Source: Escherichia phage vB_Eco_F22
DNA length: 64,000 nucleotides
Strand: one strand, 5' to 3'
Sequence record: OP870143.1
Shown piece after piece: positions 1 to 64,000 of the stretch. The notes under the pieces are model-generated. The model did no database searches, was not told the DNA's origin, and saw nothing but the letters and a program-made list of their open reading frames with translations. The translations under genes were made by a program, and so were the position numbers. How positions within the stretch are numbered: position 1 is the stretch's first letter; every line of letters starts with the position of its first letter.

Positions 1-210
1 TTTCTCTGCCATAGTAGATACATATGAGTTAAGCATACCTACTGCTTTAGTAGCAGTACCAAATGTATCTGCAACAGTAGTAGCAGCAGAGTTAACAGTA
101 CCAAGTAAAGTTCCTGCGGTCATACGTACAGTAGCGGTAGTAGTCATGATGATAGCTCCAATAGTTGATGATAGGACGACATGTCCATAGGTTGCGGAGC
201 AACGTGTAAC
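1..210. repeat. Left arm of a perfect 210-bp inverted repeat (reverse complement of 304..513); truncated by the window edge
   Basis: Manual reverse-complement comparison: 1..210 matches 304..513 exactly, symmetry axis near 257; the 93-bp spacer is itself partly palindromic. Confidence 0.85.
191..203 (-). promoter_or_regulatory. Mirror copy of the 311..323 hairpin motif on the minus strand, directing leftward
   Basis: Lies in the left arm of the inverted repeat; a minus-strand ATG at 145..147 opens a reading frame running off the window start. Confidence 0.3.
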
Positions 211-303
211 ATGTAAAGTGGTGTGGCAGGGGCTACACCCTTACACTCAACCATCCCCCCCGGTATGTTGACCGTGTAGCCACTACCCTACCCCACCTTA
301 CAC

Positions 304-513
304 GTTACACGTTGCTCCGCAACCTATGGACATGTCGTCCTATCATCAACTATTGGAGCTATCATCATGACTACTACCGCTACTGTACGTATGACCGCAG
401 GAACTTTACTTGGTACTGTTAACTCTGCTGCTACTACTGTTGCAGATACATTTGGTACTGCTACTAAAGCAGTAGGTATGCTTAACTCATATGTATCTAC
501 TATGGCAGAGAAA
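304..513. repeat. Right arm of the 210-bp inverted repeat; contains a hairpin motif and the first 49 codons of ORF 367..690
   Basis: Exact reverse complement of 1..210. Confidence 0.85.
311..323 (+). promoter_or_regulatory. Hairpin motif GTTGC-TCC-GCAAC upstream of ORF 367..690; candidate virion-RNAP-type hairpin promoter
   Basis: 5-bp GC-rich stem with 3-nt TCC loop, followed by ctatGGAc; same family as motifs at 929, 1242 and 5106. Confidence 0.4.
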
Positions 514-690
514 CAAGCCATTCGTACTAAATTAGAAATGCATACATTCGTAAACAAATTAGCTGAAGAAACAGCTATGAACGAGACTATGCGTAAGAAA
601 AGTATTGAAGAATTCTGCAAAGATTCAGAGAACGCTCGTATCTATAACGCAGAATATTCAAAAGTAATCGACATCCTGACTAAAGACTAA
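367..690 (+). CDS. Hypothetical early protein (107 aa); 5' 147 nt duplicated in inverted orientation at 1..147
   Basis: ORF with GGAG 9 nt upstream of ATG; followed by a terminator hairpin. Confidence 0.5.
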   Translation: MTTTATVRMTAGTLLGTVNSAATTVADTFGTATKAVGMLNSYVSTMAEKQAIRTKLEMHTFVNKLAEETAMNETMRKKSIEEFCKDSENARIYNAEYSKVIDILTKD

Positions 691-696
691 ATCAAT

Positions 697-724
697 AGGA
701 GGCTCTTCGGAGTCTCCTTTTATA
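697..724 (+). terminator. Intrinsic terminator
   Basis: Hairpin AGGAGGCTC-TTCG-GAGTCTCCT followed by TTTTAT. Confidence 0.6.
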
Positions 725-777
725 AACATTAGATAGATAGTCTATTTTGCATAAAAAGTTAAAAGAGAATCCTACTA

Positions 778-924
778 TGAGCAAACTAGAAAACGCATTT
801 ATCCTGACTGTTTGTGTACTTGCAATTGTTACTTTGGTTTCCATTCACATTGGGAAACCTCTGGTAAATACTGACTATGGCAATGGTCAAAAAGTAAAAT
901 CCATCTTGCTAATGGATAAGTAAA
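778..924 (+). CDS. Possible small hydrophobic protein (about 48 aa), not in the ORF track
   Basis: ATG..TAA read by eye in the 690-976 gap; predicted single hydrophobic helix; weak RBS. Confidence 0.2.
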
Positions 925-928
925 AACC

Positions 929-941
929 GCTGTTCCACAGC
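929..941 (+). promoter_or_regulatory. Hairpin motif GCTGT-TCC-ACAGC upstream of ORF 976..1191
   Basis: 5-bp stem, TCC loop, followed by ttacGGATa; member of the repeated motif family. Confidence 0.4.
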
Positions 942-975
942 TTACGGATACATTTCAACCAATTAGGAGACATCC

Positions 976-1191
976 ATGCACACAGAAAATATCCGTATAA
1001 TTGAGAATTGCTTTAGTAACAAACCAGTAGACCTCAGCAACGCAAGAAGGTCTACTGATAAAGAGTATGGAGAGTTTCTATCCTTACTCGATGAGTATCG
1101 TATGCAAGGGCATGTTGAATTACATGCCTATCTGCATAACTCAGGCTACTTCATGGATAAACTGGAATCTGAAACAGGCTGTCCATTCTAA
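976..1191 (+). CDS. Hypothetical early protein (71 aa)
   Basis: ORF with AGGAG RBS; downstream of hairpin motif at 929. Confidence 0.5.
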   Translation: MHTENIRIIENCFSNKPVDLSNARRSTDKEYGEFLSLLDEYRMQGHVELHAYLHNSGYFMDKLESETGCPF

Positions 1192-1241
1192 GTAAACAAT
1201 TCCCTCTTAAGAGGGAATCAGCACAGAGTGCTTAAAACCAG

Positions 1242-1256
1242 GGCTGCTCCGCAGCC
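1242..1256 (+). promoter_or_regulatory. Hairpin motif GGCTGC-TCC-GCAGCC upstream of ORF 1269..1751
   Basis: 6-bp stem, TCC loop, followed by tttGGATgattt then ATG at 1269. Confidence 0.45.
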
Positions 1257-1268
1257 TTTGGATGATTT

Positions 1269-1751
1269 ATGCATCCACTAATCATTGAAATCTTAAGTCT
1301 TTTCTTGGGTTTAGTCACCGACGGACAAACCCATAAATCAAACAATCATTTATCTGGAGAGTACAAAATGTCTATTCAAAAATTCACTTTCGGTCAATCT
1401 AACCCTGCTGCTACCACTGAAACTAAAACTGCTAAGCCTAAAGCTCAGTTCTGGTTGAACATTGGTTATATTGCTAATGAAGGCTCTGAAGATGAGAAGT
1501 TCATCTCTCTGCCTACTGGTATTCCACTGGATACTCAGGAACCACTGCCTACTAATAGCAGCAATGCTGACTTCCGTGCTATGCGTTGTGCACAGAACGA
1601 CTTGCTGGAACAGTTAATCGAATATGCTCAGAACCTGGAACCAGGTGAAGAAGGTATCATTAACCTGCAAGTTCAACTACGTCGTGTGAAAGCAGAGGCT
1701 GCTGACATCCCAGCAGACGAGAATAAATATGCTCGTAAACTGACTTTCTAA
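1269..1751 (+). CDS. Hypothetical early protein (160 aa; alternative start at 1368 with GGAG RBS gives 127 aa)
   Basis: ORF immediately downstream of hairpin motif at 1242; terminator hairpin at 1761..1790. Confidence 0.5.
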
Positions 1752-1760
1752 TCAACAACT

Positions 1761-1790
1761 GGACTCCCTTCGGGGAGTCTTTTATTTTTA
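1761..1790 (+). terminator. Intrinsic terminator
   Basis: Hairpin GGACTCCC-TTCG-GGGAGTC followed by TTTTATTTTT. Confidence 0.7.
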
Positions 1791-1894
1791 ACTAGACGAT
1801 AAGCTATTTCTACTTTTTGAGTATCTTTAGACGAAGGGTACTGAAACAGTAACCAGATAGATATAGATTTATATTAGATGAAGGAGTAACCACT

Positions 1895-2191
1895 ATGCGT
1901 ACATTATGTAACCGTTATAACTCACAAAAGTTGATTGATACGTTGCAACCTTGGGGTAGTAAGATGTCACTGAATGCTCGCTGGCAGGTAAGTGTAAAAG
2001 ATGAAAACGGTCACTGCTATGACCACTTCTTTGTAACTAAACCTACTCGTAAACAAATCCGTAAACTTCACAATGTGCAAAAACATTACCTATCACAAAA
2101 ATGCTATGAGTGTGGTAAGAGAATAGAACTAGGTAAAGAATTTACTTTTGATGATCTCAACTATGCTCACACTGACTGCCTGAAAGGATAA
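1895..2191 (+). CDS. Hypothetical Cys/His-rich protein (98 aa), possible zinc-binding
   Basis: ORF with GGAG RBS; HCYDH...CYECGKR...HTDC pattern. Confidence 0.5.
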   Translation: MRTLCNRYNSQKLIDTLQPWGSKMSLNARWQVSVKDENGHCYDHFFVTKPTRKQIRKLHNVQKHYLSQKCYECGKRIELGKEFTFDDLNYAHTDCLKG

Positions 2192-2195
2192 GACT

Positions 2196-2414
2196 ATGCT
2201 GGACTTCATTGCGTTTGTAATACTCTGCTCTGTACTGTATCGCCTGCGTGGTTACATCCTCAATGGAGCCAAGTGGGTAAGAACTAAGTTGGTACTTATC
2301 TGTAAGTTACCCGTTGTATTCGTTAAGTGTCTGTTTGCTTCCATAGTAGCTAAAGAAGTTCGTAAGCAACTCTGGGCTAAAGAAGCAGAAGAGTTTGCAA
2401 AGAGGAACCAGTGA
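2196..2414 (+). CDS. Hypothetical small protein (72 aa) with hydrophobic N-terminus
   Basis: ORF closely following the previous gene. Confidence 0.4.
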   Translation: MLDFIAFVILCSVLYRLRGYILNGAKWVRTKLVLICKLPVVFVKCLFASIVAKEVRKQLWAKEAEEFAKRNQ

Positions 2415-2584
2415 TATTCACTAACATTGAGGATGCCATTGAAGAATGTATCTTCCGTAGATATCACACTGGAGTACAGAAGCGACACTATGGTGTTGTA
2501 CAGCTCAATGGTTATCAAATGGCTGTAAGAATTGTACGTAACAATAAACCTTTTAACTTTATGTGGAGTACTAAACATGCGTAA
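2411..2584 (+). CDS. Possible small protein (about 57 aa, GTG start overlapping the upstream stop)
   Basis: Read by eye; not in the ORF track; weak support. Confidence 0.2.
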   Translation: MIFTNIEDAIEECIFRRYHTGVQKRHYGVVQLNGYQMAVRIVRNNKPFNFMWSTKHA

Positions 2585-2706
2585 GTCATTAATCATGGGA
2601 ACCAAAGCTGACGTACAGAAGATGAAAGAGCGTCTGGCTGCTAAGCAACAGACATCTGAACCAGTACGTAAGATTGTTACCTTCAACCATCCGTGCATAA
2701 AATAGT
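2578..2706 (+). CDS. Possible small protein (about 42 aa)
   Basis: ATG with GGAG about 10 nt upstream; ends just before terminator hairpin at 2708. Confidence 0.25.
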
Positions 2707-2707
2707 A

Positions 2708-2745
2708 AGGAGTCCTCCAATAGGAGGCTCCTATTTTTTATTTTT
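2708..2745 (+). terminator. Intrinsic terminator
   Basis: Imperfect hairpin AAGGAGTCCTCC/AGGAGGCTCCT followed by T-rich run. Confidence 0.55.
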
Positions 2746-2782
2746 GAATAGTTAGTTATGTATTTAAATAGGAGAAAGAGCC

Positions 2783-3097
2783 TTGAATGAAATAGTATGT
2801 ATACTTCCTCACTTAGCTAAAGTAGCTGACAGGAATATACGGGTACATTTACCCTTCCCATTAAGTAATCCATTCACTCGTAATGAAAGAACCACAGTAG
2901 AAGATATAGAGGTAGCTTATGAGGCTTATCTTCGTAATCGTCTTATTAGTGGTGACAAATTAATTACAGCAGAGATGGAAAGGATTGCATCCTTTGTCAC
3001 AGATAGTACTAAGAAACCTGTTGGTTTAATTGGTACTGAATCTGATGTTAACGTTATTCGTAAAATATTAATGGAGGCTTTAGGTGAACAACCTTAG
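2783..3097 (+). CDS. Hypothetical protein (104 aa; TTG start in track)
   Basis: ORF with AGGAG upstream. Confidence 0.45.
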   Translation: MNEIVCILPHLAKVADRNIRVHLPFPLSNPFTRNERTTVEDIEVAYEAYLRNRLISGDKLITAEMERIASFVTDSTKKPVGLIGTESDVNVIRKILMEALGEQP

Positions 3098-3317
3098 TGA
3101 TGTAATAGTAGGTAATGAAATATTCGTTAACCGAAAAGGTTATGCACGAATTAAGCTAAAGAGTACTAACAGAACTATTGTTCGTAAGGTGTACTCTAAA
3201 CCTTTTAGTAATTTCTCTATTGATGAGGTGCGTATTAATAACAAAATGTACCTCATAGATAGTAAAGTATCTGTATGCCATACAGACGGTAAAACCTCAC
3301 TTGAATATGCTTATTAA
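3084..3317 (+). CDS. Hypothetical protein (77 aa; GTG start)
   Basis: ORF overlapping the upstream gene end; same transcriptional orientation. Confidence 0.4.
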   Translation: MNNLSDVIVGNEIFVNRKGYARIKLKSTNRTIVRKVYSKPFSNFSIDEVRINNKMYLIDSKVSVCHTDGKTSLEYAY

Positions 3318-3329
3318 GGAATAAACAAA

Positions 3330-3551
3330 ATGTTGTTCAGCACTAATTATGGTATTTGCCCGATTTGCAATAAAGGAAGAGGAGTTGCTAATCATAAGAA
3401 GTGTAGTCGTATCCTACAGAAACAACGGAACCAGGAAGAATGGGATAAGTTGTTAAATAATCAGCATAAAGAAGAGAACCAACAGATGGCTGTTAAGGCA
3501 TCTACTCAACGTATTCGCCGTATTAACTATATACAGGGGTATCAGAAATGA
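3330..3551 (+). CDS. Hypothetical basic protein with CxxC motif (73 aa)
   Basis: ORF; CPICNKG near N-terminus; 4-nt overlap with the next gene. Confidence 0.45.
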   Translation: MLFSTNYGICPICNKGRGVANHKKCSRILQKQRNQEEWDKLLNNQHKEENQQMAVKASTQRIRRINYIQGYQK

Positions 3552-3904
3552 AACTAATTGTAGCTGGGGGACGTGACTTCACTGACACCAATCGTATGAT
3601 TGCTGAATTACAGAAGCTAGTAGAATCAGGTGAAATAACTGATTCACCTGAACTTGTATGTGGTATGGCTCGAGGAGCAGATATGCTTGCATATAGTCTC
3701 TGGGCTAATAACCGTATGCCTATCCACAACTTCCCAGCAAACTGGAATAAGCATGGAAAGTCTGCTGGTTATAAACGTAATCAGGAAATGGGTGAATTTG
3801 CAGATGCTGCTGTATGTTTCTGGGATGGTAATTCCAAAGGAACCAAGCACATGATTGATATCATGAATAGGCTTAATAAACCTGTATACATTGTGAGGTA
3901 CTGA
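3548..3904 (+). CDS. SLOG/DprA-like Rossmann-fold protein (DUF2493-like, 118 aa)
   Basis: N-terminal VAGGRDF and central GMARGAD motifs resemble the DprA/SLOG GxARGxD signature. Confidence 0.5.
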   Translation: MKLIVAGGRDFTDTNRMIAELQKLVESGEITDSPELVCGMARGADMLAYSLWANNRMPIHNFPANWNKHGKSAGYKRNQEMGEFADAAVCFWDGNSKGTKHMIDIMNRLNKPVYIVRY

Positions 3905-4162
3905 GTGATTATTACATTCCCTGTAACTAAATCATTTAACTATATGGGACAAACTATTGAAGTCCCATTATGGGTTAAATATGTAGCATTATTACCTCGT
4001 CCTCAGAAAAGCAAGAATGCCTCACTAATTGGATTTAGTAGAAAGCCTAAGCTAACCGAAAACTGTATTTGGAAGTCTAGTGGTAGACAAGAGGAAATTG
4101 GTTTTTGTGACTATGTGCTTCAACCAAATACAGTATATCTAACTCTGGAGAAAGTAGAGTGA
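3905..4162 (+). CDS. Hypothetical protein (85 aa; GTG start)
   Basis: ORF tightly packed with neighbours. Confidence 0.4.
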   Translation: MIITFPVTKSFNYMGQTIEVPLWVKYVALLPRPQKSKNASLIGFSRKPKLTENCIWKSSGRQEEIGFCDYVLQPNTVYLTLEKVE

Positions 4163-4479
4163 ATAACATTGTAGTAGTACATGATAATACATTTACTGAT
4201 GTCGATAAGATGATGCGTAATATTGATTACGTATCTCAGACTAGTAAAGCATTCAATGAAGAGTTCACTATTTACTGTGAACCAGAGTCACCACTGGTTC
4301 CTGTATTAAAGGAAGCAGGTCTACCGTTCTCTACAGAGAACTTCCCAGAAGAACCAGAGTACATGATTACATTCATATATGACTTACATGATGGCTCACA
4401 TGCCAGTGAACTAGCCATGAACCAATGGCGTAGTAAACGTCCTGTATTCGCATTTCAGGTACTTAAACCAAAGGATTAA
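4159..4479 (+). CDS. Hypothetical protein (106 aa; GTG start)
   Basis: ORF with 4-nt overlap to the upstream gene. Confidence 0.45.
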   Translation: MNNIVVVHDNTFTDVDKMMRNIDYVSQTSKAFNEEFTIYCEPESPLVPVLKEAGLPFSTENFPEEPEYMITFIYDLHDGSHASELAMNQWRSKRPVFAFQVLKPKD

Positions 4480-4483
4480 TCAA

Positions 4484-4843
4484 ATGAAAGAGATATTCGT
4501 ATTCACTACTAACACATTAGGTCAGCATACCAATGCTGCTGCCAAGTTAGCCTATAAGAAGCATGGTGCTCGTTGGGGTATGGCCTATGGTCATTATGGT
4601 AATAGCTTTGCCATTCCAGTAAGAGATGGCAATGGTAACCGTATCAAAGAGGGTGCTATTTATGGCTTCATTGAAGGTTTTATTGCCTATGCGTCTACTA
4701 ATCCGCAGTGGGATTTCAAAGTCATGAGTAATGACTATCTGGACCCATACCAATTCATTAATGTAACTGGCAATGTACTGTTACCGGAAGCATGGCGTAA
4801 ACACTTAGGTGATGCTTACAACTACTGGGGAACATTCTCATGA
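4484..4843 (+). CDS. Hypothetical protein (119 aa)
   Basis: ORF; no motif recognised. Confidence 0.5.
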   Translation: MKEIFVFTTNTLGQHTNAAAKLAYKKHGARWGMAYGHYGNSFAIPVRDGNGNRIKEGAIYGFIEGFIAYASTNPQWDFKVMSNDYLDPYQFINVTGNVLLPEAWRKHLGDAYNYWGTFS

Positions 4844-5100
4844 CATATGAAGAACTATGGGCTGCTCAGGTCAGAGCCAGAGCACTCACACGGCATGACA
4901 TCTATTGTGCATTGCAGAACGAATTAAAAGGTCGTACTAAGCTAGGTCACATATCAGGTTTAGTTAAAATACCTATGCGTAGTCTAGTATGGCCTTATCA
5001 GAAAAAAAGTAATGAATTTAACGGTAATGGTTTATATGTACGTATTAACTACCTTGGTCAAGAGAACAGTATTCGTATTGCCTTTTGGACTAAGCGGTAG
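4840..5100 (+). CDS. Hypothetical protein (86 aa)
   Basis: ORF with ATGA overlap to the upstream gene. Confidence 0.45.
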   Translation: MTYEELWAAQVRARALTRHDIYCALQNELKGRTKLGHISGLVKIPMRSLVWPYQKKSNEFNGNGLYVRINYLGQENSIRIAFWTKR

Positions 5101-5105
5101 GCAAT

Positions 5106-5120
5106 AGCTGCTCCGCAGCT
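5106..5120 (+). promoter_or_regulatory. Hairpin motif AGCTGC-TCC-GCAGCT upstream of ORF 5134..5364
   Basis: 6-bp stem, TCC loop, followed by tgaGGATgtaatc then ATG at 5134; near-identical core to the 1242 motif. Confidence 0.45.
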
Positions 5121-5133
5121 TGAGGATGTAATC

Positions 5134-5364
5134 ATGGCAGTATCCATTCAGGAAATCATTGTTAAAAGGCACAAGAGAAAATGGGAAAGCTATTACAAGC
5201 TAAAAGAGGTAATTAATGCTGCTTACCTTAGTGAAGAAGGTTATGCCTGGGTTGAACTAAATAGTGTATGGCCTTGGAGACATAACATCTATACAGACAG
5301 TTTAATCATATTCTACAGCTATGCGAATGAGCATAGTGGTAGGCGTCTAATTGCAAGAATGTAA
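5134..5364 (+). CDS. Hypothetical protein (76 aa)
   Basis: ORF directly downstream of hairpin motif at 5106. Confidence 0.5.
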   Translation: MAVSIQEIIVKRHKRKWESYYKLKEVINAAYLSEEGYAWVELNSVWPWRHNIYTDSLIIFYSYANEHSGRRLIARM

Positions 5365-5386
5365 TTAACTAATTGGAGAATATGCG

Positions 5387-6205
5387 ATGTACTCATCAAT
5401 AGAACATCAGAAGCAGCTTGAAGTCCTATTCAATAAAAATCAATTACTGCCTCGCATGAGGAAGGAATTCGAGGACTCCAAAGAAATTGACTTTAAGGCA
5501 TTCGCTGCCTATTTAGAAATTGATTATAAGCTGCTCATTGATGCAATGGTGCAGATTGCCCTACATAAACGTGCTGACATCCAGACTATGATTGGCTCTC
5601 TCATGAGTCACTCAGATGATGCTCAGTACATCGCTGACTGTCTATATAAGATGGCAGAGAATGACTGCTTCAACTATGACCCTACCATCGACAAATTCGG
5701 TGTTATCTATGAGATTAGTGAAGATGTTCAGATGGAACTGGAAGCATTCCAGTATCCATTACCTATCGTAAGTGCTCCTAAGCCTGTTCTGTGTAACCGT
5801 GATACAGGTTACTACGAAAGCAGAGGCAGCATCATCCTCAAGAAGAATCATCATGAAATGGACGTCTGCCTTGACCACATCAACCGTATGAACAATCAAC
5901 GTCTCTGTATTAACTGGGACGTTGCCAACTATGTAAAAGACTCTCGTCCTAACATGGATAAACCCAAAGAGGGGGAAACCCGTCAGGACTATGAGAAACG
6001 TGTTAAAGCCTTTGAGAAGTACAGTCGTACTGCTAAGGAAGTAATGGAGTTAGTAACTCAAGAAGGCAATAACTTCTCACTAGCACATAAGTACGATAAG
6101 AGGGGCAGAACCTATGCCTGTGGATACCATATCAATTTTCAAGGGACTTCATATAACAAGGCAGTGATTGAATTTGCTGATAAGGAGCTGGTAAACGATG
6201 ATTAA
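5387..6205 (+). CDS. Phage RNA polymerase II small subunit (N4 gp15-like)
   Basis: 272 aa, immediately upstream of the catalytic subunit; size and position match the N4 RNAPII heterodimer. Confidence 0.5.
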   Translation: MYSSIEHQKQLEVLFNKNQLLPRMRKEFEDSKEIDFKAFAAYLEIDYKLLIDAMVQIALHKRADIQTMIGSLMSHSDDAQYIADCLYKMAENDCFNYDPTIDKFGVIYEISEDVQMELEAFQYPLPIVSAPKPVLCNRDTGYYESRGSIILKKNHHEMDVCLDHINRMNNQRLCINWDVANYVKDSRPNMDKPKEGETRQDYEKRVKAFEKYSRTAKEVMELVTQEGNNFSLAHKYDKRGRTYACGYHINFQGTSYNKAVIEFADKELVNDD

Positions 6206-6346
6206 TAAACGTGCAGTAGAAGACTTCTATGCTCATAGAGAGTTGGTACTGAAACGCATCAATGAAGCAATGAAACGTGAGGCTGAAGCTAAAGCTAAGC
6301 ATAACCGTAAATAAATCCAAATGCGAGCCAAGAGGACTAATCTCAA

Positions 6347-6589
6347 ATGAGTAAGCTATTAAAACTGTGGTTAATTAGCCAAAGTGAAAACCGTGGGCAT
6401 GACTCCTTTGATTCTGCTGTTGTAGCAGCCTACACAGAGGAAGAAGCTAAACAAATTAATCCAGACGGAGAATGGAAACTATACACCGCCTGGTGTTCTT
6501 CACCAGATAAAGTACATGTTGAGTACCTGGGTATTGCCACCGAAGGCGTGGAACCAGGAATAGTATTGTCATCATTTAATGCTGGTTAA
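6347..6589 (+). CDS. Hypothetical protein (80 aa)
   Basis: ORF between the two RNAP subunit genes. Confidence 0.4.
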   Translation: MSKLLKLWLISQSENRGHDSFDSAVVAAYTEEEAKQINPDGEWKLYTAWCSSPDKVHVEYLGIATEGVEPGIVLSSFNAG

Positions 6590-6643
6590 TCATCCAATAA
6601 GCAGGCTCTCCATAGTGGGGAGCCAAGAAGCGAGGAATATACA

Positions 6644-7861
6644 ATGCAACTGTTAACTGCCCGTGAATACCTGAAAGTAGATGTCGCTAACAACTATGGC
6701 TTAGATAAAAAGACATGGGATGAACGTATTAGCTGGTTCGATGAGAACGAAGCTAATCTGCTCAATCTGGTAGATGAAGCTGAAGAATCTGCACTGTTCT
6801 ATGCTGGTGTAAACGCATGGAAAGATATGAAAGCTGGTAAGCCTATTGGTTATGCCGTAGCTCTGGATGCTACATCATCTGGCTTACAGTTACTGGCTTG
6901 CCTGACTGGTGACCGTTCTGCTGCTGAACTGTGTAACGTAGTTAACTACATGGGCAAGAATGGTAAGCCATTACGTCGTGATGCTTATACAGTTATCTAT
7001 CATAAGATGCTGGACATCCTTGGTGAAGCATCTCGTATTAAACGTAGTGACACCAAGCAGGCAGTTATGACTGCATTCTATGGTTCAGAAGCTAAACCTA
7101 AAGAAGTATTCGGTGAAGGTATCCGTCTCAAGACTTTTGAGAATGTAATGGAAACTGTTGCTAGTGGACCTTGGGCATTGAACAAGTTCTTACTGCAATG
7201 TGGTAACCCAGACGCTAACCGTTATGTATGGGTATTGCCTGACAACTTCCATGCTGTCATTAAAGTTATGGTTCCTGAAGTACAGACTGTTAACTTCTTA
7301 GGTAAGCCATTCGACATCACTCGTATGGTCCAAGGTACTGAAGAGAAGACCCGTATGCTCTCTGCTAACATCACCCACTCTATTGATGGGATGGTAGTAC
7401 GTGAGATGCTGCGTCGTTGTAACTTCAACATGAACCAGGTGAACTATATTAAGTCCCTCTGTGAGGGAACCAGTGAATACATGGTTGGCTCTGATGATAA
7501 CTATGAAATGGTTAACACACTGTGGTCTAACTATGAGAAGTCGGGATTCCTGTCTACCCGTATCTTTGATTATCTGGACTCTGAAACAATTGCATTGGTT
7601 GATACAGATGTAATCATGGCTATGCTCAATACCATGCCTAAGAAACCATTCCCTGTAATGACCGTACACGACTGCTTCCGTTGTCATCCTAACTACGGTA
7701 ATGACCTGCGTCGTCAGTACAATCAGATTCTGTCTGACATTGCTAAGAGTGACCTACTGGGCTTCATCCTGTCTCAGGTACTGGGACAAGAGTTCTCTGC
7801 TGGTAAGCTGGATGACAGCCTTTGGCAGGACATCCTTGAAACAGATTATGCATTAAGTTAA
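6644..7861 (+). CDS. Phage RNA polymerase II catalytic subunit (T7-like single-subunit RNAP palm; N4 gp16-like)
   Basis: ALDATSSGLQ (motif A), RSDTKQAVMTAFYGSEAKPKEVFG (motif B, close to T7 RSVTKRSVMTLAYGSKEFG), TVHDCF (motif C); terminator at 7869. Confidence 0.8.
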   Translation: MQLLTAREYLKVDVANNYGLDKKTWDERISWFDENEANLLNLVDEAEESALFYAGVNAWKDMKAGKPIGYAVALDATSSGLQLLACLTGDRSAAELCNVVNYMGKNGKPLRRDAYTVIYHKMLDILGEASRIKRSDTKQAVMTAFYGSEAKPKEVFGEGIRLKTFENVMETVASGPWALNKFLLQCGNPDANRYVWVLPDNFHAVIKVMVPEVQTVNFLGKPFDITRMVQGTEEKTRMLSANITHSIDGMVVREMLRRCNFNMNQVNYIKSLCEGTSEYMVGSDDNYEMVNTLWSNYEKSGFLSTRIFDYLDSETIALVDTDVIMAMLNTMPKKPFPVMTVHDCFRCHPNYGNDLRRQYNQILSDIAKSDLLGFILSQVLGQEFSAGKLDDSLWQDILETDYALS

Positions 7862-7868
7862 TAAACTG

Positions 7869-7903
7869 GCCTCATACCTTCGGGTATGGGGCTTTTATTT
7901 TTT
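7869..7903 (+). terminator. Intrinsic terminator after the RNAPII catalytic subunit gene
   Basis: Hairpin GCCTCATACC-TTCG-GGTATGGGGC followed by TTTTATTTTTT. Confidence 0.75.
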
Positions 7904-7905
7904 GC

Positions 7906-8103
7906 TTGGAGGTAGTCAACATGCCAGACATCTATGATGTTATTACTAAAACCGTACTGATAGTTTTATCTGCTATTGTGATACTCACTATAGTTAACGC
8001 CCACAAATCCAAGTTTGCTTATTGCTACTATGGAGCATACTCTGCCGGATGTTTTGTATTAGCCGGTTGGATAGCTTACTGGATTTACCACATCAACAAC
8101 TAG
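7906..8103 (+). CDS. Small membrane protein (65 aa, two hydrophobic helices)
   Basis: ORF between two terminators. Confidence 0.4.
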   Translation: MEVVNMPDIYDVITKTVLIVLSAIVILTIVNAHKSKFAYCYYGAYSAGCFVLAGWIAYWIYHINN

Positions 8104-8130
8104 CCACCCTCAAGGGTGGCTTTCTTTTTT
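8103..8130 (+). terminator. Intrinsic terminator
   Basis: Hairpin GCCACCC-TCAA-GGGTGGC followed by TTTCTTTTTT. Confidence 0.7.
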
Positions 8131-8177
8131 ATCAGCCTTCATAATGATTAGGCATATTTACTCAAGAGGATACATAC

Positions 8178-9011
8178 ATGCCAACCCTAAAGATTGCGTT
8201 TAATAAAACTACCAACGTTGCTACCGTGCTTGATTCAGGTGGCAGTGTTCCAGGTGGTTCCGTGGAAGTAGGTACTTTTGAACATCCAGATGCCACTTAC
8301 CCTGATAGCTTAGTTATCTATCACGGTGTTCGTGACCTGTTGTATAAACGTTCTGCTAAAAACCCTGCTGAAGAAGGCTTCTGGCCTGACAACATCGTGG
8401 ATATGCAATCGGTCACTATCGACATGCAAGCTACTCCACGACTGACTGTTGCTACCAAACTGCCTCGTGTAGTCTCTGCCATCGAAGGAGTAGATGTTAA
8501 CTGGCATATTGATGTAGCAGGTGGTAAAGCACCATTTACTTATAAGTGGCAATTCAAAGCTGATACTGCTGGTGCAGTATTCACTGATATTGATTCTGGT
8601 GATAACGCATCTGCTATCACTGCAACATTGACCCTTAGTAACGTAACAGCTGCTTCTGCCGGTACTTATAAAGTGATTGTTACTGATGCTAATGGAACCA
8701 CGGTAGAAGATACCTCGTTGCTGGCTGTAGGTTACTACGAAGCAAGTTCACTGGTAGCTACTCCTACTTCACTGGCTCTGTCTGTTGCTGAAGATCTCGC
8801 CGCTGGCAAGACTGTAACCATTGCTGCTATGCCTGTTGGTTCATCTGCTGGTACTTTGTCTATCAAGACTGCTCCAGATTCTGCCCGTGCTACAGCTACC
8901 ATTGCTGGTAACGTACTGACAGTTAAACCTGTGGCTGCTGGTGATGCTACTTCTGTTGTAGTTACCAACGGTACTGTCGATGTAACCATCGCTGTTACTG
9001 TTGCAGAGTAA
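8178..9011 (+). CDS. Ig-like domain protein, possible capsid decoration protein (N4 gp17-like)
   Basis: TYKWQF...TLTLSNVTAASAGTYKVIVTDANGTT resembles Ig-like/Big domain strands; position after the RNAPII genes matches N4 gp17. Confidence 0.45.
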   Translation: MPTLKIAFNKTTNVATVLDSGGSVPGGSVEVGTFEHPDATYPDSLVIYHGVRDLLYKRSAKNPAEEGFWPDNIVDMQSVTIDMQATPRLTVATKLPRVVSAIEGVDVNWHIDVAGGKAPFTYKWQFKADTAGAVFTDIDSGDNASAITATLTLSNVTAASAGTYKVIVTDANGTTVEDTSLLAVGYYEASSLVATPTSLALSVAEDLAAGKTVTIAAMPVGSSAGTLSIKTAPDSARATATIAGNVLTVKPVAAGDATSVVVTNGTVDVTIAVTVAE

Positions 9012-9063
9012 GGGTATCCCTTATTTGGGGTTATAAACCCCGAAAGGAAACCCTCAAGTTTGG

Positions 9064-9091
9064 CCTCCCTATTGAAGGGAGGTCTTTTTTT
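9064..9091 (+). terminator. Intrinsic terminator after the Ig-like protein gene (third of three consecutive hairpins)
   Basis: Hairpin CCTCCC-TATTGAA-GGGAGG followed by TCTTTTTTT. Confidence 0.7.
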
Positions 9092-9148
9092 GACTATTGT
9101 TTGTCTGTTATATGAATATGTATCAATCTACTAACTAAGAAGGTAACT

Positions 9149-9409
9149 ATGCGTAAAATTGCTATTGGATTCGGTTGTAGTGCTGTTACGGGCCTTATCG
9201 CTTATGCTGCCCACGTAATCTTGGGTATGTCACTGATTGACCTGACACCGGTCATGGTAGCTGCTATCGCAGCCCCACTATTTGGTATCGTAGTCTTTGA
9301 CTTTAAAGCATTCAGCCGTGCTGCTGCTGAAGTAAGCAATCTAATCCTGGGCCGACTTGGACATCGTTCCTTTGGTTCTGGTAGTCTATGCCGACCTCAT
9401 GGTCTGTAA
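9149..9409 (+). CDS. Small membrane protein (86 aa)
   Basis: ORF with predicted hydrophobic helices. Confidence 0.4.
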   Translation: MRKIAIGFGCSAVTGLIAYAAHVILGMSLIDLTPVMVAAIAAPLFGIVVFDFKAFSRAAAEVSNLILGRLGHRSFGSGSLCRPHGL

Positions 9410-9428
9410 AGTATAAACTGATAGATAA

Positions 9429-9453
9429 ACCCCAGCATTGACTGGGGTTTTTT
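9429..9453 (+). terminator. Intrinsic terminator
   Basis: Hairpin AACCCCAG...CTGGGGTT followed by TTTTG. Confidence 0.6.
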
Positions 9454-9659
9454 GCATCTGGAGCCAGGAAATGTATAAAGAGATTGCATTCTTCTCGTTC
9501 TTGTTAGGAGGGTTAATTGGTGCAGGAATTGTAGCTATTTCTAATACCTACTTTGGTTCTACTCCAAACTCTGTAACACAAACCCACAAGCATGAATGTG
9601 AATTGAATATCCCTCGTAATCAAAACTGCGTAATGCAGTTCGTACCGGAGAAGAAATGA
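9438..9659 (+). CDS. Small membrane protein (likely true start at 9471 with GGAG RBS)
   Basis: ORF; the track N-terminus overlaps the terminator hairpin at 9429. Confidence 0.35.
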   Translation: MTGVFCIWSQEMYKEIAFFSFLLGGLIGAGIVAISNTYFGSTPNSVTQTHKHECELNIPRNQNCVMQFVPEKK

Positions 9660-9841
9660 AACTTACCCAGTCCCAAGTAATATTCCTTCGCATGGTTCAA
9701 GGTGGTTCTGCCACCAGCAACCGTAATAACAAAACCGCACAGTCTCTTAAGAAGCTGGGCTTAGTACAGTTCAATACTGGTCTTGGGTGGTCATTAACCC
9801 CTACCGGAGTAATTCAACTCAACGAATTAAAAGGTAACTAA
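9656..9841 (+). CDS. Hypothetical protein (61 aa)
   Basis: ORF with ATGA overlap. Confidence 0.4.
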   Translation: MKLTQSQVIFLRMVQGGSATSNRNNKTAQSLKKLGLVQFNTGLGWSLTPTGVIQLNELKGN

Positions 9842-10168
9842 ATGAAAACTTTAATTGCTGTTGCTGTAGTAGCTTTATCAGTTCTGTCATTCGGTGCTCA
9901 AGCATCTAGTCGTGCAACCTTGCTGGAAGCTGCTGCTGATTACAAAGCTAATAATACAAACTTTGTGAACCAGGGTTACTTCATGGGCATGGTTACCATG
10001 GGGGTGGAAGCAGGAAAGAACTGTGTACCTGACGATATGAAGTTAGGGCACATTTTTGACAGAGTGGCTTCTATTATTCTGTATGACCGAAAGGTTAATG
10101 CAATGAAAGTACCTTCAGACATGGTTCTGTTAGCGATTGATACAGCGTATCCCTGCGTTAAATCTTAA
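9842..10168 (+). CDS. Secreted/periplasmic protein with signal peptide (108 aa)
   Basis: N-terminal MKTLIAVAVVALSVLSFGAQAS. Confidence 0.5.
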   Translation: MKTLIAVAVVALSVLSFGAQASSRATLLEAAADYKANNTNFVNQGYFMGMVTMGVEAGKNCVPDDMKLGHIFDRVASIILYDRKVNAMKVPSDMVLLAIDTAYPCVKS

Positions 10169-10202
10169 TTAGTAATTCCATTAACTTTAGGAGAGTAAGT
10201 AA

Positions 10203-11255
10203 ATGGCGAGCATTGACTCCTTGACTGTATGTAATACACGCCAAGCCCGTAACTTTATTATCCGTGCCTTACAAGCAGGTAACGTACCGTTCCTGACTTC
10301 ATCGCCGGGCATGGGTAAATCTGCAATTATCCGTTCTGTTGCAGAAGAATTTGGCATGAAGCTGATTGACCATCGTCTATCTACTTCTGCCCCGGAAGAC
10401 TTATCTGGTCTACCATTCCGTAATGGTGACCGTGCAGAGTTTATCCCTTTCGCTGACTTATTCCCTATTGAGGGTGACGAAGTACCGGAAGGTTATAATG
10501 GCTGGCTCCTGTTCCTTGATGAGTTCAACTCAGCTAAGAAAGAAGTAGTAGCTGCTGCATATAAACTGATTCTAGACCGTATGACTGGACAGAAAAAACT
10601 TCACCCCAACGTGATGATTATCTGTGCCGGTAATAAAGCTACTGACCGTGCTATCGTTAACCCTCTAGGTACTGCAATGCAGTCCCGTGTTGTCCACTTC
10701 GAAATGGAACTTAACTTCGACATCTTTGTTGAAGACGTAATGATTCCACAAGAATGGGATGAGCGTCTGGTTGCATTTTTACATGCTAACCCAGGTTATC
10801 TGCACGACTTCGACCCTGCCCATAAGAACAAAACATTCTGTTGCCCTCGTACCTGGGACTTTGTTAATAAAGACCTCAAGAACCGACCAGAAGGTGCTTT
10901 GCCTGATGAAGATTCTATCTACTATGCAGGTCACGTTACTGCTGGTAAAGCTACAGAATTTGTTCAGTTCACCCAGGTATACAATCGTATGATTACGATT
11001 GAGAAGGTAGTCAAAGACCCATTGGGCTGTGCACTACCGGAGGATAATAACCTGTGTTGGGCTACCGTTAACCACCTGGCTAACAAGACTACTGAAGATA
11101 ACTTCGCTGATGTACTTAAGTACATTGAACGCTTTAAAACGTTCACCCATAAGATTCTGTACTTCCGTACAGTAGGCAAAGCATTACCAGAAATTCAGGC
11201 TACCCCTGAATGGCGTAAGGCTGCTGCTAATATCTCTCGTTACATTCACGGATAA
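10203..11255 (+). CDS. AAA+ ATPase, MoxR-like
   Basis: Walker A SSPGMGKSAI, Walker B LLFLDEFN; 350 aa. Confidence 0.7.
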   Translation: MASIDSLTVCNTRQARNFIIRALQAGNVPFLTSSPGMGKSAIIRSVAEEFGMKLIDHRLSTSAPEDLSGLPFRNGDRAEFIPFADLFPIEGDEVPEGYNGWLLFLDEFNSAKKEVVAAAYKLILDRMTGQKKLHPNVMIICAGNKATDRAIVNPLGTAMQSRVVHFEMELNFDIFVEDVMIPQEWDERLVAFLHANPGYLHDFDPAHKNKTFCCPRTWDFVNKDLKNRPEGALPDEDSIYYAGHVTAGKATEFVQFTQVYNRMITIEKVVKDPLGCALPEDNNLCWATVNHLANKTTEDNFADVLKYIERFKTFTHKILYFRTVGKALPEIQATPEWRKAAANISRYIHG

Positions 11256-11262
11256 TCACAAC

Positions 11263-12438
11263 ATGAACCAGATACCTCAGCACACACTTAGTGATGAACA
11301 ACTCATGCGTGAGTATGACCGTATTCAGGCCAAAGCCTTTCTCGGACGTAGTGCAGCGTTTTTTGGTTCATTGCTGTGTAGTCTTAAGTTCTCATGGAAA
11401 CGTGAAGACTGTCCTACCGCATGTACTGATGGGATAGAACTGCATTTCAACCCAGACTTCTTTATCTGGATGTGTCCTGATGCAAGAGAAACAGTATTAA
11501 TGCACGAGCTATGGCATGTGGCATATCTACATGACATCCGTCGTGGAAGCCGTGACCCAGAAGTCTGGAACCAGGCTTGTGACCACTTCATTAACCTTCA
11601 GTTAGAAGAAGATGGTTACAAGTTCACTGGTATCGACGAAGGTATTTGTAAAGACCCTCAATATAAAGGATGGGTCGAAGAAGACATCTACGATGACCTG
11701 ATGAAGAACCCTCAGAAAAGGCAGAAGCCGTCAGGGGGTGCTGGAGCAGGTCTTGCTGGCGACATGAAATCCCCCACTTCGGGACAGTCCCAGGGTGCTG
11801 TCGTCAATAACGTAGTACGTGCAATGCAAAGCCAGAAGATGGCTGGTGGACAGATGCCTGGTAAAGGTGCTGGTCGTATGGAAGAGGTCATTACCCAATT
11901 CCTTAAACCAGTGGTTCCTTGGCAGGAAGTTCTGATGAACTTCTTTACCGACATTGATGACACACATTATACGTGGGCCAGACCTAATCGTCGTTACACT
12001 GACATCTATCTACCTTCACTGGAAGATGATGAAGGACGTCTACGTCACTTAGCCTACTTTGAGGATGTATCTGGTTCCATCAGTAGTGCTGACTCTCTGC
12101 GTTTTAACTCAGAGGTTGCCTACGTTAAGAGCCAGTTCAATCCTAAGAAGATGTCCCTAATTACCTTCGACGATATTATCCAGGAAGAAATAGACATCAC
12201 TGAAGAAGATACTTTTGAAGAGATTAAGATTACAGGTCGTGGTGGTACAAACCTTGAACCAGTACGCGAATGGATTATTAAGAATAAGCCAACCGCTGCA
12301 ATCATATTCTCCGATATGTATGTTCGTCCAATGGAAGAATTGCCATTTGATATTTCCATCATCTGGTGTGTTCTGAATAATCCCAATGCTACCGTACCTT
12401 TTGGGGAGGTAGTTCATATCCCTAAAGGAATGAAATAA
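11263..12438 (+). CDS. VWA-domain protein with N-terminal HExxH metallopeptidase-like region (DUF2201-like partner of the MoxR ATPase)
   Basis: HELWHVAYLH motif; gene pairing with upstream AAA+ ATPase; 391 aa. Confidence 0.5.
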   Translation: MNQIPQHTLSDEQLMREYDRIQAKAFLGRSAAFFGSLLCSLKFSWKREDCPTACTDGIELHFNPDFFIWMCPDARETVLMHELWHVAYLHDIRRGSRDPEVWNQACDHFINLQLEEDGYKFTGIDEGICKDPQYKGWVEEDIYDDLMKNPQKRQKPSGGAGAGLAGDMKSPTSGQSQGAVVNNVVRAMQSQKMAGGQMPGKGAGRMEEVITQFLKPVVPWQEVLMNFFTDIDDTHYTWARPNRRYTDIYLPSLEDDEGRLRHLAYFEDVSGSISSADSLRFNSEVAYVKSQFNPKKMSLITFDDIIQEEIDITEEDTFEEIKITGRGGTNLEPVREWIIKNKPTAAIIFSDMYVRPMEELPFDISIIWCVLNNPNATVPFGEVVHIPKGMK

Positions 12439-12944
12439 TGGTTGTTAATGGTAATTCTCTATATCGCTCATCTCAGTTGCTGGATGTTCCAGACCATAAG
12501 GTATCTGAACATGGTGTAAGCTATGGATTAGGTGAAGCTGGCTACGATATTCGTATCAAACAGGACATTACCTTCTATCACTTATTTGGGTTGATTCCAA
12601 TGGTGAAGGTCGTTGATGGAAATCAAGTATCACGCCATTTCGGTAAGTTCACATTGGCTTCAGCAATTGAGAAGTTCAACATGTCCCCTTCCTGTGTAGC
12701 TATCGTTCACGATAAGTCTACATGGGCAAGACGTGCATTATCAGTGTTCAATACCGTAATAGAACCAGGATGGAAAGGGTATTTGACTCTTGAACTGGTC
12801 TATCATGGTCGTAAGAAACTACATATCCCGGCTGGTGCTGGGATAGCTCAAGTATTATTTCATCTGGTTCAGGAACCTGCTAATTACAACGGCAAGTATC
12901 AGAACCAGGAAAATCAACCAGTAGCTGCAAGAAGCAGTAAATAA
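12438..12944 (+). CDS. dcd: dCTP deaminase / dUTPase-superfamily enzyme
   Basis: GEAGYDIRI, KSTWARRAL, EPGWKGYLTLEL and GAGIAQVLFH motifs typical of the Dcd family. Confidence 0.65.
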   Translation: MVVNGNSLYRSSQLLDVPDHKVSEHGVSYGLGEAGYDIRIKQDITFYHLFGLIPMVKVVDGNQVSRHFGKFTLASAIEKFNMSPSCVAIVHDKSTWARRALSVFNTVIEPGWKGYLTLELVYHGRKKLHIPAGAGIAQVLFHLVQEPANYNGKYQNQENQPVAARSSK

Positions 12945-12953
12945 GGAAAACTC

Positions 12954-13163
12954 ATGTCAGTATTTCAAGTAACTCATGCAACCTCAGATGTACGTTTAAC
13001 CATTAATGCTGCAAATGTAGTTGCAGTGGAACAGATTCCACTGTCTGATTGCGCTCGTATTACACTTGTAAATGAAGGTACTTTGGATACCAAAGAAAGC
13101 TATCGTTCAGTACGTAATTACCTGAAGAAAGCTCTTGCTCCTGCAAGCAAAGATGCTGAGTAA
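12954..13163 (+). CDS. Hypothetical protein (69 aa)
   Basis: ORF followed by terminator-like hairpin. Confidence 0.45.
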   Translation: MSVFQVTHATSDVRLTINAANVVAVEQIPLSDCARITLVNEGTLDTKESYRSVRNYLKKALAPASKDAE

Positions 13164-13236
13164 GTAGCTGCCTAAATAGCCCAGCATAGTTGGGCTATTT
13201 GTGAAGAAACTAACTCAACCCCACATAGGAACTATC

Positions 13237-13497
13237 ATGGAATCTTTAGCAGCAATCCTTATTCTGTTATTTGCACTAGCTGTATACCTTATCCCTACCA
13301 TTATTGCTTTTGCACGGGGCCATGCCTCTAAGTGGGGAATTGGTGTACTCAACATCGTATTAGGCTGGTCTTTGGTCTTCTGGGTAGTAGCACTGATTTG
13401 GTCACTGTCTAATAAAGGACAGTCTCAGACTACAATCGTTAACGTTGGTAGTGGGAACCAATACAACGTGTCTCAAACGAGCCAGTCTGATAAGTAA
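13237..13497 (+). CDS. Small membrane protein resembling the superinfection-immunity (Imm-like) family; track start 13201 is GTG
   Basis: LIPTIIAFARGHASKWGIGVLNIVLGWSLVFWVVALIWSL resembles the Imm_superinfect signature; ATG 13237 has AGGA RBS. Confidence 0.5.
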   Translation: MESLAAILILLFALAVYLIPTIIAFARGHASKWGIGVLNIVLGWSLVFWVVALIWSLSNKGQSQTTIVNVGSGNQYNVSQTSQSDK

Positions 13498-13571
13498 CTA
13501 ACCTAAGCATCATTGCATAGTGGTGCTTGTGGAAGTTACTTTCAGCTCATTGCTTATCCATCTCCTAATCC

Positions 13572-13599
13572 AAGCCCACCTAACCCGTGGGCTTTTTTA
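13572..13599 (+). terminator. Intrinsic terminator
   Basis: Hairpin AAGCCCAC-CTAACCC-GTGGGCTT followed by TTTTTAA. Confidence 0.65.
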
Positions 13600-13614
13600 A
13601 TTACAGGTACTCTT

Positions 13615-13998
13615 ATGTCAAACAGACAAAATGGTAAGTCTATCTTATATGGACTGGACTTAAGTAAACTGGAACAAACTGCAATGCTTACTTTAGGTAA
13701 AACTATACATGACCAAGTAGAGAATGAAATAGAATCAGATGTTTATGCAGCAATGCAAGCTGCTATTCTGAAAGGATGGACTAGTAGATCATTTAATGTT
13801 TTCCCATACATCCCTCCTGAACCTCATCTGAAATCTAAGGTAGACCGTATCATAGATAAGTTCTGGCTTAGTCCTTGCTATGACGAAATGCATCTTTACC
13901 TGGCTCAAATACAAAAGAATCCACGTACTAAGGATTTGTTCAAAGGCAAGAGCACTACCCATCATTACCCTTGGTATAGAAGAGGTAGTAAATACTAA
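13615..13998 (+). CDS. Hypothetical protein (track ORF 13513..13998, trimmed to the first Met after the terminator hairpin)
   Basis: ORF; hairpin plus T-run at 13572..13599 sits inside the longer track ORF. Confidence 0.4.
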   Translation: MSNRQNGKSILYGLDLSKLEQTAMLTLGKTIHDQVENEIESDVYAAMQAAILKGWTSRSFNVFPYIPPEPHLKSKVDRIIDKFWLSPCYDEMHLYLAQIQKNPRTKDLFKGKSTTHHYPWYRRGSKY

Positions 13999-14441
13999 TG
14001 CGTATCCCATTCCTAAGAAAAAGGGAACGAAATCCTGTTCTTTATAATAAAGGCATAGAGGATGAGTACGAACTTAACCGTAAGGCCCGTTCCTACGCAG
14101 CAAAATTATTAATGGGGGCTACCAACCCTGATAGATTACTGGACTTTGTTTTCGAACAAGTCTTTATCATATACAGCTTAGCTATGTCTGCTGGTTCACA
14201 AGAAGTAAGTGATAAGGCAAGAGATGCTCTCTGTATGCTCCGTAAAGAGTATGAAGCCCTCATGTATGAAGACTTGTACTCCTTTAAAAAAGAAACCGCT
14301 GTAGCGTGTTCTGTGGCTCTTACTGAAGGTATAGCAGTATTACAGGAACTACCACGTAGTGAGTTTAAACTGGTATATGTTCAGGCCAAGAGGATTACAG
14401 AAAGCCGTAGTGGTATTACCAACTATCTAAGGTCATTCTAA
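13998..14441 (+). CDS. Hypothetical protein (147 aa)
   Basis: ORF with ATGA-type overlaps on both sides. Confidence 0.5.
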   Translation: MRIPFLRKRERNPVLYNKGIEDEYELNRKARSYAAKLLMGATNPDRLLDFVFEQVFIIYSLAMSAGSQEVSDKARDALCMLRKEYEALMYEDLYSFKKETAVACSVALTEGIAVLQELPRSEFKLVYVQAKRITESRSGITNYLRSF

Positions 14442-15385
14442 TGATTAAGGCAACTGTCATTGCAGATTCCGTTCATCATGCAACGGGTACTCGTATTACT
14501 ACCTTTGAATTGGTCTATCCCCGATTCATTCACAGTGAGTTTATGACCCACCGTGTATTCAACCGAAATGCTTCAAGTAGTCGTGCTATCCCTACTTCTA
14601 AGTTCATCGAACAAGTTCGTAATGAACCAGTGATGCCAAGTCACTGGGGCAAGAACCAGAAGGGTATGCAGGCATTTGAGGAACTGTCCGAAGACCAACG
14701 TAGTGATGCAATCTTTATCTGGAACCAGGCTGCGTCAAGTGCTGCTACCTATGCGGAAATGCTTCGTCGTGGACAAGTTCATAAGCAGATTGTTAACCGT
14801 ATTCTGGAACCATTCACACATATCCGTGTAGTGGTAACTTCAACTAGCTGGGCTAATTTCTATGGCTTACGTGACCATGAAGATGCCCAACCAGAGATTC
14901 GTGAATTAGCTCAAGCAATGCGTAAGGCTCATAATGAAAGCACTCCAAGAGCACTCCCACAAGGGGAATGGCATTTACCGTATATTGCTCATATTGATCG
15001 TGTCGGGGCTTATAATTACTGCAAACATCAGCGAATTACTCGTGATGAACCAAGTAGTGAAGAAGTGTATGGCTTACTTCTTAAGGTAAGTGCTGCTCGT
15101 TGTGCTCGTGCTTCTTACAACAATTTTGAAGGCCGTCCTTCTACTATTGAAGAAGACTTAGGATTGTTTGCTAAGTTAGTAGAGAACCAACCTATTCATG
15201 CATCCCCTACAGAACACCAGGCAACTCCTATGCTGTTCGGTGATAAGTTCATTAACAACCAGAACCCATTAACCTGGGAACAGGGTGTTACTTCAATGGA
15301 TCGTGAAGGTAATCTGTATTCAGGTAACCTGTTAGATTTCATCCAATTCCGTAAACTAATCCCCGGAGAAACAATTACAGAATGA
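14441..15385 (+). CDS. thyX: Flavin-dependent thymidylate synthase ThyX-like
   Basis: THRVFNRNASSS fits the ThyX RHRx7S signature with one substitution; 314 aa; adjacent to dCTP deaminase. Confidence 0.5.
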   Translation: MIKATVIADSVHHATGTRITTFELVYPRFIHSEFMTHRVFNRNASSSRAIPTSKFIEQVRNEPVMPSHWGKNQKGMQAFEELSEDQRSDAIFIWNQAASSAATYAEMLRRGQVHKQIVNRILEPFTHIRVVVTSTSWANFYGLRDHEDAQPEIRELAQAMRKAHNESTPRALPQGEWHLPYIAHIDRVGAYNYCKHQRITRDEPSSEEVYGLLLKVSAARCARASYNNFEGRPSTIEEDLGLFAKLVENQPIHASPTEHQATPMLFGDKFINNQNPLTWEQGVTSMDREGNLYSGNLLDFIQFRKLIPGETITE

Positions 15386-15618
15386 AACGTTTAGCTATCC
15401 AAGCCCTGTTTATAAGTATCATCCTGGTTCTGGAATTTGTATTTGCACTGCATGGTGCACAGAGCCTAGAAGAGATGTTCTTCGTAGTAGCCCGTTTTTC
15501 TGCATGTGTTCTTAGCTTATGGTGTGTGTATTACTATGCACGCGATTATGTAGCCATCAAGGAACAGGATGATGCTAAGGAACGTCTATTACAATTCGTA
15601 GAACAGAATCGTAAGTAA
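15382..15618 (+). CDS. Small membrane protein (78 aa)
   Basis: ORF with hydrophobic helices; terminator at 15624. Confidence 0.45.
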   Translation: MKRLAIQALFISIILVLEFVFALHGAQSLEEMFFVVARFSACVLSLWCVYYYARDYVAIKEQDDAKERLLQFVEQNRK

Positions 15619-15623
15619 ACCTA

Positions 15624-15650
15624 AGACCTCCTCCGGGAGGTCTTTTTTTG
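15624..15650 (+). terminator. Intrinsic terminator
   Basis: Hairpin AGACCTCC-TCCG-GGAGGTCT followed by TTTTTTTG. Confidence 0.75.
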
Positions 15651-15678
15651 GTTTCAATTAACTCTTTTAGGGGGGCAT

Positions 15679-15891
15679 ATGCCTGCTAAATACCGTATCA
15701 AAGACACTCCACTAATGTGTGAGGGTGAGAAGGGTGACATTGTATATGCCTGTATCCAGGATGATTTCAATGCTGCTCTGATGTTAACCCAAATGACAAA
15801 TACACTGCATGTATCAGTAACACTGGACCCTACCGGTGACTATCCATGCTTCCCTATCCCTGCCCATAACCTGGAGCAAATCCATGATTAA
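15679..15891 (+). CDS. Hypothetical protein (70 aa)
   Basis: ORF with GGGGG RBS-like stretch upstream. Confidence 0.45.
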   Translation: MPAKYRIKDTPLMCEGEKGDIVYACIQDDFNAALMLTQMTNTLHVSVTLDPTGDYPCFPIPAHNLEQIHD

Positions 15892-16198
15892 TCCTGAAGT
15901 TATTCATAGTAAAACTGGTAAGGCTATTCCACTTAGTGATATTGCAGTTACCGGTGATATTGCTGCTTGTCCGGCTAACATCGCTTCCCTGTGTATGTGC
16001 ATTGCTGCACTAGCAGAGGAACGTAAATTATGGCTGGAACCAAGCAAAGAAATGGTACTAGCTGGCATGTCTGAACTGAATGCACTTCTGAAAGAAATGT
16101 ATGACGAGGATGGTCAATTAGTTGAGCCAACTGATGACCAGATTTCTGATGCTGTAGTATTTATCCTTCAAGCAATGGCAGGTAAACGTAATGGCTAA
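15884..16198 (+). CDS. Hypothetical protein (track ORF 15836..16198, trimmed to the ATGA-overlap start)
   Basis: ORF; internal Met overlaps the upstream stop. Confidence 0.45.
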   Translation: MINPEVIHSKTGKAIPLSDIAVTGDIAACPANIASLCMCIAALAEERKLWLEPSKEMVLAGMSELNALLKEMYDEDGQLVEPTDDQISDAVVFILQAMAGKRNG

Positions 16199-16382
16199 TG
16201 TAAATATCGCCTCAGAGAAAACATATAGCATTCAAATTAATGGCTTAACAGAATATCAGGTCTTATTCCTAATGAATGCTTTTCAAAACAGTCCAGTGGG
16301 TCACCATCCTAATGATGAACCACGGGAAGAAGCTGAGCTTCGTAAAGCTATTTTTGATAAGTGTAAACAAGTACTACTTTAA
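16191..16382 (+). CDS. Hypothetical protein (63 aa)
   Basis: ORF with ATG overlapping the upstream stop. Confidence 0.4.
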   Translation: MANVNIASEKTYSIQINGLTEYQVLFLMNAFQNSPVGHHPNDEPREEAELRKAIFDKCKQVLL

Positions 16383-16409
16383 GCAACATTTAAACTGGAG
16401 AGTAAATAA

Positions 16410-18974
16410 ATGTTAGTTGCAGATACTAATCAATCAGCCACTTCAGCGACACTGGGTGGCAAAGAAGCAATCGCCTTTGGCATCTCTGATGACCCGGCAT
16501 TCTTTCACGTATTAAGTACTTCCTTGTATAACAACCCTACTCTGGCAGTAGTCCGTGAGACTATCTGTAACAGTTGGGATGCCCACATTGAAACAGGTAA
16601 GACTGATACACCTATCCGTATTACCATTGATACTGACAACTTTATTACCTTCCGTGACTTTGGTAACGGAATCCCGGATGAACTCATTGGTTCCATTTAC
16701 GGTGTCTATGGTGCATCCACTAAGAAGTCCAACAGCAGTGTTACTGGTGGCTTTGGTCTGGGATGTAAATCCCCATTCGCTTATACAGATAGCTTCCAGG
16801 TTACTTCATGGAACCAAGGAAAGATGTCTGTGTATAACGTAGCTAAGGCTGCAATTGAGAATGATGGTAAACCAGGTATTGTTCCTATTGTTACTGGTAT
16901 TCCTACTGAGGAATCTGGTCTGGAAGTTAAATTCCAGTTAGGTAAGCACGACGTAAATACCTTTGTGCATTACATCACATCAATTGTGTTTAACGGTGAA
17001 ATTAAGGCCGAGCTTAGTCTTCCCAAATTAATTCGTGAAGAAACAGGTAATAGTATTCAACAAGGTGACTACACGCTACTGAATACATTAGGTATGTCAT
17101 TTGAACCTGGTTCGTATGATATGTCTGATAGCTGGTATCAAAGCTATATGGGTAGCAGTAACATCTTTGTTCGTTACGGTAACGTAATGTACCCAATAGT
17201 ATCCAGCCCAGCTAGTGAAGAAGCTGTAGGTCTTATTCTCAACTTCATGAATATTATTGGTGCTGACACTTTAGTAGTTCAGGCTGCACCAGATACCTTA
17301 GCTATTGCCCCTAGTCGTGAAACCCTGTCTAACCAGAAGCTAACTGACGATGGTATTACTGCTCTATGTGTAGATTTAGTAGACCGTATGGAGAAAGAGA
17401 TTAAGGCTAAGATTCCTGAAGCTATTAAGCAGATTGAAGAATACGCCTCTGAATCTTCTACTCAATATTGGGAATACCCATCTTTCCTGGGTGCTGTTAC
17501 AGATAGAACTGTTCAACGCTATATGTCCTCCAGTTTGTGGGCTAAGCAACGTAAGCATCATATTAAGCACTGGCGTAATCTATCCAATAAGGCATTACTA
17601 GCTCGCCCTGAGTATGCAGGTCTTAAAAAACTGTATAGTAAAGCTATGAGTGCTCTTAAGGATACTCGTGCAGATGGTACAAGATACCCATTCCAGGAAT
17701 TAGTATACCGGCATCTGCACTTACCTCAGCTTGCTGCTTTAAAAGCCACTGGTATTAAGTGGTCTGGTTACATAATGAACCAAGGTTATAGTGTTGACCT
17801 GGTGAAAGGTAAACTTACTGACTACTTTAAGATAGGTTATAACTCCCATCTAGGTATTGGTATTTTCACTACTAAGAACGTTGTAGTTACTCGACGTTTA
17901 TCTGATTGTGCAGACTCTTTCTCATACTTCCCTGAATACAACCGGGGTGACCTGGAGCGTACAGCTTTTGTTCACGTCGTTGGTCCTAAGAAGGGTGAAG
18001 CAGAAAAAGCTGTAGCAAAGTTCACTGCTATGGGTTATCGGGTAATTGACCTTACTCAATATAATGAGTGGGACAAGCCAACTAACTTCCGTAGAGAACA
18101 GGCTAAGATAGCTGCCGAGAAGCGTGCTAAGACAATAGCTGCCAATAAAACCAAAGCAGGAGGTAAAACTAATGCACTGGTTTCATTGAATGCTGTACTA
18201 GGTATTATTCGTGAACGAAATATGAGTGGTGATTGGGAATCCAGGCCATATATTCAGGGGGAGTTTGCTGACCCAATCTACCATGAGAAGTCTGGTTTTG
18301 TTGAAGTAGAACTGCCCAAGTACTACGTACCAGCCAATCAGGTTGGTTCTGGTAGACCAGAAACTGCCAAGATAGGAACCATGTGGAAATGGTATGAACT
18401 GTCCGATGAGATGAAAGCAGAAACTGTTGTCTGTCGTAATCAAATCGAAGTTAACAAGGCCAAACGTCGTGGTGCTATTCACATTGACGATATTCGTCTT
18501 AATGAACTGATGTCTGTTATTACCAGTAAGGGATTCAAGAAGTATGTCACTGAACAGCGTATCGGTGTTCTGGAATATGTAGGACTGGATGACAGAGAAT
18601 ACTGGGAAATTCTCGACATTCTGGGACTAACATTCAAACCATTACAGAATCTGGTTCTTAAACCAGAGTATGAATGGGCGTGTGACTTCCTAAGAAACCA
18701 TCCACGTAACAAAGAGAGACTTATTGAGATGGGCCTCATTAAGTCAGTAGACGACTTAGAGCCATATGTAAGGATGGTTAATCCCCGTATGCACAAGCAT
18801 TACGAAGTACTTAAAAAGTACAAAGAACTATTCTGTTATAGCTGGGGTGCTGGTGACATCCTACAGAGCCTGGACTTGGGTAATTTAGTTAAACATCTCA
18901 AGAAGAATCCAGAGGATATTCCTGGGTTTAAGCCCCTCTACCATAATCGTCTAAATAAACTGAAAGGTAAATAA
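16410..18974 (+). CDS. rIIA: GHKL-family ATPase, rIIA-like protein
   Basis: ETICNSWDAH (N-box), FRDFGNGIP (G1), GGFGLGCKS (G2) in the N-terminal region; 854 aa. Confidence 0.55.
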   Translation: MLVADTNQSATSATLGGKEAIAFGISDDPAFFHVLSTSLYNNPTLAVVRETICNSWDAHIETGKTDTPIRITIDTDNFITFRDFGNGIPDELIGSIYGVYGASTKKSNSSVTGGFGLGCKSPFAYTDSFQVTSWNQGKMSVYNVAKAAIENDGKPGIVPIVTGIPTEESGLEVKFQLGKHDVNTFVHYITSIVFNGEIKAELSLPKLIREETGNSIQQGDYTLLNTLGMSFEPGSYDMSDSWYQSYMGSSNIFVRYGNVMYPIVSSPASEEAVGLILNFMNIIGADTLVVQAAPDTLAIAPSRETLSNQKLTDDGITALCVDLVDRMEKEIKAKIPEAIKQIEEYASESSTQYWEYPSFLGAVTDRTVQRYMSSSLWAKQRKHHIKHWRNLSNKALLARPEYAGLKKLYSKAMSALKDTRADGTRYPFQELVYRHLHLPQLAALKATGIKWSGYIMNQGYSVDLVKGKLTDYFKIGYNSHLGIGIFTTKNVVVTRRLSDCADSFSYFPEYNRGDLERTAFVHVVGPKKGEAEKAVAKFTAMGYRVIDLTQYNEWDKPTNFRREQAKIAAEKRAKTIAANKTKAGGKTNALVSLNAVLGIIRERNMSGDWESRPYIQGEFADPIYHEKSGFVEVELPKYYVPANQVGSGRPETAKIGTMWKWYELSDEMKAETVVCRNQIEVNKAKRRGAIHIDDIRLNELMSVITSKGFKKYVTEQRIGVLEYVGLDDREYWEILDILGLTFKPLQNLVLKPEYEWACDFLRNHPRNKERLIEMGLIKSVDDLEPYVRMVNPRMHKHYEVLKKYKELFCYSWGAGDILQSLDLGNLVKHLKKNPEDIPGFKPLYHNRLNKLKGK

Positions 18975-18978
18975 TCTG

Positions 18979-21024
18979 ATGAAAATCGAATTGATTTCTA
19001 TCATCGCACTGGCAGTTGACAGTCGAAACCTCACACTGTGGAAGCCAGATGGCTCCACGGTTGTATATCCACAGAGTGACCCACGGGTTGCTCGTATTGT
19101 ATCTGAAGCACAGACTAAAGGTCTGGGCACTATCCATGACCAAATAGAAGTAAACATTGCACCAGAAGTAGAGTTACGTATTGAATATCTGGAAGCAGAG
19201 AAGAACACCAACGGATTCGTCCGTTTCTTCAAGGTAGCTAAGGCTAAGCTAAAAGAGTTCTTCGAGGACGGTACAAGTAACCAGCCAGCTCGTATCATTT
19301 CAGATATTAAGCTGGGTAATCCTATTAAGACATTAGTATCTAAAGCTATGGATACCTTCCTGGCTGTTCAGGCTAATGAACCAGAAGTAACAGTAGCAGA
19401 TGGTTGCTATGACAAACGTGACAATCTGATGTGGGTTACTGGTTGGGACAAAGACCATAACCATCTTGCACTGGTTCGTTTTATTAACGACGTACTGGGT
19501 TGGGGTTATGACCATACTAATCGCATCCTTGCACGGGAATGGCCTATTGCAATTCGTGCGGTATCCGATGATGAAATGGGTGAGTTTGCTAAACAAGCTC
19601 AGAATATCAAAGGCGTACACGTTGTATTTACCAATCGTGAAGAAACACCACTGCCTTATGTGGAAGTGGTTAAAACTACTAACCAGGATAAGCTGGCTGC
19701 TGCTTCAGAGAAGCTGGCTGCATTAGGTGCTATCAGTACTGATGATGCTAACTTCCACACTGATGTGAAGGAAGATGAGGTAGTTGTTGCTGTTACCAAC
19801 AATGGGGTTATCCCTGGGGTTGAGAACCTGCAACGTCACCTGCGTCAGTCTGCCAAGCTGAAAGACTACAAGGGCTTTACCAAGTTCCTTGAGCGTCTGG
19901 CCCCGGTTATTAAAGACCGTCTGCACTCAGTGGAAGACCTGATGAAGTTCATGGAAACTGCTGAACTGCCTATCGCTGATGATGGCTCCATCCTGTTCCT
20001 GAAACGACTTAAGTTCAGGAGTACAGAAGATGGTAAACGTGTATTCGTTGACTGTCACTCAGGCAACATCCGTCAGTGGGTAGGCTGTAAAGTACAGGTA
20101 CGAGAAGACCTGGTAGACCCTGACCGTCGTCAGGACTGCTCCAATGGTCTGCACGTAGCATCCATGAGTTACATCCGTACCTTCGGCGGTAACGTAACTA
20201 TCCTTGGTAAAGTAGCACCAGAAGATGTATTTGCTGTTCCTGAGTACAACACTAATAAGATGCGTGTAGCTGCGTATCACATTATTGCTGAACTACCAGA
20301 AGAAGAACGTTGCAACGTTAACAATGGCATCTATCTGTCTAAGACAGAAGTAGGTAAGAAGTTACTTAATGATGCCATCGTTGGGAACCATAGCTCACCT
20401 ACCACACTTGTTATGGTTGGTGGTCACTATGGTACTAACCTCAAATACACTAATCTCTCATCTGGTTTTGTAGAACAATTCCGTACAGTTGCTAATAAAG
20501 AAGCACTGAATATGGAAGAGTCACTGAATGAAGCTGTAGCCGCTGAACCAGTGAAGGCTACTGACCTTAAACCTGTTGTTAAGAAGGCTCCAACTGTGAA
20601 AGAACAAATTCAGGAACTCCTTGGTGAGTTCTTATCTGCATCTACTATGGAAGATAAGTTAGCTGCTGCTGACTTATTGGTAGAGTTACGTGGCAAAGCT
20701 CGTAAGCCTTGGGCTGCTCTAGGTGTTTGTAGTTCTGCTGTAGATGCTATTGCTGCTGTACGTAGTACTCGTATTCCTGTTCCAAAGCCTGAACCAGTGA
20801 AGAAAGCTAAGGCTGTCCGTTCGGCTGCTGCTACTAAAGTAGCTCCGTCCGGTAAACACGCTGATAACCTGCGTAGCATCCTGAACGATACGTCATATTC
20901 TGACTATCAGAAAGGCCATGCTCTGCAAGACTATAAGCGTCATGCTAAGAAGTCGTTCACTGCAATGGGTCTGACTGAAGAAGAAGCTAACTTAGCTACC
21001 AAACTGGTCAAAGCTGCTAAGTAA
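18979..21024 (+). CDS. Hypothetical protein, possible rIIB-like partner (681 aa, Ala/Lys-rich C-terminus)
   Basis: Large ORF immediately downstream of the rIIA-like gene; no motif verified. Confidence 0.35.
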   Translation: MKIELISIIALAVDSRNLTLWKPDGSTVVYPQSDPRVARIVSEAQTKGLGTIHDQIEVNIAPEVELRIEYLEAEKNTNGFVRFFKVAKAKLKEFFEDGTSNQPARIISDIKLGNPIKTLVSKAMDTFLAVQANEPEVTVADGCYDKRDNLMWVTGWDKDHNHLALVRFINDVLGWGYDHTNRILAREWPIAIRAVSDDEMGEFAKQAQNIKGVHVVFTNREETPLPYVEVVKTTNQDKLAAASEKLAALGAISTDDANFHTDVKEDEVVVAVTNNGVIPGVENLQRHLRQSAKLKDYKGFTKFLERLAPVIKDRLHSVEDLMKFMETAELPIADDGSILFLKRLKFRSTEDGKRVFVDCHSGNIRQWVGCKVQVREDLVDPDRRQDCSNGLHVASMSYIRTFGGNVTILGKVAPEDVFAVPEYNTNKMRVAAYHIIAELPEEERCNVNNGIYLSKTEVGKKLLNDAIVGNHSSPTTLVMVGGHYGTNLKYTNLSSGFVEQFRTVANKEALNMEESLNEAVAAEPVKATDLKPVVKKAPTVKEQIQELLGEFLSASTMEDKLAAADLLVELRGKARKPWAALGVCSSAVDAIAAVRSTRIPVPKPEPVKKAKAVRSAAATKVAPSGKHADNLRSILNDTSYSDYQKGHALQDYKRHAKKSFTAMGLTEEEANLATKLVKAAK

Positions 21025-21086
21025 TAGCCTGTTCAAATGCCCTCACTTATAATAAAGTGAGGGTAAATTTGAAGAGGAAATGTACT

Positions 21087-21482
21087 ATGAGTAGTGTATA
21101 TCGTGTAAACCGTAAGGCTACTGATGAAGACATCATTCGAATGAATGCTGTTGGATTGTCTCTGGCAACCATTGCTAAAACATTGGGTGTTCACCCAACA
21201 ACCGTGACCTTACGGTTACGTTCTTTAAACATTGAACCAGCCGACACACGTCGGACGTTCATGGAGAATGTACTCCGTCCATTACCAACCCATGTGGCAG
21301 ATTGGCTATCAGAACAAGTTGGTCCTGCTTATGAGATTCGTTCATATGTAAGGGACTTGATTCTGGAGGCATATAATAATCGCCACCTTAACCAAGAGAG
21401 TGAGCATGACAAGTTCATCCGTTTGTACGCTGGAAAGAACCGAAGCCTGGTTCAAGAAAGCAGTACCGAATCCGACGAGTAA
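21087..21482 (+). CDS. Putative HTH DNA-binding protein (track ORF 21057..21482)
   Basis: LSLATIAKTLGVHPTTV helix-turn-helix-like segment; GAGGAA RBS before ATG 21087. Confidence 0.45.
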   Translation: MSSVYRVNRKATDEDIIRMNAVGLSLATIAKTLGVHPTTVTLRLRSLNIEPADTRRTFMENVLRPLPTHVADWLSEQVGPAYEIRSYVRDLILEAYNNRHLNQESEHDKFIRLYAGKNRSLVQESSTESDE

Positions 21483-21858
21483 GAACATTAGTACCCAGGT
21501 GGGCTGTCACCTGGAAGAAGTAGCAGAGATGCTTAATGCCCTCACTAACGCTGACCCAGAGTTAGCTAGTAAGATGGGCTTCCTAAGTGAAGCCATTGAC
21601 CACGTAGGTAACCTCATCAAAAAGAATGGGGGTATTGTGGTCAAAGACCGTGTGGAACTGTTGGATGCTCTGGCTGATCAGATTGTTACAGCAACTGGCA
21701 TCGGTACTTTCCTTGGGATGAATGTCCCTGGAGCATTGGCTGAAGTCAATCGCTCAAACTATTCTAAGTTCGAAGATGGAGAACCCATCTTCAATGAGAA
21801 CAAGAAAGTCATGAAGGGGAAAGACTATACGCCACCAGACCTGAGTAAATTTATCTGA
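21400..21858 (+). CDS. MazG-like NTP pyrophosphohydrolase candidate (start uncertain; overlaps upstream gene by 83 nt)
   Basis: HLEEVAEM and ELLDALADQIVTATGIG resemble MazG EExxE and helix motifs. Confidence 0.4.
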   Translation: MSMTSSSVCTLERTEAWFKKAVPNPTSKNISTQVGCHLEEVAEMLNALTNADPELASKMGFLSEAIDHVGNLIKKNGGIVVKDRVELLDALADQIVTATGIGTFLGMNVPGALAEVNRSNYSKFEDGEPIFNENKKVMKGKDYTPPDLSKFI

Positions 21859-21865
21859 GGTATAT

Positions 21866-21997
21866 ATGACTGAAGATTTTCTGGCATGGTTTGATAAGAA
21901 TTTCCCTGTACATCTTTGGCCTTCCGAAGAAGAACGAGAGGAAATTAAAACATACACATGGCTCGCTTGGCGTGATGCTAAAAGAGTAAATATTTAA
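21866..21997 (+). CDS. Possible small protein (43 aa)
   Basis: ATG with GAGG RBS; ends before terminator at 22001; not in the ORF track. Confidence 0.25.
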   Translation: MTEDFLAWFDKNFPVHLWPSEEEREEIKTYTWLAWRDAKRVNI

Positions 21998-22000
21998 AAA

Positions 22001-22024
22001 TAACCCTCTACGGAGGGTTTTTTA
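22001..22024 (+). terminator. Intrinsic terminator upstream of the helicase gene
   Basis: Hairpin AACCCTC-TACG-GAGGGTT followed by TTTTTAC. Confidence 0.7.
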
Positions 22025-22036
22025 CTGGAGATTTAA

Positions 22037-23347
22037 ATGTTTTCCAAACCTACCAAAGCCCCATTGAACCAGGGGCAAGAAGCGGTTGCGAAGGAGTTCT
22101 TCGACTTCCTGCTCGACCCTAATGCCACAGAGTTCGGAATCAGTGGACCTGGAGGAACTGGTAAGACATTCCTGATGTCGCACCTTATTGATGACACTAT
22201 GCCTGCATATATGGAAACCTGTTCTTTGATGGGAACCAAGCCTCTGTATAACGAAGTTGTCATGACTGCGACCACGAACAAAGCTGCTGAAGTTCTGGCT
22301 CAGGCTACTGGACGACCAACCTCTACCTATCATTCCTTCCAGGGACTGATTGTTAAGAATGACTTTAAGACTGGTGAAGCTAATGTCGTACCGTCTAAGT
22401 CATTCACTATTAAGAAGAACAAAATTATCTTCGTAGATGAAGCATCCATGATTGACCGTCAGTTACTTAAGTATGCTCGTGAAGGTACTCACCAGTGCAA
22501 ACTGGTATTCGTAGGTGATGCTTCTCAGCTTCTGCCTGTTAAAGAGAGTAAGTCTCCAGTGTACGCAGGTAATATCCCAACACACTATCTGACTGAACAG
22601 ATGCGTACCGATACACCAGAACTCAAAACATTGCACCAGCAATTGCGTGATACGGTGGAAGGTAAGACAGGCTTCCTACCTATTAAATGTATTCCAGGTA
22701 TCATTGACTGGGTGCAGGGGGAAGAGATGGAGAAACTGGTTCTCAGTCACTTCACTCAGCCCACCAATAGCCGTATTGTTGCTTACACAAATGACCAGGT
22801 TATTAATTACAATAACTACATTCGTGAAGCTAATGGATATGTGGGTGAATACTCCATCGGTGAACAGCTTGTTTCTAACTCAGCCGTTCGCTTAGGCGTG
22901 GATGACCGTCTGTCTATCGAGCAGGACGTAAAACTCATTGACCAGGATAGCAGTACTCGCATGATTAAGGTTACAGGTGACCTGGAACTGGAAGTTCGTG
23001 ATAGTACTCTTGACCTTGGCTATGGTGGTATTGTTAGTGAAGTACCGGTTCCTACCGACCCAGACTACTTCAACCGTTTGGTTAAGTGGTTAGGTAAAGA
23101 GAAGAACTGGGAACCTTATTTCCGTCTTAAAGAAACCATTCCAGACCTTCGTGCTACTCATGCATGTACTGTTCATAAATCACAAGGCTCTACTTACGAC
23201 ACAATCTTTATTGATGCAAATGACCTCTCAAGCTGTCGCCAACCTGATATGGTTGCCCGTCTGCTTTACGTCGCTGTGTCTCGTGCTCGTAAGCGTGTAG
23301 TGTTCTATGGCAATCTTGCCAGTAAGTATGGTGGTCTAACTTTCTAA
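22037..23347 (+). CDS. SF1 DNA helicase, Dda/RecD-like
   Basis: Walker A GPGGTGKTF, Walker B VDEASMI, and HKSQGSTYD motif characteristic of RecD/Dda helicases. Confidence 0.75.
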   Translation: MFSKPTKAPLNQGQEAVAKEFFDFLLDPNATEFGISGPGGTGKTFLMSHLIDDTMPAYMETCSLMGTKPLYNEVVMTATTNKAAEVLAQATGRPTSTYHSFQGLIVKNDFKTGEANVVPSKSFTIKKNKIIFVDEASMIDRQLLKYAREGTHQCKLVFVGDASQLLPVKESKSPVYAGNIPTHYLTEQMRTDTPELKTLHQQLRDTVEGKTGFLPIKCIPGIIDWVQGEEMEKLVLSHFTQPTNSRIVAYTNDQVINYNNYIREANGYVGEYSIGEQLVSNSAVRLGVDDRLSIEQDVKLIDQDSSTRMIKVTGDLELEVRDSTLDLGYGGIVSEVPVPTDPDYFNRLVKWLGKEKNWEPYFRLKETIPDLRATHACTVHKSQGSTYDTIFIDANDLSSCRQPDMVARLLYVAVSRARKRVVFYGNLASKYGGLTF

Positions 23348-23357
23348 GGGAGGGTAT

Positions 23358-23888
23358 ATGCCTCAGATTGGTTCAGCGACTATTGGTCAGGTTGCCAATA
23401 GCAGTGAGATAGTCAAACACCTGTTCTTAGCAGAACTGGTTCGTCTTGATGGTGTGTTAAACGGTATCATTGATAAGAACGACCGTATCAATGGTGTAGA
23501 TGTATCGGCTGGATTCCTTCACCAAGGGGAGTTCTATCAGCGTTCTAACGCTACCAGACCTCCAACCTACGGTGAGCGATTAACACTTAATCCAGAACTT
23601 TGGCCTGCAATGGACAAGTATCTGAAAGCCTCCAGTCGTCTGATTATGGAAGTACACCTTGTGAACCAGACTGTATATCGACTGGTTCGCGGTTGTATGT
23701 CCTATCAGGATGTACGTGATGCTTTACCTGAATGTCTGGTAGCTCAGGACCAGACTGGTCAGTACAAAGGGCTACCACGTACTCGTGAAGCAGCTTGGAC
23801 TCTTGCTGGTGATGCTATGGCAATCAAACAGTATGAGAAGATTCTACCTTCTATTGAGTACTATGCAGCTTCACATCTGATCTTCTAA
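23358..23888 (+). CDS. Hypothetical protein (176 aa)
   Basis: ORF between the helicase and DNA polymerase genes. Confidence 0.5.
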   Translation: MPQIGSATIGQVANSSEIVKHLFLAELVRLDGVLNGIIDKNDRINGVDVSAGFLHQGEFYQRSNATRPPTYGERLTLNPELWPAMDKYLKASSRLIMEVHLVNQTVYRLVRGCMSYQDVRDALPECLVAQDQTGQYKGLPRTREAAWTLAGDAMAIKQYEKILPSIEYYAASHLIF

Positions 23889-23897
23889 GGTAAAGCT

Positions 23898-26477
23898 ATG
23901 CGTTACATCACCTCTCAGGATACTGGCAAGTATCCTATTGCTATCCTCGGTCATCAAATCCGAAGGGAGGAGATGATTAAAACCTACCTGCTGCCTTATG
24001 ACCTAAGCATGGAAGATTTCATCTTCCTTGAACTTCATTCTGCTCCCGGTAAGAAGAAGACTCCTGCAAGGGAGATTAAAGAGTTCATTCGGCAGGAACT
24101 ACAGCAAGTACTGGATGATGCAGAGACTCAGTACATTATATGTACCGATTCTGACTACTTTAAGATACTGACTAAAGAAGCTAAAGCAGAGGCTAACCTC
24201 GGCTATGTTTGTGACTCAGTATGGGGTAAGCAGAAGGTTATCTATACACCCAGTTACAGACAGGTCTTTTATGACCCACCTGTAGTGAAAGCCAAGATTG
24301 CTCAGGGTATGGATGCATTACTTAACCACATTCGTGGACAGTATGCTGAACCAGGACAGGGAATCATTGAGTTTGAAGCCTATCCAGATACGCCTGAAAA
24401 GATTAAAGCCTGGTTAGACCAGTTGCTTGAGATGAATAAGCCTCTGGCTATAGACATCGAATCCTTCGGTTTAAAGCACTATAACGCTGGTATAGGAACG
24501 ATTACGTTCTGTTGGAGTAAGACACAAGGCATAGCCTTTAATGTGGACTACGAGCCGATTAAGGGGGCTACTGAAGCTCCTTATGGGCGTATCAACAGGA
24601 ACGATGTTGTTCGTAACCTATTACGTGAGTTCTTCATTAAGTACACACAGCGGCAGATGTATCACAACATTAGCTATGACGTGTACATACTTATCTATCA
24701 GTTATTCATGGATAATCTGATTGATACGGAGGGCTTACTGCATGGCATGGAAATCATGCTGCGTAACTGGGACTGTACTAAGTTAATCACATATCTGGCT
24801 ACTAACAGTTGTGCTGGCAATCACCTTAGTCTTAAAGACCAGGCTCAGGAGTATGCTGGTAACTATGCTCAGGATGATATTAAAGACATTCGTCTTATTC
24901 CTAATGAGCAATTGTTACGCTACAACCTCATTGATGGTTTGTGTACCTGGTACACCTATGAGAAGCACTGGGATACTCTCATTGCTGATGACCAACTAGA
25001 TGTTTACAACAACATCTTTAAGCCAGCCTGCGAAGATATTATCCAGATGCAACTTACCGGTATGCCCATGAATATGGATACCGTTAACCAAGTAGCTAAG
25101 GAGATGGAAACTGACAGGAACCAGGCTCTGAAAACTATTCGTGAGTCTAAGCTCATGAAGAATTTCACACTGATGCTTCGTCAGGAATGGGTAGACGATA
25201 AGAATGCTAAGCTTAAGAAGAAGCAGGTAACATTGGCTGACTGTGACATTGAGTTTAATCCTAACTCCGGTCCACAATTACAGAAACTGTTATTTGATTA
25301 TATTGGCTTACCGGTTCTTAGCCTTACTAAGAGCAAGCAACCTGCTACTGACGGCGACACTATTAAAGCACTGCGTACACATACGCAGAGTGAAGATGTT
25401 AAGGAACTGCTCAATGCACTTATCGACTATAAACTCGTGGATAAGATTATCACTAGTTTTATACCAGCTTTCAGGAATGCCCAACCGGGGCCAGATGGCT
25501 GGCACTACCTATTCGGCAACCTCAATCTGGGAGGCACAGTATCAGGACGTCTCTCAGCGTCTGAACCTAACCTACAGACCATCCCCAGTGGTTCCAAATA
25601 TGCCAAGAAGATTAAGAAATGCTTCGAAGCACCACCAGGCTGGATATTTTGTGGACTGGACTTTGCAAGCCTTGAAGACCGTATCTCAGCTTTAACTACG
25701 AAAGACCCTCAGAAACTTAAGGTGTATACCGATGGTTATGATGGGCATAGTCTACGTGCATATGCTTACTTCGGTGAGCAGATGCCAGACATTGTAGATA
25801 CAGTTGAGTCAATCAATTCTATTCAGACGAAGTACAAGCACTTGCGTAGTGATTCTAAAGCCCCAACCTTCTTGCTTACCTATGGTGGCACGTATATGGG
25901 CTTGATGAAAAACTGTGGCTTCTCGGAAGAGAAAGCTAAGACAACAGAGAAACGTTATCACGATCTCTATGTAGTTAGTGATATGTGGGTTCAGGCTAAG
26001 CTAGACGAAGCTGCCAAAACTGGTTATGTAACTGCTGCATTTGGTTTGAGAGTGCGTACTCCTTTACTGGCTCAGGTATTACGTGGGACATGTAAGACTC
26101 CATATGAAGCAGAAGCTGAAGGTAGAACTGCTGGTAATGCCTTGGGGCAAAGCTGGTGTCTACTGAATAACCGTGCTGGTTCAGAGTTTATGCGTAAAGT
26201 CAGAGCCAGTGAGTTCAGATTAGATATACGTCCTAGTATTCACATTCATGATGCTCAGTACTTCATGATTCGTGACAACATGGATACCTTGCAGTACACG
26301 AACAAGCATTTGGTTGAAGCCGTTAACTGGCAAGACCATCCTGATATTGCTCATCCAGAAGTTGGTTTGGGTGGGGAACTATCCTTGTTTTACCCAACGT
26401 GGGCTAACGAGATTGAGATTCCAAATCACGCTACCCCAGAAGAAGTTAATCAAATAATTCAAAAGGCATTCGCATGA
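23898..26477 (+). CDS. Family A (Pol I-type) DNA polymerase with 3'-5' exonuclease domain
   Basis: Exo motif LAIDIESFGL; polymerase motif A RLSASEPNLQTIP, motif B KAPTFLLTYGG, motif C HIHDAQ; 859 aa. Confidence 0.85.
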   Translation: MRYITSQDTGKYPIAILGHQIRREEMIKTYLLPYDLSMEDFIFLELHSAPGKKKTPAREIKEFIRQELQQVLDDAETQYIICTDSDYFKILTKEAKAEANLGYVCDSVWGKQKVIYTPSYRQVFYDPPVVKAKIAQGMDALLNHIRGQYAEPGQGIIEFEAYPDTPEKIKAWLDQLLEMNKPLAIDIESFGLKHYNAGIGTITFCWSKTQGIAFNVDYEPIKGATEAPYGRINRNDVVRNLLREFFIKYTQRQMYHNISYDVYILIYQLFMDNLIDTEGLLHGMEIMLRNWDCTKLITYLATNSCAGNHLSLKDQAQEYAGNYAQDDIKDIRLIPNEQLLRYNLIDGLCTWYTYEKHWDTLIADDQLDVYNNIFKPACEDIIQMQLTGMPMNMDTVNQVAKEMETDRNQALKTIRESKLMKNFTLMLRQEWVDDKNAKLKKKQVTLADCDIEFNPNSGPQLQKLLFDYIGLPVLSLTKSKQPATDGDTIKALRTHTQSEDVKELLNALIDYKLVDKIITSFIPAFRNAQPGPDGWHYLFGNLNLGGTVSGRLSASEPNLQTIPSGSKYAKKIKKCFEAPPGWIFCGLDFASLEDRISALTTKDPQKLKVYTDGYDGHSLRAYAYFGEQMPDIVDTVESINSIQTKYKHLRSDSKAPTFLLTYGGTYMGLMKNCGFSEEKAKTTEKRYHDLYVVSDMWVQAKLDEAAKTGYVTAAFGLRVRTPLLAQVLRGTCKTPYEAEAEGRTAGNALGQSWCLLNNRAGSEFMRKVRASEFRLDIRPSIHIHDAQYFMIRDNMDTLQYTNKHLVEAVNWQDHPDIAHPEVGLGGELSLFYPTWANEIEIPNHATPEEVNQIIQKAFA

Positions 26478-26779
26478 CTAAAAGTACTAAAGAAACCGTC
26501 GTCAAAAAATATCATTGGATGGTGGCAGCACAGGTAATCTTCCAGCTTCCTAAAGCTGAAGATGGTTCCCTGCTTACCATGAACACAATGCTGCTCACTG
26601 ACGAACCTCATGTGACTTATAAAGATTTGGCTCGTGTCAATCACTCCCTGAAGATTAGTCTGGACCAGCGTTTCGACACCTCGGTTGACCTGAAAGATAT
26701 TGTTTATCTGTCTCTTAGCAACCTGGGTCTGATGTCTGAACCAGAGTTCCAGGCAAACATGATTCCCAAGGGGGAATAA
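26474..26779 (+). CDS. Hypothetical protein (101 aa)
   Basis: ORF with ATGA overlap. Confidence 0.45.
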   Translation: MTKSTKETVVKKYHWMVAAQVIFQLPKAEDGSLLTMNTMLLTDEPHVTYKDLARVNHSLKISLDQRFDTSVDLKDIVYLSLSNLGLMSEPEFQANMIPKGE

Positions 26780-27063
26780 TGACTAAGCTCTCCGGTGGTC
26801 TTAATAACTACTATGTAGTTCCAATTAAGAATCCCCAACGGAAAGAGCAAGAGCCATATCAAGCAGAGTGTGAGGATATTATCCAAGCACTGGGCATGAC
26901 CTTCGATGAAGGTTGTGCCTTTAAAGCTCTATGGCGAAATGCTGCTGCCCGTATGGGTAATGGTAAACCAGGTAACTCTTCGGTGTACGACTCAGAGAAG
27001 ATTGTGCACTATGCCAATCGAATATTGAAAAAGGCTTATAATGAAGATAACCAACAATCATGA
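26779..27063 (+). CDS. Hypothetical protein (94 aa)
   Basis: ORF with ATGA overlap. Confidence 0.45.
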   Translation: MTKLSGGLNNYYVVPIKNPQRKEQEPYQAECEDIIQALGMTFDEGCAFKALWRNAAARMGNGKPGNSSVYDSEKIVHYANRILKKAYNEDNQQS

Positions 27064-28021
27064 TGTCTCATTGGCTCTGGCTGTATGGCTATTACATGAC
27101 GAGTATGATTACGTAGACAATCCTAAGTACCTGTCTGCTACCACATTGCTTAAACCTATTAAGCAAATCGTCATGAAGCATCGTGTAGATTTTAGTGACC
27201 AGTCCATTGATGTTATGGATTTCGTATCCACATCAATGGGTACTGGCTTACATGACTCTATAGAGAAAGCCTGGAAGCTGGGCCATAAGACTGCATTGAA
27301 GAAGCTAGGTTATCCTCAGCGAGTAATTGATGCAGTAGTCATTAACCCAACCAAAGCAGACTTTGCTGCTAATCCTGACCTTATCCCAATCTACATTGAA
27401 CAACGTGGAACCAAACAGGTTAAGGGATGGACTATTGGTGGTAAGTTCGACATCGTAACGGAAGGTCTGCTGCAAGACTTCAAGTCTACCTCAACCTATT
27501 CCTGGGTTGCTGGTTCCCGTGATGATGAACACAAGATGCAAGGCAGCTTGTATCGTTGGATTCACAACGACATCATTACTGAGGATGTAATTCGTATTAA
27601 CTACATCTTCACCGACTTCATGAAACACATGGCTAACAGCAATCCGAACTATCCTGCTAATCGCATTATGCATAAGGATATTCCATTGCTATCTGTCGAG
27701 AAGACTGAGCGTTGGGTAGAGGAGAAGATTCACTTAATTGAAAAGTACTGGGATGCACCTGAAGAGGAAATCCCTGAATGTACTGACGAGGAGTTGTGGC
27801 GAACAGAGCCACAGTTCAAATACTTCTCTGATGCTTCTAAGGTAGATGTACCTGGAGCCAGAAGTACCAAAAACTTTGACGATATGGCATCTGCCCGTAT
27901 CTTCATGGCTGAAAAAGGTGGCAAGGGTGCTATCAAGGTCGTGGAGGGACAGGTTAAAAGATGTCTTTACTGTCCTGTCGCATCTATTTGCAAACAAAGA
28001 GAGAGATATTTTCCATCATGA
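27041..28021 (+). CDS. PD-(D/E)XK nuclease, Cas4/RecB-like, with C-terminal Cys cluster
   Basis: GKFDIVTEG...QDFKS nuclease core; C-terminal CLYCPVASIC (C-x2-C-x5-C) plus an upstream Cys, consistent with an Fe-S nuclease. Confidence 0.55.
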   Translation: MKITNNHDVSLALAVWLLHDEYDYVDNPKYLSATTLLKPIKQIVMKHRVDFSDQSIDVMDFVSTSMGTGLHDSIEKAWKLGHKTALKKLGYPQRVIDAVVINPTKADFAANPDLIPIYIEQRGTKQVKGWTIGGKFDIVTEGLLQDFKSTSTYSWVAGSRDDEHKMQGSLYRWIHNDIITEDVIRINYIFTDFMKHMANSNPNYPANRIMHKDIPLLSVEKTERWVEEKIHLIEKYWDAPEEEIPECTDEELWRTEPQFKYFSDASKVDVPGARSTKNFDDMASARIFMAEKGGKGAIKVVEGQVKRCLYCPVASICKQRERYFPS

Positions 28022-30171
28022 GTATTGACCTTACCGGAGTAGTGCACCATCCAGCGATTGAAGAAATCGTAGATGTGCTCTGCAATAAAACCCAGAATAA
28101 CGACCGGGGATTCTTCCGTGTCGAAGTAGCCTACTTCTTGGCTAAAATGGCATCCTGCATGGGTGCAACCATCGTAACTAAAGACCGTGGTGACCTGCCG
28201 GTAAACATCTACGCTATGGCGTTGGCTACATCTGGTTTCGGTAAAGGTCACTCGGTAAATATCATTGAAGACGGGTTCATGACTGGCTTCCGTAAACGTT
28301 TTATGGAAGACACCATGCCCGTCATTGCAAATGACCGTTTATGGAAGATTGCTAACGAACGTGCTGCTCGTCAGGGTACGGACCAGAATGATGAGTTTGA
28401 TAAAGTCGAAGCAGAGTATAAACGTGCTGGGGCATTCCCATTCACATTCGACTCTGGTACAGCACCTGCTGTAAAACAACTTCGTCACAAACTACTTATG
28501 GCTGGTTGTGGTGCTATTAACCTACAGATTGATGAGATTGGTTCCAACCTCATTGCCAACGTTGAAGTACTTAACCTGTTCCTTGAGTTGTATGACCAGG
28601 GGAAAGTAAAACAGAAGTTAACCAAGAACACTGCTGAAAGTATTCGTGGTGAAGAACTGGATGGTAAGACTCCTGCTAACCTGCTGCTGTTCGGTACTCC
28701 GAGTAAGCTGCTGGATGGTGGGCAGACTGAAGACCAGTTCTATGACTTCCTCGATACAGGGTATGCACGTCGTTGTCTGTTTGCGATTGGACACTTAGAC
28801 AAGCGAGCACATGCAACGCTGACCCCGGAAGAAATCTACCGTAACCTGATTAAGCAGGATAACGTTCAATCTCTTGGTAAGTGGGCTAACCACTTCCATA
28901 GTCTGGCTGACCCAAACCTGTTTGGCTTTAAGATGATTGTGGAAGATGCAGTGGGTATTGCTTTAATTACTTACAAAATTGATTGTGAGAAAAAAGCAGA
29001 AGCTATGGCTGACCACGAAGAAATTCGTAAGGCTGAAATCTCTCACCGTTACTTTAAGGCTCTTAAGCTGGCAGGTGCACTGGCGTTTGTTGACCAGAGT
29101 TCATTCATTGAGATGTCTCACCTTAAACAAGCAATCCTGCTCGTAGAAGAATCCGGGGCAGCATTCCAGGGTATTCTCAATCGCGAGAAAGCCTATGTGA
29201 AGCTGGCTAAGTACATTGCCTCCGTAGGTAAGGAAGTGACACATGCTGACTTGCTGGAGTCATTACCATTCTATAAGAGTGGTAATGCAGCTCGTAATGA
29301 GATGATGACTCTTGCTACAGCATGGGGTTACAAACAGCACATCATTATTAAGAAGACCTTCAATGAAGGTATTGAGTTCTTCCGTGGTGAGACTCTGAAA
29401 GAGACTGATACCAATGAGATGATAGTGGCATATAGTGATAGCTTTGCTTATGACTATGTTGGTGAACGTGTACCGTTTGACCAATTACATGTATTAACCC
29501 AAGCTCCCGGTATGCACTGGGTGAACCATCACATGAAGAATGGACATCGTTCTGAAGAGAACGTTATTCCAGGATTTAACATGATTGTTATTGACTGTGA
29601 TGGTGGAGTACCTCTGCATACGTGCCATGAACTGATGAAGGAATATAAGTTCATGACCTATACCACTAAGCGTCACACCGACGAAGAGAACCGCTTCCGT
29701 CTGATTATTCCAATGAACTATGAGTTACACCTCGACACTGAGGAATACAAAGAGTTCATGAATAACGTTATGGCTTGGCTACCATTTGAAACGGATGAGT
29801 CTGCTAACCAACGAGCCAAGAAGTGGATGTCCTGTGAGACTGGTTCCTATCATTACAACCTTGATGCAAATCTGTTGGATGTACGTGACTTTATTCCTCG
29901 TACCAGTAAGAACGAGCAGTTCCAGAACCAGATGAAGGAAGTTCAGTCGTTAGACAATCTGGAGCGTTGGTTCGCTGGTCGTATTGCCTCCGGTAATCGT
30001 AATAATCAAATGATTAAGTACGCACTGGCATTAGTAGACAGTGGTTGGGACTTTGCTCAAGTACAGCAAGCCGTCTACTCATTCAATAAGAAACTGGCTA
30101 ATCCATTACCAGATGATGAATTGAATTCAACCGTAATGGTCACCGTGGCTAAACGCTTCGCTGGCAAGTAA
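28018..30171 (+). CDS. DNA primase / primase-polymerase-type replication protein with PriCT-like C-terminus
   Basis: 717 aa from the ATGA-overlap start (track ORF begins 27961); VIDCDGG and a C-terminal PriCT-like segment; replication-module position. Confidence 0.5.
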   Translation: MSIDLTGVVHHPAIEEIVDVLCNKTQNNDRGFFRVEVAYFLAKMASCMGATIVTKDRGDLPVNIYAMALATSGFGKGHSVNIIEDGFMTGFRKRFMEDTMPVIANDRLWKIANERAARQGTDQNDEFDKVEAEYKRAGAFPFTFDSGTAPAVKQLRHKLLMAGCGAINLQIDEIGSNLIANVEVLNLFLELYDQGKVKQKLTKNTAESIRGEELDGKTPANLLLFGTPSKLLDGGQTEDQFYDFLDTGYARRCLFAIGHLDKRAHATLTPEEIYRNLIKQDNVQSLGKWANHFHSLADPNLFGFKMIVEDAVGIALITYKIDCEKKAEAMADHEEIRKAEISHRYFKALKLAGALAFVDQSSFIEMSHLKQAILLVEESGAAFQGILNREKAYVKLAKYIASVGKEVTHADLLESLPFYKSGNAARNEMMTLATAWGYKQHIIIKKTFNEGIEFFRGETLKETDTNEMIVAYSDSFAYDYVGERVPFDQLHVLTQAPGMHWVNHHMKNGHRSEENVIPGFNMIVIDCDGGVPLHTCHELMKEYKFMTYTTKRHTDEENRFRLIIPMNYELHLDTEEYKEFMNNVMAWLPFETDESANQRAKKWMSCETGSYHYNLDANLLDVRDFIPRTSKNEQFQNQMKEVQSLDNLERWFAGRIASGNRNNQMIKYALALVDSGWDFAQVQQAVYSFNKKLANPLPDDELNSTVMVTVAKRFAGK

Positions 30172-30227
30172 GCAAACAGGAGTCTTTCTTTGGTTTGAAG
30201 GACTCCTAAACTAAACGAGGAAAAATA

Positions 30228-30980
30228 ATGTCCGAAGAAATCTCCAACGATATGAACACTCAGCTAATCCTGATTGCAGGATTCTCAGCAAGTGGTAAAT
30301 CAGCATCGCTGCGTAATATCCGGAACCAGGAACGCTGGCTGTATCTGAATACAGAAGCAGGCAAGCGTCTACCTTTTCGTAATAAATTCAACACCTACAA
30401 CATTGAAGACCCATATCAGATTTGGGAAGCATTTGATGTTGCATCTCCAGGTGGTGAAATGGCAGATGATGTTGATGGTATCATCATCGACTCTGCTACC
30501 TTCATGATGGACATGTTGGAATCCCAGTATGTATTGCCATCTGCTAATACTCAGAAAGCCTGGGGAGACTTTGCACAGTTCTTTAAAATACTGCTGCAAC
30601 AGAAAGTCGTTAAGTTTGGTAAGCCAGTAATTATTACTGCACATGCCAAAGATGAACTCGACGAAGCTGCTGGTGTGATGAAAACATTCATCCCAGTTAA
30701 AGGCTCCCTGAAGAACAATGGCCTTGAGGCTTACTTCTCTACAGTGGTTTACGCAGAACGTGTAGACATTAAGGAACTGGAGAAGTACGGCAACAAGATG
30801 CTTGATATTACGGAAGAAGAACGTGACTTAGGCTATAAGCACGTATTCCAGACACGTCCAACCAAGAAGTCTGTTGGTAAACGACTTCGCTCACCGATGG
30901 GTATGTTTGATAAGTCGCAGACTTACATTGATAATGATGCCCAAAAACTCTTAGACCATCTGGCTGAATACTACGCTTAA
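30228..30980 (+). CDS. P-loop ATPase (RecA-fold, Sak4-like candidate)
   Basis: Walker A GFSASGKS, Walker B IIIDSATF; 250 aa. Confidence 0.5.
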   Translation: MSEEISNDMNTQLILIAGFSASGKSASLRNIRNQERWLYLNTEAGKRLPFRNKFNTYNIEDPYQIWEAFDVASPGGEMADDVDGIIIDSATFMMDMLESQYVLPSANTQKAWGDFAQFFKILLQQKVVKFGKPVIITAHAKDELDEAAGVMKTFIPVKGSLKNNGLEAYFSTVVYAERVDIKELEKYGNKMLDITEEERDLGYKHVFQTRPTKKSVGKRLRSPMGMFDKSQTYIDNDAQKLLDHLAEYYA

Positions 30981-31020
30981 GCGTTTGCCTGGTTGTTAAT
31001 CACTTATTAGGAAAAATATT

Positions 31021-31824
31021 ATGTCACTGTTCGGTAACTTGAAAGAAAAAACCAAAAACGTTGAAGCTGCAAAAGACACTCTTGGTGGTGGTGGCTTCGG
31101 TGCTAAAGAATCTGATATCTACACTGGTACTGTAAAAGTAGCTTACGTAGGTAAAGCTGATTCTGGTGCAGACTGGATGCAGTTAATCATCGAAAACCTG
31201 AAAGGTTCTGACGGCAATGATGCTGGTGAGTTCCGTGCTCAGGTGTACTTTACTTCCGGTAATGCTAAAGGCAATAAGCCGACTTACGAGAAGAATGGTA
31301 AAGAATACTTCCTGCCTGGCTACACTGTCATTAATGACATGATGCTGATGGCTACTGGTTGTGAACTGCCAGATGCAGACTTCGAAGAGAAGATTGTTAA
31401 AGTCTATGACTTCGACCTGAAAGCTGAAACCAATAAGTCTGTCATGGTTCCAGTTGACCTGGTTGGGCAGACTGTTACCTTCGCTCTGGAAAAGGTTCTG
31501 GAAGCTAAGCAGGTTAAAGGTGACAACGGTTACGTTGACTCCGGAGAAACTCGTGAAGTAAACGAGATTCAGAAAGTATTTCACCCGGAATTGCTGGTCA
31601 CAGTCGTCGAGGCTCAGGAAGCAGAGAAGGCTGAGAAAGAACTGACCCCAGAACTGGCTGTATTCTATGCAGCATGGCTGGAAAAGAACAAAGGTAAAAC
31701 CCGTGATAAGACCAAGGGTTCTGCTGGTGGTAATGGTAAAGGTGGCCTGCCTCCTAAACCAGGTGCAGGTGCTGGCACAGGTACTACTCCTGCTGGTGGT
31801 AAATCTCTGTTCGGTAAGCGTTAA
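31021..31824 (+). CDS. Single-stranded DNA-binding protein candidate (N4 gp45-like) with Gly-rich C-terminal tail
   Basis: 267 aa; position between replication ATPase and resolvase as in N4; no OB-fold motif verified. Confidence 0.4.
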   Translation: MSLFGNLKEKTKNVEAAKDTLGGGGFGAKESDIYTGTVKVAYVGKADSGADWMQLIIENLKGSDGNDAGEFRAQVYFTSGNAKGNKPTYEKNGKEYFLPGYTVINDMMLMATGCELPDADFEEKIVKVYDFDLKAETNKSVMVPVDLVGQTVTFALEKVLEAKQVKGDNGYVDSGETREVNEIQKVFHPELLVTVVEAQEAEKAEKELTPELAVFYAAWLEKNKGKTRDKTKGSAGGNGKGGLPPKPGAGAGTGTTPAGGKSLFGKR

Positions 31825-32378
31825 TGAAAATCCCAATTGTCGGTGCAGACATTAGCCTCCGCAATTGGGGATTAGCTCGTGGGATGCTGGACATTGAGTC
31901 CGGCGTCTTCGAGCAGGTCGAACTTAAACTGGTTCAAACTGAAGTTGACCACAACAAACAAGTTCGAACCAACTCCAAAGATATACAAGCTGCCCATGAT
32001 TTGTTTCTTGGTTGTGAAGAATGGTTACGGTCTGCTAAAGCAGTATTCGTAGAAGTGCCAGTAGGCTCTCAGTCTGCTAATGGTATGAAGTCCTATGGTG
32101 TATGCGTAGGATTAATCGGTGCATTCCGTGCATTGGGTTGCCCAATCTTTGAAGTATCCCCAATTGAAAACAAACTTGCACTGGTCGGTGATAAAACTGC
32201 ATCCAAAGACACGATGATCCGTGCTGCTCATGCCATCTATCCTGAAGCCAACTGGCTCACAGATAAGAAAGGTAAACTTCTGAATAAGAATGAGCACTTA
32301 GCCGATGCAATCGGTGCAATCCACGCTGGGGTAAATCTTCCAGCTTTCCAAAATCTCATTAAATTAATAAAGGCATAA
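31824..32378 (+). CDS. RuvC-like Holliday junction resolvase
   Basis: N-terminal VGADISLRNWG, FVEVPVGSQ and HLADAIGAIHAG, matching the RuvC acidic catalytic residue spacing; 184 aa. Confidence 0.55.
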   Translation: MKIPIVGADISLRNWGLARGMLDIESGVFEQVELKLVQTEVDHNKQVRTNSKDIQAAHDLFLGCEEWLRSAKAVFVEVPVGSQSANGMKSYGVCVGLIGAFRALGCPIFEVSPIENKLALVGDKTASKDTMIRAAHAIYPEANWLTDKKGKLLNKNEHLADAIGAIHAGVNLPAFQNLIKLIKA

Positions 32379-32379
32379 T

Positions 32380-32829
32380 ATGCAAATCGTTCTGAACCAG
32401 TCTGAAGTAGAAGCTGCTATTGAAGCTTATGTAAACGAACAAGTTAATCTTGCCGGGGACATTAATATCCTGGTGAATGCAGATGGTACTGCCACCATTG
32501 GAATCAATGAAGAGGTCGGTCATAGTGATGACACTCCCCCCGTGGTAGAGAAGAAGACTCGCCGTCCTCGTAAGAATCCACAGGAAGCCAAACACCGTCC
32601 AGTAGAACCGGAACCGGCTGTTGAGGATGAAGCTGAAGAAGAGGTAAAGGAAGAAGAAACCCAGACCTCTACTGGTGGTGTGAACGAGAGTTCTACGCCG
32701 GAAGCTGAAGAAGTAGTAGCTGAACCAGAAGCACAAGAAGAAGCTGTGCAGGAGGAAGTTAAGGCAGAAGAACCAGCAGAGAAACCTGCTGCGAAGCCTT
32801 CACTGTTCGCTGGCCTGAAACGTAGTTAA
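32380..32829 (+). CDS. Hypothetical protein with highly acidic Glu/Ala/Pro-rich C-terminal half
   Basis: 149 aa; C-terminal 70 residues are mostly E/A/P/V. Confidence 0.45.
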   Translation: MQIVLNQSEVEAAIEAYVNEQVNLAGDINILVNADGTATIGINEEVGHSDDTPPVVEKKTRRPRKNPQEAKHRPVEPEPAVEDEAEEEVKEEETQTSTGGVNESSTPEAEEVVAEPEAQEEAVQEEVKAEEPAEKPAAKPSLFAGLKRS

Positions 32830-33060
32830 TCTGGTAGGTGGCTCAGAAGCTGCTGCTAGGTGTGGTAGTGTTTATAGTCCTGATGCTACTACTAGTCAGG
32901 ATTATAGACGTGTCGGCTCCATACATAGCTTTTATCATCACTGTCATTATCCTGTGGAAATGCAGTGGTAAACACGGTGGTGACAAGCCGCCAGAATAAC
33001 AACAACCGAACCAGTGGACTTTAATACTCTCCGAAGTCCATTGGTTCAACCGGGGTTGAT

Positions 33061-33231
33061 ATGAACAAATTTACTATTCACTGGCTCAATGGAAAGGTTA
33101 GTTCTTTCATGGGTGGAGAACCTGCTGAAGGAAACAAAGCATTCCACATTGATTCAGAAGGCTGCAAAATCTTAATACCATATGCTTGGTATAAAGATGG
33201 TGAAGTTGAAGCATTAAAAAAGAGTAGTTAA
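33061..33231 (+). CDS. Possible small protein (about 56 aa) upstream of the structured non-coding region
   Basis: ATG..TAA read by eye; not in the ORF track. Confidence 0.25.
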   Translation: MNKFTIHWLNGKVSSFMGGEPAEGNKAFHIDSEGCKILIPYAWYKDGEVEALKKSS

Positions 33232-33999
33232 TATCGTGAAGGGTTCTGTCAGAATCCTTTGAGATAGGAACTCCTATCATAACCTTTCTTAACTTAATCT
33301 TTGCCGTATGGCACTGACGCTAGGGGTGGCCCCCCATCCGTCAGACAGACTATTTTAAGAATGGGTTATCTCAGAAAATGTAAAGCAACATTCGGGTTAA
33401 TCAATGGCCTCTCCTATAGAGGCCATTTCTGAATCTTAGGCTATATCCCAAAGGTTAATATCTTTGGGATAAGGCTTCAGATCCCTTATCAAACTAACCG
33501 CTCAATGTTGAGCATTTTAATCACATAAGCCCCTATATGGGCTGGGTTAAATGTCGGATAGCATAGCTACCTACAGCATCGAATTGTTAGGTCTTACATG
33601 CAATATAGGGTATAAAGGGAGGACTCGTCCCCTCCCTCCTATTATGACATCCTATCAATGAGTACACTTCAAGTGGTAGGCCTGCCGCTCTTGAAATTCA
33701 TCTGCAAAGCTGGAAGTGTACTCTTTGATAGTTTTCGTAAGCGATTATGCGGTTTTTTAGAAACGAACCAATAACATAAATGCAAACGATGATGTTGTTC
33801 TGATGGCAGCCTAATAAGCCAAGCGTCAGTCAGGAGTGAGTCGTCCTGATTATCAAACGACCGTGGAGTACTCCCGTCCATGTATTAGAAACGGGGGACC
33901 AATTACCAGTTGCACGAGATGGCTTGACATGTTCAAGTTTGGACTAAGTGTGACACCGCTAGATTGGAGGGCTGCTGCGGTAAGCTATAGACTCCAACC

Positions 34000-34270
34000 G
34001 GAGGTTCGAATCCTTCACTGGTAACCAATTCAAAGTAGCACTGCATAGAACGCGAAAAGGTACAGCGACGTTAGCCATACGGTATTGTGAGGTTCGAGTC
34101 CTCACCTATGAGCAGTGACGACTGCAACAGTGCTACTCTGAATTGGAAGAATTAAGACGGGTCTGGTGAAGTAGATGGGGTTCGATTCCCCCAGGTGGAG
34201 TAATCCACTAGCGTGCTTGGTGCACGAATAAGACTTAATACTGGTGGTTCGATTCCATCCCCCGTTACCC
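34000..34270 (+). other. Four tRNA-like T-arm modules (GGTTCGAATCC, GGTTCGAGTCC, GGTTCGATTCC x2) that do not fold into canonical cloverleaves
   Basis: T-loop motifs spaced 88, 88 and 67 nt; module 1 is followed by ACTGGTA-A-CCA whose 7-nt complement TACCAGT lies about 107 nt upstream. Confidence 0.3.
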
Positions 34271-34461
34271 AAAGTCGCCAGGTACTTATGGCAAATGGGT
34301 AGTAACGAACTAGTCATTCGTCAAACGCCCACCTAATTACGAGTCAGCAAGAACGCCTTCATTTAAACTTAAACAAAAAAGCTTAACGCAATAATTATGT
34401 AGGGGTATGTAAGGATTGCGAAGAAGGAGCCAGTTAGAGCCTGGCATGACTCACCCATTAT

Positions 34462-34535
34462 GTCCACTTAGCTTAGACTGGGAAAGCAACCGACTAATAA
34501 TCGGAAGGTCACTGGTTCAAATCCAGTAGTGGACA
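34462..34535 (+). tRNA. tRNA gene (74 nt); anticodon loop CTAATAA, anticodon tentatively AAT; CCA not encoded
   Basis: Manual cloverleaf: acceptor GTCCACT/AGTGGAC (7 bp), D-stem GCTT/AAGC with GG in loop, 4-bp anticodon stem CCGA/TCGG, T-arm ACTGG-TTCAAAT-CCAGT. Confidence 0.5.
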
Positions 34536-34769
34536 CCTATTCAGCAGTAACATAGTCCTGATTGCATAGCACTCTAAAGACAACACTGGTAAGACAGTCC
34601 AGTGGCTGCTAATGTATTGTTATTCCCCTCGACGGGAATTTCGCTAGTGAAGGTAACACTTAAAAATCCAAAGCTACGTCTTACTACTATCGGGCTATCA
34701 ACCCACGGTCGCTTAACCCTATAGCGGTAGTAGTTTGACGGCCTGCCTCGTTGACTGCGTTAAAGTCAC

Positions 34770-34811
34770 TAAGTCCCTCGGAGCCGTCACTCTGGGGGAC
34801 TTTTTTATTTG
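34770..34811 (+). terminator. Intrinsic terminator closing the structured non-coding region
   Basis: Stem AAGTCCC.../...GGGGACTT with about 15-nt loop followed by TTTTTTATTT. Confidence 0.5.
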
Positions 34812-34994
34812 AGAACTACTTATTGGACGATTCATATGATTGACCTAATCTTAACACCGTATGCCTATGAGGTAACGGATAACCAAGGACGTAAGTCTTT
34901 GGTGTTTGCAGGTAGCGTAGCCTATAACAACGCAGTCATGTTTAAATACAAACTCAAACCACTCTATGAGGCTAATAATGGCAACAGTAAGTAA
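34809..34994 (+). CDS. Hypothetical small protein (61 aa; TTG start in track, ATG at 34836)
   Basis: ORF starting inside the T-run of the upstream terminator; weak RBS. Confidence 0.3.
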   Translation: MRTTYWTIHMIDLILTPYAYEVTDNQGRKSLVFAGSVAYNNAVMFKYKLKPLYEANNGNSK

Positions 34995-35358
34995 AGAATC
35001 AATCGAAGCTAAGATTAAGAGCGTCTACTATTTCAACGGTGCTGATGCAGTAAAGTCTGCCTTCGTTAACCCTTCTGCACTTCCGGCAGACGATTTGTCT
35101 AACCTGGGCCTGGTAACCTACTGTATTATCATCCTGGAAAACGGCTTCAAAGTTGAAGGTGTATCTGCCTGTGTTGACCCGACCATCTATGATGAGCAGA
35201 AAGGTCGTCAGTATGCATATGAAAACGCATTCAATAAGATTTGGGAAATAGAGGGTTACCTGCTGCGTCAGGCACTGCATGAGAAAGAGGAGACTGCTAA
35301 GGCTCTGGCTTCCTTTGCAGAAAACAACACCTGTGATGGTGGTGGTTGCACCATTTAA
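34978..35358 (+). CDS. Hypothetical protein (track ORF 34966..35358; GAGG RBS favours ATG 34978)
   Basis: ORF; terminator-like hairpin at about 35440. Confidence 0.45.
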   Translation: MATVSKESIEAKIKSVYYFNGADAVKSAFVNPSALPADDLSNLGLVTYCIIILENGFKVEGVSACVDPTIYDEQKGRQYAYENAFNKIWEIEGYLLRQALHEKEETAKALASFAENNTCDGGGCTI

Positions 35359-35476
35359 CAAACAGGTATATGGTAGTTTTTACCGAAAGGTACTGAACTA
35401 CCTGTCATGTGGTAAGGCTCTAGAAGCCAAAACAAAACAAGCCCTCCTAGTGAGGGCTTTATCATTTGAGGTAGTT

Positions 35477-35965
35477 ATGTCAGAAGAAATTAAAGTTCAC
35501 TTCACCAACTACATTGGAACCAAGTGTGTAAATGGTTTCAAGATGAACAAGGAAACATATTGCAAACTTCGTGGCTGGGATGTGCCTGCTAATGAAGACC
35601 CATTAGAAGTAGGTTACCTAGTAGAATACCCGGATTCTAAACCTAACCATGAGCAATTCCGTGGTTATATTAGCTGGTCACCGAGGGCTGCATTTGAGGC
35701 TGCATATCATGATGTAGATAAAGGCTGTAGCTTTGGTCATGCAGTAGAACTTATAAAACTAGGTCACAGACTGACCCGTAAAGGCTGGAACGGTAAGGGA
35801 ATGTATATCACCCTAGTATCTGGTGAAAATTGGGCTATGGATAAACATGAGAATACCATATGTGAGAAACGGGATTGGTTGGGCATAAAAACTGTTGATG
35901 ACCAGTTTATGCCTTGGGTTCCATCCCAATCGGATGTATTAGCCGAAGACTGGATAATTCTATAG
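35477..35965 (+). CDS. Two-domain protein with C-terminal DUF2829/Tad2-like domain (candidate anti-defense)
   Basis: VELIKLGHRLTRKGWNGKGMYITL resembles the DUF2829 signature; GAGG RBS before ATG 35477; track ORF 35279 overlaps upstream gene. Confidence 0.45.
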   Translation: MSEEIKVHFTNYIGTKCVNGFKMNKETYCKLRGWDVPANEDPLEVGYLVEYPDSKPNHEQFRGYISWSPRAAFEAAYHDVDKGCSFGHAVELIKLGHRLTRKGWNGKGMYITLVSGENWAMDKHENTICEKRDWLGIKTVDDQFMPWVPSQSDVLAEDWIIL

Positions 35966-35973
35966 GAAACTAT

Positions 35974-36267
35974 ATGGAACTCTTTAAGAAAGGGCAGCTT
36001 ATACCAAAGCGTATTGGTGGATTGCATGTTCATCGTAAGGCAAGACATCGTTTAACCTTTGGTTGTGATGTACAAATTGATGGTAACAATTGGATTGCCG
36101 TACCAGATACAGGAATTGCAATGGTTCACTGTAAGAAGTTAGGTATTCGTAGAAACAATGGTACTTATCAAAATGTACATGCTGATTTTGTAGATATTCA
36201 TTTTGAAGCCAACAGGATTGATTATGTAATCAAGACTGAACGAAAAATTCTTGTAGTTAAGAAGTAA
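35974..36267 (+). CDS. Hypothetical protein (track ORF 35914..36267, trimmed to ATG with AGGA RBS)
   Basis: Last + strand ORF before the convergent terminator. Confidence 0.4.
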   Translation: MELFKKGQLIPKRIGGLHVHRKARHRLTFGCDVQIDGNNWIAVPDTGIAMVHCKKLGIRRNNGTYQNVHADFVDIHFEANRIDYVIKTERKILVVKK

Positions 36268-36272
36268 AATAG

Positions 36273-36300
36273 AAGCCCCTCATTAGAGGGGCTTTTTTAT
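36273..36300. terminator. Bidirectional terminator at the convergence of rightward and leftward transcription
   Basis: Hairpin GAAGCCCCTC-ATTA-GAGGGGCTT flanked by A-run upstream and TTTTTTATTTT downstream, between + ORF end 36267 and - ORF end 36302. Confidence 0.7.
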
Positions 36301-36301
36301 T

Positions 36302-39300
36302 TTAGTTTACCAGGTTCATCCAAGGGTTCAGGTTGTGAGCACGTAGACCTTGCCCAAAGCCCCATGAGTAATCCAGCCCACCCTTAGCAGCAATGCTAAA
36401 GATGTTGTCCTGAATAGGCAGACCAACATTACCAAACATGGTAGGAGTTGGAGCCAGCATTGCCATTGCTGCATGCACCGGGTTATTACGAATCATGGAC
36501 ACTGCAACCTTAGCTGAACGAATCTTAAAGTTGTAGAACCACATCAAACCAACACTTTCCATATACCCACGGAAGCGACCTGGTAAACGGTCATAGTTAA
36601 CAAACTCTTCAGTTACACGTCCCAGTGCTTCTTCACGAGTCTTACCTTTACGCTGAGTCAATTCATCATAGATGATTGCTTTAGCGATAAAGTCAGAGTA
36701 CTCAACTGTCTTTTGGATACCCTGGAACAGAGCAGTATCCTTGGTGATAAGTGCATAACGTCCAGCAGTACGTACAGACTTAGGTAACTTATCTGCCAGC
36801 TTTTCCATATATTCGTGAAGTTTGCCTTCAGTAATCAGAATGTCATCACGACCGATACCAGCATCTGCAATTGAAGAGAACTCACCAGCTTCCAACAGAG
36901 GCCAGATGCTCATACGCTTATGGCTATCAGTAATGGACTGAATCTCAGCCTTAAGTTTACGAATCTGGTTCGGGTTAGTAGCTGCACGTAATTCTGCTTC
37001 TGCATCTACCTGACGCAGACGAGATTTCAGGTACTGGTTAATCTCAGCAGTTTTCTGTGGAATGCTTTTAGCAATGTTCTTAACCGGTACACCACGGGCA
37101 ACCATCTGGTAAAGGTTAGCCAAGAAGTTAACAGCAGGTACGACTACTGACTTAACTACAATCAGAGTCTTGGCTTCTTTAACTAAGTTTTGAACCAGGT
37201 TCTCACCACCCATTGTGTACTTATAAGCACGGTTGCCAAATACACCCAGCATAGCTTTCTTGAAGGTATCCAATGTTTCCGGGGACCAACGAGAATTACC
37301 AGACCAGGCATCACCTACAGAAGCTGCACGATAACCAAGTGCATCATTCAGCATGTCACGACGCACCCACAGTTCACCCTCACCAAACAGACTTTCTGCT
37401 TTCTGACGTGTTTCACTGTTCATTAGCTTAAGAGCATCAGCAGTTACTGGGTCCAGTTTAGAACCAAGAAGGTTAACGTACTGGGATTTATTAGAGGCAG
37501 ACATCTTAATGTCGTTCTCATACATGCTATGCAGGTTCTCAATCAACATATTGTTGAAACGCTGAGCCTTAGCTTCTTCCACCTGACGACCACGCCATAC
37601 ACCAATTGCACGGGCAAGGTGATTCTCGCCTTCAATGTGCTTCAGCATGTTAGGGTCAATGGATTGCTCATAGGCAACCACATTACCTTTGTCATCATAT
37701 ACAGGCAGAAGTGGTTCATTACCACGTTCACCACGAGCCAGTGCTTTAGTGATACGGTCTACGGAAGGCTTGTCAGTAATACGACCAGCTACCATCGAAC
37801 CCATCGTAAAGCCCGTACCGATGTCTACACCACCAGCAGTATTACGAACGTTTTGTAGGATACCCTGTGAGAAAGGAGCCTGTGCCTGTACCGGTGCGAA
37901 GTAGTAGCTGCGTGCTGGACCACGGTTAGCAGAGCTACCTTGATAAGTACCCAGACGTACATAAGATTTCTCAATCAAATCTCCAAACTGGCTATCTTCA
38001 GCAACAATCAGATTAACACCCTGTTTAGTCTCACTAGGGATATGCCCTTTGTACTGGTTCAAGGTTGCACGCATATCAGACTTGGCTTTAGCCATTTCAT
38101 CTTTACGCTGACCAACCAGGTAAGAAGTAGCAAAGTCCATTCCATCAACTTCTGTCTGAGCCAGAGAAGATAACATCTCACGGTCGGACTTGTTCATTGC
38201 TTCCAGTGCATACAGGGTAATCAGTTTATCCAGTTGAGCTACATCTACAGTAGAACGAGCAGCCTGACGTTCACCAAGCATACGAGAGATTGCAGTAGCA
38301 TTACGCAGCAGGTTATTACCGACTGTACCGTTAATCATGAACTGAGCCAGTTGCTTAGATTTACGACTAATAAGAGGCCAGTTACGACCAGCTTGTTTCT
38401 GCAAATCTGCTTCCAGCTTATTCACTTCACGGTCAACAATCTTCTGGTCAGATAGTAGGTCACGGATTTCAGCCAGAGACATAGTGTCACGCAGAACAGC
38501 TAAGTCAGTTTTACCCATGCCAGTGTGCATTGCTTTCCACTCATCGTTAGTCAGCTTACGGCTGAACTTAGATGCGATAGTGGTAGGCAGGTGTTCACGG
38601 AATTGCTGACGGTCTGCTTGTACCTGTGCACGAACTGCTTTAATCAAATCGTATACAGAAGCATTACTCTTAGTACGACCAGTTAAGTCATTAACCAGGT
38701 CATGGAAGGGTTGCCATACCTTACCCTGGTTCATTGCAGCCATAACACCTTCAGCTACAATTGCACCATTCTTCTCAGTAGCAATAGCAGCCACCAATTG
38801 TGCAGCATGGGCAGCACCTTTAACCAATGGATTCTTAGTATTAGCTGCAACTTCGCGAGCACTTTCTAAAGCACGAGTAGACAGTGCATCAATAGAATCC
38901 ACCAGATACTGGTTAGCACGATCAATAGCATTACCACTAGGAGTAGCAACGGAATCATAGAATGACTGTGCATTGAGGCTAGTCTGCATGATTGTCTGAG
39001 CCAGTGCATCCATACCTTCCTGTACGTTGGTAGCTTTAGTGTCACCTGCTACACGGGCATTCAAGCTAGACATTGCAGCAGTACCAATGTTAGTCAGCAT
39101 TGCATCAATGGTATTACCGGATTTCTTATCTGCTTTCATAACAGGAATGTTAGCCAGTACGTTACGTACCTCTTCACTTACCATTGCCAGACCAACAAAG
39201 GTAGGCAGTAAGGAAGAACGACCCTGTGCATCAAACTCGATATTGTTAGCACCCATGATGGTATCGAACTTCTGCTGTGCATAGTAACGGTCAGCAGGGT

Positions 39301-42300
39301 TGGTACTATCCGGGTCAGCCATGAATGCTTCAACGGTCAGATTCTTAGTAACGTGTGCATAGTATTCCTGTGCACGAGATAGAGCAGCCGGACTAATAGC
39401 AGCCTCAGTAGCCAAAGCAGCAACGATATTAGTGAACAGGCGTTGTTCCTGCATATTCATAGTGAAACCATGAGCCTGAACATCACGGGTTACTTTAGTA
39501 GCATTCACTACTGCATCAGAGAACTTACCTTTACGAATTACTTGTTGCACTGGTTCTGAACCAATGTAGTTAGTAATCAGCTTATCAAAGGTCTGCCCCA
39601 ATTCTTCCAGACGGGTATTGTCGCCATACGCCTTGTTATGGAACAAGGTAGTGTCCTTGGATACAGCAGCCGTAGGAGCCTGCCCACGCATAACTACGGA
39701 AGAGTTAAACAGTAAGCCAGAGAACATATCATCTGCATTAGCAGGAGCTTTCTTACGACCGAATACCAGACGCTTGATTGCTTCATACACAGACTGAACC
39801 ATAGTCTTCAGTGCAGTAGTCTTCTTCTGCTTACTAATTAGTTCACGGTTGGTTAAGCCCCAAGCCATGTATTCGTTCAGTGCAGCAGCTTTAGCCATTG
39901 CCGGTTCAATGAAGCCATTAGACAAGTGACCGTTAATGGTATTGAGTGCATCAGCATATGCTTCACGTACTGCCGGGGTTTCATCCTTAACATCCAGAGT
40001 ACGGAACTGGTTCATCAGGTCTTCAATATTCTGAACTGCTTCATTAGGAGTACCCTCATAATGAGCCAGTACAGATTCAAAAGTAGAAGCATGTACCAAT
40101 TCATGAACCAGAGTCTCTAAGGAAGGGGTAACTAAGTAGATGGTCTTATCATCAAAGTTAGTCCAGCCATATGCATTACCAGCTTCGGCAGCTTCAATAT
40201 CTTCCGGTGCTGGGCGAGTAATGTTCTTCTCAATAGCATAAGCATCCAGCTGAGCAGGAGTACCGTAAACAACCTTGTAGTCTTTAGCAGCAAGGGATTT
40301 CTGTACTTCTTTCAATACCGCTTGCTGTTCAGGAGACATCTCTTTAGCCAGCTTAGTGATAGCAGTATTAGACAGCAGACGTACACCAGACTTCAGTACA
40401 CGACCAACCTGTTCCATTGCTGGTACTTCTTTAACAGGTGTTTCTTCAGCAGGTACTTCTTTCACTGGTTCTGCTTTAGCAGCACGTACTGCATCACGGC
40501 GCTTATTTAATTCGGCATCAAACAGTTCGTTTAGCTTAGCTACTTGCTGGTCTACAGTCAGACCTTCCAGAGAGATTTTACCGTTGTTCACATAAGGAGC
40601 ACCTACAGCAGCCATCTGGTCAACAGTGGTCTGTACCTGGTTCATTACTTTGTGGCGAATATCTACACCTAAAGCAATGTTACGCAGATTACGTTCAATG
40701 AGGTTAACACCGGATTTCTCAATCATATCAATCTTATACTGCCTGTCTCCCTCAACACGACTGATATGGGAAAGCTGTTCAAAATCTAAAGCGGAACGAG
40801 CAATGTCATCAATTGTCTTATCTGACAACTTATTAAAGTCTACGTTCTTCATGAACTTAGAGAAGGAGTCATACACGTTCTTAATAGGATTGCCCTGCCA
40901 AGAAGTATAAACAGCCTCATTAGCTTTACGACTTGCATCAGTGATGTCATTGATACCAATGTTCATACCATCAAAGATTTTCAGGGTATTCTTCGGAGCA
41001 CCTTTCATAGTAGAAAGGGTCTGCATCATCATGCCATCACCAGTACCAATGGTCATAAATGGAATACCTGCAACACCTGCTTGTGAAGGAGCATAGATGC
41101 TCATTGGCACACGCATACGGTCGTCTAAGTTGGTAGCCAGTACTTGGTTAGCAACATCAGTATTCTCACTGCCAGCAATGTAAAAAGTCTGTGAACCAGT
41201 CTCAATCATTGGAGCCAGTGGAGACAGGGATTTCTGAATTTCATTCAGCTCTTCCTGTGTTAAGAAATCGCCCTTCTTCCAGGTTGGGTCTTTTTCTTTT
41301 TCTGCCAGTTTAGCCTGTACTGCTTGTTGGAACATATCCTGCAATACTAAAGACTGAATTTGAGTAGCCTTCTGCAAGTTCTCAGTGGAGTGCATCAGAC
41401 CTTCACCAACGGTGAACCGGATACTTTGTCTCATTGGTTCAACGAAGAAGTGCAACATGTTCTCTTGTAGGTTCTTAAGAGCATCACCAGATACAGTAAA
41501 CTCCTGGGGATCTAACTCACCAGTCAGAGCACCATCTACTTCCTTAATAAATAACTTACCTTTACGCTTAGCTGGAATCTTACCAGTCAGTGCTTCCATA
41601 GAAGTAAGGAAGGTATCCAGCATAGCCTGAGCATCTGCCTCAGACGCAGCCTCCTTACCAAACAATGCCATAGCTGGGGAAATGCTAGGGTCAGTAGCAC
41701 GTGCTTGTAGAACGTCACTGAGGCGTTCGTAGATGGCGTCAGTAATTGCACTAACCATCTTGCCAGCAATACCACGAGCACCAGAACCATAGATGGTAAT
41801 GGTCAGGGGGTTTTTAGCGATGCCACGTTTCAGGTCCAGAGTACCGTCTTCATTCAGGTTAAAGTCTTTAATGAACAGGTCCATTAGCTTCTGGAGATGA
41901 TCCATCTGGCTCATAACAGGAACGTTGTTACGGTAAGCACTACGTAATTCATTTAGATAGAATTGCAAACTATTGGTAGATGCTTCATACAGGTCAACAT
42001 TATCGTCGATAGAGCAATGTTCGTTCATCGTTTTACCAGCACGACCAAAGAACAAACCACCCTTGGCAGTATTCTTAATCCAATTTGGAGTGAACTTACC
42101 TCCAGTCATTAATACCATTGCGTTGATTGGGCCGTTGGTTACACCATCGGCTTCAACGTACAGAGGAGTATTAAAATTAGCACGGTTATCACTGTTCAGG
42201 TAACGGGCATATTCCATCAGAGCCATGAGAGCCACGAAGGATTTGTTATCACCCAAAGAGGTCTTCAGGATATCTACTGCATCTGTCGGTAAGTGCCCAG

Positions 42301-45300
42301 ACTTATCAAACTCAACCATCATATCAACAGCAGGTTTCAATTTGCCTTCCAGAGCTTTAGTCAACTCTTCAGACATAGCTTCACGGGACATTTTATGTAC
42401 CTTGATGCCTAATGCCTGAGCCAGTCCTAACTGGAAGTCAGAGAACGCTTGGCTATTTTCATTACTCAGGTCAATAGTAGAGAAGGTTGGCAGAATTGCT
42501 TCACGAACCAGCTTACTGGATTGTGGGTTGTTCTTACCAAGCATCTGCATACGACCTACTCGGGTCATGTTATAGCCATAGTGAATGGGGGTATCCAAAC
42601 CATTCTCTTGTTCTTTTAGATGATTAATTAAACCGAACAGAGAATCATATGCCATAGATACTGATAAGTTCTTACCTTCCAGTGATTTAGCATTATTTTT
42701 ATTCAGCAAATCAGGATTAAGAGTACCAGCACCCATTAGTTCCAGAATGCTGTCTCGACCCAATGCTTCATAGAAGTTAACCATCGGCATGTGTACACGG
42801 AACTCAGTAGCCTGTTCAGCTTTCAGTGCAGCTTTCTGTTCGGGGGTATTCTTAACAGCAGGATTACGTAACTGAGTTTGGGCCACGGAAGGAATGTCGT
42901 CACCAAAGTACATTTTCTCTTCCGGATTTACCAACACAGCTTCTTCAATTGCTGTAGGGAAATTATTAATAGGGTCTTTATCAGCCAACTTATTAATAGT
43001 GTACAGACCAATAGTCTTATTAGAGTCCGGGTCAATCTCAGACACATCCAGCATAGTCTCTGTAACTGCACCCATCTCAATGAGGGAAGACAGAATCTCT
43101 GTAGCCATTGCCACTGGAATGCCTTTTGTATAACCCAGTGGTGCATTAGGGTTACGATTCAAACCCCAATAAGATTCAATCTTCTGAGCCAGTGAGCTAG
43201 TAGCTTCGACCAGGGTCTGGGCATTCTCAAATTCAGCCAGAATACTTTCTGGTAACAAGGATGCTTCTACTCCAGTAATGGCAGCTACGTCTTTTATGTC
43301 TTTAATGGCAGCATTCTGTGCAGCAGTCAGTCGCCATTGCAGACCAGCAAGCACGGCAGTCTCTAACAACTGGTCATTGAACTTAAAGGTATCACCATCT
43401 TTTTCAACGATATTCAGCAGTTTGCCACCTACCCAACGGTTAGCTTCAGTACCTTCTGCAAAACGTTTACCAACGTTCTTATTAGCAAGGAACTTAGCCA
43501 GTCGTTCAGACAGAGTAGTCTTCAGTGTTTCCCCAAAGTCCATCAAATCTTGGTAACGTTCTAACACATCACCCGTGAGAGCGTTATTTTCTTTTTGAGT
43601 GAATGCTTCAAAGCGAGCAGCAGAAGACAGTGCTTGCTTAATATCAGCTAAAGGAGATTCAGAACCAATGGTACGGGACTTGGGTTCTTCTGGCAGGGTA
43701 AATGCTTTCAGGAACTGGTTCGGTGTCTTTTCATTGTTATAGACAGGGAACACTGTTTCCATCTCAGAAAGAGGTTTGCCACCTACTGTATAATCTGCTT
43801 TTAGCTGAGCCAGCGATACTTCATCTTTCTCCACGTTGTTAGTGTTACGGCCAGAGGTATCTACACCAACCAGAATCTGTGCATTATTGGCTTCAACGAA
43901 AGATTGAACAGTATTGAATTGTTCAGCGGTCAGCTTTTGATTATCAAACAGTTGTAGGGACACAAACGGTTGTTCACTGCCTTTATAGAAAGTAGAGCGA
44001 ATAGAACCAGTATCCAAAGACATATCACGATAGCCATCATGCCCAAATACGTCAGACAGGCTGATATGGTCGCCATTAGAACCAACCACAGTACCATCAG
44101 CAAACAACCACGGACTCTCTCTACGGTCACCACTCTTATTAAGAGTTTCCTGTGAAATGGTATTTTCTTTCACATAAGCATCTCTTTCAGATTCAGTAGG
44201 TTGCTCAATGGTATCCTCATTAGTGAGGGTAGCATCTACTGTTTCAGGCTTAGTAGTAGAAACTTCTTCTGTTTTTGGGCTAGTCTCCTTAGTAGGAGCA
44301 GTCTTATTTTCTACCACTGGTTTAGCTTTAGGCTGTACAGTAGTAGTGTCCTCTTGCACTGGTGCAGGAGTTTCATCAACCTGATTCACTGGTTCATTAG
44401 TCTGTTGAGACTGAGTGGCATCAAGACCACCTTGACGGAACTCTTTAACTACCTGGGCAGCAGGCTTGTTCAGACGTGAATCCAACGAGGTAACTTTCAC
44501 ATGAGAAACATTAAGCTCCGGGTAAGCCGTAGCAAGTGCATTAGCAATATCAGCTACGGTTTTGGCCTCCAGTCCTACTTGCTGTGCAAACTTAACAGAC
44601 TTGGTATCGTAAGGATTAACACCGAGGCCAGTACGACTACGTACCCATTCACGGGAAGGCGAGAGAGCCTGATAATGAACAGACTTATTCTTATCCGCAT
44701 TCCCCGAAATCAGATGCTCATTCAACGCTCCGACCTTATTCTGCATGTGCTGGGCGAACTTCATAAAGTCGCTCAGATAAGCGGAGGCCAAATCGAAGTT
44801 ACCAGAGTTATACGCAGAACGAATGCGTTTCGCATGTTGCAACGCAGAGTACTGTCCTTCATTAGAACGAGACTCGTCGGTTTTAATCTGTTTACTAACA
44901 ATGTCTTGAGGACGTAAGCCTAGTTCTTCTGCTTTAGCGTCGAACTCTCGTGCACCCTGTAACAAGGCAGCAGCAGATTGCAGGGCAGCACGTTGACGAT
45001 TCCCCAGTGTAATCTTACCTTCGCTTGCGTGCTTCAGAACCATGTTCACTGAATCTGCATCCAGTACTTCTGGAGATACATCAGCAGCCATAGCAATGTT
45101 GTTTGCTTGGGCTTGATTAGCTTCTTCAGTAGCTTTCAGCTTACCTGCTTCAGCCTGTTCCTGAATCATAGAATGGATGGCACGGAATGCACGAAGTACT
45201 TTAGGGGTATTCTGTACGTTAGCCATCAGACCAGAGAACTGGTCTACGATTGCAGCAGCAGGGGAACCCTGTTCCAGATTAGCCAGAGCACCCGGGTCAC

Positions 45301-47149
45301 GGTTAATGAAGCTATCCATGGACATGATGTTGTCATACATCTGGATTGCAGCTTCCATTTGAACGTTAGGGTCTTCGGCAGTATTAACCAGGTCAGCCAT
45401 CTTCTGAATAGCTTCTACACGGTTAGTGGAACCAGAAACAGCTTCACGGATTACTGGGTTAGCTTGTTCCAACTCTACCGGGTCGAACTTCATTGCCTGA
45501 GTTAAGTCAGCAGCATACTGGGTAGCAGCAGCTTTCTCTTCCGGAGAAATATCCATTGCATCTACTGCTTCCTGTACAGTTGCTTGTGCTTGTTCTGCCT
45601 GAGCAGCAGCTTCCTGTGCAGCAGCATTAACCGTAGCATCAGCTACAGGGGATGCTTGTTCATTACGCTTGGCAACTTCTTCACCACGTTGAACCAGAAT
45701 GTTAGTAAGAGGAGATGCAGCTTTTGCTAGTGTTTTACCAACCAGAGAAGCACCAGCCAGGGTAGTACGAAGAGTAGGGCCAGCAGCAGCACCGGCAGCT
45801 TTAACAGTTGCACCAGGGACTTGAGCAACTCCAGCACTACCGAAGCCATAAAGTGCACCAAGACCTGCTTGCTCACCAACCCCTTTGAGGGTGTCACGGG
45901 ATGCATCAACGTTTTCTTTGATTGCAGTATTCTGTGCGAACTGACCAAAGCCGGATTGAATACCTTCCTCTACAGTTTCACGCAGCATATTAGAACCAGC
46001 ACCTGCCAGTGAACCTACCTTAAGTGGGTTAAGTTCAAAGCGAGATACCAGTGGGCCGGTAGCAGCAGCAACTGGAGCAGTTAAGCCAGCAGCAATGATA
46101 CCTGTTTCAGATGCAGTCTGACGACGTGCTTCATCAGGAGATAAACCATCAGCAATATGCTGTTGGTAAACAGGAGACTTACTTGCCAGTTCTTGGTGGG
46201 ACATCTTCATGATTTCAGAAGCAGTCTGTTGGTATGCACCACCAGCTTCCATACCACCGATTGCAATAGCAGGTGCAGCAACACGACCAGCAGACAGTGC
46301 AACCTGTGCAGGACGTGAACCTAACCCAGCAGCTAAGGTAATACCCTTAACAGCTTTATCACCACCTACCATTACTTTACCGAGTGCAGATACACCACGA
46401 ATAAGTGGACCACCGGTAAAGAGGGAACCAACACCTTCACTCAGTCCGTCAGAGGCAGCCATACCATTATCAAGTGTATTAGCAACAGAATCGAAAGCAT
46501 CACGACCAATACGAGACAAGGAGGCAACCAAATCGTTCTCCCCATTTTTGATGTCTTGTTCATAAAGTTTCTGATTCTTTTGAGCAGAAATCTGGTTCTG
46601 ATTCTGAACAACCTTACGGGTAGCATTCAGTGCATCAGACTGTAGATTGTGTACGCCTTCATTCAACCAATCCATCCCGGAAGCAATGGTTGCCCCGGCA
46701 TTATCATTGACCAAACCTGTGCCAAGAGCAGCAATGCCCCCAAGGGTATTAGCAACACCAAGACCAACACCAGAAAGAGTATCGCCAAATGCTTCTGCGT
46801 TAGTACGTTGTTTAGATAAGTCCTGACGTACAACATCCGCAGCATTAGCTCGGCTATTAAGAATTTGTAGACCTTGCTCATTACCGTATTTATTAATGAT
46901 TTCTAATGGGGAGGCTTGAGTGAAATCTGCCTGAAGTGAACCTGGTTCGAATGCACCGATTCCAAGATTACCTACACGTCCGGTCTGGAGATTGTAAGCA
47001 TTCTCTGGGGTTAATTGGAAAGGGATTTGCCCTTGTGCAGCTTGCTTCTGAGAGGTTGCAGTAGAGACATCGACTCGCTTAGCATTAGTGATGCTGTCTG
47101 CGAAACCTGCCAGACGGTCAAATGTTGACATAGCATGTTTCCTGTTCAA
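36302..47149 (-). CDS. Giant virion RNA polymerase (N4 gp50-like vRNAP), 3615 aa
   Basis: Single uninterrupted 10.8-kb ORF; central T7-like palm motifs LYVEADGVTNGPINAM (A), KNPLTITIYGSGARG (B), KIFDGMNIG (C); first gene of the leftward block. Confidence 0.8.
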   Translation of the reverse strand: MNRKHAMSTFDRLAGFADSITNAKRVDVSTATSQKQAAQGQIPFQLTPENAYNLQTGRVGNLGIGAFEPGSLQADFTQASPLEIINKYGNEQGLQILNSRANAADVVRQDLSKQRTNAEAFGDTLSGVGLGVANTLGGIAALGTGLVNDNAGATIASGMDWLNEGVHNLQSDALNATRKVVQNQNQISAQKNQKLYEQDIKNGENDLVASLSRIGRDAFDSVANTLDNGMAASDGLSEGVGSLFTGGPLIRGVSALGKVMVGGDKAVKGITLAAGLGSRPAQVALSAGRVAAPAIAIGGMEAGGAYQQTASEIMKMSHQELASKSPVYQQHIADGLSPDEARRQTASETGIIAAGLTAPVAAATGPLVSRFELNPLKVGSLAGAGSNMLRETVEEGIQSGFGQFAQNTAIKENVDASRDTLKGVGEQAGLGALYGFGSAGVAQVPGATVKAAGAAAGPTLRTTLAGASLVGKTLAKAASPLTNILVQRGEEVAKRNEQASPVADATVNAAAQEAAAQAEQAQATVQEAVDAMDISPEEKAAATQYAADLTQAMKFDPVELEQANPVIREAVSGSTNRVEAIQKMADLVNTAEDPNVQMEAAIQMYDNIMSMDSFINRDPGALANLEQGSPAAAIVDQFSGLMANVQNTPKVLRAFRAIHSMIQEQAEAGKLKATEEANQAQANNIAMAADVSPEVLDADSVNMVLKHASEGKITLGNRQRAALQSAAALLQGAREFDAKAEELGLRPQDIVSKQIKTDESRSNEGQYSALQHAKRIRSAYNSGNFDLASAYLSDFMKFAQHMQNKVGALNEHLISGNADKNKSVHYQALSPSREWVRSRTGLGVNPYDTKSVKFAQQVGLEAKTVADIANALATAYPELNVSHVKVTSLDSRLNKPAAQVVKEFRQGGLDATQSQQTNEPVNQVDETPAPVQEDTTTVQPKAKPVVENKTAPTKETSPKTEEVSTTKPETVDATLTNEDTIEQPTESERDAYVKENTISQETLNKSGDRRESPWLFADGTVVGSNGDHISLSDVFGHDGYRDMSLDTGSIRSTFYKGSEQPFVSLQLFDNQKLTAEQFNTVQSFVEANNAQILVGVDTSGRNTNNVEKDEVSLAQLKADYTVGGKPLSEMETVFPVYNNEKTPNQFLKAFTLPEEPKSRTIGSESPLADIKQALSSAARFEAFTQKENNALTGDVLERYQDLMDFGETLKTTLSERLAKFLANKNVGKRFAEGTEANRWVGGKLLNIVEKDGDTFKFNDQLLETAVLAGLQWRLTAAQNAAIKDIKDVAAITGVEASLLPESILAEFENAQTLVEATSSLAQKIESYWGLNRNPNAPLGYTKGIPVAMATEILSSLIEMGAVTETMLDVSEIDPDSNKTIGLYTINKLADKDPINNFPTAIEEAVLVNPEEKMYFGDDIPSVAQTQLRNPAVKNTPEQKAALKAEQATEFRVHMPMVNFYEALGRDSILELMGAGTLNPDLLNKNNAKSLEGKNLSVSMAYDSLFGLINHLKEQENGLDTPIHYGYNMTRVGRMQMLGKNNPQSSKLVREAILPTFSTIDLSNENSQAFSDFQLGLAQALGIKVHKMSREAMSEELTKALEGKLKPAVDMMVEFDKSGHLPTDAVDILKTSLGDNKSFVALMALMEYARYLNSDNRANFNTPLYVEADGVTNGPINAMVLMTGGKFTPNWIKNTAKGGLFFGRAGKTMNEHCSIDDNVDLYEASTNSLQFYLNELRSAYRNNVPVMSQMDHLQKLMDLFIKDFNLNEDGTLDLKRGIAKNPLTITIYGSGARGIAGKMVSAITDAIYERLSDVLQARATDPSISPAMALFGKEAASEADAQAMLDTFLTSMEALTGKIPAKRKGKLFIKEVDGALTGELDPQEFTVSGDALKNLQENMLHFFVEPMRQSIRFTVGEGLMHSTENLQKATQIQSLVLQDMFQQAVQAKLAEKEKDPTWKKGDFLTQEELNEIQKSLSPLAPMIETGSQTFYIAGSENTDVANQVLATNLDDRMRVPMSIYAPSQAGVAGIPFMTIGTGDGMMMQTLSTMKGAPKNTLKIFDGMNIGINDITDASRKANEAVYTSWQGNPIKNVYDSFSKFMKNVDFNKLSDKTIDDIARSALDFEQLSHISRVEGDRQYKIDMIEKSGVNLIERNLRNIALGVDIRHKVMNQVQTTVDQMAAVGAPYVNNGKISLEGLTVDQQVAKLNELFDAELNKRRDAVRAAKAEPVKEVPAEETPVKEVPAMEQVGRVLKSGVRLLSNTAITKLAKEMSPEQQAVLKEVQKSLAAKDYKVVYGTPAQLDAYAIEKNITRPAPEDIEAAEAGNAYGWTNFDDKTIYLVTPSLETLVHELVHASTFESVLAHYEGTPNEAVQNIEDLMNQFRTLDVKDETPAVREAYADALNTINGHLSNGFIEPAMAKAAALNEYMAWGLTNRELISKQKKTTALKTMVQSVYEAIKRLVFGRKKAPANADDMFSGLLFNSSVVMRGQAPTAAVSKDTTLFHNKAYGDNTRLEELGQTFDKLITNYIGSEPVQQVIRKGKFSDAVVNATKVTRDVQAHGFTMNMQEQRLFTNIVAALATEAAISPAALSRAQEYYAHVTKNLTVEAFMADPDSTNPADRYYAQQKFDTIMGANNIEFDAQGRSSLLPTFVGLAMVSEEVRNVLANIPVMKADKKSGNTIDAMLTNIGTAAMSSLNARVAGDTKATNVQEGMDALAQTIMQTSLNAQSFYDSVATPSGNAIDRANQYLVDSIDALSTRALESAREVAANTKNPLVKGAAHAAQLVAAIATEKNGAIVAEGVMAAMNQGKVWQPFHDLVNDLTGRTKSNASVYDLIKAVRAQVQADRQQFREHLPTTIASKFSRKLTNDEWKAMHTGMGKTDLAVLRDTMSLAEIRDLLSDQKIVDREVNKLEADLQKQAGRNWPLISRKSKQLAQFMINGTVGNNLLRNATAISRMLGERQAARSTVDVAQLDKLITLYALEAMNKSDREMLSSLAQTEVDGMDFATSYLVGQRKDEMAKAKSDMRATLNQYKGHIPSETKQGVNLIVAEDSQFGDLIEKSYVRLGTYQGSSANRGPARSYYFAPVQAQAPFSQGILQNVRNTAGGVDIGTGFTMGSMVAGRITDKPSVDRITKALARGERGNEPLLPVYDDKGNVVAYEQSIDPNMLKHIEGENHLARAIGVWRGRQVEEAKAQRFNNMLIENLHSMYENDIKMSASNKSQYVNLLGSKLDPVTADALKLMNSETRQKAESLFGEGELWVRRDMLNDALGYRAASVGDAWSGNSRWSPETLDTFKKAMLGVFGNRAYKYTMGGENLVQNLVKEAKTLIVVKSVVVPAVNFLANLYQMVARGVPVKNIAKSIPQKTAEINQYLKSRLRQVDAEAELRAATNPNQIRKLKAEIQSITDSHKRMSIWPLLEAGEFSSIADAGIGRDDILITEGKLHEYMEKLADKLPKSVRTAGRYALITKDTALFQGIQKTVEYSDFIAKAIIYDELTQRKGKTREEALGRVTEEFVNYDRLPGRFRGYMESVGLMWFYNFKIRSAKVAVSMIRNNPVHAAMAMLAPTPTMFGNVGLPIQDNIFSIAAKGGLDYSWGFGQGLRAHNLNPWMNLVN

Positions 47150-47193
47150 ACTTATATCGTATATAGGTAACTTACTCTACAGTAAGCCAGTGT

Positions 47194-47216
47194 AAGAAAA
47201 AAGCCCCGTAGGGCTT
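47194..47216 (-). terminator. Intrinsic terminator between the upstream virion gene and vRNAP
   Basis: Hairpin AAGCCCC-GTA-GGGCTT; read on the minus strand it is followed by TTTTTTCTT. Confidence 0.55.
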
Positions 47217-47225
47217 TTATTAGTA

Positions 47226-49178
47226 TTACCGATTTTGTCTTGGTTGCATATACTCGGGCAGTCCTTGTGCCTGACGTAAGTATCGTGCAGCACGCTCTTC
47301 ATCTTCCTTGGCTCGTGCCCTGTCCACACTAGCCTGTGACTGGAAACCTCTTGGAGCCAGGTTAGCTGGGTCAGCTTGAACTTGTGCCTGTGCAGCTTGG
47401 AGCATTGCAGCAGCTTTAGTAACAGCTTCCTGTCTTGCAGGTAACAATGCAGTAAGACCTGTTTGTCCGGTGTTAATCTTATTCTGGGTATTTGCCAGTG
47501 CAGCTACAGCAGCATCATATGCAGTCTGTGCTGCCTGAATATTCTGCATAGCTTGAGCACGACCCAGGTTACGAACACTACCTTCCAGTGGCTCTCCCCG
47601 TTTCACACCCTCAATTAACTGTTCTACCTGACGGTCATTAAGACGCATACCATTACCGGCTTCATTGGTAATGAGTGGGTTAATTGCATCAATAGCACGG
47701 CTAATATAACCCTCTGGTACACCGGTCTGTGCACGTTGCATAACAGCAGCAGCCATAGCTGGTGACATATTCCCACGTTGAGAAATATCATTCAGTCGGT
47801 TCAGTACCCAGTTACGGTCAGCACCTTTAAAATCACCCTCCAACAGACGGTTAGCAATCTCACCTACTGGGGTATTATCAGTGACAGTACCGAGGAAGTC
47901 TGTATTAAGACTACCGGTGTTATCCTGCATAGAACGAGTACCAATCATACCGGTAGCCAGAGTAGATACTGCCTGATTACCAACCATAGCTAGTGGGTCA
48001 GCCCCCACTTCTGCTTGGGCAATAACAGGTTTAATCTGTTCCCAAGTCATATCCTTATAAGCACCCGGAGTAGAGTTAGGCAGAGCAGCCCAGGTATCTT
48101 TAAGGTTGCCATTCTTACGGGCCTCGAAGATAGCCTTACCAATCTTATCCTGGTTCTCAGGAGAAAGAGGCTGGCTTTGCCAATCTGAACCAAGAACTTT
48201 GGGAGCGAAGTCTTGCAGAGTAGCTTGGTTAATCTGGAATGCACCAACAGGTGAAGCACCCTGGTTCGTCTTCATACCTTCTTGATGCTTAACTACATCA
48301 CCAATACTCATTTGAGTAATAGGAGTAGAAGTACCAGCAAACTGGTAAGTAACATCATAAGGGGAACCCTGACGTGTACCAGCAGTACCCGGAGCAGATG
48401 CAGCACCCACACCATTACCGTATACACCCGGGTAAGCACTAGCCAGTAATCCCTGCAAACGTGCCTGTGCAACCGGGGACAGGTTCTTACTATATGCTTC
48501 TGCCAACAGACGGGCATCATTAGGGTTCTCAGCACCACGGGTAATCTGTGACATTACACCCATAGCAGCCTGACTATCAGCATCATTACGCTGAGCAACA
48601 CCTAAATCAAAACGATTCTGAGCTTGATTAATAGCCTGACCACCCTGACCTTGAAGACTACTCAGCATGTCCAATTGCTGGTTAGCAGGGAGTGCAGACA
48701 ATGCATCACGGGTCTGACTTAATGCAGCATTAATACGGTTCTGGTCACCGGACTGATAAGCCTCAGACAGTAAACGAATAGCAGGGGAAGCATTATCTAA
48801 TGCAGAGTTAGTATCCTGCAAACGTCCAAAGATATAAGCATTGTAGTCATTGGTTCCCTGCTGACCTTGTTGAGTCAGTAATGTACCTGCTCTCTCGTCC
48901 AGATTCTGGAGAGTACGCTGGTTTATCAGTGAAGGGTCAACCCCCTGAAACAATGCACCAGATGCTAAAGCATTACGGTACTCATTCGGGTCTTGATACT
49001 GCATAGCATTCATCATGACGGCATTGCCAGCCTCCTGCTTGGCAGCGTTCTGGAAATTACCCAGTGCATCACTTAAGCCGGAGGTGGCGTTACCAATCAT
49101 GTTGCCAAATGTGCGAATGCTGTCACCAACTCCAGAGAAGTTAGGTGCATCAACATTTCTCCACGTTATCTGAGCCAT
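47226..49178 (-). CDS. Virion-associated protein (650 aa)
   Basis: Large ORF directly upstream of vRNAP on the same strand. Confidence 0.5.
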   Translation of the reverse strand: MAQITWRNVDAPNFSGVGDSIRTFGNMIGNATSGLSDALGNFQNAAKQEAGNAVMMNAMQYQDPNEYRNALASGALFQGVDPSLINQRTLQNLDERAGTLLTQQGQQGTNDYNAYIFGRLQDTNSALDNASPAIRLLSEAYQSGDQNRINAALSQTRDALSALPANQQLDMLSSLQGQGGQAINQAQNRFDLGVAQRNDADSQAAMGVMSQITRGAENPNDARLLAEAYSKNLSPVAQARLQGLLASAYPGVYGNGVGAASAPGTAGTRQGSPYDVTYQFAGTSTPITQMSIGDVVKHQEGMKTNQGASPVGAFQINQATLQDFAPKVLGSDWQSQPLSPENQDKIGKAIFEARKNGNLKDTWAALPNSTPGAYKDMTWEQIKPVIAQAEVGADPLAMVGNQAVSTLATGMIGTRSMQDNTGSLNTDFLGTVTDNTPVGEIANRLLEGDFKGADRNWVLNRLNDISQRGNMSPAMAAAVMQRAQTGVPEGYISRAIDAINPLITNEAGNGMRLNDRQVEQLIEGVKRGEPLEGSVRNLGRAQAMQNIQAAQTAYDAAVAALANTQNKINTGQTGLTALLPARQEAVTKAAAMLQAAQAQVQADPANLAPRGFQSQASVDRARAKEDEERAARYLRQAQGLPEYMQPRQNR

Positions 49179-49190
49179 GATGGTTTCCTA

Positions 49191-49655
49191 TTAACGGGTT
49201 AGTTTATTAGCTGCAATGTAAGCATCAGCTGAAGACTGGTCACGGTTCTCTGCTGTAGCACGACTACGAGCACGGTCTTCCAGTGCAGTGTTATAAGACT
49301 TAATCTGGTTATTCAGGTTAGTGTTAGTAACACTCTTAGTAAAGTTCAACTGGTCTTTGGCTAACTTGTTAGCCTGGAAACCACTATAGATACCAGCTAA
49401 GGAACCAAGTGCACCAAGTCCTAGTTGGAAGGTGGGTACGTTCATACCCAACTGATTAGCTGAACCAGATAAGAAGGAGGTAGGGGAAGCCACTCCTGTA
49501 CCTGTATTCATACCAATAGCTGCACCCGGATTATAGTTCATAGCTGGAGTATTAAAGTTTTGATTGTTATTAGACATCCAAGACATAGCAGCTGGCTGTG
49601 GGGTTTGGTTGCCTGTTAAAAATGACAAATCCATGGGGATTCTCCTGTTAAACAA
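49191..49655 (-). CDS. Hypothetical virion protein (154 aa)
   Basis: ORF in the late structural block, 8-nt overlap with the upstream gene. Confidence 0.5.
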   Translation of the reverse strand: MFNRRIPMDLSFLTGNQTPQPAAMSWMSNNNQNFNTPAMNYNPGAAIGMNTGTGVASPTSFLSGSANQLGMNVPTFQLGLGALGSLAGIYSGFQANKLAKDQLNFTKSVTNTNLNNQIKSYNTALEDRARSRATAENRDQSSADAYIAANKLTR

Positions 49656-52290
49656 GGTCAGTATTAAGGGTCATATCAGAGTAGCTGCCAACCATGTTTA
49701 AAGACATGTCAGCTATATCCGAACCAGTCATAAGAGTACGTGAGAGGAAAGAATCCATCGACTCCATTGACACAAATTGCATAGGGTCAATTACACCCTG
49801 CCCAGCAGTACCAAACATTTCTTCATACTGCTTATTGATTGCCATCATATCAGTATTGTACTGCTGCATTAAATTCTCTGCTTTCTGAATAGTAGCAGCC
49901 GTGGATGCATTAATATACTGACTAATGCCGTTACCCACTGAACTGGTAAGTTGCATGATGTTCTGAGCATTCATCATTTCACTGGCTAAGGTAGATAAAG
50001 ATGTACCAGTAGACATAGCAGTACCAACGTTCATAGCTACCATTGAAGCAACAGCAGCAATGATAAAACCTAGCTTATCACCAAAGAGTGAAGTGGATAC
50101 TTTAGTGACAATAGATATCAGAATCATTGCAGCAATGGCGTTTGCTACAGCACCAACTATTACAGCAGCTAACCCAACAAAACCTAGCGATGCACCAACT
50201 GCACCATATGCCCCAAGAATACCAGCACCACCAGTACCCATAGTAAATACGGATACAACGACAGCAACCACAACAACCACAATCTTAAAGGCAGAGGTTT
50301 GATACCACTTCTGCTTAACCTTCTTGTATGAGTTCATCACTAAGTAGGAACAAGCAGTAGACAGTTGGGTACTACGAGTCAGTGACATTGAACGGTAGAT
50401 GTTAGTGTGTAGTGGAATAATGAATCCACTTTCCTCTGCATCACCCATTGCTTCGGCAACATCAATACTCACTGACTTATTTTTATATACTCTATTGTTG
50501 TGGTTTAGTCCCAGTACTCTAAGTTTACGGTAGGTGTCATTACCATCCTGCCAAAGCAATTCATACTCCTGCATAGAATAAAACGTAGGAGTAACTTCTA
50601 GTTTTTTGTTAGCACCAGTACGTATGTTCTTACGGGTAAGGGTTATATCCCCTGCATATCTGGCTCGAAGTTGCCCCTGCTTAGCACCAGCCCATGCTTT
50701 ACCAGAATGAGTAGTTTCAAACACATAGTTCCAACGGATGGTCATGTCATACTTATAATGCTTACTACTATGTACCCTAAACTCTCGCTTAGGTATGACA
50801 GGGTATTCTGGTAGTGGAGGAGGTGTTCCAACAATTTGACCTTCCTGTCTGTTCCACCATTCTACGTATGCATCGACTGCATCGTTTGCTGCCTGATAAC
50901 CTGCAATCACTGCTTCCAGTGTGGGGTAGGTTGGGTCAGGTGGGAATGCTTCAGTAGCCATCTGAAAGAAACGGTAGATGTATTCCTTAGCAGTATCTTC
51001 TGGAGTGTTAAGAGATACACCGAATGTGCCATAGATGTACTGGATATCACCTATGTCGTCATTCTTCTTAAGCTCAGTAACTACTTTATTAAGCTTACCA
51101 CCAGTAGCTTTATAGAGTGCCTTCTTACAGTGGGGGTAGATTGGGTCATTCTCTACCCATTGTTTATCATTCCTGATTGGAATGAATGGATAGAATCGGT
51201 TATCGGTAGCTTCCGTTTCAAACAGTGAATCGAGTGCAACGTTACCAGAGTTCTGCTTATAGATAAGCATCTTAGGAGTACCAACAGCAGTCATCTCAGT
51301 ATCAGTACGAGTAGTCTGGGATGAGTACTTACGAACCAGTGTCTCTGTGGTTGTGGTAATTGTATCTGTGCGAGTAACACCACCACCTAAATCAACTACA
51401 TTGGTAGTTACAGTAGTACTGGATTGAACCTCACCAAACTTTGTATGAGTCATTACCCTGTCAGATACAACTACAGTTACATCATCAGGCTTCTCAGTGA
51501 ACCCCCTACGGTAAACCTTAACGTAAGAGTTCCAGTTATCTACACTTGGTTCAGTAACAGTACTGTCTTCATCCGGTCTACCATCAGAGTAAACAGAATG
51601 GGTCTGTATAGTCTTAGTAAGATTGGTTGTATTAGCTGTAGTATCGCTTGAGATAGTGGTCCACAACAAAGTAGACGGTAAGTCATCTTCATCATCATAG
51701 ACAGTAGTCGGACCTACTACCGGTGGATTGATAATAGGGGACTTATAGAATGAGTAATCAGCATAGAGATACAAAGCACCTGGTTCAAAGTTAGTAGGTG
51801 TGAATGTAATGGTAGAACCTCCATCCAGGGAGGTCATAGTAATTTCATTGGTATCTTCATCAATGTCTATATCAAATCGTTCCATAATTCGACTTGGGGC
51901 ATTCTCATAAAGATACTGGTCACACCATTGCTCAAAGTCAGCAAAGCCAATCTCTGCTGCCTGAACATAGACAGATTCTCCGGCAGGTGGGGTAATTTGA
52001 CCCTCTATAACAGTAGGGTCAATCTTAGCCAGTACACCTAACGAAGAACCAGCCATACCAACTTCTGAATCATAGTGGTTCTTACTCCAGCTGGAGAACA
52101 GTCGCATACGAATACCCGGCCCATTCAGATAACTATCAGAGATAGTGTCTGCCATAGTGAATCCCGTATTGGAAACAATGTTACCAATGACTACAGTCTT
52201 CATATAGTTTGGACGTTTGTGTATATCCCCTGCCATGTTATAGACAGAGGATGCTACGTATACTTTGGTCTTCCCACTGAATAAGCCCAT
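49648..52290 (-). CDS. Large virion structural protein (880 aa) with extended Gly/Ala/Val-rich hydrophobic segment
   Basis: Long ORF; about 90-residue hydrophobic stretch starting VVVVAVVVSVFTMGTGGAGILGAYGAVGASLGFVGLAAVIVGAVANAIAAMILISIVT. Confidence 0.55.
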   Translation of the reverse strand: MGLFSGKTKVYVASSVYNMAGDIHKRPNYMKTVVIGNIVSNTGFTMADTISDSYLNGPGIRMRLFSSWSKNHYDSEVGMAGSSLGVLAKIDPTVIEGQITPPAGESVYVQAAEIGFADFEQWCDQYLYENAPSRIMERFDIDIDEDTNEITMTSLDGGSTITFTPTNFEPGALYLYADYSFYKSPIINPPVVGPTTVYDDEDDLPSTLLWTTISSDTTANTTNLTKTIQTHSVYSDGRPDEDSTVTEPSVDNWNSYVKVYRRGFTEKPDDVTVVVSDRVMTHTKFGEVQSSTTVTTNVVDLGGGVTRTDTITTTTETLVRKYSSQTTRTDTEMTAVGTPKMLIYKQNSGNVALDSLFETEATDNRFYPFIPIRNDKQWVENDPIYPHCKKALYKATGGKLNKVVTELKKNDDIGDIQYIYGTFGVSLNTPEDTAKEYIYRFFQMATEAFPPDPTYPTLEAVIAGYQAANDAVDAYVEWWNRQEGQIVGTPPPLPEYPVIPKREFRVHSSKHYKYDMTIRWNYVFETTHSGKAWAGAKQGQLRARYAGDITLTRKNIRTGANKKLEVTPTFYSMQEYELLWQDGNDTYRKLRVLGLNHNNRVYKNKSVSIDVAEAMGDAEESGFIIPLHTNIYRSMSLTRSTQLSTACSYLVMNSYKKVKQKWYQTSAFKIVVVVVAVVVSVFTMGTGGAGILGAYGAVGASLGFVGLAAVIVGAVANAIAAMILISIVTKVSTSLFGDKLGFIIAAVASMVAMNVGTAMSTGTSLSTLASEMMNAQNIMQLTSSVGNGISQYINASTAATIQKAENLMQQYNTDMMAINKQYEEMFGTAGQGVIDPMQFVSMESMDSFLSRTLMTGSDIADMSLNMVGSYSDMTLNTDLV

Positions 52291-52291
52291 A

Positions 52292-53134
52292 TTAGTTCAG
52301 CCCGTTGTTAGACTTCAGCTTGGTCAGAATGGTATCAATACTTGCGTTAGTGAAACCATTAGGTGGGTTCAAGCCTTCATCAATAGTCTTCTGTGTAATC
52401 CATGCATCAGTAAACAGCTTAGATGCTTTAACTTCTGCATCACGTTGGTAAGAAGTAATTTGCTGAGAGTACAACTCTTTCTGCTTACCTACAGAACCAG
52501 TAACAGTAGCTCCATCACTTCGGGTATCTAGCGTCTGTGCACGTTGTGCTTCGGTCTGCTCAGTAATCAGCTTAAGCTGTTGAGGTAACATCTGGTCAGC
52601 ATTAAATAATGCAGCACAGTATGTTTCAGACTCAGTAGCAATCTTCAGTTTAGTAAGAGCATACTCACTCTTAGCAGACAGTGCCTGAATCTTAGCCAGT
52701 ACATACTGAGCTTTAGAAGTTGCCAGTTGAACGCGTGCAGTAACTGCCTGAATCTGTGCCATAGCAGCAGCCCAGTATGCTTGGTCACGACCAAGTAAAA
52801 ACTGAACAGCATTACTCATGCACGATTCCATCATAGCAATGTATGCTTTGGTGTATTCACCACCAGTAATACGATTAGCTTTAAACTCAGCTTTAAGGTG
52901 ATTGTGTGCAGATTCCATTAATGCATCAAACGTACCACTACCACCTACTTCACGGGTAGTAAGTGATTCATTTGTTACTTTAGTAATAGCATCAAAGATT
53001 GGGGAATTATCACCACCAGGGATATCCCATTCAGGACCAGACATATCAATGTCAGGGAGGGTAAAGTCATCACCCTTAGTTAACTCTTCTAGGAGTCGGT
53101 TAGCTTCTACCTCAGCAGAACAAGACATAATCAT
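52292..53134 (-). CDS. Structural protein (280 aa)
   Basis: ORF in the late block. Confidence 0.5.
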
Positions 53135-53204
53135 TCCTCTTGGTTCAAAAAGAAACGGCCCACGGAGTTACCCCAGTGAGCCGTGTTGAACTGTAGCTTA
53201 TACG

Positions 53205-53846
53205 TTAATCGTTCAGGCTACCAGCAGCAATCTGTGCTTGAGCCAGTTGAGCCAATTCTGCTTCAGTCAGCGGAGGCAATACTTCAATGGAGAACTCACG
53301 TGCTTCTGTTGCACGGATATCCGGTAAGCCATTCTTACCTTTGCGAGTCGTAATGTTGATGAACTTACGCTCTTTAAGGAACTCATAAATACAGTACGGA
53401 ATATGATAACCATTGTCGGTGACTTCACCGAATGGAACAAACTTACGTACAGTACCCATATATTCGTTAGCTACGGTGATAATCTCACCCGGCAGGTCTT
53501 TCTTCTTAGGATCAAGGTTCTGGATACGTACACGAATCAGTCGAGTCTGTTCTGCACGAATCTTCTGACCCAGAGTCATTTTCTTAACACCTGCTTCTTG
53601 TTTTTCACCCAAAGGATTAACAGCAGTTTCTTTTACTTCTGGTTCATCTTTTGCTTGTGCAGCTTCAATCTTCTCACGGAGTTTCTCAACGGAGATGTTG
53701 TTAGAGAACTTAATATTCATCAATGTTGCACGTTGCTTAAGAACTTCAAGTTCGCTAGGCATTGCAATATCGTTAACGGTATCTTCGTTGCCCTGTACGT
53801 CCAGTTCTACGTCAGTGGTCGGTTTATCGTTAATGCTCATGTTCAT
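53205..53846 (-). CDS. Hypothetical structural protein (213 aa)
   Basis: ORF downstream of the capsid gene. Confidence 0.5.
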   Translation of the reverse strand: MNMSINDKPTTDVELDVQGNEDTVNDIAMPSELEVLKQRATLMNIKFSNNISVEKLREKIEAAQAKDEPEVKETAVNPLGEKQEAGVKKMTLGQKIRAEQTRLIRVRIQNLDPKKKDLPGEIITVANEYMGTVRKFVPFGEVTDNGYHIPYCIYEFLKERKFINITTRKGKNGLPDIRATEAREFSIEVLPPLTEAELAQLAQAQIAAGSLND

Positions 53847-53882
53847 ATTTCCTGTGGTTCAACTAGTTTTATTAAGAGGGGG

Positions 53883-53906
53883 ACTTATGTCCCCCTTGTT
53901 TTATTT
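53883..53906. terminator. Strong hairpin downstream of the major capsid gene (orientation ambiguous)
   Basis: Hairpin AGAGGGGGAC-TTAT-GTCCCCCT; T-run is stronger on the + strand reading than on the - strand. Confidence 0.35.
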
Positions 53907-53913
53907 AGGACTA

Positions 53914-55116
53914 TTACAGAGGAGCAACAGTCTTAATCAGAGCCAGACGTTCTGGACGTTTAACCAGGATACCGTAGTACCACTTGATGGAACTGAAGCC
54001 AGTCTCACCATACGGATCATTACGGTCAGCAGTTTCTCGACCAGGCATCTTAGTCATGATGGAGAACTTAACAGACTTACCATCAGTCTGGAAGCCAATG
54101 GTAGAGAAGGAGTCATCACCAACTACCAGCATCGGGAATACGTCGTAGTGTTCTTGACCACTAACCATAGAAGAACGATAACCTGGGTTAGTAGTAACCT
54201 GAGCACCAGCACCTGCCCAATGCAGCATTTCTGGAACCTGGATAATACGGAACTTGTCGATACAACCAATCTCACCATTCATCAGAGTACCAGCATCAGC
54301 ATAGTGCTGAACCTCGATGAATGCTTTGTTACCGAACAGGTCTTTCATCGCTTTCAGTTCTGGAACCAGTTCAGAACCAACGTACATTACACGAGTACCA
54401 CCAAGTACTTTGGTATCAGTAAGTTTAGAACCAGTGATGATAGTAGTCTGGGTCGGAGTACGGTTCTCAGTAAGAATCTGGTCAAGACGCATCAGGTTCT
54501 TATAAGAAACTACAGACGGGGTAGAACCTTCACCGGTGATGGTAGCATCGGAGGTAGCAGCACCTGCATACAGTACAGTACCAGCAGCAGCCAGCAGGTC
54601 TTTCTGGAGAACAGCTTCAGTCAACTGTACAGCACCGTTCATCAGTTCACGGGACAGGTGCTCTTTCAGTTGGTCGTCAGAATCAAAGTCCAGAGACTCT
54701 TGAGTAAATTCGTAGAAGAAACCGAACTTATGAATGGAACCTTCACGAGACAGACGGGTAAAGCCTACACGGTTAACACGACCACCATTCTCTGTCAGCA
54801 GAGGCAGTTTAGAAGTGATGTTACCAACGTCTCGGGAAGAACCATACAGGTTACCATTAACGATGGTAGCACCCTTAGCATCAATACCCTGGTCGTTGAT
54901 GTTCTTATCATCAAGCAGTGGGACGTACTCATACACCTTAACAGTCTTACCATAGTTCTTCGGCATGTTAATGGTGTTAGCCAGTGGCATGAAATACTGG
55001 TCTTTACGGGACTGAATAATAGCTTTCTTCAGCCAGTAATAGGTATTCATCTGGTCGGAACCAGCACCATCAATGCTAGATTTCTGGCCGTCAATTGGGG
55101 CGTTATAGTTTAACAT
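53914..55116 (-). CDS. Major capsid protein candidate (N4 gp56-like, 400 aa)
   Basis: Size and position (portal - small protein - scaffold-like - this gene) match N4-like capsid modules; strong hairpin directly downstream. Confidence 0.55.
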
Positions 55117-55132
55117 ATCATCTTATTCCTGT

Positions 55133-56353
55133 TTAAAGACTACCCGGTACTGGGAGTTTAGCGAAATCTTCATCACTCATAGCGAGTGGGTTTACAATAG
55201 GTGTTGCTTTACGTGTAGCAGCCCGACTAAGGGAAGCTGCTTTAGCTTGCTCACTGTTAGCCAGAGTCTGCTTAGGTTGTGCTACACGCACTACCGGCTG
55301 AACTACTGGTTTAACTGCTTGTACCGGTTCTGGCTTAGCCACTCGGTTAAATGCCCCTTGTTGTGCAAGGAGGTTACCGACGTGGTTATAAGCCTGAATG
55401 AACGGAGTACCTACCGGAATCTGGCCTAACATCTGAAGACGGTTCACTTCGTTTGCAATGGTGTCATAAATACCATTCTCACGTTGTTCGTGAATAGTCT
55501 GGAGTAGGCCACGATTCTGGTAAAGAGCATCTTTACTGGCAGCATCCCATGTCGAGCCGATAACACCTAATGTAGCTTGTCCTTCTTGAGTAGACTTTAA
55601 GTCGTCAATTTCGGTTGCAAAATCTGCTTCGGTGTCGGTAACACGGTGATTGCCACCCTGGTAGTTAATTTCCTCATCTGGGTTAAAGTCCAGAGGATCT
55701 GTACCAGAGTCTTTGAGCAACTTCTTAATGGCTTCAGGATTCTTTTTATCCAGGTCAATCAGGAAGGAAAGTTTGTCCTCATCCATTAAACCGTTGTTCT
55801 GTAACATCAGCATTACCTTACGGTAAGGCTTTAGTTCTTGCATCTTACGAGTATAGTTAGCACCCATCTGCATCAGGCTAATGGCCTCCTCCGGTGAACG
55901 GGGAGTAATCACTTTGCCGTTAGCTTTAAAAGGAGCCATCAACTTTTCGTAACTTTCCTTATAGTTGAAGTCAGCAGGCAGACCTTCAGACTGTTTGCCT
56001 TCTTCTTCCTGTTCCTGGCCTGGTTCAGTAGTAGAAGGTTCAGCTTTAGTAATCGGCTCGCCGTTACTATCAACTTCTGTGTCAACAACTTTATCATCAA
56101 CTTTATCAGAAGTTAAAGGATTTGCTGAATCTTCTTCATCTGGTTCGGCTTCGGGGGAGGTTTCTTCGGTTGGTAGGTCTTCAACAGCAGGGGTGTCAAC
56201 TTCTTCATCAGGAGTCTGTACGCCGTTGGTTTCTGGGTTGTTCTGAGTGGAAGTATCTTCCTCAGCGATAATTGCTGGGGCTTCCATATTCAGAATCTCA
56301 TCATCCGACATTGCGAGAATGTCGGAAGCTGTGGTTGCAGCTTCCGTAGTCAT
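55133..56353 (-). CDS. Acidic protein between portal and capsid genes, scaffolding-protein candidate (406 aa)
   Basis: Highly acidic N-terminal region; syntenic position between portal and capsid. Confidence 0.4.
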   Translation of the reverse strand: MTTEAATTASDILAMSDDEILNMEAPAIIAEEDTSTQNNPETNGVQTPDEEVDTPAVEDLPTEETSPEAEPDEEDSANPLTSDKVDDKVVDTEVDSNGEPITKAEPSTTEPGQEQEEEGKQSEGLPADFNYKESYEKLMAPFKANGKVITPRSPEEAISLMQMGANYTRKMQELKPYRKVMLMLQNNGLMDEDKLSFLIDLDKKNPEAIKKLLKDSGTDPLDFNPDEEINYQGGNHRVTDTEADFATEIDDLKSTQEGQATLGVIGSTWDAASKDALYQNRGLLQTIHEQRENGIYDTIANEVNRLQMLGQIPVGTPFIQAYNHVGNLLAQQGAFNRVAKPEPVQAVKPVVQPVVRVAQPKQTLANSEQAKAASLSRAATRKATPIVNPLAMSDEDFAKLPVPGSL

Positions 56354-56372
56354 AGGAAATATCTCCGGTTAA

Positions 56373-56717
56373 TTATTCGTCTTCAGGTTCAGCACGAACT
56401 GCGTCGAGTTCTTCTTCTACCTGTAGAATAACGTCAGCTTCGTTTTCACCCATGCGAATAGCGAGGTCGAGCCAACGACGTAAGTGACCAGCAGCTTGAG
56501 CCATGTTCAATGCATCTGCACGGTTATTTGCTTCAAGCAGTGGGTCACCAGACTCTTGCACGTAACGTGCACAATCTTCCGTACAGAACTGGCGAAGAAT
56601 TACTTTACGGAACAGTGGATTCTCCAGAAGTTTACGTACATCTTCTGCATGTGCAACTGCACCTTTAGCAGCTTCCAGTCGATGTTCCAGTCCAGCGATT
56701 GTTGATTCTTTACTCAT
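56373..56717 (-). CDS. Hypothetical protein (114 aa)
   Basis: ORF between portal and scaffold-like gene. Confidence 0.45.
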   Translation of the reverse strand: MSKESTIAGLEHRLEAAKGAVAHAEDVRKLLENPLFRKVILRQFCTEDCARYVQESGDPLLEANNRADALNMAQAAGHLRRWLDLAIRMGENEADVILQVEEELDAVRAEPEDE

Positions 56718-56730
56718 GTGAAGGTCTGCC

Positions 56731-59001
56731 TTACAGGTTCATGCCAAGAGCCGATGCTGGGTCTTGGCTAGGGTCATAGTATTGGGAACTAAGTGAATAA
56801 GCCGGGTCTTGTTGAGCAGCTAAATCACGTTCTGGTATAGAGTTCCCGTCAGTCAAAGTATTATATCCAACAGCAGCAGATATGTTGGGGGTAGTTTCCC
56901 CTTCTTTAATAGGTGTTGTCAATGCCTTAGTTATCTGAAGGTTCTGGTTTCCTTGGGATTGTGCTTTTTGTTTTTCCATATCACGAGCATGTTTAGTACC
57001 AGATTCCTGTTCCAGATAATCCAGGTCTTTAAGGTCACCAGCAGAAGCAGCCTCTTTAGCCTTAGCCATATTGAGTGCAATCTTACTTTGTAACTCTTCA
57101 TTCTCAAGCTGTGCTTTCTGAATTGCCAATTGCTTAAGCTGTTCTTCCATAGGGTCTGGTTGTGGTTGCCAGGTACGTAACTCATGGGCCAGGTCAGGCA
57201 TACGTTTAAGTTCTGCAATCTTAGCTACAAGAGATAATGTAATAGTCTGGTCAACCGTATTACCCAATGTTTGAACCATGAAGCTCAAGTCCTGAGATTT
57301 CTGGTTATCAATTTCAGCAGTGTTAATATCAACCTCAATGTCGAAGTTACCTTTAAGGTCTTCACGGTTAATCTCTACATACTGCTCGTTAGTAATACGT
57401 ACGACTTCTTTCTCAGATAAGAACACAGCATTCATTGCACAAATCTTAGTACCAATGTCTGCCATACCTTTAGCCAATCGACGAAGGATTGCCATCTCAC
57501 GTTTGGATGCTGCATCAAGTGCACCACGAATACCGGCAGCCACATCTCCATAAGCTGAACCAGTTACACCACCAGAGAATGCTTTGACCCCAGTTAATGC
57601 TTCTGCTTCCTGGTTTTGCATCTGAGTCATTACTATTGCTGACTGAGGTAACTCAGGGAACTTATGTTCCATAATGGCCTGACTAGGATTACCTTGCATT
57701 GGGTTATATTCATAGTCTTGTCCATCGTCATATCGACGTCGGTTTAGTGTATCCAGCATCCCTTTAGGATAACCACGTTGACCATTTGCACTTCGACCTA
57801 ACAGGTCAATCATCCCACGCATAGTTGCACCAAGAATTGCTTGGTTATCTCCTAACAGTTCAGCATCAGCTTCACCGAATAGCTCTCGTTTACGTGGCAT
57901 GTAAGGAACAACTACCAAAGGTAACTTACCATCCGGGAAAGGGTTCTTCTCCATACGAATAAGAGTAGAGCCAATCCAGGTAGCAACAATTGGTTCCAGA
58001 GAACCATCATCATTGATGTCGTAAAATCCCCAGTACTCATAAGCAACGACTTTCTTACGTAGTGCATCCTTAAACTGGAAGTCGCTTGGAGTTTTACTCT
58101 CATGGTCTGGATCAGTCATAGGACTGGAGCTTTCCCAATCAATCTTATCTAAATTGTGGTAACGATCTTTGTTCTTCATGAGGTCTGCTTTACATGTCTC
58201 AAACGAGATAACTGCATACAGAGCCTTATCCAAATCACCATTACAACTAGGGTCAATAACTACGTTATTAGGGTTAAGCATTTCAACGGTGGGTCTGTTA
58301 ACCAGTGCCTTCTCTACTTCTACTTCAGTAACCCCAGTCTGGATTGCATAGGTAGCTTCCCCAGTTTCATTGAAGTAGTTAACAGCTTCTTTAATATCTT
58401 CAGGCATTGTTTCATCGTACTCACGAGGATTCTCTGCCTGAAGCTGTAAAGCCTGTTGAAGAACATCTGCCTGTTCCTGGTTCTCAATTGGATACAACTG
58501 AAATACTGGAGTTTCAGTTTTAATCTTAACAGTCTTACGTTCCCAACCAATACGAGCAATACCAGTACCGTCATCTACGACACTGTGTACGTAATCATCT
58601 ATCAGTTTCACTTTATTAAGCTGGGTACGGAATTGGTAGTTAAGAACTAATTCATTCTGACGTGCAGCTAATTCATCTTCAAAAGTAACCGGAGTTACTT
58701 TAAAGAGTTTATTAGATGAGAGGAATGGTTCAGACAATGGAGCATATCGCCACTCTGCCTGACGGCGAACCAGTCTAGGCTGGACTTGCGAACGTCCCTT
58801 AACCTTTGGGGGTTTAGCCTTACCCTTGACTTCCATCAGGTCATTCCACTCACGAATCTGTGCCATAATCGCATCGTGAGCAGGTTTAGCTGATTCCAAA
58901 TCACCCTTCAGCAATTGGATACTTGGTTCCTTCTTCCAGTCCGTTATCTTCTCTGATTGAGCCGGGTCTGGTAAAGGCTTAAAAGTGTCTTGGTGTTCCA
59001 T
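56731..59001 (-). CDS. Portal protein candidate (N4 gp59-like, 756 aa)
   Basis: Size and synteny upstream of the capsid assembly genes. Confidence 0.55.
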
Positions 59002-59009
59002 AGTTATTC

Positions 59010-59531
59010 CTATTCAAAAAGTTTACGGTCAGCCTGAATTTGTTTACCCAACTCAATTAGTTGGTTGTCACGGAGTCTAACAGTTGCCCGGAGTTCTTCA
59101 ACCAAACGTCTGCCTTCTTCAAGACTGTTGTCGAGTCTGGCTGCATGGCTTGCAAGACTTCTGCACTCAAGGGTTCCGGCTTCGGCTTGACGTTTATATA
59201 CCGATGCTCGTCTTTCAGACTGTTGCATCCGGCTGTCGTAATCACTGCTAACGCGAGCAAGCTCGCTTGCGTAATTACTCTCAGCCGTCTGCAACCGGGA
59301 AGTGAGTAACCCGACTTCATAACTATGGTTTCTTTGGAGAGCATTGTATTTGTCCTGTAGTTTTTGTATTGCCTTCAGGTCTTCAACCTTTTGGACATCC
59401 CACTTCTTTTGAACAGTAGACTGCCCATTGGAATTGCCCCAAAAGTAAATGGTGGCCCCGAGGACCACCACCAGAAGATAAGGCCAACCTTTAGAGATTA
59501 GCATCTTCATTACATGCCTCCAGTGGTACAT
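59010..59531 (-). CDS. Rz-like inner-membrane spanin (i-spanin)
   Basis: N-terminal transmembrane helix [16 protein letters not shown] followed by coiled-coil-like periplasmic domain; contains embedded lipoprotein ORF. Confidence 0.55.
59057..59320 (-). CDS. Rz1-like outer-membrane lipoprotein spanin (o-spanin), embedded in the Rz gene in another frame
   Basis: Lipobox-like [12 protein letters not shown] with Cys, Pro-rich KPKPEP segment; fully inside the Rz ORF; start codon uncertain (track ORF 59057..59344). Confidence 0.5.
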   Translation of the reverse strand: MKSGYSLPGCRRLRVITQASLLALAVITTAGCNSLKDEHRYINVKPKPEPLSAEVLQAMQPDSTTVLKKADVWLKNSGQLLDSVTTN

Positions 59532-60126
59532 TACCGATTCGGTTAGCTACCCAACCATACGTAAAGTCTGGCATGTTCAATGAGGTGTAGTGGTTCAGTT
59601 GTTTAGCATCAAGCAACTTAATCATTACCTTACATGCTGCAACTTTGCCTCGTTTTTTCTGTAATACTTTATATGCATTAACAGTACCTGCACCGACTTT
59701 ACCATCAACTTGTATTTTAGGGTAGTCTTTGCCATCACGGGACATTTCATTAAGAGATTGCTGCAACCATTTAGCTGGTCTGGTTACACCAGTGTTAACA
59801 CCAGCATCAACCAGTTTGTGTGTTACAGCAGGAGATATATCAGCGAAAGCTACGAAGTTAGGCTTGAGTACGTAGTCATCAATGTATATCTCAGCAGCCA
59901 TCTCTTTCGATAAACCCTTCATGGAACCATTCCAACCATACTCAGTAGCCAGAACTTCTTTATGAGACTTAGCTACCGATTGGGTAATACCATGATTAGT
60001 TTCCCCACCTGGGTCACGAGGATTGTTTACGTACCCTCCTTCCATATAGAACACTGCCCCCAGAATAGCAGCGACAACTCCTCCCACTGCACCACCTTTT
60101 GCAGCAAGTTTTTGTTTAGCTTTCAT
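59491..60126 (-). CDS. Endolysin, GH108-type N-acetylmuramidase with N-terminal signal-anchor (SAR-like) segment
   Basis: YMEGGYVNNPRDPGGETNHGIT matches the GH108 N-terminal signature; Gly/Ala-rich hydrophobic stretch GGAVGGVVAAILGAVF. Confidence 0.65.
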   Translation of the reverse strand: MKAKQKLAAKGGAVGGVVAAILGAVFYMEGGYVNNPRDPGGETNHGITQSVAKSHKEVLATEYGWNGSMKGLSKEMAAEIYIDDYVLKPNFVAFADISPAVTHKLVDAGVNTGVTRPAKWLQQSLNEMSRDGKDYPKIQVDGKVGAGTVNAYKVLQKKRGKVAACKVMIKLLDAKQLNHYTSLNMPDFTYGWVANRIGNVPLEACNEDANL

Positions 60127-60442
60127 GAGAATCTTCCTTTGGATGGAATCGTATTAGTCTGCCCACAATATTTAAAGCAAACAGTGCGATTGTAATACTG
60201 GAACCATGTGGGATATCTTCAAGGATGTGACGGGGTAGTCCTGTTAGCATTGGTTGGATAATATCTACAGCAGAAAACAGAATTAATCCAAACGTACTAA
60301 TCTGAACAGATGCCCACTTCCAGGACTTCTTCCAGTTAGGTACTAGTCCTATCTTTCTTTTTAGCTTGCAAACCATGCGAATATCTCCCGTCTTGCAGCA
60401 GCCAATACACCAATAATTGCACCTGCTCCAGCCCAAACCCAC
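60116..60442 (-). CDS. Putative holin (two transmembrane helices; true start probably near 60376)
   Basis: Small membrane protein adjacent to the endolysin. Confidence 0.4.
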   Translation of the reverse strand: MGLGWSRCNYWCIGCCKTGDIRMVCKLKRKIGLVPNWKKSWKWASVQISTFGLILFSAVDIIQPMLTGLPRHILEDIPHGSSITIALFALNIVGRLIRFHPKEDSHES

Positions 60443-60693
60443 TTACCAAAAATCCCAGCACCGGCAACTTTATGTTTAATGGTGATGAACTCTTCAATGG
60501 TGGGTTCAGACTTAGTGATGCTCTCTTCTACCCGTTTAAGTCGGGTACTAAGGTCGCCCATAGACTCACTTAGCTTTTTAATAGACTCTTCCATTTTCTC
60601 CCTTTCTCTCGATTCACGAGTTTGGTTTTCGAAAATGTTTCTCAGTCTCTCCTCGAGTCTGGCTAGAGTTACGTTATCTGGTTCATTTCCCAT
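60361..60693 (-). CDS. Coiled-coil protein with C-terminal transmembrane helix (holin/antiholin or lysis-associated candidate)
   Basis: 110 aa; charged helical N-terminus, C-terminal GIFGKWVWAGAGAIIGVLAAA. Confidence 0.4.
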   Translation of the reverse strand: MGNEPDNVTLARLEERLRNIFENQTRESREREKMEESIKKLSESMGDLSTRLKRVEESITKSEPTIEEFITIKHKVAGAGIFGKWVWAGAGAIIGVLAAARREIFAWFAS

Positions 60694-60761
60694 AGGGACT
60701 TTCTCAGGTTAGTTAAGTCGTGATTGACTGAAACAGTCTACATAAAGGATTGTTTGGGATA

Positions 60762-60788
60762 CAACAAAAAAGCCCCCAGACGGGGGCT
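60762..60788 (-). terminator. Intrinsic terminator downstream of the tail gene
   Basis: Hairpin AGCCCCC-AGAC-GGGGGCT; minus-strand reading followed by TTTTTTGTTG. Confidence 0.65.
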
Positions 60789-60797
60789 TTGTTTTAT

Positions 60798-63053
60798 TTA
60801 GGTGTTATCAGCAACTACCTCAAGTACTCCGTTATTAGAACGAAGGCGTTTGTAAGTACTATCCCCCACATCTCGGAGTATAATCCCTTTGGTAGCATAC
60901 ATAGTACCGAAACGTCCATCCTTAGAACCAATATCCTGCAAGGAATCTGTTACTGCTGTCATAACCCCTGCAACACGATTAACTTTACGGGCATACCAGA
61001 CATTTTTGCCAACATCTTTATCCATAGCAACATCGAAGTTAAAGTTTGCAGTATTGGTAGATAAACCATTCATTGCTGCACTAGAAGTATCAACAGTAAT
61101 CTTGAGAGTACCTCCAGTAAGTCCATCAGCAGAAACGTACAACTCTGCATTCTTAAAGTTACGAATGCCACCTAGACCATTGGCAAAGGTAACTTTAGAT
61201 GCATCACCATAAACAATTAACCGATTCTCTTTGAATCGTTCTGCGTAAAGACCGAAAGGAGTAGCGTCCTGATCTTCAATATTAATTGTTGCATGGTTAG
61301 TGTTAATGGTGGGTGGGATACCAAATGTAATAGTATTCCCTTTAAACTCTTTAACTTTGAAATTCAAACGATACTCATCAGCATAATCATTTGCATATCT
61401 GTTCTGAAGTTCACAATCAATAAAGCTATAACACTCAAAACCCATAGCAGCAGGCCAGCCAGTATCAATAATACTGCCTATGATGGTTGTGCCTACAAAC
61501 TTAATATTACGGGCATTACCAGCATTGGATACAGCACCCTCAGAGTGCATACTATGTAGCACGCCACCCACAACCAGAATATCGTTAACAGTCCCCGGTA
61601 CGGATACAGTCTGGAATGCACACTTACCGGTGTTAACAATTTTAGGGTTAATAACACGAATGTTGTAAGGGTTTCCCCCTTCAGCTTCAATATCAATACC
61701 TGCTTCCGGTCCGGTATAATGAGTACCAATCCCACCAGCTTTATTGCCTGAGCGGGTAATTACTGGATTAATGATATCAATGTTAGCTCCACCAGTCAGG
61801 GAGTAGCAGTTGCGCCCACAGGAATCCCAGTAACAGTCTTCAATAACAGTGCGTGGAACAATATCCAAGAAACTGAAGCTACCGGTAGATTGATGATATA
61901 AGCCATCTACAGGCGAATTAAGGTATTTATGTCGGTAAACACGAGCACCTGCTGACTGGTTAATCCACATGTTATAACAAGGAATCTGATAACCAGTGTT
62001 ACCAAACTTACCCCCCCATACAGCAGAGGCTAAGTTACCATCACTGGTCCCACCATTAATTACGACGTTAGGTGCTTTGTACAGTTTAATAAGAAAACCT
62101 TGGTAAGCCATATAGCTATAATCAGGGGTTTCAGCTACAACATCCGGTGCAATAGAACCAGTAACAGGATCAAAAGCCCCTAAACGCATACCGTCATTAA
62201 TCTTAAGTGTCCAGTTACTCATCTCCAGTTCGATATTAGCATCCGTCATATGAATGGAGAACCAGCCTTTAGCAGAAGCATCTGTCCAGGCACGCTGCTC
62301 ATAGGAAGGTTTATAAGAACCACCCTGACCAGTAGAACCAGTGAGATACTGGGAACCTACTAAACTAGTGCCAGCAGGGAATATCACCTTAACCGGTTCA
62401 GTTACCTGTGTGCTTAAGTATTGACCCAATTCCCAAAGAGCGTCTGCGTTATCAGCAGAGTCAACAGTTACACCAAAATCCGTAGCATAGATTACACGTC
62501 TACCCATTAAATCCATGTTAGCAGCTACGTTGGTATTAATTGCATTAGGCATACGAACATAGGGAACTTCTTCAGACTTAACTAATGGGCTTAACTTACT
62601 CCAGGCATCATTAGCTACACCACCTGAGTTTTCTGGTGTAGAGGATGCCGGGACAACTTTAGGGAATGCACCATTCCAAATATAATACTCACCATTATGA
62701 ATCAGTCTTTGGTTTTTAACGGTAAGGGTAGCCCCAGTAGTAAATGAACCGGGAGAGTTAATATACTCCTTACGTTCTACAGCCAGAGCACCTAAGTCAA
62801 CATTACCAGCAGAGTGAACTAATACCCCAGCAGGACTAAGACTTACAGCAGTAACACCTGAACCAATATCAGCAGGTAAGGAGTAAGCACGCTGTGACGC
62901 TTTGTCATAGATGACTTTATAACCGCTTAGTACAGCACCAGTAGAGAAGTAAACAACCTCAGATTGCTTAACCCCAAAGTGACGGGCTACTGCTTGTTTG
63001 TTGGTTAAGATTCCAGTTGAACCCTTACCACCTTGTGAAAACATTTCGTTCAT
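60798..63053 (-). CDS. Tail protein (tailspike/sheath-like, receptor-binding candidate), 751 aa
   Basis: Large late ORF flanked by minus-strand terminators; Gly/Asn/Thr-rich repeats suggestive of beta-structure. Confidence 0.5.
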   Translation of the reverse strand: MNEMFSQGGKGSTGILTNKQAVARHFGVKQSEVVYFSTGAVLSGYKVIYDKASQRAYSLPADIGSGVTAVSLSPAGVLVHSAGNVDLGALAVERKEYINSPGSFTTGATLTVKNQRLIHNGEYYIWNGAFPKVVPASSTPENSGGVANDAWSKLSPLVKSEEVPYVRMPNAINTNVAANMDLMGRRVIYATDFGVTVDSADNADALWELGQYLSTQVTEPVKVIFPAGTSLVGSQYLTGSTGQGGSYKPSYEQRAWTDASAKGWFSIHMTDANIELEMSNWTLKINDGMRLGAFDPVTGSIAPDVVAETPDYSYMAYQGFLIKLYKAPNVVINGGTSDGNLASAVWGGKFGNTGYQIPCYNMWINQSAGARVYRHKYLNSPVDGLYHQSTGSFSFLDIVPRTVIEDCYWDSCGRNCYSLTGGANIDIINPVITRSGNKAGGIGTHYTGPEAGIDIEAEGGNPYNIRVINPKIVNTGKCAFQTVSVPGTVNDILVVGGVLHSMHSEGAVSNAGNARNIKFVGTTIIGSIIDTGWPAAMGFECYSFIDCELQNRYANDYADEYRLNFKVKEFKGNTITFGIPPTINTNHATINIEDQDATPFGLYAERFKENRLIVYGDASKVTFANGLGGIRNFKNAELYVSADGLTGGTLKITVDTSSAAMNGLSTNTANFNFDVAMDKDVGKNVWYARKVNRVAGVMTAVTDSLQDIGSKDGRFGTMYATKGIILRDVGDSTYKRLRSNNGVLEVVADNT

Positions 63054-63065
63054 ATAAACCTCATT

Positions 63066-63096
63066 GTTTTTCTATAAAAGCCCCCTCGGGGGCTTT
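63066..63096 (-). terminator. Intrinsic terminator between the two tail genes
   Basis: Hairpin AAAGCCCCC-TCG-GGGGCTTT; minus-strand reading followed by TTTTATAGAAAAA. Confidence 0.55.
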
Positions 63097-63098
63097 CT

Positions 63099-63956
63099 TT
63101 AAAAGAATTGAGAATCAATTGAGTAGGTAATTGTCCCACGTAATTCAGCAGTAGGAGTAATGTCCGATTCTAATAGTGCTGTCGTAGCCTCTTCAGGCTG
63201 TTTAAGTATTTGAATTACATTAGACCCTCTATTCATTACTACAGAAAGTTGTGGGGTTCCTGGTTGCAATCCAGTATATGCACTAATAGTACCACTTGCA
63301 GCATTCTTAGCAGGGTAGGGCATATTACGTATTTGCATAGCACCCGTTTGACCACCTGCACCATTAAGCTTAATAAAGAACTCTACGGTAACTGTATTAC
63401 CTGTTTTAGTGTACTTAATATCTTTAGTAGCACCTCCCACATCTGAGGTTACTGAACCAAAAGTAATAGCTGCAAGGGGAACGTCAGCAGTTTCATTCCA
63501 TGCCTCAAAATTGATGAGGTTGGAATCTCCAGTTACAATATGTATAAACTTGTTGCTGCCAGTATTAACAATAATCTTAGAGCCAGCAGCATTAGCACTT
63601 ACCCCAATCTTAGGCAGTTCTCCATTAGAGAAACGTCCATTGTTAAAGACAATATGGTTGTTAGGTCCATGTATCCACATATCCCTGGAGTATGTAGTTC
63701 CATATGCTAAAAAAGTATTAAATATGATAAAGTTATCATTACCTACTGAAATTAAAGGGTTTTGCTCATTTGTTTTAGGCAAGCAATAAAAATCATCAAC
63801 AGTCATATCATTGCCAGAATTAAAATGAGCAGCTACCCCATAACCTGCATCAGTAGCAGATGGTAACTCAGAACCACAACCACTAATGTGAAGTCCATTG
63901 TTATTGTCAAAGTAATAGGCAGTACGCACCGTACCATCAGAAGCACAGCTTTGCAT
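63099..63956 (-). CDS. Tail fiber-like or appendage protein (285 aa)
   Basis: Late ORF next to the tail gene; Gly/Asn/Thr-rich. Confidence 0.45.
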   Translation of the reverse strand: MQSCASDGTVRTAYYFDNNNGLHISGCGSELPSATDAGYGVAAHFNSGNDMTVDDFYCLPKTNEQNPLISVGNDNFIIFNTFLAYGTTYSRDMWIHGPNNHIVFNNGRFSNGELPKIGVSANAAGSKIIVNTGSNKFIHIVTGDSNLINFEAWNETADVPLAAITFGSVTSDVGGATKDIKYTKTGNTVTVEFFIKLNGAGGQTGAMQIRNMPYPAKNAASGTISAYTGLQPGTPQLSVVMNRGSNVIQILKQPEEATTALLESDITPTAELRGTITYSIDSQFF

Positions 63957-64000
63957 ATTACCATATTGATGATTCAGGATACGGTACGCCCCTGGTGCAA

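Follow-up and report, generated by a model that had tools for sequence, protein, structure and literature searches.

The 880-aa protein encoded at 49648..52290 on the minus strand of the window, that is, of the whole 64,000-nt stretch of Escherichia phage vB_Eco_F22 DNA (OP870143.1) analysed here, is very probably the tail plug of a G7C/Bp4-like (Gamaleyavirus) N4-like coliphage, in which residues 670-716 would, together with residues 29-56, form a cork in the mouth of the tail tube. As judged from its sequence, it is an orthologue of N4 gp53 and belongs to the family comprising PHROG 2220, N4 gp53 and DEV gp74. The plug function was already published in 2026 for N4, and proteins 95-97% identical to the present one are already in GenBank.

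The genome is best matched by G7C/Bp4-like coliphages, which belong to the genus Gamaleyavirus in the Schitoviridae. One of these, Escherichia phage KKP 3715, encodes a plug protein that is 96.8% identical, and its DNA identity is about 95% across 44208..60796 of the window. On the minus strand the genes follow the order portal, 406-aa ORF, major capsid, 213-aa ORF, tail tube, plug, gp52, gp51 and vRNAP, with the following features:

56731..59001, minus strand: portal
53914..55116, minus strand: major capsid protein
52292..53134, minus strand: tail tube, N4 gp54 homologue (PDB matches)
49648..52290, minus strand: N4 gp53-type tail plug protein, complete gene of 880 aa plus stop (phmmer against PDB, PHROG 2220)
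49191..49634, minus strand: ejection protein, N4 gp52 homologue, 147 aa (PDB 9YF4_OA, 8VXQ)
47226..49178, minus strand: ejection protein, N4 gp51 homologue, 650 aa (PDB 11MN_A, PHROG 6126)
36302..47149, minus strand: giant virion RNA polymerase (vRNAP; N4 gp50 homologue), ORF of 3615 aa

All neighbours that could be identified correspond to the equivalent N4 proteins by PDB or PHROG matches. The tail tube matches 9D80_C ('Tail protein', E=1.5e-150) and 9LC0/9YF4/9YFT ('Gp54', E=3.4e-124); the gp52 homologue, which starts with an ATG at 49634 with AGGAG ahead of it, matches 9YF4_OA ('16.5 kDa protein', E=8e-44) and 8VXQ ('N4 gp52-like protein'); and the gp51 homologue matches 11MN_A ('66 kDa protein') over residues 1-357 (E=2.5e-130) and falls in PHROG 6126, annotated as a virion structural protein. 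The vRNAP is 95-98% identical to that of KKP 3715, one insertion aside. This insertion relative to KKP 3715 measures 141 aa, and an intein was ruled out as its source because the sequence is without intein termini. A gp63.1-type tailspike is also present, its match to known spikes being confined to the N-terminal 155 residues, and the PDB contains no match for the 285-aa ORF at 63099..63956.

The plug gene is thus placed directly after the gp54 tail tube and before the gp52-gp51-vRNAP ejection cassette, as in the plug family. The original prediction had put it next to the vRNAP gene; the homologues of gp52 (49191..49634) and gp51 (47226..49178) in fact intervene. According to the ORF list and translation, its reading frame runs from the ATG at 52290 to the TAA at 49650-49648. 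The junction sequence has a gap of a single nucleotide between the tail tube stop codon and the plug ATG, which is not preceded by an obvious ribosome-binding site, and this suggests that the tail tube and the plug may be translated in a coupled manner. The junction with the downstream gp52 homologue is 13 nt.

In a phmmer search against all PDB chains, the protein retrieved gp53 and gp74 only. The first match was chain FA of 9YFT ('Gp53', 885 aa), aligned over residues 1-879 against 1-883 (E=0, 1060 bits), and the second was chain M of 9ZE4 ('N4 gp53-like protein', 740 aa; E=1.2e-15), with most of the score deriving from residues 601-866. The protein is about 54% identical to the N4-type sequence and matches PHROG 2220, a family labelled 'unknown function', with 1105 bits over residues 1-879. 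In nearly all database records the protein is labelled 'hypothetical', 'baseplate wedge', 'membrane protein' or 'SseC-like', which can be replaced by an annotation as tail plug; homologues also bear the labels 'TMhelix containing' and '2 TMDs'.

Several of these and other candidate affinities were examined and rejected. Pfam offers no family for the plug protein at E<=0.01 or at E<=10, and at E<=10 it likewise returns nothing, SseC included, for the N4-type sequence and for KpCHEMY26 gp65; thus, neither the label of an SseC-like or alpha-helical pore former nor the 'SseC' annotation of KpCHEMY26 gp65 was reproduced. The likeness of the beta-feather (see below) to the aerolysin / ETX-MTX2 beta-pore-forming toxins received no confirmation from an independent method. 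Membership of an ejection-protein family was discarded in view of a best E=0.38 in BLASTP against the gp51, gp52 and vRNAP of the window and of PDB matches to gp53 and gp74 only. A resemblance to phage ejection or pore-forming proteins, as read earlier from the hydrophobic stretch, is therefore not detectable by Pfam at E<=10 or by BLASTP against these three neighbours.

N4 gp53 is the tail plug of the tail-gating complex (PDB 9YFT), where it was seen both in cryo-EM density and by LC-MS (Bellis et al., Nat Commun 2026, PMC13434306). Its homologues were found by virion mass spectrometry in LIT1 (gp74; PMC3715699) and in the G7C-like phage Moo19 (gp70, 96 kDa, 'similar to N4 gp53'; PMC11654681), and the Moo19 map has weak, uninterpretable density at the tube tip (PMC11654681). 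These data bear out the earlier view of the protein as a virion component. The hydropathy profile and the 'membrane protein' database labels would by themselves suggest an integral inner-membrane protein that is made late and stays out of the virion, for instance in lysis or exclusion; however, this is contradicted by the N4, LIT1 and Moo19 observations, the gene is surrounded by tail and ejection genes, and we regard such a role as extremely improbable.

In N4, residues 29-56 and 670-716 supply the six short helices of a 'hydrophobic knot', with which the base of the tube is corked, and the core of gp53 is bound to domains D9-D10 in a single subunit of the gp65 sheath, resulting in a 12:6:1 'tail-gating complex' (PMC13434306). 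The gp53 model ends at residue 724, the remainder being 'lost in the tail lumen', and the lumen contains a poorly resolved double ring, which is perhaps the gp53 C-terminus and/or gp52 (PMC13434306). In the phmmer alignment the numbering of the window protein and N4 gp53 is identical over residues 1-145 and again over about 486-716. The N4 knot residues hence correspond, with no gaps and under the same numbers, to window residues 29-56 (YMKTVVIGNIVSNTGFTMADTISDSYLN) and 670-716 (IVVVVVAVVVSVFTMGTGGAGILGAYGAVGASLGFVGLAAVIVGAVA). Because the N4 knot has the same numbering as window residues 670-716, the solved structure of an orthologue accounts for the first half of the hydrophobic segment; next to none of the second half (717-760) and none of the polar tail (761-880) is visible in a solved structure. 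The protein can be partitioned as follows:

52123..52206, minus strand: residues 29-56, N-terminal part of the 'hydrophobic knot' (alignment to N4 gp53)
51271..51678, minus strand: residues ~205-340, beta-feather of four long antiparallel strands, an optional insert (AF2)
50143..50283, minus strand: residues 670-716, first half of the hydrophobic segment, putative cork by homology to the N4 knot
50011..50142, minus strand: residues 717-760, second half of the hydrophobic segment (column profile)
49651..50010, minus strand: residues 761-880, polar, predicted-helical C-terminal tail (alignment and AF2)

The AF2 model predicts helices at residues 29-40 and 46-55 and the four strands of the beta-feather at 211-234, 241-266, 272-300 and 306-334 (pLDDT about 85-92). 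It gives no confident structure for residues 684-800 and does not reproduce the knot, and the helices that it places in residues 717-760 have a pLDDT of 35-50. The predicted core fold is common to the window protein and the solved plug structures of the N4 gp53 / DEV gp74 family. For the window protein itself, the analysis establishes its orthology, its synteny, its predicted fold and the degree to which the segment is conserved.

The position, copy number and knot of the plug are known from N4 and DEV, and by analogy the same arrangement would be expected in this phage. [quoted passage not shown] Residues 670-716 and 29-56 would fold together as a tight cluster of short helices packed through Gly and Ala; inserted into the mouth of the tube as a cork, this cluster would prevent the escape of DNA, of the ejection proteins gp52 and gp51 and of the vRNAP. 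Residues 717-760 and the polar C-terminal 120 residues would extend up the tail lumen, where the tail at 761-880 is presumed, again by analogy, to be located. We infer that in this phage receptor binding would cause the plug to be moved aside, whereupon the ejection proteins, the vRNAP and the DNA could exit.

The N4 plug is present as a single copy that is retained on emptied particles, and the authors suggest that it is displaced sideways and is able to re-cork the tube (PMC13434306). Bilayer channel activity was demonstrated for gp51 and gp52, for which the abstract and the discussion of the same paper assign the outer-membrane and periplasmic roles in opposite ways (PMC13434306). Since the N4 cork lies in the tube mouth, remains as a single copy on emptied particles, and gp51 and gp52 are the channel formers, the plug would gate the release of the vRNAP and not carry it across the envelope. 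The original prediction had seen a fit with a role in moving the polymerase across the envelope; the N4 data point instead to a gate, with the counterparts of the gp51 and gp52 homologues as the channel formers. That interpretation is partly supported overall: it was right about a virion protein with a conserved long segment, and is not supported as to the envelope-crossing role.

The hydrophobic segment spans residues 667-760 (50011..50292). An about 90-residue stretch rich in Gly, Ala and Val had been described, and it proves to be 94 aa long with 13 Gly, 18 Ala and 19 Val (53%, vs 23% in the whole protein); it had been assigned to the C-terminal third, but at 76-86% of the protein length it falls in the last quarter. 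Only four of its residues are charged, and no 19-residue Kyte-Doolittle window across 662-760 averages below 1.6. D, E, K and R are absent from a run of 60 aa (670-729), a length that was reached in only 4 of 20,000 shuffles of the protein. The first half (670-716) is uncharged and reaches 70% Gly/Ala/Val; the second half (717-760) starts with the invariant N717, followed by LFG(D/E)K and then by the motif G737xxxG741xxx(G/A)745xxxS749.

Conservation was assessed in two samples, namely 67 homologues of less than 50% identity and an alignment of 64 sequences with 29-93% identity. In the 67 homologues, residues 667-729 have a mean hydropathy of 1.81 with 1.4% charged residues and 1% gaps, and a column conservation of 0.58 vs the 0.36-0.48 typical of the protein; the first 60 residues of the protein, at 0.63, belong to its most conserved parts. 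The segment is 87-99 aa long in all 64 aligned sequences, that is, down to 29% identity, which goes clearly against the outcome that the original prediction had named as a refutation, namely a lack of conservation of the segment among relatives. G703 and N717 are invariant, whereas G690, G693, G699, G706, A709, G713, A718, G737, G741 and the KWYQ motif ahead of the segment are at least 90% conserved, as are, or more so to the point of invariance, E843, F848, R851 and G856 near the C-terminus. The recurrence of conserved Gly/Ala at a spacing of 3-4 residues is consistent with the tight packing of short helices. By contrast with the segment, the beta-feather is missing from five homologues of ~740 aa, with only 7-9 residues aligned there.

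In tblastn, the alignments to distant phages of Klebsiella and Vibrio ended at residue 669. Loss of the segment in these phages was ruled out by direct translation: the homologues from a Klebsiella Pylasvirus and a Vibrio phage have the MGLFS start, the KLKWYQ..FK motif and a long hydrophobic stretch. As direct translation reveals the segment to be present, the break at 669 is attributed to the low-complexity filter of BLAST. When residues 601-880 served as the phmmer query, 1.84 billion cluster representatives yielded 1,557 matches at E<=0.001 (549 at E<=1e-30), and in nearly all of the 150 matches listed out of the 1,557 the C-terminal module occupies the C-terminal end of the protein.

The same features raise the question of whether the segment enters a membrane. 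We consider it unlikely that the lumenal hydrophobic part, at least residues 717-760 and perhaps also the unfolded knot, acts as a pilot or anchor by entering the outer membrane of the host once the plug has swung aside. That such an element would fix the tail tip or seed the gp52/gp51 channel, a role compatible with that of a plug and based on hydropathy, motifs and position only, has in our estimate a low probability. In a fuller form, for which we see equally little likelihood, residues 717-760 and the invariant C-terminal motif would emerge first and enter the outer membrane, as a single-copy pilot that fixes the tail tip and nucleates the gp52/gp51 channel. On a Hessa-type scale the predicted insertion energy is negative at 670-686 and 707-725 and marginal at 740-758, and a basic KKVKQKWYQ flank lies ahead of the first hydrophobic helix. 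Small-residue stripes (G699-G703-G706-A709-G713-N717 and G737-G741-(G/A)745-S749) are conserved, and glycine-zipper patterns are common in membrane helices; however, tight helix packing in the knot explains the Gly/Ala pattern equally well. Moreover, no other protein of the gp50-gp54 cluster is strongly hydrophobic, the C-terminal ~160 residues of the plug would lie in the lumen at the exit and so be the first polypeptide out, and independent annotators arrived at the labels 'TMhelix containing' and '2 TMDs' for homologues. Against this, DNA-emptied N4 particles keep the plug density, for which re-corking was proposed (PMC13434306), one copy per virion cannot alone build a channel of ~35 Å, and channel activity was demonstrated for gp51/gp52, not for gp53. 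This pilot or anchor is the closest surviving version of the idea first read from the sequence; if true, the plug would be both the gate and the first membrane-penetrating element, and G7C-like phages without a gp65 sheath would use another partner as the release trigger.

The tightly kept length of the segment (87-99 aa), the invariant E843/F848/R851/G856 motif, the location of the C-terminus inside the tube and the plug ATG 1 nt past the tail-tube stop without an obvious ribosome-binding site would also be compatible with a role in assembly, in which the lumenal C-terminus serves as a core or initiator for the polymerisation of 12 gp54 subunits in a tape-measure-like manner and plugging is secondary. 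However, DEV particles without the plug-stabilising fibre gp56 still form and then leak DNA (PMC12892993), which argues for sealing and not for tube assembly, and one copy facing a 12-mer offers no obvious templating geometry; we judge this role to be very unlikely.

Returning to the tail plug as a gate, its partner in N4 is the gp65 sheath. DEV gp74, a tail plug homologue, is held by the gp56-gp55-gp54 receptor-binding fibre (mBio 2026, PMC12892993), and the virion mass spectrometry of Moo19 lists no sheath (PMC11654681). A gp65-sized ORF is found neither in the window (which ends at 64000) nor in the terminase-to-portal region of KKP 3715. Since these regions have no gp65-sized ORF and Moo19 no sheath by mass spectrometry, the partner that anchors or triggers the plug probably differs from that of N4. 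What holds and releases the plug in the sheath-less G7C-like phages bears on the link between receptor binding by the tailspike and the ejection of the giant polymerase.

Among known systems, N4 gp53 is like the window protein in size (885 vs 880 aa), gene order, MGLFS start, beta-feather and hydrophobic segment, and the residue numbers of the two agree over 610-716. It differs in that about half of the residues are identical and in that the N4 plug is held by D9-D10 of the gp65 sheath, whereas the G7C-like lineage appears to be without a gp65-sized gene and has gp63.1-type tailspikes instead. DEV gp74 (PDB 9ZE4 chain M) is shorter (740 aa), lacks the beta-feather and has 12-14% identity over the structural alignment; its lateral anchor is the gp56-gp55-gp54 receptor-binding fibre, which binds LptD.

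The tail needle of P22 (gp26) and Sf6, a podophage plug cited in PMC11445570, works in a similar way, as one assembly that seals the channel of the tail once packaging is over and has to be shed or displaced before ejection. It is a trimeric coiled-coil without a hydrophobic segment and without homology to gp53, unlike which the gp53 type is a monomer with a 12:1 mismatch with the tube. N4 gp51/gp52 and T7 gp14-gp16 share with gp53 the gene cluster, partial storage in the lumen and the ejection sequence; however, they have no sequence similarity to it and are multi-copy proteins that are expelled and form bilayer channels, in contrast to the single-copy, retained gp53. The tape-measure protein pb2 of the siphophage T5 differs from gp53 in being multi-copy, spanning the whole tail and being expelled, and no homology of the plug protein to tape-measure proteins such as pb2 was detected. 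Nevertheless, the hydrophobic C-terminal part of pb2 is stored in the lumen behind a closed tip, and by analogy such storage is a possible model for residues 717-880 of the plug.

Alignment of the giant virion RNA polymerase (vRNAP, the homologue of N4 gp50) with its counterpart in KKP 3715, the near-identical Gamaleyavirus Escherichia phage used as the comparison genome, showed that the window's ORF, which encodes 3615 aa vs. 3450 aa in KKP 3715, carries about 141 additional residues inserted in frame:

~43778..44200, minus strand: vRNAP insertion, residues ~984-1124

Outside this insertion the two polymerases share 95-98% identity. An intein was considered as its source and rejected, as the sequence lacks intein-like ends; hence, the inserted segment looks like an extra small domain lodged in a linker within the N-terminal region. 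The listed start of the vRNAP ORF is a TTG (47131..47149, minus strand); since the alignment with KKP 3715 begins only at residue 7 (MSTFDR), the true start is probably the ATG at 47131 on the minus strand.

The start assigned by the ORF finder to the homologue of the N4 ejection protein gp52 (49191..49634, minus strand), a TTG at 49655, is likewise probably wrong; the ATG at 49634 is preceded by AGGAG and aligns with residue 1 of N4 gp52. Residues 3-89 of this protein constitute an 87-residue run free of charged residues and abundant in N, Q, G, S, T and M; its hydrophobicity is only moderate, with the 19-residue hydropathy peaking at 1.08. The N4 tail-plug paper (Bellis et al., Nat Commun 2026; PMC13434306) is itself inconsistent regarding the ejection proteins: its abstract describes gp51 as the outer-membrane complex and gp52 as the periplasmic tunnel, whereas these roles are reversed in the Discussion and in the legend to Fig. 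8.

Homologues of the tail plug gp53 have been labelled "SseC and TMD domains" or "Secretion system effector C-like" by other annotators, and these SseC-type labels found no Pfam support at E<=10:

L002 1640..3970: gp65 of Klebsiella phage KpCHEMY26
A0A8S5LB32: BFVD entry

A further ORF carries the PHROG 2120 label "tail length tape measure protein":

55133..56353, minus strand: 406-aa ORF flanked by the capsid and portal genes; its place corresponds to that of N4 gp57

A tape-measure function is unlikely for a podophage gene in this position, and the label is probably wrong. The window also holds one tRNA gene, with an unusual AAT anticodon, which is included in the KKP 3715 annotation as well:

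34462..34537, plus strand: tRNA-Ile, anticodon AAT

Two ORFs lie next to each other at 60798..63956:

60798..63053, minus strand: tailspike, 751 aa, with an N-terminal match to known spikes
63099..63956, minus strand: 285-aa ORF adjoining the tailspike gene

Similarity of the tailspike to known spikes is limited to its N-terminal ~155 residues, which match G7C gp63.1 (4QNL), the CBA120 TSPs and the Pfam domain Tail_spike_N. DNA identity with KKP 3715 stops at 60796, which suggests that the receptor-binding part was exchanged. The 285-aa ORF had no matches among the solved structures searched; it could be part of a tail module replacing N4 gp64 and the sheath protein gp65.

Follow-up and report, generated by a model that had tools for sequence, protein, structure and literature searches.

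A probable orthologue of the phage N4 multigene lysis system in a G7C-like coliphage

Introduction

The gp61 muramidase of phage N4 was reportedly first described by Stojkovic and Rothman-Denes in 2007, as cited in the 2025 N4 preprint. According to that preprint, N4 gp60 to gp63 suffice for rapid lysis (Awuah et al., 2025 preprint, bioRxiv 10.1101/2025.11.12.688109). The gp61 protein complements endolysin defects in both holin and pinholin backgrounds and is membrane-associated, and charge substitutions in its SAR domain lead to rapid lysis; gp63 is a pinholin, able to stand in for the S21 pinholin but not for lambda S, and its small lethal holes free SAR endolysins and not soluble ones; gp62 is a non-essential holin that triggers late; and the gp60/gp60a pair complements lambda RzRz1 (bioRxiv 10.1101/2025.11.12.688109). 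N4 gp63 and gp61 also substitute for S21 and R21 of phage 21 (bioRxiv 10.1101/2025.11.12.688109). In lambda, Rz1 has a proline-rich region with a penta-proline stretch, and both spanin subunits carry a Cys residue for an intermolecular disulfide (PMC6139136).

Here we describe a lysis cassette in the window, a 64,000-nucleotide stretch of DNA from Escherichia phage vB_Eco_F22 (OP870143.1). The source phage is a Gamaleyavirus (G7C-like, N4-like Schitoviridae), and the cassette is very probably the G7C-like coliphage orthologue of the N4 gp63-gp62-gp61-gp60/gp60a multigene lysis system.

Results

Organization of the locus

The following features were identified in and around the cassette.

56731-59001: portal gene (PF23899, 3.5e-151)
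59010-59510, minus strand: gp60-like i-spanin, 166 aa (phrog_6197 "Rz-like spanin", 1.4e-77)
59057-59320, minus strand: gp60a-like o-spanin, 87-aa precursor, inside the i-spanin gene in the +1 frame
59491-60126, minus strand: putative gp61-like SAR endolysin, 211 aa, GH108 N-acetylmuramidase with PG_binding_3 (Pfam, PHROG, PDB and N4 homology)
60116-60376, minus strand: gp62-like class II holin, 86 aa (PF25612 DUF7940, phrog_1356 and N4 homology)
60361-60693, minus strand: gp63-like putative pinholin, 110 aa (phrog_5211, 4.4e-49; N4 gp63 homology)
60769-60790, both strands: bidirectional intrinsic-terminator hairpin, AAAGCCCCC-loop-GGGGGCTTT with a T-run, in the gap that separates the stop codon of the tailspike gene from the cassette
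60798-63053: tailspike gene, on the other flank of the cassette

The region from 59010 to 60693 is bounded exactly by the stop codon of the Rz-like ORF and the gp63-like start codon. The five genes all lie on the minus strand and are transcribed in the order gp63-like, gp62-like, gp61-like and gp60-like with the embedded gp60a-like gene. Successive genes overlap by 16 nt (gp63/gp62), 11 nt (gp62/gp61) and 20 nt (gp61/gp60), and only 8 nt separate the end of the cassette from the portal ATG, indicating that this is one translationally packed unit. An earlier note on this DNA, made from its letters, had proposed a compact lysis cassette with spanins and a GH108 endolysin; each element that it named matches annotated or experimentally tested orthologues. 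The two small membrane protein genes that it placed after the endolysin gene are also present; they follow it in plus-strand coordinates only and are upstream in transcription.

The position between the portal and tail genes, pointed out in the same note, was likewise confirmed by the portal and tailspike genes on either side. This flanking was the same in every relative fetched and is the norm for Schitoviridae; it is a conserved arrangement and not unusual for the family. The cassette region matches Escherichia phage E20 at 97.6% and G7C, Bas96 and PhAPEC5 at 96 to 97%. The levels of protein identity to the N4-species counterparts are 60% (gp63), 57% (gp62), 70% (gp61), 58% (gp60) and 61% (gp60a). 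The gene structure, the domain families, the SAR-like composition, the lipobox, the embedded spanin architecture and its conservation, and the N4 orthology are established for the window.

Spanin pair

The i-spanin has an N-terminal transmembrane domain (TMD; approximately residues 8 to 27) followed by a helical periplasmic domain with a single periplasmic cysteine, Cys116, which is kept in 9 of 12 aligned i-spanins, the window included and a mis-trimmed Burkholderia row left out. The most likely start is the ATG at 59510, with GGAGG 6 nt upstream (166 aa), rather than position 59531. The o-spanin ORF can be read from an alternative ATG at 59344, which gives 95 aa (59057-59344); even in this longer form it lies wholly within 59010-59531 in the +1 frame, so that the lipoprotein-like ORF with a TAGC lipobox is indeed fully embedded out of frame, as had been noticed from the letters. 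A strong Shine-Dalgarno sequence was absent at both candidate o-spanin ATGs.

59225-59236, minus strand: lipobox T-A-G-C, read from the sequence, with the codon of the acylated Cys at 59225-59227

The lipobox fits a relaxed PROSITE-style lipoprotein pattern, with Thr at position -3, where it departs from the strict consensus [LVI][ASTVI][GAS]C (PMC6139136). Maturation would leave a lipoprotein of 56 aa starting with CNSLK. Its residue +2 is Asn and not Asp, the Asp-free +2 position being the criterion for outer membrane sorting, which is predicted here. The leader contains another Cys motif, LPGC, which was discounted as a lipobox because it has no hydrophobic region in front of it. The mature part contains four Pro in 56 residues, clustered in VKPKPEPL, and has no proline run and no Cys besides the acylated one. 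The proline-rich tail of the earlier note is thus only weakly borne out, by this cluster, and a lambda-like proline-rich region is not present.

No lambda-type Rz Pfam model was reached by the window spanins, for which the only Pfam matches were weak, sub-threshold ones to DUF2514 and to coiled-coil families. The spanins belong to the phrog_6197 / N4 gp60-gp60a family and not to the lambda Rz family. The label Rz/Rz1 used in the note therefore holds for the embedded architecture, and for the lambda RzRz1 complementation known for the N4 pair, but not for the sequence family. By analogy with that pair, the window spanins are supported as Rz/Rz1-like in predicted function and in architecture. 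Their annotated counterparts are gp60/gp60' of G7C, "Rz-like spanin"/"o-spanin" of Bas96 and gp60/gp60a of N4.

Endolysin

The endolysin matched PF05838 Glyco_hydro_108 (6.9e-20, 71.8 bits; gathering cutoff, 21.2) and PF09374 PG_binding_3 (1.2e-7, 32.3 bits; gathering cutoff, 24.6), both above the gathering scores, which bears out its designation as a GH108-type muramidase. It also matched phrog_315 endolysin (3.4e-41) and the PDB entries 6v3z (Sen1395; 4.5e-28) and 6v40 (1.9e-20). In NCBIfam, only sub-threshold matches were obtained, for example to holin-associated N-acetylmuramidase with 57 bits against a cutoff of 240. N-acetylmuramidase activity is predicted for the window protein; the purified N4 enzyme gp61, its 70% identical counterpart, reportedly has this activity (bioRxiv 10.1101/2025.11.12.688109).

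60043-60096, minus strand: putative SAR domain, residues 11 to 28, GGAVGGVVAAILGAVFYM, after the basic stretch MKAKQKLAAK
60031-60042, minus strand: EGGY motif, E29 to Y32, read from the sequence and aligned with EGGY of Sen1395 (6v3z) and 6v40

The N terminus reads MKAKQKLAAK-GGAVGGVVAAILGAVFYM-EGGY, and the Glu of EGGY is what we take to be the GH108 catalytic residue. The Gly/Ala-rich hydrophobic N terminus described earlier is well founded: Gly and Ala make up 47 to 58% of the stretch, versus 14 to 18% of the i-spanin TMD, a basic stretch lies in front of it, and a SAR-like segment directly before a conserved E(G/K)G(Y/W) motif is found in all 14 relatives. Docking of the SAR helix into the GH108 fold is suggested by the sequence alignment. 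The single-sequence AlphaFold2 model of gp61 (pLDDT, 36.3; pTM, 0.29) was too low in confidence to be used.

On a position-independent Hessa-scale hydrophobicity sum, the SAR segment was not separated from ordinary TMDs. It was the Gly/Ala fraction, and not this sum, that set the segment apart.

Holin and pinholin

The holin matched PF25612 DUF7940 (1.3e-13, 51.8 bits; cutoff, 27) and phrog_1356 "holin" (2e-30) and has two TMDs (approximately residues 21 to 43 and 58 to 76). Its start is most likely the ATG at 60376, with GGGAG as its Shine-Dalgarno sequence and a product of 86 aa, and not the GTG at 60442, to which the frame is open and where the Shine-Dalgarno sequence is weak. In two phages, VLCpiP4b of Klebsiella and Moo19 of Shigella, a stop codon interrupts this N-terminal extension of 22 codons. 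A dual-start holin/antiholin arrangement of gp62 was considered and rejected in view of the weakly preceded GTG and the closed extension in these two phages, the 86-aa form being taken as the conserved product.

The gp63-like protein consists of an N-terminal cytoplasmic coiled coil, a juxtamembrane region known in N4 as the "LIN domain" and one C-terminal Gly/Ala-rich TMD (approximately residues 76 to 99). Its alignment with N4-species gp63 covers 110 aa at 60% identity (e = 3.7e-46). In the C-terminal part, the two proteins agree at 45 of 53 positions, and they carry the same residue at all five sites of N4 rapid-lysis mutations (S62, T65, I70, T71 and I72). The S21-type pinholin layout of phage 21, with two TMDs of which TMD1 leaves the membrane, was not found in gp63, which has a single hydrophobic segment, located C-terminally. 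By analogy with N4, the identification of the window gp63 as a putative pinholin is supported.

Intergenic region and regulatory elements

Six of the nine pairs in the hairpin at 60769-60790 are G-C, and both strands carry T-runs; it was the only intergenic one among the terminator-like hairpins. The others, at 59472-59448 (i-spanin TMD codons), 60073-60052, 59502-59483 and 60087-60104, lie within coding sequence and were set aside as probable by-products. The stretch of approximately 75 nt that separates the intergenic hairpin from the gp63 ATG is also conserved in phages G7C and Bas96. Scanning of the minus strand upstream of gp63 revealed no sigma-70-like promoter, and the sigma-70 scan as a whole gave fewer sites than shuffles did (1 versus 3.5). 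No Rfam RNA family was detected in 58500-61500.

Variation between the window and phage E20

The window differs from E20 by 45 substitutions, which are mostly synonymous and cause six amino acid changes. All of them fall in a 1.1-kb tract that covers exactly gp61-gp62-gp63. The two sequences are the same across the 5' end of the portal gene, the entire spanin pair, the intergenic region and the tailspike gene, and gp60 and gp60a are 100% identical. One tentative proposal, which we find rather doubtful, has two parts: that the pinholin, holin and SAR endolysin genes are swapped as a unit, apart from the spanins, by homologous recombination among Gamaleyaviruses, and that the "LIN domain" of the pinholin is a general gating element, the trigger of lysis inhibition being encoded elsewhere. 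The second part builds on the complete conservation of the "LIN domain" in a genus that reportedly lacks lysis inhibition, which would mean that this region gates pinholins in general.

Discussion

Alternative explanations

The N terminus of the endolysin could be read in two other ways. One is as a Sec signal peptide that is cleaved off, which would leave a secreted, untethered enzyme restrained only by the energised membrane; such a peptide would have its basic n-region in MKAKQKLAAK, and the small residues A19, A20, G23 and A24 in the hydrophobic stretch could meet the -3/-1 rule. However, a polar c-region is absent, the hydrophobic stretch runs directly into EGGY, and cleavage would cost part of the GH108 fold, because residues 19 to 28 align with the stretch that leads up to EGGY in 6v40, a GH108 protein of solved structure. 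N4 gp61 is membrane-associated and shows the SAR phenotype, lysing cells prematurely once negative charges are introduced into its SAR domain, so we consider cleavage very unlikely. The 70% identity to N4 gp61 and the hydrophobic stretch abutting EGGY point to a SAR rather than a cleavable N terminus. The hydrophobic helix might also be the buried first helix of a soluble cytoplasmic endolysin, released through gp62 as a large-hole holin in the canonical pathway. The segment does overlap the first helix of the GH108 fold, and N4 gp62 can release soluble lambda R, which suggests that large holes are available in this type of cassette. Yet a pinholin-only background is enough for N4 gp61 to lyse cells, and on its own this protein makes them round up slowly; deletion of gp62 from N4 leaves lysis unblocked; and the 18 uncharged residues of the window protein, with four Lys ahead of them, stand where the soluble homologues have DEIFAAILSR or DEILGK. 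A soluble enzyme is in our judgment highly improbable, and a tethered SAR endolysin is the preferred reading.

For the embedded ORF, the question is whether it could be a chance open frame, with the i-spanin-like protein acting alone or not being a spanin. Alternative-frame ORFs that begin with ATG and run for 87 codons or more arose in 2.5 to 3.2% of the shuffles (codon-order or synonymous), the candidate ATGs are without a strong Shine-Dalgarno sequence, and the o-spanin is missing from the annotation of many GenBank records of N4-like phages, all of which would fit a chance frame. On the other hand, an ORF of this length together with a lipobox was seen in only 0.2 to 0.5% of the shuffles of the same gene. 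The +1 frame is open, with a signal sequence and the lipobox Cys, in all 14 related phages, over a range of i-spanin identity from 98% down to 37%, and the mature part is 56 to 63 aa long with several invariant positions. In all 11 relatives outside the genus, the embedded frame is better conserved than the i-spanin frame that hosts it, as in Stenotrophomonas phage C121 (65% versus 43.5% identity). The ORF is annotated as an o-spanin in Bas96, Pokken and Holyagarpour and is also annotated in G7C and Mimir124. With the complementation of lambda RzRz1 by N4 gp60/gp60a added to this, the probability of a chance frame is next to negligible, and the embedded ORF is best read as the o-spanin gene. 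Similarly, gp63 could be a structural or assembly protein with no role in lysis, leaving gp62 as the sole holin: its homologues in nine phages (ST4, phi G17, IME11, Moonfish, Moo19, Kuerle, Holyagarpour, HN04 and E20) are named "tail length tape-measure protein", and PHROG 5211 has no assigned function. But with 110 aa and one C-terminal TMD, the protein is far too small for a tape measure, and its gene overlaps the holin gene. N4 gp63 complements the S21 pinholin and kills cells alone, and its rapid-lysis sites recur unchanged in the window. A purely structural gp63 is hardly credible to us, and we retain the pinholin assignment.

Proposed mechanism of lysis

Each functional step of the following scheme is modelled on the N4 experiments and on the general pinholin/SAR-endolysin/spanin model. 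The five tightly overlapping genes would be expressed late, along with the downstream portal and structural genes. The gp61 protein would be exported by Sec and held inactive at the inner membrane, where it would be anchored through a weakly hydrophobic, Gly/Ala-rich SAR helix, which probably includes the residues forming the first helix of the GH108 fold, just ahead of the presumed catalytic Glu of EGGY. Meanwhile, gp63 would build up in the inner membrane and at a programmed time form small lethal holes that collapse the membrane potential. The SAR helix could then exit the bilayer, and the muramidase would refold and degrade the peptidoglycan around the whole cell, with gp62 acting as an accessory, later holin with larger holes. 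After loss of the wall, the outer membrane would be disrupted by the i-spanin, seated in the inner membrane, together with the o-spanin, an outer membrane lipoprotein, probably by fusion of the two membranes.

Significance for annotation

The cassette is already known, being annotated in near-identical phages and having an experimentally dissected orthologue in N4, and it carries little weight as a discovery. Its value lies in annotation. The small gene upstream of the holin gene, widely mislabelled "tail length tape-measure protein", is the pinholin orthologue; the o-spanin, although missing from many N4-like records, is universally present (14 relatives checked); and the start codons of the i-spanin and the holin have been refined.

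Comparison with known lysis systems

The closest systems are those of other Gamaleyaviruses, namely G7C (gp60/gp60'/gp61/gp62/gp63), Bas96 (Bas96_0006-0010), E20, PhAPEC5/7 and Mimir124, the proteins of which are 95 to 100% identical to those of the window. The annotations of these near-identical cassettes include N-acetylmuramidase, holin, Rz-like spanin and embedded o-spanin or Rz1, and the records disagree on the annotated start codons.

The window cassette would share the logic of phage 21 (S21 68, R21 and Rz/Rz1) and of P1 Lyz, in which a tethered, Sec-exported endolysin is freed by the depolarisation caused by a small-hole holin; in phage 21, too, an embedded two-component spanin acts afterwards. 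R21 and Lyz have a T4-lysozyme-like fold, which is unrelated to the GH108 muramidase. S21 has two TMDs, whereas the putative window pinholin combines a cytoplasmic coiled coil with a single TMD at its C terminus, and the window has a second holin, unlike the phage 21 system.

With lambda Rz/Rz1, the window spanins have in common the +1-frame embedding and the pairing of a type II inner membrane protein, with a helical periplasmic domain, and a small outer membrane lipoprotein. In contrast to lambda, the window o-spanin is without a penta-proline stretch and without a periplasmic Cys beyond the acylated one, and the i-spanin has one periplasmic Cys. The solved GH108 muramidases Sen1395 (6v3z), 6v40 (a PG_binding_3-domain protein) and NMB1012 (2ikb) match the endolysin with E values from 4.5e-28 to 6e-12 and share with it the GH108 plus PG_binding_3 architecture and the EGGYVN..DPGG motif. 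Their N-terminal segment is polar (DEILGK, DEIFAAILSR), whereas that of the window protein is an uncharged Gly/Ala-rich putative SAR segment.

The five N4 genes match those of the window in order, in orientation and in location, with tail-appendage genes on one side and the portal gene on the other. In both cassettes, the mature o-spanin has 56 aa, the SAR domain abuts EGGY, and gp63 has a C-terminal TMD together with a "LIN domain" identical at S62, T65, I70, T71 and I72. The two differ in that N4 gp63 has an alternative start at Met17, where the window has Leu; in that the long form of N4 gp62 starts with ATG and that of the window with GTG; and in the lipobox, which is IVGC in N4 and TAGC in the window. 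N4 shows lysis inhibition, whereas it is reportedly absent from G7C, the type phage of the genus that includes the window phage, so the regulatory behaviour of N4 is not transferable to the window phage. Since G7C-like phages retain the regulatory residues of the N4 pinholin, reportedly without lysis inhibition, they offer a useful comparison for finding the trigger of lysis inhibition.

Organization and gene content of the lysis cassette

The observation of a compact lysis cassette was confirmed, and its interpretation in the earlier note is supported apart from minor corrections. All five genes, named here after their phage N4 orthologues, lie on the minus strand, and the cassette (59010-60693) is bounded exactly by the Rz-like ORF's stop codon and the start codon of the 110-amino-acid (aa) ORF.

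60693-60361, minus strand: gp63-like gene (predicted pinholin), 110 aa; charged heptad-like N-terminal part and a single C-terminal Gly/Ala-rich hydrophobic segment
60376-60116, minus strand: gp62-like gene (holin), 86 aa; ATG with GGGAG upstream; two hydrophobic segments
60126-59491, minus strand: gp61-like gene (predicted signal-anchor-release [SAR] endolysin), 211 aa
59510-59010, minus strand: gp60-like gene (i-spanin), 166 aa; ATG with GGAGG 6 nt upstream; one N-terminal hydrophobic segment
59320-59057, minus strand: gp60a-like gene (o-spanin), 87 aa; wholly within the gp60 gene, +1 frame

Consecutive genes overlap by 16, 11, and 20 nt, 660 codons are packed into 1,684 nt, and only 8 nt separate the final stop codon from the portal ATG (59001). 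The gp62 frame remains open upstream to a GTG at 60442 and the gp60 ORF to 59531, while an alternative gp60a start (ATG at 59344) would give 95 aa. The portal protein matched SU10_portal (3.5e-151), and a Tail_spike_N domain was found in the upstream 751-aa protein. The placement of the cassette between portal and tail genes was correctly described, but it is the rule in Schitoviridae and not unusual.

The gp61 protein exceeded the Pfam gathering scores of both Glyco_hydro_108 (6.9e-20) and PG_binding_3 (1.2e-7), which bears out its designation as a GH108-type muramidase, and it was similar to the solved GH108 proteins 6v3z (Sen1395; 4.5e-28) and 6v40 (1.9e-20). The Pfam match of gp62 was DUF7940 (1.3e-13). 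PHROGs assignments were phrog_6197, Rz-like spanin, for gp60 (1.4e-77); phrog_315, endolysin, for gp61 (3.4e-41); phrog_1356, holin, for gp62 (2e-30); and phrog_5211, a family with no assigned function, for gp63 (4.4e-49). The embedded gp60a ORF had no matches in Pfam, PHROGs, or NCBIfam; o-spanins usually lack family-library matches.

The embedded o-spanin gene

As the earlier note had claimed, a lipoprotein-like ORF is embedded out of frame in the Rz-like gene. In the gp60a precursor, a basic n-region is followed by a hydrophobic core and then by the lipobox T-A-G-C (59225-59236). This lipobox fits the relaxed lipoprotein pattern used for scoring, whereas its -3 Thr falls outside the strict consensus [LVI][ASTVI][GAS]C quoted by Kongari et al. 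(PMC6139136). The +2 residue is Asn, and the Asp inner-membrane retention signal is therefore absent. When the host gene was shuffled, 2.5 to 3.2% of the shuffles contained an alternative-frame ORF that started with ATG and had 87 or more codons, and 0.2 to 0.5% contained one that also had a lipobox.

We compared 14 related loci from Gamaleyavirus, N4 species, Klebsiella, Shigella, Achromobacter, Burkholderia, Erwinia, Xanthomonas, Stenotrophomonas, Pseudomonas, and Alcaligenes phages, with i-spanin identities to the window ranging from 98% down to 37%. All 14 have an open +1 frame whose product consists of a signal sequence with a lipobox Cys at its end and a mature part of 56 to 63 aa. For each of the 11 loci from outside the genus, the embedded protein was more conserved than the host frame, for example, 65% versus 43.5% identity in Stenotrophomonas phage C121 and 74% versus 54% in Achromobacter phage Axy13. 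This comparative sequence evidence for a real embedded lipoprotein gene is decisive.

The 56-residue mature gp60a contains only four Pro residues, and its acylated Cys is its sole Cys; the single periplasmic Cys of the i-spanin, C116, is kept in 9 of the 12 i-spanins that were aligned (window included). The "Pro-rich tail" was therefore overstated, and the embedded spanin pair, itself supported, lies outside the lambda Rz/Rz1 sequence families. A terminator-like hairpin of 11 pairs, followed by a T-rich run, is located within the codons of the i-spanin transmembrane domain (TMD; 59448-59472, minus strand).

The endolysin N terminus

The N-terminal sequence of gp61 is MKAKQKLAAK-GGAVGGVVAAILGAVFYM-EGGYVNNPRDPGGETNHG, in which four Lys residues precede 18 uncharged residues, with the GH108 motif EGGY (60031-60042) directly after. 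The N terminus had been described as Gly/Ala rich and hydrophobic; about half of the uncharged residues are indeed Gly or Ala, and the design of Lys residues, uncharged Gly/Ala stretch, and EGGY-type motif is common to all 14 relatives. In HMMER alignments with the solved GH108 proteins, residues 19 to 28 align to the polar segment DEIFAAILSR ahead of EGGY, suggesting that the first helix of the catalytic domain has its counterpart in the C-terminal half of the hydrophobic stretch. We infer that the active site would be incomplete as long as this helix lies in the bilayer, the same logic as in other SAR endolysins. A single-sequence AlphaFold model of gp61 was unusable (pLDDT 36).

Relatives, annotation, and mosaicism

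The best megablast match to 58900-60800 in the phage collection was Escherichia phage E20 (97.6% identity, 100% query coverage), followed by G7C, Bas96, PhAPEC5/7, and others (96 to 97%). All matches were Gamaleyavirus (Schitoviridae, Enquatrovirinae), i.e., N4-like podophages. The G7C record lists gp60 with embedded gp60' ("putative Rz/RzI spanin"), gp61 N-acetylmuramidase, gp62 putative holin, and gp63 hypothetical protein; that of Bas96 uses "Rz-like spanin," "o-spanin," "endolysin," and "holin"; the Mimir124 record has the embedded ORF marked manually; and the GenBank record of C121 names the gp61 homologue "SAR endolysin N-acetylmuramidase." The cassette is thus already known, being annotated in near-identical genomes and having a functionally characterized orthologue. 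The embedded o-spanin is unannotated in many records, including VEc25, VLCpiP4b, Axy13, C121, and E20, the last of which also has the i-spanin shortened to 219 nt and the holin omitted. The gp63 homologue is called "tail length tape-measure protein" or "tape measure protein" in ST4, phi G17, IME11, Moo19, Kuerle, Holyagarpour, HN04, and E20, among others, a widespread misannotation.

Over the 2.9 kb compared, E20 differs from the window by 45 substitutions, all in 59536-60652 (gp61 to gp63); the flanks (58400-59535 and 60653-61300) show none (100% identity). By gene range, 17 fall in gp61, 13 in gp62, and 16 in gp63, one being in the gp62/gp63 overlap; only six amino acid changes result. What looks like a recombination tract thus spans the endolysin, holin, and pinholin genes and excludes the spanins. 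No closer donor for this tract was found in the phage collection (best match, PhAPEC5, 96.7%).

The adjacent tailspike gene (60798-63053, minus strand) encodes a protein 100% identical to that of E20. Its receptor-binding part, residues 103 to 751, shares 86% identity with a hypothetical protein from an unrelated 39-kb human stool phage, "Bacteriophage CHX131," and a 157-kb Salmonella phage has a tail spike that shares 59% identity with residues 20 to 750; in other Gamaleyaviruses, only the N-terminal ~150 to 220 residues match. By sequence comparison, the receptor-binding domain is a modular swap. Similar G+C-rich hairpins (AAAGCCCCC-loop-GGGGGCTTT, then a T-run) adjoin the gene downstream (60769-60790) and upstream (about 63080-63100), positionally matching the 16-bp "repeat_region" features on either side of G7C gp63.1, and may serve as terminators and as recombination boundaries for tailspike exchange. 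Of the six terminator-like sites detected in 58900-61000 (1.6 expected), only 60769-60790 (both strands) is intergenic.

Elsewhere in the window, a 3,615-aa ORF (36302-47149, minus strand) has the size and position of a virion-encapsidated RNA polymerase, the defining feature of N4-like phages, and as a candidate for this enzyme it fits the taxonomic placement. ARAGORN identified a single tRNA gene (tRNA-Ile, anticodon AAT; 34462-34537, plus strand) in the early/middle-gene half. An unusually long 472-aa ORF (53695-55113, plus strand), near-exactly antisense to a 400-aa ORF (53914-55116, minus strand) among the structural genes, is probably a codon-bias artifact.

Comparison with the lysis system of phage N4

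The N4 cassette was dissected in a 2025 preprint of the Ramsey laboratory (10.1101/2025.11.12.688109), in which gp60 to gp63 sufficed for rapid lysis. N4 gp61 is a SAR endolysin that functions with either lambda S or the S21 pinholin, makes cells round up slowly when expressed alone, and acquires rapid-lysis mutations that place an extra negative charge in the SAR domain; gp60 with embedded gp60a, whose mature form has 56 residues, complemented lambda RzRz1; gp62 is a late-triggering, nonessential large-hole holin; and gp63, which has one TMD, at its C terminus, is a pinholin in which rapid-lysis mutations cluster at S62, T65, I70, T71, and I72 (10.1101/2025.11.12.688109).

The mechanism proposed for the window phage rests on this orthology. 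The packed operon would be expressed by late transcription, the transcript probably beginning beyond the bidirectional terminator hairpin (60769-60790), in the ~75-nt stretch before gp63; this stretch is kept in G7C and Bas96, and a consensus promoter was not found upstream of gp63. The SAR helix would keep exported gp61 inactive in the inner membrane until gp63 triggers and depolarizes the membrane, whereupon the freed and refolded endolysin would degrade the murein. Larger holes made by gp62 would act as a later backup, and the gp60/gp60a complex would finally disrupt the outer membrane.

G7C reportedly shows no lysis inhibition (10.1101/2025.11.12.688109), and the regulatory behavior of N4 should therefore not be transferred to the window phage. 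The lipobox is TAGC in the window and IVGC in N4. Unlike in N4, a long gp62 isoform would have to start at the GTG, whose Shine-Dalgarno sequence is weak, and a stop codon interrupts the extension in Klebsiella phage VLCpiP4b and Shigella phage Moo19, which argues that the 86-aa form is the conserved product. N4 gp63 has an alternative start at Met17, whereas the window gp63 has Leu at this position and no such start; the next in-frame ATG is Met34 (60592-60594), preceded by AAGGGAG with a spacing of only about 3 nt. Identities of the window proteins to those of an N4-species phage are 60% for gp63, 57% for gp62, 70% for gp61, 58% for gp60, and 61% for gp60a. In gp63, 45 of the 53 C-terminal residues match, and S62, T65, I70, T71, and I72 are all identical.
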